A stretch of DNA of 56,601 bases, filler included, from Catajapyx aquilonaris (GCA_000934665.2; 3 parts of 3 records of this genome joined end to end with filler, not necessarily neighbours in it), one strand, 5' to 3'. Positions 1-56,601 are shown, numbered from the whole stretch's first letter. Made by a program: numbers and translations. Notes: generated from the letters alone by a model not told the origin.

Positions 1-1303
1 CTTCGGGCTCTACCGAGGTCAGGAGGTCAGGGGAAGAGACCTCTTCCCGGACATGACCCGGAACCTCAACGGAAGGGAGGTGGTGATGGGGAGTTATATA
101 CCTGTGAATATGGATGAGGTGAAGGAGAGAATGAATCGTTTGGGTGTCATGTCATTGTGTCCTTTGGAAAGAGCACTCATCTTAGTGGAAGAAATATTGA
201 AATGCAAAGTGACTGTCTTTGTCACAGCTATCACAGGAGGCGACGTACGTAACCGGTTTCCCAACGGTACCTGGACAGGAAATGTGGGCGACATTGTGCG
301 AGGAATCACCGATTGTTCCATTATGATGTTGAACACTGAGTACGCCATTGACAGCCTGGAAATGTCCCATCCCACGTTCTTTTTTCGTGGGATTATGGTG
401 ACTCGTAAACCGAGGCCTGTCTTTACTTGGAAAGTCCTCATATACCCATTCACACCCCTCATGTGGGTCTTCTTCTTCGTCACTATCGGTGCGTGTGCTC
501 TTGTCTCCTGCTTCAGGACCCCTCATAAGAACTTGTCGACAATTATTCATTCCTTCTGTTTCTCAGTGTACCGTCTTTCCCGCATTCTGATCGAGCAGCC
601 AATGACAGCTCCAAATACGTCACTCTCTCGATTTCTAACAGGATTATTTTGGATCTATGCAATCGTGGTATGCTGTGGCTACAAGACCAAAGTAGTAGAG
701 TTCATTACTTCCCCGTCAAAGGAATTTGTACCTCAGACCCTGGAAGAGATGGTCAATTCAGATTTCAAGTGGGGGGTGACCTTTTTAGAGTACGTCTTAT
801 TGCAAAACACAATGGATTTGAGTATAATAGGTGAATTTACACCCGTTTACCACGACATAATGAGCAAATTATTAATACTCGGGGATGCAAAGTCATGTAT
901 GGAGGCAACTCTCAAAAGAAATATCGCTTGTCTAATTAGTAACTTGCTTGCCGAACAAGAGCGAGATGGATTTGTGAGCAGCAGAGGAGAACTTCTCCAC
1001 TACCCACCGACAGAGTTTATGAACATGTTCATTGGTTGGGGATTCGGTAGAGGTGAAGTGTACTCTCCAAGGACGATTGAAATCCTACATTATGTTGTTC
1101 AAGGGAATATCCGCGAGAAGTGGGTTACAGACTTCAATTTCCTGCGTCATCTGCGGTCAAAAATGGAAATAGCTAAACAAGATAATGGACAAATGTTAAT
1201 TTCAGCCTATTCACTCCATGATCTGAGTGCTCCATTTTATCTTGCACTCATCGGTGCTACAACAAGTTTCGGTGTATTTTTATTGGAATTTAAGGGCCAT
1301 TAA
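1..1303 (+). CDS. Divergent ionotropic receptor (IR, variant iGluR), subfamily A, 5'-truncated by the contig start
   Basis: Frame is open from nt 2 (FGLYRGQEVRGRDLFPDMTRNLNG), so the Met at 53 is internal. IR layout: S1 FPNGTWTGNVGDIVRG, M1 YPFTPLMW, pore LIEQP, M3 IVVCCGYKTKVVEFITSP, S2 PQTLEEMVNSDF, M4 SLHDLSAPFYLALIG. No introns; close paralog of 2354-4390. Confidence 0.88.
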   Translation, partial: FGLYRGQEVRGRDLFPDMTRNLNGREVVMGSYIPVNMDEVKERMNRLGVMSLCPLERALILVEEILKCKVTVFVTAITGGDVRNRFPNGTWTGNVGDIVRGITDCSIMMLNTEYAIDSLEMSHPTFFFRGIMVTRKPRPVFTWKVLIYPFTPLMWVFFFVTIGACALVSCFRTPHKNLSTIIHSFCFSVYRLSRILIEQPMTAPNTSLSRFLTGLFWIYAIVVCCGYKTKVVEFITSPSKEFVPQTLEEMVNSDFKWGVTFLEYVLLQNTMDLSIIGEFTPVYHDIMSKLLILGDAKSCMEATLKRNIACLISNLLAEQERDGFVSSRGELLHYPPTEFMNMFIGWGFGRGEVYSPRTIEILHYVVQGNIREKWVTDFNFLRHLRSKMEIAKQDNGQMLISAYSLHDLSAPFYLALIGATTSFGVFLLEFKGH

Positions 1304-1704
1304 TAAGTGTCTCAGGTATTAAGACAGGAGTCACTCTGCAGCATAGCAGATTTACATTATTACGTTACGCAACAATACCCTATTAACAGTAGGCTACTTA
1401 ATTCTTTCATATAACTGCAATATGGAAAACTCTTCAGGCGTTTAATTATTTTCTGTATGAAGACCTCGGGCAAGAAAGGTTAACGTCCACTTTTTGTCCA
1501 AAATGAGTTTCGTATCCCATAAGATACGGTGCTTTCCCTGATTGTATTTTCCGAGATAATCTTCCCATTACAAAATGGGAATGAAACAAAATACAGACGT
1601 TATTCTCCAACTTTTTGAACTATAGAGGGTAAAGTCCAATGATGAATAATAATAATTAACATTATCATTTCTGCCATTCTGCATGTGTGAAGATAAATTA
1701 TTAG

Positions 1705-1875
1705 CTTAATGAGGTATATCATTTCATGCAGTTGTCACAAGTCGAACATGTAAATATTATTCGCGTGCAGAGCCACACCTGACCAAATCACGGTCATACA
1801 GGAATGTTGCATAACATTCCACTATGGCGACATCTCATTGTGCTGTAATGATTGAGCGATGTAGTGTATCCTGGA
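1705..1875 (+). repeat. Duplicated non-coding block downstream of an IR gene (paralog at about 4638-4815)
   Basis: Shared diverged sequence such as AAGTCGAAC..TAATATTATTCG..TGCAGAGC..ACCT..CCAAATCACG..TGTTGCATAACATTCCACTA..TGTAGTGTATCC occurs after both subfamily A genes. Confidence 0.75.
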
Positions 1876-2353
1876 TGTCACTTGGATCTTAGGCCACTAT
1901 TCCTTTATGAAAGTGGCATACTGCATTGATTACCTGGCATAAAATGCAGTATGTCACTTCCATTTCCTTTTCGGTACGATCTAACCCGCAATTTGGGAAT
2001 GTTCGCCACGTCCAGAGACGGTGATGTATAGGATTATTACATAAGAATGATAATGATATGGTGAACTGCTGGCAAAAAGACAAGGCATGAGATTATCGGT
2101 TAGTACAGCAGAGAATGTAAGTTGCTATGACAACTTCCAGGTAATCAACTCATACATGAAATATCATCTCTACAAGGCACCTACACAAGTGGACATAATA
2201 TCAAAGTGAAAGCCCGTTGTATTCAGTGCAGCGGAAAGAACTAATATAGGGAAGCATATTGTCTGGAGACTGAATGCTACGTACGTACGATGCACAGTTT
2301 GCAACTTTTGCGAATAATTCAAAATCACAAAATTCGCACCTTATACAATCATC

Positions 2354-4390
2354 ATGCGGTTCTTTGCAACCATGCAGCTATGTGCGTTTATGCCATGGCT
2401 TGCTATTGCTGTTCATGAAATCATAACTGTTGAATTATTAGAAAAACGCTTGAAACATTCCCTGCTCGTCTCATTACTGGAGGACCTGGTGTGGGACGAG
2501 TCTTTCATCAAGTGTGAGATAGTGATAGTGAGGGAGGACAAGAGGGTCCCAGTGGACTGGATCCGTGACCTCCTGACCCGAGGGAGTGCGGAGAGAGTGG
2601 TGGTGACCACCGTGATGAAGGACTCTTCCTCCTCCTTCTCCTCCTCCCACCCATCATCATCATCATCACCAGGGTCAGCAGGGGTCACGCAGGAGGAGCC
2701 CTTCTCCTTCACCAGCATGCCCTTAGAGATGAGGTCCAGGTCCACCAGTCCAGGTCCACCCTGCGCCTTCAACATCCTCCTCCTTGGTCCATCGTCATCT
2801 CCACCACTCCCATCCCTCCCTCCCCTCATCTCCCCTCTCCTGGTCCACGCCTCCTCCTCCCTCCGGGTCAGGAACCTACACGACCCCTTCTTCTTCTTCT
2901 CCACATCCTCAAACACCACTCGTGTTGCGATGGACCAGGCCCTTCTCTCAGACACCATGGCCTCAGGGGTCAGGTTCAAGCTCATGGCCACTCCGGCTCA
3001 AGGGCAGGGGGGCAGGGGACTCAGGCTCACCTCCGTCTGCTTCTTCTGCGATCGGGGCCAGCCTGCCATCGTGGACTTCGGGCTCTACCGAGGTCAGGAG
3101 GTCAGGGGAAGAGACCTCTTCCCGGACATGACCAGGAACCTCAATGGAAGGGAGGTGGTGATTGGGAGTTATTTGCCAGCGAATTTGGATGAGGTGAAGG
3201 AGAGAATGAATCGTTTGGGTGTCATGTCATTGCATCCTCTCGAGAGAGGATACCTTCTTGCGGAAGAAATACTGAACTGCAAAGTGACTGTCTTTGTCAC
3301 TGCTATCACAGGAGGTGACTTCAAGAACCGGTTTCCCAACGGTACGTGGAGAGGCAATGTGGGTGACATCATGAGAGGAATCACCAATTGTTCCATCAGT
3401 ATGCTGAACACTGAGTACGCCATCAACACATTGCAAATGTCCCATCCTTCTGTCTTTCTGAGTGAGATTATGGTGACCCGTAAAGCAAGGCCTATCATCA
3501 CTTGGAAAGTTCTCCTATACCCTTTTACACCCCTCATGTGGGTTTCCTTCTTCATCATTATCTGCTCCTGTGCTCTTGCCTTCTGCTTTCTTATCCCTGA
3601 TAAAACCCTACCGATAATTCATTCCTTCTGTTTCTCGGCCTACCGTCTTTCCCGCATTCTGATCGAGCAGCCAATGGCAGCTCCAAATACATCACTCTAT
3701 AGATTTCTGACAGGATTGTTTTGGATCTACGCAATCGTAGTATGTTGTGGCTACAAGACCAAAGTAGTAGAATTCATTACTTCCCCATCAAAGGAATTTG
3801 TACCCGAGACCCTGGAAGAACTTGTCAATTCGGATTTCAAGTGGGCAATGATCTTTCTAGAGTACATCTTATTACAAAACACAATGGATTTGAATAAAAT
3901 AGGTGAATTTATTCCCCTATACCACGACTTAGTCAGCAAAACATTAATACTCGATGATGCAAAGTCATGCATGGAGATAACTATCAAAAGTAATATCGCT
4001 TGCGTAGTTAGTAACATGTTTGCCGAGGAAGAGCGAGATGGATTTGCGACCAGCAGCGGAGATCTACTCCACTACCCACCAGTACAATTTCTGAACATGT
4101 TTGTTGGTTGGGGATTCGGTAGAGGTGAAGTGAGCTCTACAATAGCGATTGATAGCATACATTATGCTGTTCAGGCGAATCTGCGTGAAAAGTGGATTAC
4201 TGACTTCAATTTCCTGCGTCATCTCCGGTCTAAAATGGAAATTGCCAAACAAGATAATGGACAAGTGTTAATTGCAGCCTATTCTCTCTCCGACCTGAGT
4301 GCTCCATTTTATCTTGCACTCATCGGTGCTGCAACAAGTTTCGGTGTGTTTTTATTGGAATTTAGAGACCGTAATAAGGCATCCACGTAA
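2354..4390 (+). CDS. Divergent ionotropic receptor, subfamily A, complete, 678 aa, intronless
   Basis: Signal-peptide-like N-terminus, Ser/Pro-rich N-terminal domain ending VCFFCDRG...NLNG, then S1 (NGTWRGNVGDIMRG), M1, LIEQP pore, M3 (GYKTKVVEFITSP), S2 and M4. Confidence 0.92.
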   Translation: MRFFATMQLCAFMPWLAIAVHEIITVELLEKRLKHSLLVSLLEDLVWDESFIKCEIVIVREDKRVPVDWIRDLLTRGSAERVVVTTVMKDSSSSFSSSHPSSSSSPGSAGVTQEEPFSFTSMPLEMRSRSTSPGPPCAFNILLLGPSSSPPLPSLPPLISPLLVHASSSLRVRNLHDPFFFFSTSSNTTRVAMDQALLSDTMASGVRFKLMATPAQGQGGRGLRLTSVCFFCDRGQPAIVDFGLYRGQEVRGRDLFPDMTRNLNGREVVIGSYLPANLDEVKERMNRLGVMSLHPLERGYLLAEEILNCKVTVFVTAITGGDFKNRFPNGTWRGNVGDIMRGITNCSISMLNTEYAINTLQMSHPSVFLSEIMVTRKARPIITWKVLLYPFTPLMWVSFFIIICSCALAFCFLIPDKTLPIIHSFCFSAYRLSRILIEQPMAAPNTSLYRFLTGLFWIYAIVVCCGYKTKVVEFITSPSKEFVPETLEELVNSDFKWAMIFLEYILLQNTMDLNKIGEFIPLYHDLVSKTLILDDAKSCMEITIKSNIACVVSNMFAEEERDGFATSSGDLLHYPPVQFLNMFVGWGFGRGEVSSTIAIDSIHYAVQANLREKWITDFNFLRHLRSKMEIAKQDNGQVLIAAYSLSDLSAPFYLALIGAATSFGVFLLEFRDRNKAST

Positions 4391-5203
4391 TGATTTATAT
4401 TAGTAAGGTGTGATTGGCAGCCCTTTATTCTTCAATTAAATGTTTGGTACGATTTTGATACCACAATTTTTTTTATATCTTGCAGCATAGAATTATTGAA
4501 TATATTTGAATTATTTCAATTTGCTAATACGTATCATTGGCATAACATTTTTCCAATACCATTTGAACCGATGCACTTTTCTTCGTCGAATTTTGCGACC
4601 GTATTTTCCGAGTCTGCGTGTTTGAAGACATGTAACTTAACGAGGTGTATTAAAACCATTTCGTGCAGTGTCAGAAGTCGAACTATAGGTAATATTATTC
4701 GATTGCAGAGCAAAACCTCTCCAAATCACGTTGTTACATGATTGTTGCATAACATTCCACTACGACGACATCGCACTCTGCTATATTGATTGTGAACGTG
4801 TAGTGTATCCAGGACACTCCGAGAACCGGAACTGGAATAAGTGTTGCAATCACTAGATATTGCAATCTTACACATATAAAATACAAAGTTTGTTGGTATG
4901 TAGTCTATGTACGGCATGTATTCAGCAATCATGAACACTGGAATTTGGTCAGAATAGCAAGCACATTGTTTCAGTCACCCCTTGTCGAAAAATGTGTTGC
5001 AATTATTGAATCAATGTACAGGAAGTAATAATCCCAGCAGTGCACTTGTGACATCACTGACATGCCTCACATGCATATAATTTTCTCCTATTAATTACAC
5101 ACTTATACCAAAGCATATTGCCAACACGACGGGAAGAACCATGTAGTATTTGTGCTCGGCTATCTAAAGGCATAATTTGGTTTATTTTTGTTGCATTTGA
5201 AAC

Positions 5204-5529
5204 TGAGCTACGTCCATAGAAGACCACAGTAACTCCATCTCTGGGCCAAGGCGCAGCGCACCAAAGGGGTAAGAATTCCCTTTAAGGCAATGCCCCACAC
5301 ATGCTGTGCTGATACGTCATGTGAGTGAGTGACGTCAGATCCTTGAATCCGGAGAGTGGGTGGGTGGGTGGATTTTCGTCCCATTTCGTGACTGCACGTG
5401 AACCGAGGAGGTACTGCACCTGTGATGGATAAGTGACACCGAGTGTACCGCATGATATCACCGGGCATATCACCGGACCGGTACGTTGTAACGTGTCCTT
5501 ACACAATTATTAGTAGAGGATGTAGCTCA
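5204..5529. mobile_element. Possible MITE with short terminal inverted repeats
   Basis: TGAGCTACGTCC at 5204 and GGATGTAGCTCA ending at 5529 enclose a GC-richer segment. No clear TSD. Confidence 0.3.
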
Positions 5530-6089
5530 CGACTGACGTATAAAGTGTACTTATTCAATAATTGTTTAGTCAAATTGGAGTGGGGGCCATTTGATATAAC
5601 TCGTAAACCATTTTGTACGTAGGCGCTTCTGTGCTGCTGCGAAACACAAGCATTGTCTTCATGGACCGGATACAACGATGCTGGTACCGTACAGCAAATG
5701 CAGTCAAGTTGGGCCAAACTGCGTCGACCAGACGTCATCAGCAGGGTTCCGGCAGTGATTTTGATCGATTTTGATGGTGAGTTGCACTAAAATGTTTTTG
5801 GTCAAATGAAATGCCTATACTGTATTACCACAAGGTGGTTACTGGTAGCTGGTTAAAAAAATTACCTCATCACATCAGACTTGTATATTTCCCACTTGGA
5901 GGGAAGTAGGCACGTGAAAACCTCGCTTATATTAATTACCGTTTATTATTAAATAGGTCGGATATGATGCAGCGCAATTTTACCAGGTAGATGCATTACG
6001 CATAGTCCAATACGTGTAGGGCAACCATGCTTATCAAAAAGCCTCTTATGATAATTACTCAATAAGGTTGATTAATAATTATAATCCTG

Positions 6090-6420
6090 AGACCGCATTA
6101 GACTGCTCCGCCTACCAAAAGTTAATTTTGGCCTAAATATTTCATGGAGGTTAATACCGAAAAACGAGCTCCACGTAAATAGGTAGGGGTAAATGGTTTT
6201 AAGTAAGTAACTTCAGAGTACAGGTTGCCAGGCCCGGGCAGCAGTCTTCCATTTTTCAGCCCAAAAGAAAATGGGGTTTTTGACTCCCATTCCCGGAAAT
6301 CTCTATGATATTTTCCTGATCCTGCACTGACATGTTTGAAAGTGATAATGAAATCTCAAATAGGTTCCTGATACAATTATTGTCCATCTCTGGAAAATAA
6401 ATTCTAAACAATTGTGCCAG
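6090..6420 (-). mobile_element. hAT (Buster/Charlie-like) transposase C-terminal remnant
   Basis: Minus-strand fragments YFPEMDNNCIRNLF..VQDQENIIEIS and LKPFTPTYLRGARFSVLTSMK resemble the hAT dimerization region (PFPTTYLCExxFS). Frameshifted. Confidence 0.6.
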
Positions 6421-8613
6421 TGGATTCTTCGTCATCCAATTAGTGTACTTAGGTAAAAAAAATCGAATGCTCAACTGGACTTGCTGTGGGCCGCTTCGGT
6501 TAGGAAAAAAATTCGACAACTGAAATTGACAAATGAAGTTGTATCACTTGCCTTGGAGCTCGTGTCAGTGCAATACAGAAATCGTTCCATTTTGGGCGGA
6601 ATATTTGTGATTAGAAAGAGAGGAAAATCTATCATTTCACTTACAAACTGAGGCAAGTGAAAATCAGTTGAGATGTGTGCTAAAATAGTCATTTATTTTC
6701 ATTTATTGCATAGTGTCAATTATTGAATTTTTACTAGAAGAGAGACCATGCTACAATGCCAATTATTGTTCAAAATGTGGATTTCTGGGCTCATAATGAT
6801 ATTGCAATAATGATTAATGGTAACTGTGGATCATAGCTAATTGCAAATATTTATGCTTTATTGATATGTGCTTTGAACATTAACAGTTTCATAAGTTTGG
6901 TGCTAATGTGCATTATATGGCTAAATATGTTGCGGTGATTGAACCTGATTCAATGTCACTAATGCAGTCTTGCATTAATTGTTAATTGTCCATTCATTTT
7001 GAAGGCTGCAGCTAACCATTATTATTATGAGGAGTTTAAAGAAAGATTAAGTATTGCATTAACACCAGATGCTTGTTGTGGCCATTATTGGTAGGTGTGC
7101 GCGGTTGTAGGTGGTCACATCCTGTATTTGTCCGAAATGCATATTTTCTTCCTGTGATGTCACATTTATCTGAGTCGTCCTCTTGTCTGTTGAGCACCAG
7201 TGGGAGCGAGTGGGAGTCATTTGACATGGGCCTAGCCACACCTTCGTTGACGTCATGTATCTACAAGTGAAATCAGCTGCATTGCACAATAAATTATTGC
7301 CCAGTCTGTGCTAACACATGATCCTAATTTTAGCATGTAATAGGCTATTGATCAAGTTTCTGCTACCACTGTAATGTTTTGAAATGGAATCGTTCAGTAA
7401 TCAATTCCACATAATATGACGAAATCATTCCAATGTGACTGATTGTTCTGCAAGGTCGTCATAATTAGGATTTGCAATTGTTCACATTTTTGTCTCATTT
7501 TTTCACAGGATGTCAGTTTTGGGCCAGCTCATTTCACCATGGAGAATCGATCTTGGGGAGTGCAGATGTGAGTGATGCAACATCCACTACTTCGCGGAGG
7601 ATGCTTTGGACCAGTCTTTGGAGGCACAATGTGAAAATCCCACTTGGTTCGACGGACAGCTGATATTCATCCCAATCCACGTCTCCAATCAGATGCGTCA
7701 AACTCATCTATAGGTTGTTGTTCGACTGAGCTTTTGCAACTCAACACCCATGGTGAGCATCATATATACTTGTACCTTTGTGATGCTGCTATCCCAAGTT
7801 GTTTGGCAGTAATTTTCAGGACTACAATGGGCTCTCTCTCATTATTGAGGCAATTTGTTGTAGCATGCCTCACGTCCATGGTTTAATAAAATATGGGAAG
7901 GTATTAATTTAATTTTTGTGAGCACAAAACTTACCTTTCAAGATGGTAAAATGGGTTGAATTGCATCTTGGGACATGAAAAAGGCAGAACTGTTGCAAAG
8001 TGGAGGAAGATTATTATTTGTGACTGATCAATGATATCAAAATGGTGATTTTCATTAATAAAATAATGTGTCCTATCAGGCTGCAATGAAATTTCTGCAG
8101 ATTTTAAGTTATTTACAAATAGTGTCCCAAGCCTTGATTAATTAAGTGCATAATTGGCCAATACTTCTCGATGCTTTTAATAACGAAGGTGATGGCATTA
8201 AATATTGTATAGCCCTATACATCAAGCCGACCATTGAACTATGTTGATTAAATAAATTTGCAGTATCAAGGCACTTCATGAGTAATGTTCTTTATCATCT
8301 GCAAGTCATTGTAGTTCAGCTGGCTGGTTGAAACGATTCTAAGTCATTCAGGAGAAGTTCCAATTTAAAATTTCCCACTTGCATCATGTCCATTTTCATT
8401 ACCTGCCCCCTGTGCAAGTTTCTCTAGTTTCCTTTTCTTTCTAGATTATATCATCCTTGCAAGTATATCCTGGAAAGTATGCAAGTAACACACTAGTTAC
8501 TTTGAAGATCCTGAAAAAGAGCAGTCAGAAGAACAATTATATTGTCGACATCTTTATTGCAATTTTTGTATATTGGCTGTAATAAAATGAACAGTGTCGT
8601 TGCCCCTCCGCCT

Positions 8614-8846
8614 ACTGGTGGCCAGGGAGAGGCTTCGATGGATGGGGGCCCATGGGAAATGTAAGATACGTTGCCGCCCCTTCCCCTATCCTCCCAGGGC
8701 TTGCCCTGGGGGGAAAGGGGAAGGAGGGCAACGTAACTTACATCGTCCCACGGTCACCCCCATCCTTCAATGGACGGGGGCACATGTGGACGACGTAACC
8801 TACGTCATCCACATGTGCACCCCATCCATCGAAGCCCCACCCATCA
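8614..8846. mobile_element. GC-rich MITE-like element with nested hairpins
   Basis: Outer inverted repeat GGCTTCGATGGATGGGG / CCCCATCCATCGAAGCC. Internal palindromes ATGTAAGATACGTTGCC...GGCAACGTAACTTACAT and GCACATGTGGACGACGTA..TACGTCATCCACATGTGC. Confidence 0.6.
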
Positions 8847-8923
8847 GAGGGGAGAGGGGCCAAGGCAGCACTGCTGACATGAACCACAAAGACTGACTGG
8901 ACTCTGAAAAAAGTTTACAGAAA

Positions 8924-9062
8924 ACCCCGGCCTTTTTTCGACGACTAAAGGCCGGGGCCGCCCGAAATTACGCCCGGACGACCCCGGCCTTTTTTCGACG
9001 ACTAAAACGGGGCCGCCCGAAATTACGCCCGGACGACCCCGGCCTTTTTTCGACGACTAAAA
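8924..9062. repeat. Minisatellite, about 56-57 bp unit, about 2.4 copies
   Basis: ACCCCGGCCTTTTTTCGACGACTAAA..GGGGCCGCCCGAAATTACGCCCGGACG repeated head-to-tail, followed by the palindrome CTTCGACGTCATG..CATGACGTCGAAG. Confidence 0.85.
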
Positions 9063-11889
9063 CTACAAGAATTGAGCCTGCAAGTTTCCCCCTCTTCGAC
9101 GTCATGCACTTGGCACATGACGTCGAAGGGGAGGAGCCTAAATGCAGGCGGTAAATCAGCCTCTCTTCAACNGGGGGGGTAAAAGGAGGTGGGAAAGGAT
9201 GCTGCTGCTGCTGACTGGAAAGATAAAACAAAGGGGCAAAAATAGGGACACAAGAAAAATGCTGATCTGTCAGGACTGCTGGCTTCCAGAGTGGCACCAT
9301 CTCAGCAGCAGGCTGAAAATTACTTGACCTGAAAAGAGAACGAAAATTTAATTTTTAATTCGAAAACATAATAGAAAAGGGTCAATGCAATTACATGGAA
9401 ATTGAACATGTTCATTCCTGTGCACAGGAATTAAGCAAATTTTATCACCCTGGCGCCACAACACACACAAAAAAGTTTAGACATGATCTCGTCCATTTTC
9501 ATCGAGAGCAATGCCAAAGCTGATAAGTCAAGTTGAAGACATCTGTAGCAGAACTGATTAAGTGGAAATGCTGTAAAGGCAATGAGCCAAGACTTGGAGC
9601 GCAGCACAAAAGGTTTCCCTTCATTTCCCAATAGAAAGCAGATACATTCAGAAAAGTCATTTTATTGCAGTCAGGTAATATTTTCACTAGCCAACATTGC
9701 ACAGGAGCCAACACTCAAATCCACACAACTGCATTGAGACCTTGATCTCAATGATACTGACCTACAACATCCATCTCGTTACGGGCATCATCCTCTGGTA
9801 ACAACCCGGTCCTGGAAATCACTGCTGCTCTTCCTCTGGGCAAAAGAAATCTGAAAGCAACAGAAATGCAAGAATGTAAATCAGGTGAAACAGTGTGCAA
9901 TCCATTGTATGCAAGACCCAACATACACTGAAGCCCAAAAAATAGCAACAGCAATAAGGATTGGTCAGTGATGCAAGTCAATGATCAACATGTAGAAATT
10001 AATTTGAAGCCAATCACCCTACTGGGAGTCACTTGATATTATAATCAACAGATATGGGTGATGGCCACTGGCACAGCTGGGCATTCAATTCGACTTAATT
10101 CCATTCAAAGTAGCCTACTCTGACTAATTACTATGGTCAAGAGCTCTTGCTATGATGAGCTTCACTGTTGTACTGCATTATTGACTTCTCATCCACATTA
10201 TAACACCAATGCCTTCCATCTAGTATTTTAATTCGCTCAATCAGAAAATTAAATAAGTAGTGGACTGTGATTCGTAAATTATTATTGATATCTTTTCCAA
10301 ATGAAGATTTCGTGGCACTCAGCTTATTTCGTCAATTCAAACTGTAAATTACTATTTAGTAATGACCTTTGGCTTCTCAGGCAAGAACCCCTTTCTAGTG
10401 AGCTACTTCATCACTTTGACGTGCTCTTCGGCTGCCTCAAAATGTCGCTGTCAGTATATCCTAGCATTCTTGTCCAGCACTGTACACCCATGTATAGATT
10501 GCAGGTGACTTCCCAAAGCATAATTAACTTTTGATTGTCAAATGTCAAAATAGATCACAGTATTCAAGGCACATGCTTTTGACGAGCAACCCTCAGAAAC
10601 GTGCATATCCCACTTCAACTGTCCTTATTTAATTGCAATTCAAAGCACCTGTTGATAACTAGGATTCCATTCATTCCACAATAAGTTATCATTCGGAATC
10701 ACCGTACCTACCACAGCAATTCACACTGAATATCTAAAAACCATTTCATGAATTGCTGCCTTCATCACATGTGCCGCCCTTGGACTGGGTCTGACAAATA
10801 TTAATGCACTATTGTGCAGTGAAATTAACACCCTACAGTAGCACTACCTCCCAAGTAAAAAATGTCACTGCAGCCTCACACCAATGCAGTGCTCTCGTCA
10901 TTGTCCAGGGCGAGTTTTCAGCAGCGATTCCTATATATAACAGATGCAGCCACAAACACGAATCAGACTGCAGGCCTAAGTTGGGCAATGAAAACTTGAC
11001 ATGCCTATCTGTGACGACTACTACTCCCAAGTTCCCTTCACATTTCGATCCTTCTTAAACTCAAACTGTGCGTGGATGATCCCATTTCCCATCAAGACAC
11101 GAGGCACCAATAAAGAAAGCAAGAAAACAGGACTTACCAAGTGCGGTAGTGTTGGCATCTGAAGTCACTCCAAGAACCATATGATTGCGCTGGGGGCCTG
11201 CGATGGAATGAGATGACCATGTCGGTTGCTGGAGTCTCTCTGCGAAATGAGTTGTCCATCGCAGCAGTCATGTCTCCAGAGCAATGCGGATGTTTGAGGC
11301 TGCTTTTGCAAAGGATGAATAAATGGTATAAGATCAAAATGTCAGGCAACAAGTCACTATAATAAACTATGGAATGAGTTCTCTTAACAGTTAAAAGCAC
11401 AAATTTTTTTATCAACTAAAGAGGATATCCCACACCTCCAAATTTCGAGGAAAAATTCAAATTAGTTGCTATTTACAGCACTCGAGCAAAGGTAGGCTGC
11501 ACCTTCATGTAGGGTAACATTGTTTATCAAGTATGTTGCCAAATACAAATTTTGAATTTGGCTTCATTGCAAATTAGTCTCCATTTTAAGCTCATTACAA
11601 AAATTTAAGAATGAGCTTCAGAAAAAGGAATGACCATAATGCCACAGCACATTAAGAGCTGCATTAGAACCAGAATATGTATTTAACACTCATTACTGGG
11701 GTGAAGACATTTGACTAGACCTACCACTGATTTAATTTTTATAATTTTAAAAGTCAAATCAGGATCATTTCACAATTTGCCAATAAAAATGACGGGTGGG
11801 GCCAAGTTGGCATTTCACTCAAAATTCTAGCTCGTCATTATTCATTGGCTGAGTCGAAGAATCGGAAAATTATTAATCGGTCAAATGGT

Positions 11890-12310
11890 GCAATAAGGAT
11901 GCCTTACAGGATCGATTGTGCCGTGTGAAAAGATAATTTTTATGCATGAAGTGAAACTGTTTTTAAATACGCCCGTTGAGTAGCAAAACTCTGGCCTCTT
12001 CAGTTTGAGAATTTGCAATTCCCGCATTTAAAATTGCCATGATAGGCACTAAGAATCTTCCAGAATTAGTCTCAATTTTTTAGACAATGGCCAATTAGAT
12101 TTTAGGCCTAACAAAAAAATTGGCAATCGTCGTACCATTGCGAATTCTGGAAGGTTCCTAGTGCATAGTATTGCAAATTGTCAACTTTTGAGCCCAGGTT
12201 TTCAATATTAAAAGGACATTTTTTTAAACAGTTTCATGAATTAATAACGTCCAAAATAATCATGTCACACGGCAAAATCAATCCTGCTGGAAGACATCCT
12301 TTTTTACGAT
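11890..12310. mobile_element. Long degenerate foldback (MITE/foldback-type) element
   Basis: AGGATGCCTTACAGGATCGATTGTGCCGTGTGA (about 11896) pairs with TCACACGGCAAAATCAATCCTGCTGGAAGACATCCT (about 12265-12300). Inner arms GCACTAAGAATCTTCCAGAATT / AATTCTGGAAGGTTCCTAGTGC also pair. Confidence 0.6.
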
Positions 12311-13994
12311 GCCCAATTTTGAGTCACATAATTCGCAAACTGAAACTTAAACGAGTTCAATTCTAGTGGAACCTCATGACTACCCTAATCAAATGGGGTA
12401 CAATGGGCCAGCTCGTCTGAACACGTCAGTTGCCAGTTTTAGTTAATCATTATGACTCGAAAAATTGGGCACATTATACTATTAATGCAAATGAGGCAAT
12501 AAAATTTTTCCACACATTCCATAGTCTCCTGGAGCCATTTTCAAGGTTAAAAATTCGAAAATTACCGAATTTCAAACCCTGCTTTTCACCAAGGCATGAT
12601 AAAAAATGGGAATTGCGATAATATGCTTCATCTACAATCCCCCTTGGAACAACACAGGAATTGGCAGGAAAATTGATCATGGAAGAGGTCAGAATGTTGT
12701 GTTTGTCAGGTATGTACTCACCAGAGTTGTAAGGGTGGTCGTCAAGTAGCGCTTCATGTTGACAACACATCCCGATGACCATTTTGACAATCAGCGTCGA
12801 TGGAGACCCGTCTGCAGTCCTCGAACCCAATCAGTGCTGGCCTTCAAGTCGGCGTTGTCTCCCCTAATAAACAATATTCGATATAATATATGCCGCAATA
12901 TTTCACAAGTGCTTGACTGGTTCAATGGCATAGTACGTATGCACAATGCATGCTGTACTATCCCCCAGCAATTAGGGATGCTTACCATATGGTGCAGGCC
13001 CGTCGTCAGAGAGAACCTTCTCAATGGAGCTCCAGGCAGGGAAAGAAAGATTGGGCAGTAGTTCCTACCCCCCATCCACCCACCCCCTTTACACGTCATA
13101 TCTACATCAAAATGCCTTGATTCGATCGGACTAGTCTGATGCAGCTGGAGGATAACACCAGGCTCCAAGGCCTCTTCGCGAGTACAGTGCAATGCCTGAT
13201 GGATTGATGGTCCATTCTTGTTTTCAGAATGACGACAGTAATAATATCTGCATATTGAGCCAAGGTCAGCTTTCGTCACACACAAATCATGTGGTGCATG
13301 ATGTTGCCTCATCCCATCACTTATCTGGACGTATTTTAACCCTGTCTGATAACCTGCTGGTCCAATCGTCCTGTTGGGGATTTTTTAATTAATTAATTAA
13401 TATTATAGTTGTGATACACTTTAATTTATTTGGAGCTGGATGGCTGCGATTCACTGGCATTATTATTGTGTCTCGTCCGCTAAATCCAGCTCGATAGCAG
13501 AGCAATGGCAAAGGATGTCGAGCGACAATCTTTTGACAATAGGAATGGTGGACCTCATCGCTTGTGCTGCACCAACATTTTTTAATGTTGCGATGGCATA
13601 CAGTGGTCAATATCTGAAAAAAGGGCACGAAAGGGCACTAAACCGTTTAAGTACATAAAAACATGCCTCCCCATGTTTTCGGGGTCGCTTATTTCGATTT
13701 TTAAGGTATTTTGACCCTATGGACCCCACCTCCTCCCCAAAAAAACGCCTACTCTAAATTTTTTATAGGATGTTCTCTGTAATAGTTTGCATCCGAGAAA
13801 ACCAGTATTATTTTAGATTTTTTTTAAATAAGATGAAAAAATAATATTCTTCGTAAATTTGCAGAATAAACTCATTAACCATGGTACTCCCTGAGGTCGT
13901 GTGATGTTAGTTTTTTATTGAACTTCCTAATTTTCAAATGACTGAAGGTTTTGACAGACATGTTTCCTGTATGTTTCTGAGCCCTTGGGAGTCA

Positions 13995-14310
13995 GGTAGT
14001 ATTGGTGACGTCATGCGAGGAATCACCAATTGTTAAATCAATATGCTGAATACTGAGTACGCCATCAACACATTTCAAAAAAGTGAGATTATGGTGACCC
14101 GTAAACCAAGGCCTATCATTACTTGGAAAGTGCTCATACCCCTCACGTGGGTTCCTTGCTCTGTCATCAGTACCTGTGCTTTTGCTTCTGCTTTGTGAAG
14201 CCTGATAAGACCCCTTTTCCGACAATATTCATTATTTCTGTTTATCAACCTACATTCTTTTCCGCATTAAGATTGAGCAGCCAATGAAAGCAATAAAATA
14301 TGTCATTCTA
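13995..14310 (+). pseudogene. Decayed internal fragment of a subfamily A IR (S1 to pore)
   Basis: Aligns to about 3353-3700 (GGTGACGTCATGCGAGGAATCACCAATTGT..ACTGAGTACGCCATCAACACATT..GAGATTATGGTGACCCGTAAA..ATTGAGCAGCCAATG) with an in-frame TAA, deletions and frameshifts. Confidence 0.85.
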
Positions 14311-14351
14311 TCTTGTCGAGTGATACAGTCAATGAAATTCTGGAATAAAGA

Positions 14352-14466
14352 AATACCTCATTAATATGGTGGGTTTAGGTTCCAGACCACCTTGTAAATA
14401 AAATAACTTCATAAAGCAAATCACATTGATTTTTTCACTTAGTACATGTAAAAGCTGTTATGTTGA
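14352..14466. mobile_element. Terminal fragment of a pogo/Tigger-like DNA transposon
   Basis: ATACCTC..ATATGGTGGGTTTAGGTTCCAGACCACC..AATAAA..ATAAAGCAAATCACA..TTTTTT..AGTACATGTAAAAG..GTTATGTT resembles the Tigger1 terminus as I recall it; not verified by search. Confidence 0.5.
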
Positions 14467-14791
14467 GCCATTGCACTGGGTATAAAAAGTCAATCAAACC
14501 AATAGTTTTGGCAGTGAAGTAACAATGTTGAGCTTAATAAAAATATAAATGCAGGTCCCAACTCTACATCACCCTATTGCACATCCTCATCTTGGCAGGT
14601 CCTTATATAAGGGAAAGTCCATAATAAATAAATCCTCTAAAATTATCGCAAAATATCTCTGGAATCTCCTCCAATGCAACCAAATCATAATATACCAGCA
14701 GTCCACACCACATGGTTTGCTCCCATATACTATGTCTGTACAATCTTTAAGACTTCCATATTTTCATGACATGGTATCACACATGAATTGC

Positions 14792-16013
14792 CTAGTATGC
14801 ACCATGTGAATTAAATAACTGATTTGTATCAATGTATTTCAATGCCTGGGCAATCTGACGAAACGTTGGTCTCAGCTTCTGATCAGCACCCCAGCATGTG
14901 AGCATTATGTCGTACACTTCTTTTTGACATTTCTGAGGACGGTTCAAGCGCCATCCTGCTCCCAGCCAGTCCAGAAATTGTGGCACACTGCAGTTTAGTC
15001 CCATCACTGAAACATTAAAGTGAGTGCATCTTATGCGTTTGCACAACTTGAATGAAACAACTTGACTGACCTTCTGGGATTGGTGATGCAGCATTGCTGA
15101 ATATCTCATACAACAGGACTCCAAATGACCACACATCTGACTCCGTAGAAAATATTTTAAACTCAATTACTTCCGGAGCTGACCACAGGAATTGTATGGG
15201 ATAGCCATACCTTAGTCGATACATTTTGTCCAGCTGAAAATTACATAACTAATAAATATGTTCCCATCACAATTCATTCATAAATTATTCATAAACGTCA
15301 GTCTATGGAAAGATGCACAATTTTTAAAAAAATTCAGTTACTTTATCACTGCATGACTCGGCAATATTAAAGTTTCAATAAAAAACTCACATCCACTGCT
15401 TGTAAGAGGCCAAAGTCAGTGATCTTGGGAATTAAATTGTCGTCCATCATGACCTTCATTGCTGACAGATGTCCATGGACTACTTTCTTGACTTCCAAAT
15501 ATCGCATTCCATGGCATGTGCCGAGTGATATCTTCATCAGATCCTTGGTATGTAAGTTACTCCCTTCACCTGCAGAAGGTATGAGACTCACAAAAATGTA
15601 ACACTCTAGAATCTACATCGGCGTGAAAGTGAAAATACGGATGTACCTTGAAGAAACTGCTGGAGTTTTCCGACAGGCGCATGTTCCAAAGTTATAGTAA
15701 TATGCCCTGTACGATCACAAGCTGCTGCAATGTACTTCAGAATATTTTTGTGCCTGAGACTTGCCATCTTATCCACCTCTTTCACAACTTTTGCTGGAGT
15801 CATTATCACTAGAATGGATAGCAATAATGCGTTGAATTACTACGTGGCTTGAACAAAAATTACAGACAATTACTTACACACATCCTGAATTAATACTTTG
15901 ACACCTAACAAAGAATTTAAATTATTTTCTCTACATGCGACACCGAAATTTCCATGACGCAGCATGTTTCTGGCAGAAGCCCCAATCAAATCTTCAGTGG
16001 CACAACTTTCCAT
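14792..16013 (-). CDS. Tyrosine-kinase-like pseudokinase; five exons (16013-15878, 15808-15647, 15569-15391, 15233-15071, 15006-14792), 284 aa; further 5' exons possible
   Basis: Canonical GT-AG introns with consistent phases (1,1,0,1) give an 855-nt open frame. Motifs: LRHGNFGV (Gly loop), [30 protein letters not shown] (catalytic loop), [31 protein letters not shown]. Confidence 0.85.
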
Positions 16014-17398
16014 CTTGATATAGAACAAGAACATGTCAGAGTCATCAATATTGGTGGGATCTCAATAATAATGCAAGTTCTCTCATAACTATTAATGCTA
16101 CACCATAAATTACAAGACAGCATTATACTAACCGGGTTGCAAGTTGGATCCAATACGGATATGCAAGATGTGTGTGCCTGGTCATACATACATAGTAATG
16201 CTAAAATCACCCCTCCTGAAAAGAAGATAAAAAATGGCATTAGCACAACATGGCCTTATTACTCTGCAATGCCAAATGACCTACCGACAAAGACACCGCC
16301 CATGTAAGCACATACTCGGAGGTATATTAAAGTCCAACCCACAAGGACTGCCAAAGCTGCATTCAGAAGTAGTAATAAGGTGAACATTTTCCTGCTGATG
16401 TTTCCCAGCAGATTTTTGATCACATTTCTGAAATGCATGGCATAAGTTTTAAAAATAAACATACCGCCATTACTTGCTTTTTAGCAGTGACATAATAAGA
16501 TTATGCCACATAAAATATGTAACATCATTCCACTTTATCCTACACTTTAAGAGAAGATTAATACCTTCACCCATTAAATGAGCTTTCCTGGTAATTTACA
16601 CCGATGAAATGTGACCCAGCCATCAGCAGACTCAATGTGCTGTATCAGCCACAGTCTGCCAGCTGGTTGTCCACTGCATTTCTAAAATTAACACACTGAT
16701 AAGGTCAGCCATGCAGGCATGCAGGCATGGTGTAAACAAAGCTATGAACTATGCCTGTGCAATTAATTTCGTGTTAAATATACTCACAAAACGGCAAACA
16801 CGAAGAAGGAGTGTCAGACGCATGTGGTCCTGCGTATTCAAAGAATGAGGGCCAACTGCTGATAAAGCGACTTTTGTTATCTCTTCAAATGTTTGCCTCC
16901 ACAATGCACCTAGTTGTACTTTGGTCCGTGAGAGGCGACAGGATTAACAAGGAACTACCACCATCTACTAGCCAATTCAAGTAGCTAATAAACCCGCCAA
17001 TTTTAGCTGTGACGCACACATAAATATTAATTACGGTACTTGGAATTGAAGTTGCTAAAGTCAAGTGCTAGCCATGAATGTTGTACTAATTGTCTCATAA
17101 AAGTATGCAAAACTAACCAGTATCTAATATTCCACCATAAAACAATGGAGAAACAACTTGTCCAATATTTCACTTGATGCCCTGAAATCAAAAAATTAAT
17201 ATATTATATCAAAACATATTTTTAAACATTTTATTCGTCCCCATGACTTACAAACCAACGTATAATAGAGTGCTTTCCGCTACATATGCTATCTTATAAA
17301 GCTACCACATTTTCTTCACTATCTGGCTATTATAAGTGAGTTGCAACAATAATATCTGCTATGACAGTAATATGGATAAAATGTGGTGGATTGTTATA

Positions 17399-18807
17399 TC
17401 AGTGTGAGGATGGGTGAGGAGTGACATAAAATTTAGCAAGTTCCGATAAAAATGTGCCTATGCTCACTAATAAACCAAGCGATAGCAAATAAAATGGAGC
17501 GCTCAGGTCGCGTATGGTGAACTTGGCAACCAAAGGGTGGATGTGTGTCGCTTCACTTTTAATAATTTGTGTGCGGGAGTTAAAGAAGTGCATAAAACCA
17601 TAGTCTGAAAACCACTTCTGAATCAAGTGAGCTTGGAAAATGTATTGTTCAAGTTCAATTCCGGTCGGAGCGTACACTTCACCCTTTCCATATCCAGTGC
17701 TCATGAACATGTCAAGGAACTGTTCTGATGGAGGATAAACTACAAGACTTTCCCCTTTGCTATTTACAAATGTGCCAAGCTGTTCATTCGCATACAAGTT
17801 ACTTATTATACAAGCAACATCTCTCTTCAGAGTTTCTCCGATACATGATTTCGCATCGCCAAGGATTGAAGCTTTGTTAAATAATTCTCGGTATACTGGT
17901 ACATATTTGATATCTTTAGTGGCAATTGTACTTTTGACCAAGACGTATTCTATTAAAGTCATTCCCCACTCGAAATTTGAATTGACCAATTCGTGCAGGG
18001 TTGTAGGAATGTATTCATTTGATGGAGAAGTGATAAATCCAACTACTTTGGTCTTATAACCGCAGCATACCACGGTGGCGTAAATCCAGAACATTCCTGT
18101 TATAAATCTAGATAGTGACTTATTAGGCCCTTCCATTGGCTGCTCAATCAAAATGCGGAATAGAAATTCTAAGGTCTGAAGAAAAGAGCCAAACGGCTTA
18201 TATCCAGACAATGTGAAGAACAAGAAAAGTGCACAAGAAATTGTCGTTATTAAAATAGAAAACCACAACAAAGATATATGTGTATGGGTAAATGAGAACT
18301 TTCCAAGTAATAACTGGCCGTGGTTTACGAGTGACCATAATTCCATGAAAGAATACAAAAGGCTGTGACATTTCCAGTGTACCGATTGGAATCTCAGTGG
18401 TCAGCAGTATAAGGGAACATTGCGTAATTCCTCGCAGGATGTCACCCACGCCCCCAGTCCAAGTACCGTTGGGAAACTGGTTCTTAAAATCTCCGTTATT
18501 AACAGCTGTGACAAACACCGAAAGGTTACAGTTCAAATAGTCCTCTGCAAGTAGGAGAGTTCTTTCCACCGGAGGCAAACTCATTGCCTCCCCACGTCTT
18601 ATTTTGTCTCTGACTTCAGTAGTGTTGATTGAATAATAAAAACCGACAGTCACACGATGACCATTGAGGTTCCTGGTCATGTCCGGGAAGAGGTCTCTTC
18701 CCCTGACCTTCTGACCTCGGTAGAGCCCGAAGTCCACGATGTCAGGCTGGCCCCGATCGCAGAAGAAGCAGACGGAGGTGAGCCTGAGTCCCCTGCCCCC
18801 CTGCCCT
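17399..18807 (-). pseudogene. Subfamily A IR with one frameshift, 5'-truncated by the contig end
   Basis: ORFs 18198-18737 and 17399-18358 are consecutive parts of one IR. Removing 4 nt (TATA, 18275-18278) restores KVLIYPYTSLLWF, matching KVLIYPFTPLMWV of the paralogs. The frame is otherwise intact to the stop at 17399. Confidence 0.85.
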
Positions 18808-18907
18808 NNNNNNNNNNNNNNNNNNNNNNNNNNNNNNNNNNNNNNNNNNNNTTAATTAATTAANNNNNNNNNNNNNNNNNNNNNNNNNNNNNNNNNNNNN
18901 NNNNNNN
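18808..18907. other. Artificial contig linker
   Basis: Exactly 44 N + TTAATTAATTAA (stops in all six frames) + 44 N = 100 bp. Confidence 0.97.
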
Positions 18908-19033
18908 AGGATGTAATAACACTCAGTCTGGAATAGAGAGCTAGTGCGACCAGACGTTGCTTGTTGTTCCTGTCCCCCAAACCCCGTACCTTGATACGTA
19001 ACAGGCTCCATATGGACAGGGGTCACAATCGCA

Positions 19034-19435
19034 ATGTGGGCCACCCCTTGGTTGACCATAGCCAACCTGCTGCTGGGGATAGCCATGCTCCTCGTTATGA
19101 TCCGGACCATCACCTCGACATTCGAGTACGTGCGACGGCTGACCCTGGAAGCCGTGGCAGTCGTCGAGGTCACGTCGCAGGAGCTGCTGAGGAAGGGTGT
19201 TGGCGCAGTGGGGACGCCCCTGCAGAGCCTGAGGGTGACGTCTCTCGTCTCCGTAGTCAAGACGTGGGCCTCCCAGACCTTCATCTTAGGACGATGGACC
19301 CTGGGGTACCTCCTGAGCGCCTTCTTCTACGGTTTGGCTCTATTCATTATCAGCTATGTGGTCGGCGCCGCCTTCTACTTTCTGTCTGGTGCAGTGACTT
19401 ACTTCAACGGCTTGGGTGCTGTCAAATCTCAGTGA
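19034..19435 (+). CDS. Unknown hydrophobic multi-pass membrane protein, probably a terminal exon
   Basis: GC-rich 133-codon ORF with several hydrophobic stretches, possible splice acceptor TAACAG near 19004, and AATAAA at about 19451. Confidence 0.45.
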   Translation: MWATPWLTIANLLLGIAMLLVMIRTITSTFEYVRRLTLEAVAVVEVTSQELLRKGVGAVGTPLQSLRVTSLVSVVKTWASQTFILGRWTLGYLLSAFFYGLALFIISYVVGAAFYFLSGAVTYFNGLGAVKSQ

Positions 19436-19603
19436 TTGTCCAACAAAGATAATAAATAATTGTTGTGTATGGATGCAGCAAGAATTTAGTGTTTTATTTC
19501 GGGATGATGGAAATTGTGTCATGGAAGAGTCTGCTTCTAAAGCGCATGTGCCCAGCCTCATGAACGCGTGACGTAGCTCGAAACTCAAAATCTGAAAACT
19601 ATG

Positions 19604-19668
19604 CATGACGATGTGTTGACGGTTGGAAAACTCTCAGCCACATTTGACATAATATGGTTAGTCGGTTT
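19604..19668 (+). pseudogene. Short remnant of a subfamily B IR C-terminus (pre-M4/M4)
   Basis: GATGTGTTGACGGTTGGAAAACTC.CAGCCA.ATTTGACAT..TGGTTAGTCGGTTT matches about 27638-27693. Confidence 0.75.
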
Positions 19669-19683
19669 TCACCAAAACATAAG

Positions 19684-19744
19684 CTTTTGATGGGGAGTTG
19701 GCACAATATTTCACCTGGATCTCTCGCAAATACTCAGATTTATT
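19684..19744 (+). repeat. Conserved intergenic motif, once per IR repeat unit (also 24231-24293 and 28012-28075)
   Basis: CTTTTGATGGGGAGTTGGCACAAtATTTCACCT..GATcTCTC..AAATA.TC..ATT.ATTA occurs three times. Confidence 0.8.
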
Positions 19745-20534
19745 AAATAAGGCATCAGTACTAATTAGCTTGAATAAAATAACTGAAATAAGATCAAAAA
19801 TATTCCCTTCAGTGAAAATAGAGGTAGTAAGACCTCCGTGGCGGAATGAGAGTACTGAAACAAGGAAGGCGCAAGTAAGACCTTCATCAAGGTCTTGCTC
19901 AAGCAATATATTCCAAAGGACGAATAGCTCGTAAAAAATACTACTCCAAACTACTAATAGCAGTATAGGCAGGGTTTTATTTTGGGAAAATTTTGGGACC
20001 CATATTGCCAGACTTTCAAATTTTTCTGTGTTGAAAATGCAGAATCCCATCTACAGAGGCCAACAAATAATTCACCAATATTTACCTCTGCATGTATAAA
20101 AATCTGTAATGATTGCAGTAAAAATCAGCACCAAAAAGATACATTTGTGACAAATGTTTGATGGAAATAAATTCTCACCGATCATTTAGAAATTCAAAAC
20201 ACTCAATAAATTGAAGGTCCTAATTTCAGGAATCACATTTATATGAAGTGCTGGCTTATTGAACTGTTTTCAGAAAGGATAATTTGTGAGAGTTAATAAT
20301 TGTGGAATTGCTCGAGTAAGACCTACGGTACACCTTAAATCAATTGGTGAAGGTCTTACGTGCGCGCGCCTGCCTTGTTCCGGTAATTCCTTTCCGCCAC
20401 GGAGGTCTTACTACGTCTTTTTACTAAAAGGAATTAGGGCTATTTTGCTCTTATTAATATTAAGGAACACAAGTTTTGCACCAATACAAATCTACATGCG
20501 TCGTGTTACGTATAGCTTTAATGCCTTCTGAAAG

Positions 20535-20761
20535 ATAAGAACTGAAAGCATTAGTGCCTCGCACTAGAGTATATGATTTCGCGAAGTGAGCTTTTTCCCT
20601 AACAGCAGGGAAACCTATGCCCCTAAAAAGGCCATTAATAATTACTTGCCCATTTGCGTTGTAGGCTAGCGACAAATGAGTCTTGTACACGTGGCATTTT
20701 TAGTCTAGTGCATGGGTGTCAAGACCTTGGGAGACATTCGGGCCTCAGGAAGTAGGTGACC
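20535..20761 (+). promoter_or_regulatory. Conserved proximal upstream region of subfamily B IRs (also about 25520-25750 and 31110-31277)
   Basis: Shared AAGCATTAGT.CCT, CAGGG.AAC..ATGCCC, AATAATTACT..CCCATTTGCGTTGTAGGC, GACAAATG.GTC.TGTACACGT and TGACCATGGCC start context. Function is inferred from position only. Confidence 0.55.
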
Positions 20762-22804
20762 ATGGCCTTGTGGCAAGCACTGACTCTTTGCTCCGTGATT
20801 ATAATTCATTTTGGAGGTGATGCTGGATCAGAAGCAAATTTTGGTGTTGGGAACTTATCGCTTGCAGTGAATCAGGAAGAAGACAAGCTGGTGTCTCTGC
20901 TGGTCAGGACTCTTCTGACTGAAAGAGATGACCTCAGACAGTGCGGGCTCGTCCTGTCCACAGACAAGACACGATTGGGACAGGACATTTGGGGTCTCCT
21001 CTCGTCACAATGGGACAAGTACCTGACCTCATTCAATCTCCGGATGACCACTTTCCCGTACACATTTCGTGACTTCCCTTGGGTTAAAAGTCAGAAGGAA
21101 ATGCTGGACTTTGCGACTGTCCCTCCGGACATCATGTCCAGGGTTTGGTCCGGACTGACCTGCACCTTTCACCTTCTGTTGCCTTCAAAACCCTCTTCCT
21201 TTGCACAGCTTCTCATGTACACAGCCACAATGGTCAAGTTGGTGCCTGCATACGATCGGTTCCTGATTCATTTCCAATCGAAAAGCTCAGAGAAGGTTCA
21301 CCAGTTGTTGAAATCGCCTCCTGCAAGTGCACTCTGGCTCAAAGTGTCTACAGTGATGGAGTCGGACAAGCTTCGGATGGACACTGTTTGCTTCTTTTGC
21401 GGACACCAAGGACAAACTGAACTCATTCCTCTCGGACACTTCAGCCGACACCACGGTTTTCTTGCTCCTCATTTTAGACCCAATGAACCCAACAAGATGA
21501 ACAATCTAACATATCGGGTGGGTTTTTACCATCTCAGTGTCGATATGGAAGACGTGAGGATGAAGGCAAAGACTCTGGGTGAAATATATTTGACAGACCT
21601 GGAACGCGCTTTCCTCTTGACAGAACAATCCCTAAATGGCCACATTGAATTTTGCTCGAAAGAAGTCACTAGCCCAGAATTAGATCATCGCCTTGAAAAC
21701 GGATCATGGGTTGGCTTATCCGCTGACGTTATTTCTGGGAAGATACGTGGCGCATTCTTTATATTTCTCTCCGAGGAAACCATCCAGTTCCTCTTGTCCC
21801 AAGCTCCCCATTTTTATGCCCACGCGGCATTCTTGACGAGGAAGCCTGGAGGTGTGGTGACATGGAAAGTGGTGTACAGGCCTTACCCACTCTCATTCTG
21901 GATCCCGTTTCTTGTCACACTCGTCTTTTGCTCCGTCGCCACGTGCACTTTGTCACGTCACGTTCCTTCGAGGCAGTCACCATCCGACAGAAGGACTCTG
22001 TTAGGATCACTGAGCCTTGTGGTGAGAACCATGATCGAGCAGCCCATGCCATTTCCGAAAGCGGGTCACTTCCTGGTGCTGGCCTCTTTTCTCCTCTTCT
22101 TCTCAATGGTGGTCATCACCGGATACAAGGCCAAGTTATTCGCATTCCTGACCTACCCTCCCAGGGAATTCGTCCCTGTCAATTTCCGAGAACTGGCTGA
22201 ATCCGGCTGGAAGATCGAGGCTGACCAAATGGAATTCTTCATATTACAAAAATACGGTTCGCTTCAGCAGGATGACCCAGTGATAACCAAGTTAGCTGAG
22301 ACCCTGCAGTTGGGAGGCGGCGTCCAGCATTGCCTGGACAGGGCCTTGAAAGAGCACCTAGCTTGTGCTGGCGTAGACCTGTTCCTGCTTCGAGAAATGT
22401 ATCGCTTCAGAGACACGGCCACTGGGTCACCAACCATCCTGGTCTCTGAGGAGCTGAAGTATCCCACGTACGTTGCGGGAGCCGTTTCCCGTGGAGACAC
22501 AGCTATATACCAATTATCTGCACGAGTCGTCAATATGGCAATGGAAACAGACTTGCCATTCAAGATCCAAGACCACTACACGTACATGCAGTACCTTAAG
22601 TCATTAAAATACATCAGAGCGCAGGAGGCCAAGAAATCCGAGCACGAGGACGACGTGTTGACCGTCGGAAAACTTGCAGCCATGTTTAACCTATGGCTTG
22701 TCGGTTTGGCAGTTTCTCTTGTCGGTTTTGCTTACGAGCAGATAACGGCTCAGATGCGCAAGAAGAAGACGGCAAGACGACCCCCCTGTAAGTTCATACC
22801 GTGA
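20762..22804 (+). CDS. Divergent ionotropic receptor, subfamily B copy 1, 680 aa, intronless
   Basis: ATG in ACCATGG context at 20762. Signal peptide, VCFFCGHQG, S1 NGSWVGLSADVISG, M1 YRPYPLSFW, pore MIEQP, M3 VITGYKAKLFAFLTYP, S2, M4 LTVGKLAAMFNLWLVGL. Confidence 0.92.
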   Translation: MALWQALTLCSVIIIHFGGDAGSEANFGVGNLSLAVNQEEDKLVSLLVRTLLTERDDLRQCGLVLSTDKTRLGQDIWGLLSSQWDKYLTSFNLRMTTFPYTFRDFPWVKSQKEMLDFATVPPDIMSRVWSGLTCTFHLLLPSKPSSFAQLLMYTATMVKLVPAYDRFLIHFQSKSSEKVHQLLKSPPASALWLKVSTVMESDKLRMDTVCFFCGHQGQTELIPLGHFSRHHGFLAPHFRPNEPNKMNNLTYRVGFYHLSVDMEDVRMKAKTLGEIYLTDLERAFLLTEQSLNGHIEFCSKEVTSPELDHRLENGSWVGLSADVISGKIRGAFFIFLSEETIQFLLSQAPHFYAHAAFLTRKPGGVVTWKVVYRPYPLSFWIPFLVTLVFCSVATCTLSRHVPSRQSPSDRRTLLGSLSLVVRTMIEQPMPFPKAGHFLVLASFLLFFSMVVITGYKAKLFAFLTYPPREFVPVNFRELAESGWKIEADQMEFFILQKYGSLQQDDPVITKLAETLQLGGGVQHCLDRALKEHLACAGVDLFLLREMYRFRDTATGSPTILVSEELKYPTYVAGAVSRGDTAIYQLSARVVNMAMETDLPFKIQDHYTYMQYLKSLKYIRAQEAKKSEHEDDVLTVGKLAAMFNLWLVGLAVSLVGFAYEQITAQMRKKKTARRPPCKFIP

Positions 22805-23562
22805 ATATTTTGCTGATATCAGTGATATGACTATAGAGTATTATACGGTTTGTTCTCCCTTCCCAGAAATTATAATTATAATATTAATATATATTTGGCG
22901 ACTTTTTGATCACATTTCAAAATTGGACACAGCTCCCTTTATAACCTCCGGGACTTTGATGTATCAGGTCCAGCAACTATATTCGAAGCCCGCAATCACT
23001 CCCATGGACACAGGACATTTTTTGCACTCCCTCTGACTTAAGTTAGAGTCTCACTATAATCAGACCATACCGTACCGTATATGCATAATTTTTTTCTTAC
23101 TAACTCGTCCCACTTATGTGTTGAAGGCAACATAATCACAAACATAGCTGATTAAATAATCACATATTTAAGTACTGGTTTTTAAAAAGGTGCAAACTGG
23201 GACGTAGCCTACACTACAATGTATTTTACGACCTTTAACATGTAGGATAATTATAAATGACCACGAATAAATACCCAACATGCAATATCGTTAGATTGTA
23301 TACCGCGTATATCAATGCACATTGTTGGATCTTCGAATTTTTGTGTGTTTTGCTGTCTTTGTTGTCATTTTTTTGATATCTGGCAATTTGGCGTCTCGTT
23401 ACCCAGCAATCATAAATTACATTTAAGCTTTACATGCGCGGGTCGTTCTCAGGTTCCGTCTTATTTAGACTGCTTTAGAAGCATGATCATGTGTTTTTGT
23501 TTGATTGACAATCCTGTTTGGTGCATACAGATATCATTATAATATTATACACAGACTCTGCC
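22805..23562 (+). repeat. 3' flank duplicated with 33321-34021
   Basis: Colinear similarity from ATATTTTGCTGATATCAGTGAT to TACACAGACTCTGCC after copies 1 and 3. Confidence 0.85.
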
Positions 23563-23609
23563 CGTGTAATACTGTGCAACAAAAATTATACTCCAATAAT
23601 TTTTAAACA

Positions 23610-24000
23610 TTAACCCTTTGCTGCCTACGGACATTATACAGTATGATGTCCTGAGATTTGCCCTGCCAACTTGGGTAATTTTTCAACTCAAAAAATTTCA
23701 ACCTCACCGATTTTCTTGAAATTCGGTGCATTGACATATGCCCCCCTCCAATACGGGTCCCAGGGTCATTTTGAGCCGGTAACTATAGGTGCGTTTTTCA
23801 TCCCTTGGGGAGGGCTACCATTGCGCCGAATTTCAAGAGAATCGGTGAGTTCGGAATTTTATGATTTGACCTCTGCCTCCCTCAAAATTGGGTCACGAGG
23901 TCATTTTGATCAGGTAACTATAGGTGCGTTTTTCATCCCTTGGTGTGGGCTATCAATGCACCGAATTTGAAGAAAATCGGCGAGGTCATAAAATTTCCGG
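23610..24000. mobile_element. piggyBac-like non-autonomous element (MITE)
   Basis: Starts TTAA-CCCTTT. Subterminal inverted repeats 23702-23734 / 23953-23985; internal direct repeats 23764-23808 / 23899-23943. Right end degenerate. Lies just beyond the block shared with copy 3. Confidence 0.6.
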
Positions 24001-25750
24001 AAAAGGGGGAAGAAAGTGTCATAAATACAGCAGCATTAAGATACTTTAATAATTAATTATGCAGGCTCTATTAGTCGTACACTTCAAACTAATATGTCGT
24101 AATGGATCGGGTTTTTACGTAGAATTGACTGGTGCAGGAAAAAAATTTATTTGTCCAAAAGTTTGGGGACAGGGAGAAGAAAATAATACAGTTTGGGAGG
24201 GTGTCCCTAAACTTTCTGGCAGGACTGTAACTTTTTGATGGGGAGTTGGCACAATATTTCACCTATAGATCTCTCCCAAATATTCGTATTCATTATTTTG
24301 TACGGATCCTACTCTGATTAATAGAGAATTGCGAATCTCTCCTGGATGGAGATGCGAACATCTGGTGCATTCGATATTAAGAAGGACCTGCGTATTGCAA
24401 CATTTTAAAATATTCATCCAGAAGACACTATTTATTAAATTTTTAAAGTGCATTCAAAAGCATAGCTTCGGATATAATTATGTTCTTGTGTAATTTTTCG
24501 ATGTGATTCTTCAATATTTTTATGTGCATAAGTCTTCGGCTGTTTGAATATATAAGCGACTATGTGAATAAAAACAATCGTCAATATATTAGTCAAGGTC
24601 TCTTCTCTCTTACTTATTTTGCTAGATTGACCCTTTTGACAAATTACTTGGAATTCACGACAACTGTTTGTAGCCACTGATAAGCATTTTAAATACTTCT
24701 CATGAGAAGTATTTAAAAAACAAATACTGTTTTTTACTTGTTTTTTTCCCAGGGCGGCCAACATAATTACAGTATTAACATATTTGTTTGCAGGAGACAA
24801 TGTATGTAAGAAATCTGCCAAATAAAAGCAGTGTTTAAAAATTATGACCATCCCTATATTTATGACACATACATATTTTGCTCCTCGGTCAGGTTCAGAC
24901 AGTGTTTGGTTTTTTTTTCTTAATGGCGCAGGCGGCGGAAAAATATCCGTTGTGAACAATAGTTGGGCTACGTCGACTTACTCGATAATTTATTAATAAA
25001 TTAAAATTTTCGATCTGTTCGATAAATCTCTTCGGAACTACAAGGTTTTACCATAGTCCTATGTTTCAGCCAGTATATTATGGAAGATAAGGTTGCGCTT
25101 ACATATGGGGCCCGTCAATAGGGGATCAGCCGAGGCACTTTCAGCTTCTTGCATTATTGAATAGGCAAGACTATAACTGCACTGTACTCGTATACATTCT
25201 TGGTATAATAATTAGCAGCTGCGAATTTTTTCACTTTTATACTTTTGGAACAATAATATTTCAAATATTATTCACCGTAGAGGGGTACCGCATGGCTTAC
25301 TTACATTATTATCTACATTACTTATGATAATGGCCACTATTGTTACTCTTTTACTTTTTGGCTCGACCCTCAAAATGACCAATAAACACAGAGAGTTTGC
25401 AATTGGAAACGGTGACATATTTGGGCAGGACTGATTATTCTCTACTTGGAGAGTTCACACCAACGCAAGCCCATCAGCACGTGCGTAGGATTGCATAACT
25501 AATGCTTTCTCAGAAGTAAACACTGGAAGCATTAGTACCTTATTTCTGTTGAATAGTTCCCTATAGGCTATCATTTGTCCATTTTCCGTAACAGCAGGGT
25601 AACTCTGATGCCCTTTCCACGCCATGAATAATTACTTGCCCATTTGCGTTGTAGGCAGAGACAAATGGGTCCTGTACACGTCACAAATTTTGGAGAGTGG
25701 GCGTCAAGACCTTGGGCGACATTGGGGGCTTCATCAGACAGTAGCTGACC

Positions 25751-27787
25751 ATGGCCTTGTTGCAAGCACTGACTCTTTGCTCCTTGATTTTCAACAATGT
25801 TGGAGTAGTCGCTAAGGCAGAAGGGAATGGTGTTGGGAACATATCACTTGTAGTGACTCCAGAAGAAGACATACTGGTGTCTCGGCTGGTTCAGACTCTT
25901 CTGACGGAAAGAGATGACCTCAGACAGTGCGGGCTCGTCCTGTCCACAGACAAGACACGATTGGGACAGGACATTTGGGGTCTCCTCTCGTCACAATGGG
26001 ACAAGTACCTGACCTCCTTCACTCTCCGGATGACCACGTTTCCATACACATTTCGTGACTTCCCCTGGTTGAAAAGTCAGAAGGAAATTTTGGACTTTGC
26101 GACTGTCCCTCCGGACATCATGTCCAGGGCGTGGTCCGGACTGCCCTGCACCTTTCACCTTCTGTTGCCATCGAAACCCTCTTCGTTTGCACAGCTTCTC
26201 ATGTACACAGCCACAATGGTCAAGTTGGTGCCTGCATACGATCGGTTCCTGATCCATTTCCAATCGAAAAGCACAGAGAAGGTTCACCAGTTGTTGAAAT
26301 CACCTCCTGCAACAGCACTCTGGTTGAAGGTGGCCACGAAAATGGAGTCGAATGAGCTTCGAATGGACACGTTTTGCTTCTTTTGTGGACACCAAGGACA
26401 AACGGAACTCATTCCTCTCGGACACTTTCGACAGCTGCATGATTTAAATGTTAGCAGGTTTTTCATGCCAAATGAACCCAACCGGGGGAACAACGGGACA
26501 GCAATAATGGGCAACTACCAAATCAATGTTGATATGGAATACGTGAGGAGGACAGCAAAAACTCTGGGTGAAATGCATTTGACGGACATGGAACGCGCTT
26601 TTCTTTTGGCAGAACAAGTTCTAAATAGCCACATTGTATTTTACCTGAAGGAAGTGACCAGCCCAGACTTGGATCACAGGATGGACAACGGAACCTGGAT
26701 GGGTCTAGCAGCTGATTTAATATCCGGAAAAATAGACGGCGCATTTTTCGTATTTATATCCGAGGACACTCTTCGATACATCCTGTCTCCTCCGCCTCAT
26801 TTTTTTGCCCACGCAGCATTTTTGACTAGGAAACCCGGAGGCGTCGTCAGATGGGACGTTGTGTGCAGGCCATACCCGCTCATCTTTTGGATCCTGTTTT
26901 TCTCAACTCTCATTGTCTGCTCGATAGCCATACGAAAACTGTCAGACCATACTCCTGGAAGCCAGTCGCAGATGAACAGGAAGAGTCTCTTGGGCTCATT
27001 GAACATTATGGTGAGATCCATGATCGACCAGGCTATCCCTTTTCCCAAAGCGGGTCACTTCCTGGTGCTGGCCTCTTTTCTCCTCTTCTTCGCAATGGTG
27101 GTCACCACAGGATACAAGGCCAAGTTGGTCGCCTTCCTGACCTACCCTCCGAGGGAATTCGTCCCTGTCGATTACCAGCAATTGGTTCAGTCAGACTGGC
27201 AGTACGAGGCTGAACAACTGGAATTCTTCATAATGACAAAGTACGGGAGTCTTGTCAAAGGAAAGGTGAACGAGAAGTTTATGAAGAACATGAAGCTGGG
27301 TGGGAGTGTCCAGAGTTGTCTAGACAGAGCCATGGAAGAAAAGCTAGCATGCGTCGGAATCGACCTATTCCTGATTCGAGAAATGTATCGCTTCAGAGAC
27401 ACGTCCACTGGGTCACCTACCATCCTGATATCTGAAGAGCTTAGATTTCCGACGTACGTTGCAGGCGGAGTCTCCCGTGGAAACACAGCCGGGTACTTCC
27501 TAACTGAAAAATTCGTCCGGATGGCAGTGGAAACAGCCTTGCCATCCATGATCCAAGAACACTACATGTACATGCAGTTCCTTCAGTCATTAAAATACAT
27601 CAGAGCGCAGGAGGCCAAGAAAGCTGAGCACGAGGAAGATGTGTTGACGGTTGGAAAACTCGCAGCCATATTTGACATTTGGTTAGTCGGTTTGGCAATC
27701 TCTCTCCTAGGTTTTATTCTAGAGCTGCTGTACCAAAGATGCAGCAGACACAAGGCTAAAAGGAAACAATATCCGTTTTTACCATGA
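25751..27787 (+). CDS. Divergent ionotropic receptor, subfamily B copy 2, 678 aa, intronless
   Basis: Same architecture: NGTWMGLAADLISG, CRPYPLIFW, MIDQA, VTTGYKAKLVAFLTYP, LTVGKLAAIFDIWLVGL. Confidence 0.92.
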   Translation: MALLQALTLCSLIFNNVGVVAKAEGNGVGNISLVVTPEEDILVSRLVQTLLTERDDLRQCGLVLSTDKTRLGQDIWGLLSSQWDKYLTSFTLRMTTFPYTFRDFPWLKSQKEILDFATVPPDIMSRAWSGLPCTFHLLLPSKPSSFAQLLMYTATMVKLVPAYDRFLIHFQSKSTEKVHQLLKSPPATALWLKVATKMESNELRMDTFCFFCGHQGQTELIPLGHFRQLHDLNVSRFFMPNEPNRGNNGTAIMGNYQINVDMEYVRRTAKTLGEMHLTDMERAFLLAEQVLNSHIVFYLKEVTSPDLDHRMDNGTWMGLAADLISGKIDGAFFVFISEDTLRYILSPPPHFFAHAAFLTRKPGGVVRWDVVCRPYPLIFWILFFSTLIVCSIAIRKLSDHTPGSQSQMNRKSLLGSLNIMVRSMIDQAIPFPKAGHFLVLASFLLFFAMVVTTGYKAKLVAFLTYPPREFVPVDYQQLVQSDWQYEAEQLEFFIMTKYGSLVKGKVNEKFMKNMKLGGSVQSCLDRAMEEKLACVGIDLFLIREMYRFRDTSTGSPTILISEELRFPTYVAGGVSRGNTAGYFLTEKFVRMAVETALPSMIQEHYMYMQFLQSLKYIRAQEAKKAEHEEDVLTVGKLAAIFDIWLVGLAISLLGFILELLYQRCSRHKAKRKQYPFLP

Positions 27788-28239
27788 ACATATAACAGAA
27801 ATGACTCGTTAGAATTTGTGGCTAGGAATTTTCGAGTTACGTGTAAAATCATACTCACATTATTCAGATGAATTGTCATTTTAAACATTTTTGGCGCTGC
27901 ACATTAATCTGATTTTTATCCAATTGCAACCATGAGTAGAAATGAACTTCCTAGTTGATAGTCACATGACATCTATTTTTAAACTACAAAATAATAATCT
28001 ACCAAATATAACTTTTTGATGGGGGAGTTGGCACAAAATTTCACCTTGATTTCTCCGAAATAATCAGATTCATTAGCACAGAACCTACGTATATACAATT
28101 AATATTGGCCAAATATATTAGTCAACGTCTCTTCTGCCAACTCAACCTTTACTGACTGTCTACAACCTGCTATAGTTACTGTCACATCTGGAAACCAAAC
28201 AATACAATCAAGTTACGACCTACATGTGACCAGACTTTG

Positions 28240-28470
28240 TGCAGTTCCTTCAGTCATTAAAATAGCCTATACATCAGAGCGCAGGAGGCCAAGAAAGCTG
28301 AGCACGAGGACGATGTGTTGTCAGTCGGAAAACTTGGGAGCCATGTTTCACATAATTATGGTTAGACGGTTTGGCACTGAATAATTTCTCTGTTAGGTTT
28401 TGCTTGCGAACAGATAATGGCTCAGGTACGTAAACGGTACGACGACCGCAGTGTCCGTTTTTACGCTGAA
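28240..28470 (+). pseudogene. Decayed C-terminal fragment of a subfamily B IR
   Basis: TGCAGTTCCTTCAGTCATTAAAAT..ACATCAGAGCGCAGGAGGCCAAGAAAGCTGAGCACGAGGACGATGTGTTG..GGAAAACTT with several insertions and frameshifts. Confidence 0.85.
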
Positions 28471-29654
28471 CATTTTGCAGAGAGTGTGTGATAAATCAAA
28501 TATAAAAATAATACACTAATAATAGTCAATAACATGTATATTTCTGATTTCTAGTCAGCCGTTCAATGTCACTGATTTTAAATTATTCTCAATTGTTGTT
28601 CATGTCGTGATAATATTCTGTAATTTTTATTCTACATCTGGATGTCTCTGGAACAGTACACAATGGATTTGGAACAGCTGCTTGTGCCAGTAGAGTGTTC
28701 CAGCAATGATCTGGTTATACTTTATTGTTTTCCCTGCACCGGAGTTGAAGAAAAATGGAAAATCAAATAAGAAAATATGGTGGTATCCCACCTCCCTTAA
28801 AAGAGCCACAGGCTCTATCACGGGGTAGAAGAAGAAGAAGAAAAAAAACTTCACGCGAACTTTCCATAACTGAAACTTTGTACATATTGCCGCCCCATAA
28901 ATTAATATTAAATATGGTGTTCCCCTTAAAAGTATAATAAAATAAAAATTCATAACTTACAAAGTAGGCCTACTATAGTTGTAGTAACAGAAGGTGTGTA
29001 CCAATGCAAACAGCAGATTAATTTTTTTACATATTATATGACACATTAAACACACTGTATTTAATTTGTACATATTCTACACCGAAATGTTTAATATATT
29101 AGTCCCAGTTATCCTGTAGTGCTGGTTAGGGTGGATAATGATTAATTCTGGCTTCACGGCACGTTTTTCTATCATCTGATGTGGATAATAGTGAAAAATG
29201 TTGATGCATAGGGCTACCGGTATACGTACAGTATTATGTGTGCAGTGTTAAGGTTTTCTCTCTTATTGTTATCACATTATGCATAGTTGGCAGATCTTCA
29301 AAATAATGTATCGTTACTTGTGTTTAACATCTGTGTTGCAAACGTAATAAAAATAAATAGATCACAAGGATCTTACAAAGCATTGTCCTCACGTGTTTCA
29401 GTGCACATAGTTGGACATTCGTCTTTTTTGTGTCTGCAATGCTGCCTTTTTAAATGCGAATTATTTACCTAATGTCTCTTGTATAGTGTTTGCCTCTACA
29501 GTCGTGATCAGTTATCTCACCGGTATAATATCACAGTTTTTGGTAAACGACTGTGGAGACAAAATGAGCATCCATTCCTAACACTGAACATCAACATGAT
29601 TTTCTTACTGATTACGTCATATTATTTCTTATTTACGGTGTACTGGATTCGCCT

Positions 29655-29967
29655 CACCGAAGCAGTAGTGGTGGAGTGGATATGGTGTCCGACTGCTAAT
29701 CGGGAGGTCCTGGGTTCGAATCCCGGAGGCCGGCGACCCTGACCATGGTTTTATGTGGTTTCCCATGGTCCTTGCAGGATAATTCCGGGGTCGTTACCGT
29801 AATATAGGCCACAGCCGCCTCCTTCCTTCCCTTTCCCTGCTTCATTCCGGTGATGAGAAAAATAGTAAAAATGGAAAGAGTTCCAGACAAAAAATTGGGA
29901 GAAATCCCCCCCTATAGGAAAGCCCGTAGGCTGATAATGGGGTATCAAATTATATTATTATTATTAT
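29655..29967 (+). mobile_element. tRNA-derived SINE, full length
   Basis: A box TGGTGGAGTGG (29669-29679), B box GGTTCGAATCC (29713-29723), central GGTTTT..GTGGTTTCCC..AGGCCACAGCCGCCTCCTTCC domain, (TTA)n tail, perfect 14-bp TSD TACTGGATTCGCCT at 29641-29654 and 29968-29981. Confidence 0.92.
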
Positions 29968-31277
29968 TACTGGATTCGCCTTGACATCAGTGTGAGTTAT
30001 CTTACACTTTTGTGAATGTTTGTCTATTTGATTGTTCTCAAAACAAATCAATATGAACCTTTGTTACTCCATCAAAGGTATAACATGCATCCGATTCGCA
30101 TCATGTCCATAATAATGGATTGCAATTAATTAGTATAATATCCTAATTACATAATTATATAGGCCAGACTAGGACAAAATCCAGAATCTCCATCATGCCT
30201 GAAAAACAGGTTTTAACAATAAAAATTAAAATAAATAAATTCAGAAAGAAAAAAATGGGTGTAATAAAATGGGCAAAATTAGGTGTCACAAATTGGGTTG
30301 AGAGTGTCACAAAAGGGTCGAGATGCCGCACGAAATGGACTATCCGGATATTATGTAACATCATTTTTTTTTTCTTTTGGGTGTTACGTGCAGAACCCAA
30401 AATCCGTATATTTTCGCCCTTAATATGGTATATAAATTGGTAGGTTTATCTTATACTGAAGGCTCGTTTGCCTAATAATGTTGGACCGGAAAATATGTTC
30501 TTCCTATTATTATAAAAAATTCAGATTCAAAAATTTGTTTGGACGTCACTATATAGCTGAATAGTGCCACAAAATGACTTCTTTTTAAGATAAAAATATG
30601 ACGATTGCAAAATTCAAAATTTAAGTGTTACATTTACCCCTTCGGGAATAAATGCAACATCATCCGCATGCGTACAAGTTTGCAAAGAAATGCAAAGAAA
30701 ACCTAGGAAATGACACCAGAAAGACCAACAGATATGCCGATAGCATGGTATTTCACATTTGCGCCATTTTGATAACTTTGAATAGCTCTACAAAATTTAC
30801 CCGAAAATTTAGGAAGTGTCTCCAACCCTGAAAATACTCCATAAGAGGCGCCTTCTTGCAAAACCCGATAAGTACAAGGTTCCGAGTTAATCGATTAAAC
30901 TCAAAATGACCAAGAAATACACAAAATTCGGCGCGTCTCAGTTTGCATTTGCAAACGGTCGTATATTTTTTGTACAGTGCACATTATGCTCTGTTTGGAG
31001 ATATTAATATTACCGAGCACAATTTTTCCACCAACACAAATCCACAGGCTTCGTGCTACGTAACTGGCCTTGGAAGGCTTTCGGTGCTTATCTCTCAGAA
31101 CTGAGAGATAAGCACCGAAAGCATTAGTGCCTCGCACTAGGGTATATGATTTCGCGAAGTGCGCCCTTTCCCTAACAATACAGGGTAACCTATGCCCTTT
31201 TAAAGGCCATGAATAATTACTCACCCATTTGCGTTGTAGGCTAGCGACAAATGGGTCCTGTACACGTATAGGTGACC

Positions 31278-33320
31278 ATGGCCTTGTTGCAAGCACTGAC
31301 TCTTTGCTCCGTGATTATAATTCATTTTGGAGGTGATGCTGGATCAGAAGCAAATTATGGTATTGGGAACTTATCACTTGCAGTGAATACGGAAGAAGAC
31401 AAACTGGTGTCTCTGCTGGTCAGGACTCTTCTGACTGAAAGAGATGACCTCAGACAGTGCGGGCTCGTCCTGTCCACAGACAAGACACGATTGGGACAGG
31501 ACATTTGGGGTCTCCTCGCGTCACAATGGGACAAGTACCTGACCTCCTTCACTCTCCGGATGACCACGTTTCCATACACATTTCGTGACTTCCCCTGGTT
31601 GAAAAGTCAGAAGGAAATTTTGGACTTTGCGACTGTCCCTCCGGACATCATGTCCAGGGCGTGGTCCGGACTGCCCTGCACCTTTCACCTTCTGTTGCCA
31701 TCGAAACCATCTTCGTTTGCACAGCTTCTCGTGTACACAGCCACAAAGGTCAGGTTGGTGCCTGCATACGATCGGTTCCTGATTCATTTCCAATCTAGAA
31801 GCACAGAGAAGGTTCACCAGTTGTTGAAATCGCCTCCTGCAAGTGCACTCTGGTTGAAGGTGTCCACAAAAATGGAGTCGGACAAGCTTCGAATGGACAC
31901 TGTTTGCTTCTTTTGCGGACACCAAGGACAAACTGAACTCATTCCTCTCGGACACTTCAGCCGACACCACGGTTTTCTTGCGCCTATTTTTCGACCCAAT
32001 GAACCCAACAAGATGAACAATCAAACAGTTCGAGTGGGTTTTTACCAACTCAGTGTTGATATGGAAGACGTGAGGATGAAGGCAAAGACCCTGGGTGAAT
32101 TGCATTTGACAGACCTTGAACGCGCTTTTCTTTTGGCAGAACAATCCGTAAATGTTCACATTGAATTTTACTTGAAGGAAGTCACTAGCCCTGAATTAGA
32201 TCATCGCCTTGAAAACGGATCATGGGTTGGCTTATCGGCTGACATTATTTCTGGGGAAATAGCATTTGCATATTTCATATTCCTCTCCGAGGAAACCATC
32301 CAGTTCCTCTTGTCTCCTCCGCCACATTTTTATGGCCACGCAGCATTTCTGACTAGGAAGCCTGGAGGCGTGGTGACATGGAAAGTGGTGTACAGGCCTT
32401 ACCCACTCTCATTCTGGATCCCGTTTCTCGTCACACTCGTCTTTTGCTCCGTCGCCACGTTCACTTTGTCACGTCACGTTCCTTCGAGGCAGTCACCATC
32501 CGACAGAAGGACTCTGTTAGGATCACTGAGCCTCGTGGTGAGAGCCATGATCGAGCAGCCCATGCCATTTCCCAAAGCGGGTCACTTCCTGGTGCTGGCC
32601 TCTTTTCTCCTCTTCTTCTCAATGGTGGTCATCACCGGATACAAGGCCAAGTTATTCGCCTTCCTGACCTACCCTCCCAGGGAATTCGTCCCTGTCGATT
32701 TCCCAGAACTGGTTGAATCCGGCTGGAAGATCGAGGCTGACCAAATGGATTTCTTCATAATTCAAAAATACGGTTCGCTTCAGCAGGATGACCCGGTGAT
32801 GGCCAAGTTCTCTGAGGCCATGCAGTTGGGAGGGGGCGTCCAGCGTTGCCTGGACAGGGCCTTGAAAGAGCACCTAGCTTGTGCTGGAATCGACCTGTTC
32901 CTGATTCGAGAAATGTATCGCTTCAGAGACACGGCCACTGGGTCACCAACCATCCTGGTCTCTGAGGAGCTGAAGTATCCCACGTACGCTGCGGCAGCCG
33001 TTTCCCGTGGAGACACAGCTGCATACCACATTGTTGCAAGATTAGCCCGGATGGCAATGGAAACAGCCTTGCCATTCAAGATCCAAGACCACTACACGTA
33101 CATGCAGTTCCTTAAGTCATTAAAATACATCAGAGCGCAGGAGGCCAAGAAAACTGAGCACGAGGACGACGTGCTGACAGTCGGAAAACTTGCAGCCATG
33201 TTTAACCTATGGCTAGTCGGTTTGGCAGTTTCTTTCTTCGGCTTTGCTTACGAGCAGATAACTGCCCAGATACGTAAGAAGAAGGCGGCAAGACGACCCC
33301 CTTGTAAGTTCATTCCGTGA
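31278..33320 (+). CDS. Divergent ionotropic receptor, subfamily B copy 3, 680 aa, intronless
   Basis: ATG in ACCATGG context at 31278. Closest overall to copy 1, with the same IR motifs. Confidence 0.92.
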   Translation: MALLQALTLCSVIIIHFGGDAGSEANYGIGNLSLAVNTEEDKLVSLLVRTLLTERDDLRQCGLVLSTDKTRLGQDIWGLLASQWDKYLTSFTLRMTTFPYTFRDFPWLKSQKEILDFATVPPDIMSRAWSGLPCTFHLLLPSKPSSFAQLLVYTATKVRLVPAYDRFLIHFQSRSTEKVHQLLKSPPASALWLKVSTKMESDKLRMDTVCFFCGHQGQTELIPLGHFSRHHGFLAPIFRPNEPNKMNNQTVRVGFYQLSVDMEDVRMKAKTLGELHLTDLERAFLLAEQSVNVHIEFYLKEVTSPELDHRLENGSWVGLSADIISGEIAFAYFIFLSEETIQFLLSPPPHFYGHAAFLTRKPGGVVTWKVVYRPYPLSFWIPFLVTLVFCSVATFTLSRHVPSRQSPSDRRTLLGSLSLVVRAMIEQPMPFPKAGHFLVLASFLLFFSMVVITGYKAKLFAFLTYPPREFVPVDFPELVESGWKIEADQMDFFIIQKYGSLQQDDPVMAKFSEAMQLGGGVQRCLDRALKEHLACAGIDLFLIREMYRFRDTATGSPTILVSEELKYPTYAAAAVSRGDTAAYHIVARLARMAMETALPFKIQDHYTYMQFLKSLKYIRAQEAKKTEHEDDVLTVGKLAAMFNLWLVGLAVSFFGFAYEQITAQIRKKKAARRPPCKFIP

Positions 33321-34627
33321 ATATTTTGCTGATATCAGTGATAATTGGGACTAGAGTATTATACGGTTTATTCTCCCTTCCCAGAAATTCCATATGACTG
33401 TATTAATATATATTTGGCGACTTTTTGATCACATATCAAAATTGGACACAGCTCCCTTTATAACCTCCGGAACTTTGATGTGTATCAGGTCCAGCAACTA
33501 TACATTCGAAGCCCGCAATCAACGAGTCTCACCTATAATCCGACCATCATTTTTTCCCACTAACTCGTCGTCTCACTAATGTGACAGTGAAGCCAACATT
33601 ATCATAAACATAGCCGATTAAATAATCACATATTTAAGTCGTGGTTTTTTAAAATGTGCAAACTGGGACCTACATTATATATAACGTATTTTACGACCTT
33701 TAACAAGTAGGATGTAGCCTAAATGACCCCGAAATAATACCCATCTGCAATATAGCATCACGCCCTCGCTGCACATAGTTGGATCTTTAAAAAAAAAGGG
33801 TGTATTGCTGTCTTTGTTGTCATTTTTAAAAAATATATATTTGGCAATTTGGCGTCTCGTTACTCCTGCAATCATCATTATGTTTAAGCTTCAGATGCGA
33901 GGGCCGTTCTCAGGTTCTGTCTTATTCAGACTGATTTCGAAGCATGATAATGTATTTTTGTTTGATTGACAATCCTATTTGGTGCATAAGAATATAATTA
34001 TTGTAATACACAGACTCTGCCTGTAGCCTATATAATTAATTAGACATATTCACCGCAACTTTAAGGTAACTTGCTTATATACCAATTATGAAAATGATGA
34101 CGCCATTTGGAATATTCTTAATGATTGTAGCGTATTGTACAGTACTTGCACATGTGATTATTATTAGTGCGTGATTGTAAACATAAGTTAGTGGCAAATA
34201 ATTTTATTCCACACTGAAATGCTTTCCAATATTTTTCACAGTGTGATCCTTTAATGCGGGTTAAGGTGGATGGTGATAATAATTACTGGCTTCACAACAC
34301 CTTTTTTTGCCATCTATAGTAATTAATTTATGTGCAAATTAATCTGATGTGCACCCGATTGTATCAATATAAGGCTTTGTCTTCTTGTCATCACAGCTAT
34401 GCATTGTTGGGAAGTCTGTAAATGTATTATAAGTTGTATTAACACCCTAGTTAACACACCTTGTATTGCAAAATAAAATAAAAAAATAGCCTGTAGCAGT
34501 TGTCCCGATGTAACTAATAAAGCCGCTACTTATCACCCCCCTGCTTATTTCAGCAGCTACGTTGTTCTCAACCCCAGCATTGGAAGTGTCTAAAGTCCCG
34601 GCACGTATTTATAACACTTTTTAAAAA

Positions 34628-35309
34628 ATGAGCTCGCTTTTGAAGGTTTTGGGCAGGATGCAGCTGCTGAGGGCGGCCCCTGGGCTGCCCACGGGGCTTC
34701 CCAGGGCGTGCTACGCGTGGGAAAGGCCCACGGGACCCAGGCACTGGCTGACGTACAACGACAAGATATTCCCACCGCAGTCTGTCGGAGAGGAGAGGAG
34801 GCCATCCGTAATGATTTTGAAGTGTTAAATGCTCTGGGGTTTAATTGGTAATTACAAGTGATTTATCTCTACTGCAGTATTGCTGCCATGTGAAGAAGAA
34901 CATAAAGTACAGCCCCTGGAAGATGTGGTACATAGCCTGCCTGGTGCGGGGCATGTCGGTGGACGAGGCCCTGAAGCAGCTTGCCTTCGTGCGGAAGAAG
35001 GGGGCCGTGGCGGTGTCTGAGGCCATCAGGGAGTGCCAGCAGCTGGCAGTGGAGAGACACAACGTGGAGTACCGCAGCAACCTCTGGGTGGCGGAGTCCT
35101 TCGTCGGGAAAGGGACGGTGGTCACGGGGTACAGGAGACACGCACGGGGAAGGTTTGGGAAGGTGGAGTACTTCCACTGCCATTACTTCGTGCGTCTCGA
35201 GGAAGGAAGCCCGCCGGAGCACTATTACCCACAGAAACTGGGTCCTGTAGAGATGCTGAAGGAATACGTGGAAGAGCGCAGGAAGAGGGCCATCCGCAAG
35301 TCCATTTAG
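34628..35309 (+). CDS. mRpL22: Mitochondrial ribosomal protein L22 (uL22m); exons 34628-34807 and 34878-35309, 203 aa
   Basis: Presequence-like N-terminus, WLTYNDKIFPPQ, NIKYSPWKMWYIACLVRGMSVDEALKQL, RRHARGRFGKVEYFHCHYFVRLEEG. 70-bp phase-0 GT-AG intron; AATAAA near 35339. Confidence 0.93.
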
Positions 35310-35794
35310 ATCGGATGGCACATGGATGTACCACTGTTAATAAACCCTTTTGTAACCTTGCAAATAATTTCCTTCAGATCCATCAATTTTGAAGCGAACT
35401 GCATGTACCGCAAATTATCAGAGAAAATAAGACAAAAATGATCCCACAGGACTTGTAAATTATTTACATAAGGACCGCATTCCGGTTCTAAAAGTTGGGA
35501 GATAAAACTGGTTCCCCACTGACGCGAGACTCGAACTTGCCGCTGTAATGAATTATCCGAGCCACGCGACCATTGCTGACAAACTATGGAAGATTCGTCG
35601 CATGACGCACAATATTTTTATTTCGCAAACGTGTCTCGCACATTGATCAATATCGACACAAGCAGAATTATTCAAAGTGCTTACGACCACCTCGAGACTT
35701 TGGGGGAGGGGGGCCTGAAACTGTGAGGTTGGACCCCGACATTAATTAGACTTGTGGTTATGTCGCATTTTTTTTATTCCCAACGCTGCACATA

Positions 35795-36812
35795 CTAAGC
35801 CAGGATTTCATATGGGATTGGGTGCAGCTGAACAGGCTTGTTGTCCTTTGTGCTCACAAAGTGACCCTCACGTGGGTGGGTTGGCTGAAATGGGGGAAAC
35901 AAAAAAGGTCAGTGGTCAACTCATTTTCGTACCTTTCTGCACAAAATTTAGGTCGATCCCATGCAATAAGATACTTCAATTTGCAGATTATTTCGTTTAA
36001 CTCTGAAGGTGTGTTTACATGCGAGTGATTTGATGAGCGAAGTCTTCGCTGAGGTTGGAATTAACAATTCGCCTCAATATCGGTTACTTTGGTTATGAAG
36101 ATTCGGTGAAGACTTCGCTCGTCAAATCGCTCACATGTAAATGCACCTTGACGTCTTATTACAACTTCTTTGGTTTCATCGCGGAGCGAATTGCGCACAT
36201 GTAAGCGCAGCCTGAATAGTACTGTAATAAGATGCCAAGGTGCGTTTACATGCGAGAGATTCGCTCAGCGATGGAACCAATTTGGGGGGCACAAAATGCG
36301 ATTGTTACTTTCACCCCAAACAATTGGGTTTCATCGCTGAGCGAATCGCTCACACGTAAGCGTGGCATAATCCTTTTCGGTGGAAGCATGCAAAATATTG
36401 TTACTAGCCAGTTACTAACCTCTCTCTTAAGATTGACCCTAACCCCCTTAACCCGAGCCTCCTTCTTCTTCTCCTCATTCTCCTTGACGCGCCTGAGGAA
36501 ATCGGACCTGCACTTGGAGTGGTTAACATGCTCAATGCGGACGTTGATCCTCTTGGCCAGGATCCGGCCCTTGACCCGCTTGTTCACGATGATCCCGAGT
36601 GAACGGGGGGTCACCGTGTAGACCCTCCCTGTCTTCCCATGGTAGTACTTGTGGGGCATCCCCTTGTGGACGGCCCCGTTGGCCTTGATGTCAACCACGT
36701 CTCCTACATGGTACACCTTCATGTAGATGGACAGCGGGAGGGTTCCGTGCTTACGGAAGGGCCTCGAGAACAGGCTGCGCGTGCCATGACGGTATCCCTT
36801 CGCGTTCGTCAT
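35795..36812 (-). CDS. RpL21: 60S ribosomal protein L21 (eL21); coding exons 36812-36420 and 35884-35795, 160 aa
   Basis: [47 protein letters not shown]. Donor GTTAGT at 36419, acceptor TTTCAG before 35884, last exon [35 protein letters not shown] just downstream. Confidence 0.96.
36006..36365. mobile_element. Cluster of related hairpin MITEs (PIF/Harbinger-like termini) in the last RpL21 intron
   Basis: 36006-36149 has about 45-bp inverted arms AAGGTGTGTTTACATGCGAG.. / ..CTCACATGTAAATGCACCTT. 36237-36365 is a second copy with the same terminus; 36170-36213 is a lone arm. Confidence 0.7.
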
Positions 36813-36853
36813 CCTTCACAGGCTGGAACAAAAATGGCTTATCAATATGCTCT

Positions 36854-36984
36854 ACACAGGGTGTCCCGCAAGTCTGCACCAATATTGCTACAGGGTGTCT
36901 GCACCCATATTATTTGTATGCCTTGTTATAGTAGATGTAATGTAATATGAAATTCCGGAGTCCAAACTTGTGAGACACCCTGTA
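36854..36984. mobile_element. Tc1/mariner-type MITE in the RpL21 5'UTR intron
   Basis: ACAGGGTGTCCCGCAAGT ... ACTTGTGAGACACCCTGTA inverted termini with TA flanks. Confidence 0.6.
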
Positions 36985-37289
36985 GAATAGAACACCGCCC
37001 GTTACATTCGGTGCTGAACCCCCGATGTCATGGCCTGCCTACACTTTTCGTACAATAAGGTCACAAGAAATGTAGCCATAACCAAAAACCTGACCTGGAA
37101 CTAACCTTTGACCTCTAATTTATAAGGCATTTATGTACGTAAATAGAACACTTCTTTGCATGTCTTTACAACCAATAATATTATTGGTGTTGCAGCCGAT
37201 ATGTGCACTTTTAGTACCAGAATTTCCTCAGGAATGTGTCCAGAACATAAAACCTGACCTGGAACTGACCTTTGACCACTATTTTTTAC

Positions 37290-37385
37290 CTTTTTTCCTT
37301 CCGATGCTGACCACGCCACGTGAAAAGGAATAGAATGGAAAAGATGGCGTCGCCGGAAATCAAACCGGAATTAAGATGGCGCTGA
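37290..37385 (-). promoter_or_regulatory. RpL21 non-coding first exon and core promoter (TOP/TCT-like)
   Basis: Minus strand: CGCCATCTT (YY1-like, twice), TTCCGG (ETS-like, twice), pyrimidine tract TTCCTTTTC, then donor AAG|GTAAAA at 37289; acceptor TTCCAG about 10 nt before the ATG. Confidence 0.65.
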
Positions 37386-37707
37386 ACCCCCACCAAACTA
37401 ATTAACGCTAATAAATGCCGCAATTGATTAAATAATTATTAATTTTAAAAAAATTATTTAATAATTAAATAACAATGTATGTTCCATTTCCAATAATTAT
37501 TGATCTGGGATTTGCCAGGGACTGATCCTGTCGTCCAATCCGGTTCAGCCAACGATATGTCAGCTCCGCCCACTTGCCAAAATCGGCATGCCTTTTGCAG
37601 GTATACGGAAATGATACGTGGTGCTCATTAGTTGCGGAGTCGGCCGTCAGTCGTCGCCACCTACCCAAGAGTAATAAAATATTGCTAGAGTGCTGCAGTC
37701 CTATCCC

Positions 37708-37807
37708 NNNNNNNNNNNNNNNNNNNNNNNNNNNNNNNNNNNNNNNNNNNNTTAATTAATTAANNNNNNNNNNNNNNNNNNNNNNNNNNNNNNNNNNNNN
37801 NNNNNNN
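37708..37807. other. Artificial contig linker
   Basis: 44 N + TTAATTAATTAA + 44 N, identical to 18808-18907. Confidence 0.97.
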
Positions 37808-38099
37808 CACCATACGGCACTCTCACCACTAGACGGCGCGATTACCAGTTGCAAGTCATTTGCATGGGGGCAGATGCTGCGCCATCATGCGGTTTTATTG
37901 ATAATTGTCTGGTTCTGTTGGTAACACTGCGGAGTAATTTGGGGTGCATATATGCAAGGATGAAGTTGCAAGGGAACCTTTTGATCATGTTCTTCGGAAT
38001 TATTGAATGTGAACCTAATATTTCGAGTAGCTGCTATCCATATAAATAGCCATTTGTCAATCCCAACGATCACTTATTATTTTGGGGTGGTGTGATGTC

Positions 38100-38352
38100 T
38101 GCCATGTTTGATTGGTCTTCTCCACTTACGTCCCTTATGCGCGCTTATGGAGACTGTCTCTACTTCTACGTTTGGAGGTGCTGGCCACTCTTAGCCACTC
38201 TAACTATGCCTCTCGTTGAGGCGTCGTCCCCTTCCCTTCCATTCCTGCAGGAGTTCGGCTGCAGGGAAGGCGTGTCCGGCCCCTTGTCCGCCCAGGGGCC
38301 GCCCCCAGTGTCCCAGTACCACCAGGGGAAACGAGATGCTGACATACATAAT
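38100..38352 (+). mobile_element. Dispersed repeat, probable SINE/LINE 3' end (second copy about 43153-43400)
   Basis: Two diverged copies of CCATGTTTGATTGGTCT.CTCCACTTACGTCCCTTAT..GTTGAGGCGTCGTCCC..GTCCGCCCAGGG..CCACCAGGGGAA..GAGATGC, each ending in a short (CATA)n tail. Confidence 0.7.
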
Positions 38353-38969
38353 CACAAGGCAGAGTACTGTACATGTATATGTCATGTAGGCTTACTGTGA
38401 CCTTGTGATTGTCCAGTTGTCCATTTATAAGTGAAGGTTGATCATTTGTATTGTTTGGTTTTTGCACTGCCTGTATTGTAGTAAGAAGGATTAGCATAAA
38501 GCAGTAGGCAGCAATGATGATTGTCGCTTGCTTTAAAAGCAGGTGTGATGCCTTGTAGTTGAGCTATGTTCTGATCTTTAAATACCTTGGGCAGCTGAGT
38601 TGAGCTCTTTGTAATGTTCATGCCCATATGTAATTAGAATAATTTTGAGTAACAAGTGGTTAAATTACTGGCTTAATTGGTAACTTCCAGTCTGGGTTTT
38701 AAGGCATTTCATGTACAGCAGTGATCCATTGCTGCACAGGGTTGATGTACCTCGTTCATAATTGGAATTTGAGTATGCCTCTAAGCATTCTCACCTTCTG
38801 GCAGATTAATGTGTCGTCATAAGTTGAAAGGTGCGGATTTTTTCAGCACAATTTCTGGCATTGTGTGTTCATCCAATTGATCTTGTTTCCTTTCACGTGG
38901 ATTTTTCTGTTTATAACTGATGGATTTCAGAGGTGATACAGAAATGATGTGTGTCGTCCAGCAGGTTCA

Positions 38970-39130
38970 CCCCCAATTTGTTCACATCAATGTAGTGTAA
39001 AGCCGTGTAAAGTCGTTGGTTGGTCTTTAGACAACACACTATAGCCCCAAATTCTGCATCATTTAGCAGAAAACTATGGCCAGACACTACAAAACGCAGT
39101 GTTATTGTCTGCAATCTAAAAATGGTCAAC
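38970..39130 (-). mobile_element. Sola-like transposase fragment
   Basis: TITLRFVVSGHSFLLNDAEFGAIVCCLKTNQRLYTALHYIDV resembles the GHS(F/Y)xxxDxxFxxIE catalytic segment. Confidence 0.55.
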
Positions 39131-42100
39131 TTCTGGCAGATGTGTAACGTGTCGTCATAGGTTGTAGGTTGTCCTGTTCACAGACTCGCAGGTTGATCGC
39201 CTTGTTTGGTACTTGCACATGCATATAGTGTCAAAACATGGCAGGCCGATATAATTGATTGAAATGGCGTGAATTGCTGTGTCCATGTCTTCGTGCTAAT
39301 TTATGAACGTTTCAAAATACACAAACTCTTGGTGAAATGAAGGGTTGCCCAAATTTTGAGATAGGTCATTTAACACAGGTCTGCAAAATTTCGCTCATGA
39401 AAAAGATTTTAATTGTGAATAGTCATATTCGTTGGGACCAATGAACATGATAAAAAGTGTAACTACAGAAGCATGTTGCCCTGTTGGAGGCCACCAATAT
39501 AAGGATCGTGATACTTCTCGTCATCTTACTTGCTTGTTTGGAATAAGTGCTGACTCATGCCAGTAGCATTTTTGAATGAGAAGTTGATTAATTGCAAGTG
39601 TTCCTTCTGCAAATGGAATTTTTCTGCTTAGGATTAGATACATGGAATAAGTGATTTGAGTTGCTACCTTGCGTTTTTTGCTGCCTTTCGTGTCAAGCGC
39701 AAACATTTGGCAATGCAAGTTATTTATGGGGAGCTCCCCACACCATACGCCGAATCTTCAGATGACTCAAATGTTTCTATTAATATCTACTTAGTTCTAT
39801 GCAAGGGCAGAAAGATCTGAATAGTGCTCTATTGTTTCTGCATGATTTAATATTACTGTCCTTATTTAGGAGGGCAATAATCCCAGGCTTCATGTGCTCA
39901 TAGTCTCTAAGTGCAAGTGTGGTCATTTTTAAAGCGTGACGGCATATTTCGAGTGTAATAATTTGGCTTCATGTACTGCTTCCATGATTGTGTACATGAT
40001 TGTAACTTGGCTTTTCCCACTCCTACATCATCCAGGGGCCGTGTCGTCGGACATATTGAGTCCAGGGAGCTTCTGCGATTTCGGATCACTCGCTTATCGA
40101 TGATTCTAAAAGGCACAGAGAATATTAATTTGACACCTATTCTCTACTTACACTGCATTTGGGTATTGTGTAGTATTCATGTACGGGCGTCTGTTGCTTG
40201 CGATGGGTGATTGCGCAACTGCAGGGTCTGAATTTTTATGTCCTTAGATGGAAGTGTGTAATGCAAGACGAGAGTTTATAATCTATTTTAAATGGCGTTA
40301 ATGTCAGCATAAGGATATCTGTCACAGAAAAATATATGGACTCAAACCGGCGCACAGTGGGCAAGAAATCAGGTTTAGGCAGACAAAAATGAAAATGCTA
40401 TCAAATCGGACACATTTTCCAATTTTGAGGACTGTAAAGGATAGGTTATGCATGCCATGTGATCTTCATGTTCATTGGATAATCATTGTGGTCAATGTTG
40501 GTGTAATAAGTAATTTGGTTTCGATTTTAATTGATAAAAATTACAGGAATAAGACTGTAATGTTCGTTCTTGAAGGCACATACTATATTATCCAGAAAAA
40601 AGCAATACATTCTCCTTGTAACTGATTTACAGGTACATGTAAATTATTAAATACAAGATAGCACACAACAAAATAAACAGCTTTATAAAATCATAGAGCC
40701 GATGATAGGATATTCTTCCTAATTGCTGATAAGCCTCTGCACTAACCCTTCATATAATCTCATTAACTATTTTCAAAACTTTTAATTTTGCACTTTTCAC
40801 TGCATCATGTTTGACACTTTTTATCACAATCCGCGAACTTATTACGAGGGATAGCTTATGGTTACCATGAAATGCAATATGTTGTTCACTACTCTAATCC
40901 TGAAAATTGATCTCTTTATTTCCTGTGCTACACTATCACATTAAGATCAGTCCCGTTCTATCTAGATCTGTCCCGTCTTCATTTGTAGATTTCCTTCAAC
41001 TTGCCACGAGGAATGCAAAGCTGCTTGGCCATGCGTTATCCTGGATACTTTCCAGAAGATTATTGTTGGCAAGTGTAAGAAAGTTTTTGGCCGTGGGTTT
41101 ACTCCATAAAAGCCAATTGCAAGGTGGACAGCGCAAGTCGAGGGATGTTAACATTGACAATGTACATGGATTTTATGCATCAATAGGTTTATCCCTTCAC
41201 ACATTGCTTTTTCAACCATTTCTGTACAACATGTGAGACCTTTCCTGTAGACATGGATGAGTAAAAGTCGCAACAAACCCGCTGGTCTACATGGTTGAAA
41301 TTCACACGAAAACTAGTGTAACAGGCGTTCACAAAACTTTTTTACATTCCGTATCGCTAGTTTTTTAAATAGATTTTCTCTCTTGCCTGGCTTCATGGTT
41401 GGCTTAGGATGATCCGACGCCATTGATGTAAGATGCCGTGGCTGACGTTGCACAAATCAGCCAAACATCATACGACGTGTTCCTTGGTCAGTCTGTACCC
41501 AGCTTCGTCTGCCTCGATCACTTTGCCTTTGTCACCTTTCATGGTGTTGCCCTGTCGACAAAATGCGTCTGGTTCACGTTTTAAGACCATTCATGTGTAT
41601 CTTTGGATTAATTTAATTGTCGTTGTGCTTACGTTGTGGGATTGTGTAAATGGTAAATTATGAAGTCTTGGTAACTTGTAAAGTTACCTTTTATTTGTGA
41701 CCAGCTTCGATTTCCTCCTTATTCTGTTGTTACAACATATGAATTAATTATTCAAGGTCTATTTCATGGTTGACAGTATGAAAAATGACTTCCCTCACAT
41801 ACATGAGCTAAGCAATTTGGTCAATTTACTCTGCTACTGAATGAGGTACACACGATATTTAATGTCTCGCCAACTACGTTGGGTATTTATCTTAGTCGCA
41901 ACACTTCCACTTCTTTTTCTAATGGCCACGAGGTAGAAGGCCAATAATTATATATCCATATCGCTCCTCATTATTATTATTCCTCCGCCAGTTGTGTGAC
42001 GATATTGTGAATAACAGGACACATCCTGGAGCATATTTCACCAGGCATCAAAGTACGAGATAATTATGCAGGGTTATTCCTCTCATTGTAGTTCCAGACT

Positions 42101-45100
42101 TTGCGGACACCCTGCAGAATTTGTGCAGAACTTGAAGCAATATTTTTTAAAGCTGACACATTTCAAATGTTCGAGACCACTACAGGAAGATACTGGCAGG
42201 GTTTGGTTCAAATTTCTCATTAATAAATCGGCGAATTAATAAACGACACAGCCGGTGAGGTCACGTTCAAAGCGATCCGTTTGTTATTGCATCATGTTGT
42301 GCAATCGCCTTCATAGCAGTTAACTCGCGGGATTGGTCATCAGCTGCCGGTATTAGCTGGCTGATAATTACCGCACGTTCTGAGGTACTTTTGAATACAC
42401 GAATCTCGGTACCAATATTGTCAGTGAACCCCATGTCAGTAAAATAAATAAATCTGGCACAATTTCCGATTTCCTTGTGGTACATTGGGTTATGTTTAGC
42501 GCTCCAAAACCAAGATTGCTTTCCGTCTGTTTACATGGTCGACGTCGTTTTGTAGGGAGTGGGTTTGTAGGTGGAAGGGTGTAGTTGTAATCTTATTGGC
42601 ACGATCTTGGGGTACTATCGGTGCAGGTGTCTCAGGTTAGTCAAATTGTGGCTTTTTGTTGGTTAATTTATTGGTCAAACCTTGTTATGTATGGTCGAGT
42701 GACCTAATATGCATGTGGTGGTGTAGTCCCTTTTTGCCCTGTTACCGTGACTACCTTCTTCGTTCGGCCAAATATAGGCTACACCCACTGCAGTGTTCAT
42801 CAGTGCACAGGGTTGAGTTTCCTGGTCCCTTTTGATAATAGGAATATTTGTGTAGGCCTCTACAAATTCTCCCACAGATGATTTAATGTGTACTTATGGG
42901 TGGTAGGTCATCCAGAGGTGAAGTTGATCGTCTTCATGTTTGGTTATCGCACTTTCGCATGGGTTGTCAGACGGATTAGCATCAATCAGGCAACAGTGAT
43001 GATCGTCGCTTGGTGTACTGTGTCTGACGCCTTGTGCCGGTGATACCTTCTAGTCTTTTTATTCCTCTTTATCTTCCGGGTAGAAAGATGCAGATGTCCA
43101 TATCAGTCTCTGGTAGAATAATTGAAAGTAACCAGAAATTAAATAACTGGCATCCATGTTTGATTGGTCTGCTCCACTTACGTCCCTTATACGCTTATGG
43201 ACACTGGCAGTTCTCTTCTTCTACGATTGGAGGTGCTGGCCACTCTGCACCACTCAAACTGTGCCATTTGTTGAGGCGTCGTCCCTCTCCTTTTCATTTT
43301 TCATGAGTTTGGCTCCAGGGAAGACGTGTCAGGCCCCGTGTCCGCCCAGGGCCGCCCCCAGGGTCCCAGCCCACCAGGGGAAGTGAGATGCATACATACA
43401 CACCTCGCAGAATTTTTTCATGGCCATTCTTGTGATACCTGGGGTCATGTTTAGCGCTCCGAAACCAAGGTTGCTTTCTGTCTTTTTATTGGGTCACGTA
43501 TTTTTCTGCAGGCTGAAGGGTGTAGTTGTTGGCAAGATATCTTGGTCTACTCTGCTGTACATGGACTCTGGTGCCGAGTGTTAGTCTAAGTGTGATGACT
43601 AGTGGTTTAAAAAGGACCATTCCGCGGTCTGGCCGTTTTTTTCTCTCCCAATGGCCGTTTTAGGGGGTGGAAGCTAACATAAATACAAAATTACAGATGA
43701 AATAACATACATATAGCCTTTAGATTGTTGCACTTCCCAAAACAGAGCGAATTTGATTGGGACGCCAATCCAGCCCATATACCGGTGCTGAAAATAGGAC
43801 ACTACTTCGAGACGCACGATACATTATGTGATTGTTACTTTGTGTGGCTAAACAAAATTTCAGTACAGTCACCGGAGAAGAGCCCGGATGTCTCATGGTC
43901 GACAATTTTGTGATGACCACCCTCCTGAAGTGTCGCCTGTTCCATCCGGCCACAGAGGGCCGGACAGGATACAGACGACAATCAAGGGATGGCCGTGTGG
44001 TGATGGGGTGATATATTTTGATGGGATATTTCACTAGGCCACACCCAGCACAGTTTTCATCAGTTTGAGTCTGATGTTCCCAGTTGATATCATTTTGTGT
44101 GATCCCCTTAGAAATTCTTCACTTCCAGCAGGTCATGTAATTTGGCCTATGGTTGGCCAGTGTTCCATAAGTGAGGTTCATGTATTCCGATGGGGGTTTA
44201 GACCTTGTCACTGCCTCGGTGGTTGTCGGGCGCATCAGGGTCGTTCCTTCCTTTCGTACAGCTTTGCCTTGTCGCGTAACAATCATGCAAGGCGACAACG
44301 ACAACATTGCAGAACCAGGTCTAAGGCGTATGACGCCTCATTCACTTGACCTTATGACACTCATATCTATGTGCCTTACCTGAATCTATAGTTAGTACGA
44401 TAGGGAGAACTGGAGTATTTCTGTTTTATGAAAAACTTAAAATTTTGAAGGTTTTCATTGATGAACTTAATTCGCTTATTACGCTTCCATGGTATGAAGA
44501 GAATGAAATCACTTTTATCGACATGTAATATCTTTTATCAAATTGGGTGCTTGGAAATGCTTCCAAAATTGAGATACGCAATATCACAATTGCTGATGAC
44601 TATACCGACGGTGTGTGTGCCTGCAGCAGCCTCTTCTTCGCTCATTTCCCCTTGACTTCTATTGTTGGCACTGGAATGCTCATGGCCTCTTTTTGACTCC
44701 AGCGATGAAATTTGTTGTTGTCTACCTGCGCAGGATGTTATGGATGCGTCCGTTTTATGAAAACCTTATACAGCTATAACTTGGGAGGTTTTTCATGTTG
44801 AAATTGCCTTTTTTCGTTTTTCGAGTTACTGAATCTTCTTAACATATGATCCATATACAACAGTGTTCTGGGGAGGACAAGAAAACAGGCAAGCCTCTCA
44901 TCATGTCCAGGTCTGCCAGGATGGTAGATGGCATCAGAAGGTTTGATGCATATGATGATATCACCTCTCATTGCTTGATTCCATAAGTTGATTTGGATGA
45001 GGCCGAAGTGATTGTTTGTTTGGCATAATCAGGAAGGTGATGTCAATAACCAATCAGATGCATCATCTTAAATTTTTGTTTTCAATAATCCAATCCTGCA

Positions 45101-45759
45101 CAACCGACGCCATTTTCTTGCCCGATCATCAGGATGCAGTTGACATATCTCTCCCAAAGGACAAGCAAGCATCTTTCTGAACACCTTCCAGTCGAGATGC
45201 AAGAAATGCAAGTCCAAATCGGTCGAACGGTTCACTGCCTACTGACCCATAGAGTAAAGTGTGAGTGTGCGCCCTTCGTGTGCTAACCACTTATTGGGCC
45301 AATAACTAGCCCGATTGCAATGATTATTGTTCCTCATTGATATTTGGGATTAAAGAAAAAGTCAGTAACTTGACGTGAAAATATATTCAATAATTTTGAC
45401 AGTTCGATTGTATGTTGTACAGTTTACATAATGCCTAATTTTTGGCTACTTGTTGGGAAGGCTCTTTTCTTCGCACATTTCGAGACCATACACCTATTGG
45501 CAGGGTTACATATTTGTTAATATCTATTTTCCGCAATGCCAAAATAGGGAGTGACAATTATTGCTCAGTAGGTCATTTTGGAGCATCTGAACTCGTTGGC
45601 TATGTCCATTTTTGAGTCCCATTTTGACCCGTTCTCTGTGAGTAATGAGACAAGCAGGTTTAGTCGCTTAAATGTTATTGTGCATGACACGATAAAATCA
45701 AGCGGCTAATTAATAAGCCCCACAGCCGGTAACGTAATCTGCAAAGCTGCTCTGAGGTT

Positions 45760-46800
45760 GATCTAAAGTCTGTGTTTGCTCTTATATAGTGCCGCGCAAC
45801 CGTCGGTGAAGTATTGGACCTTCTGTACCTTTGGCAACTTACGTAGCAGCTCAGGTAGTAATTTGGAGGTGTAGGCATGTGTACATTCGTTGTTGAGTGT
45901 TCTTTCGATTCGCTGATGACGCAGTAGCTCTGGTGTTGAACTCACCTTCTCTTCATTCAATAATGCCCAGATTAAATAGCCATACTTGGCGAGAATAGAA
46001 AACATCAGTCACAGCTAACTTGGGCAGTGGTTGATTTTGCTGACAGTCCATGCATATAGTCATAGATCATAGTACCATAGACCATTTGGAGTCTTCACCA
46101 GCCGGTGGCGGTCGGCGTGGACATTGTTTTCAGGAATGGGGGGCTGTGAGGCTTTATGCTGGGCCAGCCCCCTGATCAAATTTAACTTAATAGTATACCT
46201 TCTGGATCATTGCGGAGATGCTCGTAGAAAGACTGAGCCCTCATTTTGTGGAGCTGAAGTTGAGCCCGCATTTCATCTTTTTTTTTTCCTCCTTCTCTTA
46301 CTTCAGAGATGTCTCCATCTTCTGACAATCAATAACTACAAACATCAGTGCGAGGATTTCCGAACCCAAGGTTGTATTTGGTTAGAAACACTCTCCAGTA
46401 CGTACTTCTCGAACATATTGACTGACCCCTGCTCTTACGGCTATTCACAAAATAGGCGCCACATCTTCTTCACACTTAACTCAGGAGGTAGGTATCCACG
46501 AACTGATTTACCCCTACCATAGTGGCTTTCACGGCATTTATACCGCTCAAGATTCTCGACAATATCATTTCCCGATTCCGCAAGTCCCTTGCGCCTTTCA
46601 TGCCACCACGATTTTCTGTGGGAGAAGACAATGTTCCAAGCGCAACGTATCGAAATAGGTGGGTAAGCCGGTTGCGTCTAATACACGCTATTGACTTGAA
46701 GGCCTCACAGCAAACTTTAACTGGAGTTCCACCTGCATTTGGGATTGTGTATGAAACTTGCATGGGACATTTCCTAGTCCTACCCGATATCTTGTGCGTT
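45760..46800 (-). mobile_element. Decayed Sola1-like DNA transposase
   Basis: Ordered motifs across frameshifts: VCCEAFKSIACI..TENRGG, CRESHYGRGKSVRGYLPPELSVKKMWRLF, YNLGFGNPRTDVCSY, MDCQQNQPLPKLAVTDVFYSRQVWLFNLGI, YFTDGCAA. Confidence 0.7.
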
Positions 46801-47839
46801 TTCGATTGTGTCCGTTGACATGAGGAATAAGCAGCTACTAAGCAACACTTGGGAGTGGAGACAGTAGTGCTCGCATCCCATGGGAATGGTTATAATATCA
46901 TAATTATGTTTAGAAACCGAATAAACAATATATGAGGGGTTATTTAAAAATACCTCTAGATGCGTACAAGAACATGGGTGAATTTTGTGTGCAAGATTTT
47001 TGTGACTAATGTTGCAGATGCACAAAGCTAATGTCATACACACAAAGCATTAAGGCAATGTGATACGCTGTAATTGCTAACTAATCGTGTAGAAAAAAAT
47101 ATTTTACATTAATCCGATATAGTATGCGTAATGCACAGTGGTTTATGTAAATCAAATATTTTTTGTTGCAGATACAGCGTGTGTTGTGGTTGAAATGGTT
47201 ACGTGCACAAATTCAAGTTAATTTTTGCTGAGTTTGGGTCCACGTCCGCATGATGCGTGGACCAAGCATGATTCTGCAAGGTTGACTTGGGGAAGCCGCC
47301 TCATGGTCACGTGGTGGTCCTCCTGTGCTTCGATGCCATTCTCCTGGAACCATCATGCAAGACATTGTAGCACACCTAGTCTAAGGTGGGTGACTTCTCC
47401 GTCACTCGACCTCGGGAGAATGAGCTTGTACACGGTAGCCACGTTAGAGAGAACTGTAGTATTCCTCGGCCTCGAGACGCGCCAATGCTGTGCAGATCGG
47501 ATCAGGAAGGTTTTCAAGTGAGATTGAATGTCGCTTTATTAGGTCATATTCAGAGTGGAGGACACCAAAGATCAATCAGACTCTCTTTAATTTTGGTCAA
47601 AGAACATTTAAACTTACTTTTGTACATAATACGTCAAGAATGTCTTTTCTCTAAATCTGAGCGTCATTCTTGGTTTGAATATTGGGTTTCCTCACTTCAT
47701 AAGAAGTGAAAAATACTGATCAACGCTTGGTGTTTTTTTCGGCAACCACTATTACCTCTTGCTTTGTACAGTACAAGTGTACTTTAGATTATCTTGGAAC
47801 TTACAGTTCATCCTAGGTTATTATGATTGTGTGTAACAT

Positions 47840-48010
47840 GCAAGGGCTACTTATAAATGCTGATATTTGTAGCAAAACCGGAGTAATTTGAGTACACTAT
47901 TGTAATTATTGATCTTGTAGGATGGAGGGTGAAGCCATGTAAAGTCACAATAATCAAGAATTTCGCCCCTTCTGGCTGCTTTATGATTGTGTTCCACATT
48001 CCATTTTTTG
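47840..48010. repeat. Diverged duplicate of about 52757-52925
   Basis: GCAAGGGCTACTTATAAATGCTGA, TAATTTGAGTACA.TATTGTAAT and TTTATGATTGTGT shared in the same order. Confidence 0.65.
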
Positions 48011-48819
48011 GGAAGTCACCGTAGCCATTATTGTAGTGGAAGATTCAACTTTCAGTCGGGAAGAAATTGGTCGCATGGCCATCCAGTTGTCATGTGTCCT
48101 TCTCTTTGGAGGAAAACTGAGCAACCCGAACATAGGAATGAAATGACAACCAGATACACACTCTCATGTGCTTGCTTCCACCTCTGAAGAGATCACGTGT
48201 TGGTATTTTATAGTGATTATACTTTATAGACTAGAGAGTGTTTCTGCTACTATTTTTGTAGTTGATTTATTCAAGCAAAAAGTCGTTTCCGCCGGCCGTT
48301 CCTTTGCCCATTGTGTGTTCTTTATGCTCATGCAAGGATTTCGCAATAAGGTACAGATCCTTACCTACCTGATTTTTTTACAATTAGATCGGAAGGGGTC
48401 GAGCCACAACTTTTCAGATAATTTATAGAATTGAGATTTGGAATGACCCAGAGGCAAGAACCTGAAATACATTCAATCAACACAGGACATACTCAACCAT
48501 ACAAATTTTCGCACAGAATATCTCAAGGAATCTAGATCTGAGAGCAGGTGGACACCTTTCGTACCACCCTGTAAGTATCATACATACCCATACTCGCATG
48601 GCTGTCACAAAGCCATTTTTCTTATTGCGGTAGTGCCATTTTGGCAACACCCTTTACATGTCAATGAGATAGAGATACTAACCTGGGCGAAGCTCATGGT
48701 AAAGGTGGAATGGTCATGGAAAGCGGCATACCCTTAACACGCATAATTTATAATGTTAGTAGCTGCGATACCCGTTCTTGGAGCTGGAAAAACGCTTATG
48801 GGGGTTCCGGGAATTACAT

Positions 48820-49110
48820 ATCCTTTCTCTCGTAATGTGGCTTCGTCAGTGTACAGGACCTGGTCCGGGAAGTCGGGGTGCTGTGTGCAGTACCATTGCA
48901 GAATTTCACGCGGGCCAGATAGTCTGCTGGCCTCAGACGTTGTACCTTTTGCCGCCTGTATGGATAAAGCTGTTTTTCGTGTAACACCTTCCTGACAGTA
49001 CTCTCAGTGGCAGTGAACATTAGCTGCGACCCGCCGTGTGCTTGTGATGGTACCCTTGGGACTCGAGCCAGAATGTCCTCCTCAAAGTCGGGAGTGCGGA
49101 CATAATTTCC
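48820..49110 (-). mobile_element. Tc1/mariner-superfamily transposase fragment
   Basis: TPDFEEDILARV..STRRVAA..STVRKVLHEKQLYPYRRQKVQRLRPADYLARVKFC..PDFPDQVLYTDEAT, including the first catalytic Asp motif. Frameshifted. Confidence 0.7.
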
Positions 49111-50979
49111 ACCGACCCCTCTCCTGCCAATTTCCCTAACAATTAATGCCGTTAAAATTTAGATTGGTAACAGTACCACCTGACCACTTTGTTGGTGGCC
49201 GTCGGCTGAATCCTCATTGAAGGCATGTTTCCTCGGGGACGTATCCACTTGAATGACGTGAAAATGACTTCCCTTCTCACGTATCTTTTTGCACTTGGGG
49301 TAGGAGGATATTAAGCAATGACTTTCACTTCACCTGATGCATTAGTGTCTTAGCTTCCCAATTGATAAGATCGAACTGACTAAATGGAAGTGATATTGCA
49401 TAAATCAAATATTATCTAGTGTTCGTCGTAATTTTTGTACCACTTTTCACATTCCATGAGAAGAAGCGGGGAAGTATTTGCACCTTTTGTTAAGCATCAA
49501 GATGGGAGACATTTCCTTTTTAGTTAACGAAAATGTTGATATTCCAATGCGGTCAGTGGTCTTCCTTTTGCCAGTGCCTTACGACGAGAAGGGCGAGGAA
49601 TAATATTACCATTAGTCCTTGCTGTCGGCGCACTCTTAGGAGAGCGTTGATGATTTTAGAACAATAACTTCCGGATGTACTGATTTGATTCCCACCAGTT
49701 GGTTGCCTCAACTGCATCTCCAGCTCTTCGAGTGAAAAAAACTAGACTGGTTTGACTCCTTGGCAATGGCTTTGTTTAATAATTGTGCGAGTACACTTGC
49801 CATGCTGTCATTGATATATTGCATTATGTATGCTATTCAAATGATTCACACGCAACTATTTCCTCCAAGTGAGTCTTGCAATATCTACATTTTATTGATG
49901 TGGTCGGTTTATCTCATTGGTATAATACATGATTGTGTCACTTCTCCCAGTTACGGCGCAAGTTTTATAGCGCAAAAGGACATTCATGACTCATGAGGAT
50001 CTCATTTCAACTGAGTTTTTCCAAATGGCTTTGTTATTTAAACACTCACATGTACTGCTGCTTCTGTTGGCGTCAGTAGCTTCAAAGTTGCCGGGCTAAT
50101 GAGCAACTGTCTCTCGCGGAGGACGATGTTCTTCTGTGATGCGAAGGAAAACAAGAAGTATTCCTATAATCATGTACGTAATATTGGAACCGAATGCAAA
50201 TATGCCACACTCGGCAATAGTGTAGCGTATACATTTGACTTTATATTTAGGGAGGTCGGCCCGACATAGCCTTTCGACCTCCCGGCCCAATCAGGGCCCT
50301 AAATCCAGCTGGACACCATGCGCTGTCAAAGGCGCCTAATTCTGCGTTCTCATGCGAACTGTCTCTCGCATCCAAAGAAATGCAAATATGTCCTTTATAA
50401 ACAATAGTCCATTAAGTGGAATTCTATTGGCGGTGCCGACCTGCGTCCCGAGGGACGGGGGCCGATAATGACCGCAAAAGAAAATGTCGGAAAAAGAAAG
50501 ACATAAGGAAAGTAGCACTTTCTGCAAACCCCCTATAAACAAATTGAAAAGAAAAAGGAAAGTGCACTTATGCGGGGCCATACAAGAACACCCACTGCCT
50601 CGAGCGTCCGGCCACTACTCGAGAGCCCAGCCCCACTCGGCAGACTGTCACCACCTCTGCACAGCCACAAGTCCCGCCAGCACTCCCGCCTACGCCAGTC
50701 GCCCGAGGAAGAGGGGACAATTTAAAGCGTGCGGACGTACCACTTGGTATAATTGAACCGTAAAACTTCAGCTAATTAAAATGAGGCCCCGCAGTTATTT
50801 CATTTGGACGGAACTTCACGTTCCACATATAATTCTCACAAACATATACCCCCTTTCTATCTCCTTCTCCTCTCCGTCCAAGGATCCCTGGAAGTGGGAA
50901 CCAAGGCTGGCACCAGATTTATATTTTCTTATTTAGCTTTTATTTATTTCTCCTTCGTTTCTCATTTATTTGTCTATTT

Positions 50980-51052
50980 ATTTATTGTTCATTTATTGTT
51001 CATTTATTGTTCATTTATTGTTCATTTATTGTTCATTTATTGTTCATTTATT
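50980..51052. repeat. 11-bp tandem repeat (ATTTATTGTTC, about 6.5 copies) in the LINE 3' region
   Basis: Directly visible perfect repeats. Confidence 0.9.
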
Positions 51053-51096
51053 TTCCTCCGCGAGGAATTGGACCACTTTCTGGCAGAAATAATTAA

Positions 51097-51819
51097 TTAG
51101 CAGTGATTGCCGGTTCGGGGCCATCCCTCCCCCGCAGTGACAAAAGCCGCAAGGAGCGCAGTCCGTTCAGGAAGAACCTGTGGGAGCATGCAGTCAAATA
51201 GGAGATGCTCTGAGTTCTGTATGCCCCGGCCACATGGGCAGGCACCACCACAGGCCCACTTTTCCCCCAAAAGATTGAATCGTGCCAAATAGCCAAGGAA
51301 AGGGCCATGATCAGTCACCAAATGTGCAATGGGTCCATGTAAATGAACTCCCTCTGACACAGTGGGGAGAAAACTATGCGGCCAGGTATTCCCCCGCTCA
51401 TCCCATCTTTTCTGCCATTCCTCCATCATGGCATCCTTCCATCCCCTCCCCATTGCCGCTCGGGGGGCCGGCAAAGCATGTGGAGTTCCCTGCCCAGGCG
51501 CCGCGCCCTTCGCAACCTTGTCCGCTGCCTCATTTCCTGCTACTCCCGAGTGTCCCCGCACCCAGGCCAGGTCGACTGGGCTACCCATCTCCTTCATCCC
51601 TTTTTGTGCGCCCTGGATGAGACCGTCCTTCGAGGATTCACCATGGTTTGGAGGGCAGAGTACGAGTCCGAGACTATTCGAGTGTAGCGTATACACCCGA
51701 AATAGGATAATACTGTAAAGAACCTCAAAACCGCCGGAAATGAACTTCCTGGGTTTCTCTGGTGTGCAGGCCATGGCCGTACACAGGCGGCTGGTTGTCT
51801 GTCTTGGGTTATTTTTCAC
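51097..51819 (-). mobile_element. 5'-truncated non-LTR retrotransposon (RNase H-bearing, R1/I-group-like) ORF2 C-terminus
   Basis: WVRGHSGVAGNEAADKVAK (RNase H C-terminus), WQKRWD, LVTDHGPFLGYLARF and CPCGRGIQNSEHLLFDC (CCHC finger). GC-rich relative to the flanks. Confidence 0.88.
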
Positions 51820-53929
51820 ATTTTTATTATGTAGCCTATACTGTATCTCAACAGGAATCTAGGTAAAATAACTAAAGTAATAACTGTGGATGAGGATTGA
51901 CTTTGAACATGACTGTCAACCACTGTGTTATTATTACGTTAGTGTCGTGCAAGAGTCGCAATTGGGGATTCGCTGGTAATCATTAGCAGCCTGCCTCAAG
52001 TTACTGGCCCCAGAAATCGTCGCGTCGCTGTTTGCCCGTAACTAGAAATACTGTATTCCTCCTTCAGAATATGCACATAGTCGATAGCATTAGTCATTCC
52101 AGATATCGTTATGAGGGGTCCTATTGACTACCATGTGCTGCGCTCTATTTTCCCATGCAGGCCATCTGCAGCCATGTGTATGCGTGGCCTGGATTCAATA
52201 TTCCAAAGTAATCTCACTTGTTGGAACAAGATGCTAATTGACTATGGCAAGGAGAGCCGGTGAATAGCAGACGTAGTTGTTTTGTCTGGAACAATATGTC
52301 CATTATTGGCCATTTAGCCACTTATTCAAATAGGTAAATAGTGATTTCAATTGCTCAATAGTAGATTCTTGGAAACATGGAGTTTGTTTCTCTGAGATAC
52401 TTTAATATAACTAAGAGGGTCATTGGTTCTTGTTAGTTGAACTGCCCTTTCTCCAGTGAAAGTGTTTTTAGCCAGCAGTGCAGCAACCTAAATAACTTAT
52501 GGTACCCACCTGATTTTTTTCCCCTGTCTGAAAATATCAATTGGTATTGCCATGGTATAGTTGCATGGATCACGGGACGAAAGAAAAGCATTGTAATTGG
52601 AGATTGCATTTATTGAAGTCCATATTTTTCCTGGAATGAAGATTATGAATATGTAGGGGTCACAAAATGTCTTGAAATAAGACACTACATATCATAGATT
52701 AACATATGGGCCATTTTTATTAACCCCTCAGTGTGAGAGAAATGTGTGCAAACTGTTGCAAGGGCTACTTATAAATGCTGAAACTTGTAATGGTAGGGAA
52801 ACGTGTTTAATTTGAGTACAATATTGTAATGGTTGGCATGCTATGGTCGAGGTCAATTACAATAACCAGGTATTATGCCCTGTTGTCTGTTTTATGATTG
52901 TGTGTCCAAACCCTCAGTTTGGGCAAGTGACATTGGTTTTATCTTCACCATTTCTTGTCTTTGTTAGCCCGAGATTTTTTCAGATGCTGCCCAGCGGAAT
53001 GTTCAATGTTGTACTTGTTCAATCCGTATGACTGGTTCCCTTTCCGTCCACGTTGGCGTCTCGGCGCTTCTACCCTCTCTTTTACCTTCGTAGTTTGTCT
53101 GCAAGGAAGATGTTTCCAGCTCATATCAGGCAACAAGTACGTATGAATCTGTGATTAACCTGCAGTGTGTGGATGGCTTGTGCTCGAGCTCTCTTCTGAT
53201 CCTTATACTCTTGGGCCCATGCGAAATCCAGATGCAGATGTCCATGTCCAGAGCAATTTCAATATTGTAATAATTTTGAGTAACAAATTGATAAATAATT
53301 GGCTATGATCTTCATTCAACAATGCCAATATATGAACCTTACGTTGGGTTCATTATGGCTTATCCGGACTCATCCTGGTCGGAAAAATGCGCTGGGGGTG
53401 ATTTTCCTTTCTTGCAACCTGTTTCATTCATATTTCCTTCCAGATGAAGGATTTGTTTACTTCTATTTACCATTGCAGCCATATTATATTCTGATGTAGT
53501 TGTATTTGTTTGATTTCTAGTATTGATGGACTCAAAACATGTTTCTACACTACAGCAACCAATCGTTGGCTATACAATGTTCATGGATATATTGCACCTG
53601 TTCCTTACATGCAGAAACCATCAGTTTTTACATAAGCCACGTAATAATGAAATGAAGTGGTAATTAAATATTTTGCTTTTGATGTCGAGTTGACTCCAAA
53701 TGTGTCATAGGTGACTGGGACTACTTTTTCTATGGGTTGTGCACGATGTTTCCTGACATGACGCCATTTTGTATCGCAGGTCTGGAATTTTGTTTATTAA
53801 ATTGAGAGTCTTGAGGAGCAATGGAGCAATTCTGCTTCGTGTAGATGATATCCATCTTGCAATGTCGTGACTGATTTCTCATCCTTTCTGGATTATACAT
53901 TTCCTCTTGAGCCAGTAGTTATTCTCTAT

Positions 53930-55945
53930 ATGCTTCCAGTTTCTGATTATTATGAGTGAGCCGAAGGTGAGACTCAAAATATTGTTCCCCACGAGCCAGA
54001 AAGTTCTTTTTGGGATAGGATTCAGACAAAAAGCTACACGAGCCTCTCCTGTATTTTTGAATGGGTGTGACTAACAATATATTTTTACCTATGTAAGGGA
54101 CAAACCAACCAACCAGGGCCGGCGCATTATGTGATTACAACATTACTCTTGGTTCAAGTTGATTTGCAGCCCTTTGGCTGTACGTAAATAACAATTATTT
54201 CGGGAGTATGAAGCTATATAATTTTATTCCATTTTAAATCAAGAGGCACTCCTCCAGGTTCAATCACTAATCAGGAGCATACCTGTCACCCACTAGTTTA
54301 TAATGAGGATCCTTGTAAAGCTATTCAGCTGAGAATAATGCATGGCCTTATGGCGGTTGGGACGCTACCGTTTTCCTTACTTGATCACTTGCTTTCTGCA
54401 TTTGATGGTCGTTCTTGTTCAAAAGACAGTCTGAAAGTACTCGTATAATTCATATTCAGGCAACACTTCACAGAGTGGGGCACTTTTAAGTGCGACCAAT
54501 GTGTCCCATAGTGCAAGTAAAGAAATGCGATAGAAGAGTGGATGTTCAATGGCAGGCTAATAGGGACATGTTGGGTCCATTATTGGGTGTGCGGGATTGG
54601 AACAAGACACAAAATAATGAGTGGGCATAGTCACTACACGCTATCTCTTCAGGGTTTTCCAAACCGGATCCTGATCCAGCTCAGCCTCTTCTTCACCAGG
54701 GGTGCAGTTGGCGTGGTCCTTCCTCTGCTTGCGCCTGCGCTTATTGTCCCCCTTGCGTGGGTTTGATGTCCTTTTTACTTCTTGTTTCTTTTTCGGAGCG
54801 ACCGGCTCGTCTGAAAGTAATGGAACATACTCAATACCTGGAACATGTATGGATACTGAGAAAGACTTTCGTTCGAAAGTTATTAAACTTTAATTGTTCA
54901 AAAAAAGTTAAATATTTGCTGCATCTCTAAATGCTACCAGTTTCCGATTATTGTGAATGGGCCGAAGGTGAGACTCAAAATATTGTTGGCCACGAGCCAG
55001 AAAGACCTTTTTGGGATAGGATTCAGACAAATAGTTACACGAGCCTCTCCTGTATTTTGAATGGGTGTGGCTAACAATATATTTTTACCAATGTAAGGGA
55101 CAAACCAACCAACCAGGGCCGGCGCATTATGCGATTACAATTGATTACATTACACTTGGTTCAAGTGGATTTGCAGCCCTTTGGCTGTACGTAAATAACA
55201 ATTATTTCAGGAGTATGAAGCTAGATAATATTTTATACCATTTTAAATCAAGAGACACTCTTCCAGGTTGAATCAATAATCAGGAGTATACCTGTCACCC
55301 ACTAGTTAATAAGGATCCGCGTAAAGCTATTCAGTCTGCTGAGGATCATGCATTACAGTGCATCATGGTTCAGGTTTAAAAGGAGATGGATCCTGTTACA
55401 TCCCATGTCTATGAGAATGTGTATAGGATATTTATGATTAGAATGATATATCAACTTATTGTTAGTTCCACTTCAGGGGCCGGGGAGTCTGATTAGTGCA
55501 GTTTTGCCCCCAAAAAATTGGTTTATTTGTGTTTTAAGATTTACCTGGCAATCCATATGTCTGAGCCATTATTATTTGCCAGTCAGTAGCTGCAATAAGA
55601 GGAAGTTGTAAGTCTACAGTGGGATAGCTGTGGATGTCCGAATGTCGCGACGTTCTTTCGTTATTGTTATAAAACGTAATGATCCTCATATTCCATTGTG
55701 GAACGGGCTTAATTATGAGTAACTTTCTGTACTTAAGTTTCTCTTCTACCTCGTTGTTCATTCTTAAAATAATGTAACTAAAAGGCGTTTGGGACGCTAC
55801 CGTTTTCCTTACTTGATCACTTCTCTTTCTGCATTTGATGGTCGTTCTTGTTCAAAAGACAGTCGTATAATTCAAATTCAGGCAACACTTCACAGAGTGG
55901 GGCTCTTTTAAGGGAGACCAATGTATCGCATAGAGCATGTAAAGA
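53930..55945. repeat. Local duplication: 53930-54330 resembles 54940-55335, and 54357-54528 resembles 55789-55950
   Basis: Long near-identical runs such as GCCGAAGGTGAGACTCAAAATATTGTT, AAGGGACAAACCAACCAACCAGGGCCGGCGCATTATG and TTGGGACGCTACCGTTTTCCTTACTTGATCACTT. The second copy has about 430 bp extra between the two blocks. Confidence 0.85.
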
Positions 55946-56601
55946 AATGCTCTTTTGCCATGCATCTCTGAGACGATTTCGGCTGAGGTTAGGATACATG
56001 GAGAGGTGCATTCATATCCTCAATCCACGGAAAAGACATGAGATATTTCTAGTCTCTTGTGGTTGATGTACTGATGTGTACTAGTTGCAAGACTTAGTAA
56101 AGATCACGAGTAGCTGACTTCTTGTGAGTAAAGGAGGCAAGGGATACCCATTTTCCCAAACCATACCTCCCCTCATTGCAGAAGAAAGTATCCTTATAGC
56201 GGTATGTAAGCGTCCTAGTCGGACCTTTCCAGTAGATTTTGTGTCGTGTATCATCACACGTAATCTGAGAATGCAATGGACATTGGTGACCAGAGCAGCT
56301 TAAAACAATATTGCCGTAGAGCTTCAAGTGGCGCTCGGTCACGTCTGGTCTGATTTTCAATTGGGTGTTTTTCTGCTGGGTGTTTTTGTTTGACCAGTTT
56401 ACTGCTTTTCTTCCGGGAAGGTAGTTCCACCCTAGTGGAAATTTCTCTAATGCATCGATGGACAGGGTTAGACAGCTATCTATTCTGGTGTAGTCCTGAC
56501 ATTGGTGCTTAGTCAGATATTAACGGGGTTATTCCAGACCATGTAGGTCCTTAAACCCCGGGCCCCACATAGGGCCTATATCATCACTCTAAGTCCCTTT
56601 C

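Follow-up and report, generated by a model that had tools for sequence, protein, structure and literature searches.

How does a set of receptor genes in one array, one copy of them inverted and some 15 kb away, come to carry an almost identical N-terminal stretch in front of ligand-binding parts that have diverged widely? The question is raised by a window of 56,601 nucleotides (filler included) from Catajapyx aquilonaris (GCA_000934665.2), which is the whole stretch of DNA that was analysed here. Runs of N at 18808-18851, 18864-18907 and 37708-37807 show that the window consists of three contigs (1-18807, 18908-37707 and 37808-56601). Stop-to-stop frames and tblastn located two sets of genes without introns, each gene of about 680 codons and three to a contig, the uninterrupted frames being 678-680 codons long. 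Subfamily A (A1, A2 and A3) lies in contig 1 and subfamily B (B1, B2 and B3) in contig 2, and the two subfamilies share ~25% protein identity by tblastn. The coordinates are collected in Table 1; residues of A2 are numbered from the codon at 2351, one codon ahead of the ATG. The surviving part of A1 begins with the final 72 bases of the shared stretch, hereafter the cassette, and the remainder is a ligand-binding and channel part with 79% protein identity to A2. The reading frame of A3 shifts at about 18255-18271, within a short CA/TA run of the first membrane helix, as judged from two tblastn pieces in different frames and from two open frames that overlap there.

Table 1. Features of the window, with positions counted from its first base
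Feature	Position	Strand	Description
Gene A1	1..1303	+	5' end lost at contig start; open frame, tblastn
Gene A2	2354..4390	+	Complete, intronless divergent ionotropic-receptor gene; 678 codons and stop, first ATG at 2354
Homogenised cassette in A2	2457..3147	+	~690 bases, codons ~36-266
Gene A3, ligand-binding and channel part	17399..18660	-	Old paralog of A2
A3 cassette piece	18661..18807	-	Last 147 bases of the cassette, truncated by the end of contig 1
Spacer	18808..18907	.	N runs and linker joining contig 1 to contig 2; non-biological
Gene B1	20762..22804	+	Second IR subfamily; homogenised block at codons ~54-226 (~20921-21439)
Gene B2	25751..27787	+	Divergent member of subfamily B
Gene B3	31278..33320	+	Close paralog of B1 across the whole gene; codons 54-150 closest to B2

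The genes had been taken, from the sequence alone, to be of the IR/iGluR kind, and this assignment was borne out for subfamily B by Pfam Lig_chan (PF00060) and for A2 by the match of its model to AMPA LBD-TMD chains. All three B proteins scored above the Lig_chan cut-off of 30.8 bits (B1 34.6, B2 33.5 and B3 34.1). In subfamily A the same profile stayed below that cut-off, at 19.9 bits for A1 and 24.6 bits for the rear piece of A3, and A2 gave no Pfam family at E<=0.01. A HMMER search with A2 against 1.84 billion representatives returned 492 relatives at E<=0.001, the best of them 25% identical, and a second homologue search with A2 returned none at E<=0.001 among 7,999 scored candidates. When ten of the relatives were scanned, nine matched Lig_chan, eight of these above 30.8 bits, and five matched Lig_chan-Glu_bd, two of these above its 30-bit cut-off; the tenth was a 162-residue N-terminal fragment. 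A2 was also modelled with AlphaFold2 on an alignment of 48 sequences (mean pLDDT 77.8); Foldseek matched the model to receptor chains of the AMPA, kainate, delta and NMDA types, the lowest E-value being 2e-19. Against AMPA LBD-TMD-only chains the model gave Z of 20-22.3 over 349-377 residues (rmsd 5-10), the alignment spanning model residues 265-271 to 671-679 and starting at GluA2 391-397 in the numbering of the entries, and the order S1, channel, S2 and final membrane helix was present in the model. The genes of both subfamilies are divergent ionotropic receptors, subfamily A being placed by fold and sequence relatives, not by profile. They also show the trait of divergent ('tuning') IRs, being single-exon genes in a tandem array that lack a full-size amino-terminal domain: the part of A2 ahead of S1 comprises ~265 residues, and full-length GluA2 chains align only from their own residue 87-114.

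An earlier note on this DNA had reported 145 matching bases out of 147 between 3001-3147 and the reverse complement of 18661-18807, and full identity of bases 1-58 to 3076-3133. Recomputation returned the same counts (145/147 and 58/58), and contig 1 does break inside the cassette at both ends as stated there, on the left at the equivalent of position 3076 and on the right at the equivalent of 3001. The two mismatches between A2 and A3, at 3066 (C vs A) and 3098 (G vs A), are both amino-acid-changing when read from the codon alignment. A shuffle test was applied to the columns of the A2/A3 alignment (1418 columns, 10,000 shuffles). The best fragment score did not exceed 38 in the shuffles, compared with 135 observed, nor did the longest identical run exceed 37, compared with 65 observed; since neither observed value was attained in any of the 10,000 shuffles, the match is not due to chance. 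Outside the cassette A2 and A3 agree in 760 of 1271 columns (0.598), and the fall is abrupt, with 59/60 and 52/60 in successive 60-base windows and then 29/60 and 35/60 after 3147. The description of protein identity beyond the cassette as 'roughly half' was right overall (~47-57% by tblastn), but the 23 residues quoted in its support are less alike than that, with only 7/23 identical. For subfamily A the N-terminal comparison covers one whole domain (A2), 147 bases of A3 and 72 bases of A1.

The A2 cassette codes for the folded N-terminal domain in full, including a Ser/Pro-rich disordered loop, and ends in the Gly codon of the motif NLNG, at the first residue of S1. The proposal that the common stretch stops at the start of S1 agrees with the structural comparison, in which the last common codon is Gly266, LBD-TMD-only chains align from 265-271 and the first S1 strand of the model comprises residues 268-273. 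On the predicted structure, the 3' edge of the cassette is thus the boundary between the N-terminal domain and S1 to within a residue or two. The motif itself is absent from subfamily B (B1-B3), and the consensus of the 48 sequences holds only a loose N..G ahead of the first S1 strand. A shared 5' exon joined by splicing was also considered and was ruled out, because three different receptor bodies follow the cassette in frame and without a gap. As a description of architecture, the constant/variable layout inside single exons that had been suggested for these genes holds, the genes being intronless.

The number of cassette copies was approached through four public DNA runs (X1-X4) from one sample, possibly the source of the window, which contain 90-92% of the sampled words of 2318-4390. 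Run contigs built from 31-letter words were aligned to 2300-4400 at a likeness of at least 90%, and depth was taken as the mean word depth of each assembled contig, from which rare variants are dropped. Run contigs that fall within 2680-3133 and differ from A2 at 0 or 1 positions had depths of 264.8-285 (X1), 323.1-333.9 (X2), 318.7-340.1 (X3) and 203.3-231 (X4), compared with 21.3-24.5, 24-35, 27.1-35.7 and 13.5-19.7 in the same order for contigs of the flanks (2300-2486 and 3203-4276). The word depth of the cassette interior is therefore ~9-17 times that of the unique flanks, centred near 11-12. An excess of this kind over the single-copy flanks had been predicted, and is seen here in contig word depths from one sample.

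The same contigs displayed both edges of the cassette. Position 2503 was covered by 10-14 different contigs, and summed depth, which is not a copy number, reached 530-930 in 2442-2583. The contig specific to A2 ends at 2486, and loose ends at 2466 and 2470 mark other contigs that enter the cassette from unlike upstream sequence. Towards the 3' edge the summed depth was 85-155 in the bin 3152-3222 and had come down to the single-copy level by 3223-3293. At 3066 the run contigs carry A, the base of A3, and the C of A2 was not seen among them. Within the limits of contig word depth from one sample, these data fit roughly ten near-identical copies of a cassette of ~690 bases (~2457-3147), the flanks differing between copies. 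A repeat so long and so uniform accounts for the break of the short-read assembly at both ends of contig 1.

Synonymous divergence gave the clearest contrast between the cassette and what follows it. By the Nei-Gojobori method, dS between A2 and A3 was 0.029 in 49 cassette codons vs 1.438 in the next 135 codons, and the sole synonymous difference among the cassette codons lies at the third position of the Gly codon, immediately past the 147 bases. For A1 and A2 the contrast was weak, with dS of 0.13 in 24 cassette codons (two synonymous differences) vs 0.37 in the other 408 codons. Equal dS in the N-terminal and ligand-binding domains, the outcome that the earlier note had named as speaking against its reading, was thus not found, either for A2-A3 or for the pairs B2-B3 and B1-B2 given below. 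Purifying selection at the protein level alone was ruled out as the cause of the uniformity, because the synonymous sites are uniform too. Gene-wide positive selection on the ligand-binding part was not seen, dN/dS being ~0.33 for A1-A2 and 0.34 for B1-B3. The claim that the N-terminal domain has been homogenised across old paralogs, including an inverted copy ~15 kb away, is supported by this contrast in dS together with the contig depth, while its whole-domain, many-copy part rests on contig word depth in one sample.

Base composition changes at the same places. GC3 in A2 was 0.749 in the cassette vs 0.371 upstream of it (codons 1-35) and 0.467 downstream, and in A3 it was 0.816 in the cassette part vs 0.407 after it. 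In 25-codon windows the steps coincide with both cassette edges: windows of A2 inside the cassette ranged from 0.60 to 0.84, the first window of the gene stood at 0.44 and the window straddling the 5' edge at 0.56, and downstream values lay between 0.24 and 0.64 with the final 4-codon window set aside. Leaving out the low-complexity loop left the cassette value of A2 essentially unchanged, at 0.758.

Subfamily B, whose three genes are complete within one contig, served as a replicate. In codons 51-225 nucleotide identity among B1, B2 and B3 was 0.83-1.00, whereas elsewhere, including codons 1-25, B2 was 0.49-0.83 identical to B1 and B3 in most windows. The dS of B2-B3 was 0.092 in codons 51-225 vs 0.695 from codon 226 to the end, and that of B1-B2 was 0.23 vs 0.79 over the same two parts, while the value for B1-B3 was alike in and out of the block (0.158 vs 0.175). 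Whether the closest relative changes from one part of the gene to another was tested in this subfamily, all three copies of subfamily A having only 72 bases in common. Informative sites in the block grouped B2+B3 25 times, B1+B2 7 times and B1+B3 14 times, and elsewhere 57, 33 and 314 times, so that sites contradicting B1+B3 made up 32/46 in codons 51-225 vs 90/404 elsewhere (Fisher p = 2e-10). There are no bases private to B2 between alignment codons 54 and 168, and B2 tracks B3 from codon 54 to codon 150 and then B1 from 151 to 175. This pattern of shared sites makes B2 a mosaic, with two or more tracts that come from different donors. GC3, on the other hand, is not raised in the B block (0.59-0.62 vs 0.56-0.58 outside), a point against GC bias as a uniform signature.

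Between the two subfamilies the N-terminal parts are 26-28% identical, with 22 invariant columns that include four Cys, and the B block is the same structural domain as the A cassette. A distant representative found by HMMER is 43% identical to A2 over residues 114-234. The N-terminal domain is ancestral and not newly acquired by capture, because it is homologous in A, in B and in the distant representative.

We hold domain-restricted interlocus gene conversion to be the best reading of the uniform N-terminal cassette, and a likely one. The reading is based on near-identity that extends to synonymous sites, on edges that are sharp at either end, on a word depth that indicates multiple copies, on raised GC3 in subfamily A and on a mosaic of donors in subfamily B. 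A break in one copy of a repeated sequence can be mended from another copy. In the present case, repeated non-reciprocal copying between paralogs would keep the cassette near-identical in roughly ten or more copies, including the inverted copy 15 kb off, with a break in one cassette copy being repaired from another. Tracts would end where the flanks had diverged too far for a heteroduplex to form, and the uniform block would in this manner keep itself uniform. GC-biased repair may lift GC3. Conversion of the ligand-binding part would either be impossible at its divergence or be selected out.

Several alternatives have to be weighed against gene conversion of this kind. The block could stem from one or a few recent events (a single unequal exchange or conversion that affected the 5' half of A3 and some other copies, or the spread of a chimeric gene in a recent burst) and now be diverging, and a single event would indeed suffice for the 145/147 of A3; moreover, the copies carry private changes, at 3066 in A2, where the contigs show A, and at 3098 in A3. 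However, the signal-peptide part of A2 upstream of the cassette is unique, as the end of its contig at 2486 indicates, and the tract therefore lies inside the gene, which an exchange of the 5' half through crossing-over would not produce. A GC3 of 0.75 vs ~0.4 needs long-continued biased repair, subfamily B holds two or more tracts from different donors, and many events would be required for about ten copies whose flanks are unlike, all of which makes a recent origin quite improbable in our estimation. A collapse of similar but distinct N-terminal sequences into one consensus, made both by the assembler and by the contig builder of the public runs and attached to several genes, would be in keeping with both ends of contig 1 lying within the stretch, with the loss of rare variants from contigs and with the failure to see the C of A2 at 3066 in the run contigs. 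Such an artefact is nevertheless very unlikely. Two distinguishing bases were retained between A2 and A3, so the copies have not simply been merged; contigs of 31-letter words run unbranched for 250-366 bases at ~10x depth, so most copies share those words exactly; and the same pattern recurs in three B genes that are fully assembled in one contig.

Uniformity might also be imposed without any copying, if the nucleotide sequence as such were constrained by an RNA structure, by a regulatory element or by an overlapping gene. Long open frames do overlap the block, in the other sense frame at 2569-3192 and on the opposite strand at 2413-2997, but frames of this sort are expected at 60% GC, and among the three B genes only B3 has an antisense frame of at least 150 codons. 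Neither the switch of closest relative along the gene nor the raised GC3 follows from constraint, and at 26-28% protein identity between the A and B blocks no common element is conserved; we give this explanation very little credence. That part of a mobile element, or some captured fragment, landed upstream of different receptor bodies is extremely unlikely: multi-copy depth and the contig breaks could be expected of it, but three genes have the cassette joined in frame at one and the same codon, the domain that it encodes has homologues in the N-terminal part of distant IRs, and the A2 copy of the cassette is flanked by neither terminal repeats nor element genes.

A further proposition concerns what the uniformity is for. 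The N-terminal domain could be a 'constant region' maintained by selection, one that serves the whole subfamily in docking or assembly, either with a shared co-receptor or in the mixing of co-expressed paralogs, and we regard this as possible but unlikely. Edges that match the domain exactly and recurrence in two unrelated subfamilies of the window speak for it. The frameshift of A3, if real, points the other way, since a dead copy that is still near-identical would favour a purely mechanical process over a selected constant region. If the domain were selected to be constant, these receptors might by analogy follow the design logic of clustered protocadherins, with recognition assigned to a variable part and common contacts to a constant one.

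A comparable case has been described in the accessible text of Yu et al. 2007 (PMC1852091) for the Pcdh2 subclusters of fugu, where the variable exons of protocadherins undergo regional gene conversion. There, a block that is >99% identical in nucleotide sequence has a discrete boundary inside the exon, the rest being 60-80% identical, and GC3 is 54-69% in the block vs 38-45%, the rise in GC3 being taken as evidence of repeated conversion; the effect was first noticed during assembly (PMC1852091). Both systems, as far as that text goes, consist of tandem paralogs with a large single exon and a near-identical block with a discrete in-exon boundary, both show raised GC3 (75% vs 37-47% in A2 and 54-69% vs 38-45% in fugu), and in both the blocks differ strongly between subclusters (~38% in fugu and 26-28% for A vs B here). 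The receptors of C. aquilonaris differ from what is described of the fugu genes in belonging to another protein family and phylum, in having one copy inverted and in lacking a spliced shared constant exon; furthermore, the uniform block is N-terminal with diverged sequence on both sides, whereas that of the fugu protocadherins occupies the 3' end of the exon.

Among ionotropic receptors themselves, gene conversion between Drosophila paralogs has been detected with GENECONV (Almeida et al. 2014, PMC4122928); in the accessible passages of that paper two groups affected the tree and three were classed as 'maybe', and the effect was judged minimal. The receptor family and the process are the same as here, but the Drosophila cases, as presented in those passages, concern a few orthologous groups, without a domain-wide block in about ten copies. 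Insect divergent IRs are described in the available part of Croset et al. 2010 (PMC2924276) as mostly single-exon and clustered, with expansion by non-allelic recombination, and the same source states that in iGluRs the assembly of subunits is under the control of the amino-terminal domain; nowhere does this paper use the words 'gene conversion' (0 occurrences). The present genes resemble the insect divergent IRs of that description in being intronless, in tandem and laid out as S1, pore and S2, and differ from them in having a folded N-terminal domain of ~230 residues before S1. No description of an N-terminal block homogenised across IR paralogs was found in literature titles and abstracts, nor in the accessible text of PMC4122928 and PMC11526382.

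With this locus, regional gene conversion gains a clean new example among chemoreceptor genes of the arthropod type; as the process is well known, the general interest is moderate. There are three practical consequences for annotating chemoreceptor families and tracing their evolution. Trees built from whole IR sequences of the C. aquilonaris genome would mix two histories, duplication ages taken from the N-terminal part would come out far too young, and short-read assemblies would break or mis-join IR genes at the cassette. The little-studied N-terminal domain of divergent IRs is the part that the arrays would keep uniform while the ligand-binding lobes diverge, and its uniformity offers a testable handle on candidate roles in assembly, trafficking or co-receptor contact.

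In the A2 model residues ~50-256 form a folded alpha/beta unit, interrupted by the disordered Ser/Pro-rich loop at 90-134, and full-length GluA2 chains align from model residue 13-35 with rmsd of 11-20. When the domain was folded alone from a 5-sequence alignment, the mean pLDDT was 33.5 and the model was unusable; a predicted complex of two copies of the domain scored 0.00, the fold of the domain itself being uncertain in that prediction. An hmmscan of all four N-terminal pieces gave no Pfam family at E<=10. A language-model look-up returned, as a lead only, a top cluster in which 26% of the members carry IR75A_N (PF24576), the Pfam family for the N-terminal domain of IR75a-type receptors, with a score of 0.90 and 167 shared features.

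Summed over the assembled contigs of four public DNA runs from one sample (X1-X4), depth along the subfamily-A receptor gene A2 was raised in three patches, all lying in its ligand-binding and channel part (see table). Contigs listed over 3649-3811 carried 8-11 differences per 110-150 bases. The patches look like conserved motifs common to paralogs at 90-93% identity rather than uniform blocks. In runs X2 and X3, one contig was also seen to track the near-identical N-terminal cassette as far as 2784 and then to continue for about 230 further letters, of which the 30 displayed resembled, by eye, sequence coding for the S2 ligand-binding lobe; a receptor copy with a large internal deletion would thus be suggested.

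In A3, the member of the same subfamily on the opposite strand, tblastn returned two pieces in different frames, and the open frames overlap at the site of the frame change, which falls within the first membrane helix. Either A3 is a young pseudogene that still bears the uniform cassette, or the frame change stems from a sequencing or assembly error. A separate subfamily-A fragment, accompanied by a short second piece, has neither the N-terminal part nor the channel end, and is therefore probably the remnant of a gene. An isolated piece that resembles the subfamily-B C-terminus sits between B2 and B3, two genes of the subfamily-B array.

Two further long open frames overlap with the GC-rich cassette, one of them antisense, as is expected at 60% GC. 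Two open frames with ribosomal-protein family matches lie downstream of the subfamily-B array, and a frame on contig 3 that scores weakly against RNase H probably belongs to a retroelement.

Positions of minor features in the window
Feature	Position	Strand	Detail
Raised-depth patch, A2	3294-3435		~3-9x flank level
Raised-depth patch, A2	3649-3790		~3-9x flank level
Raised-depth patch, A2	4217-4358		~3-9x flank level
Long open frame over cassette	2413-2997	-	opposite strand
Long open frame over cassette	2569-3192	+	second sense frame
Subfamily-A fragment	13995-14292	+	61.8% identity to A2 residues 335-410 (tblastn)
A3 frame change	18255-18271	-	short CA/TA run
Subfamily-B C-terminal-like piece	28270-28449	+	54.8% identity to B1 residues 617-672 (tblastn)
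Open frame, Ribosomal_L22	34845-35309	+	E 4e-26
Open frame, Ribosomal_L21e	36246-36815	-	E 4e-46
Open frame, RNase H	51097-51858	-	26.4 bits (cut-off 25.8)
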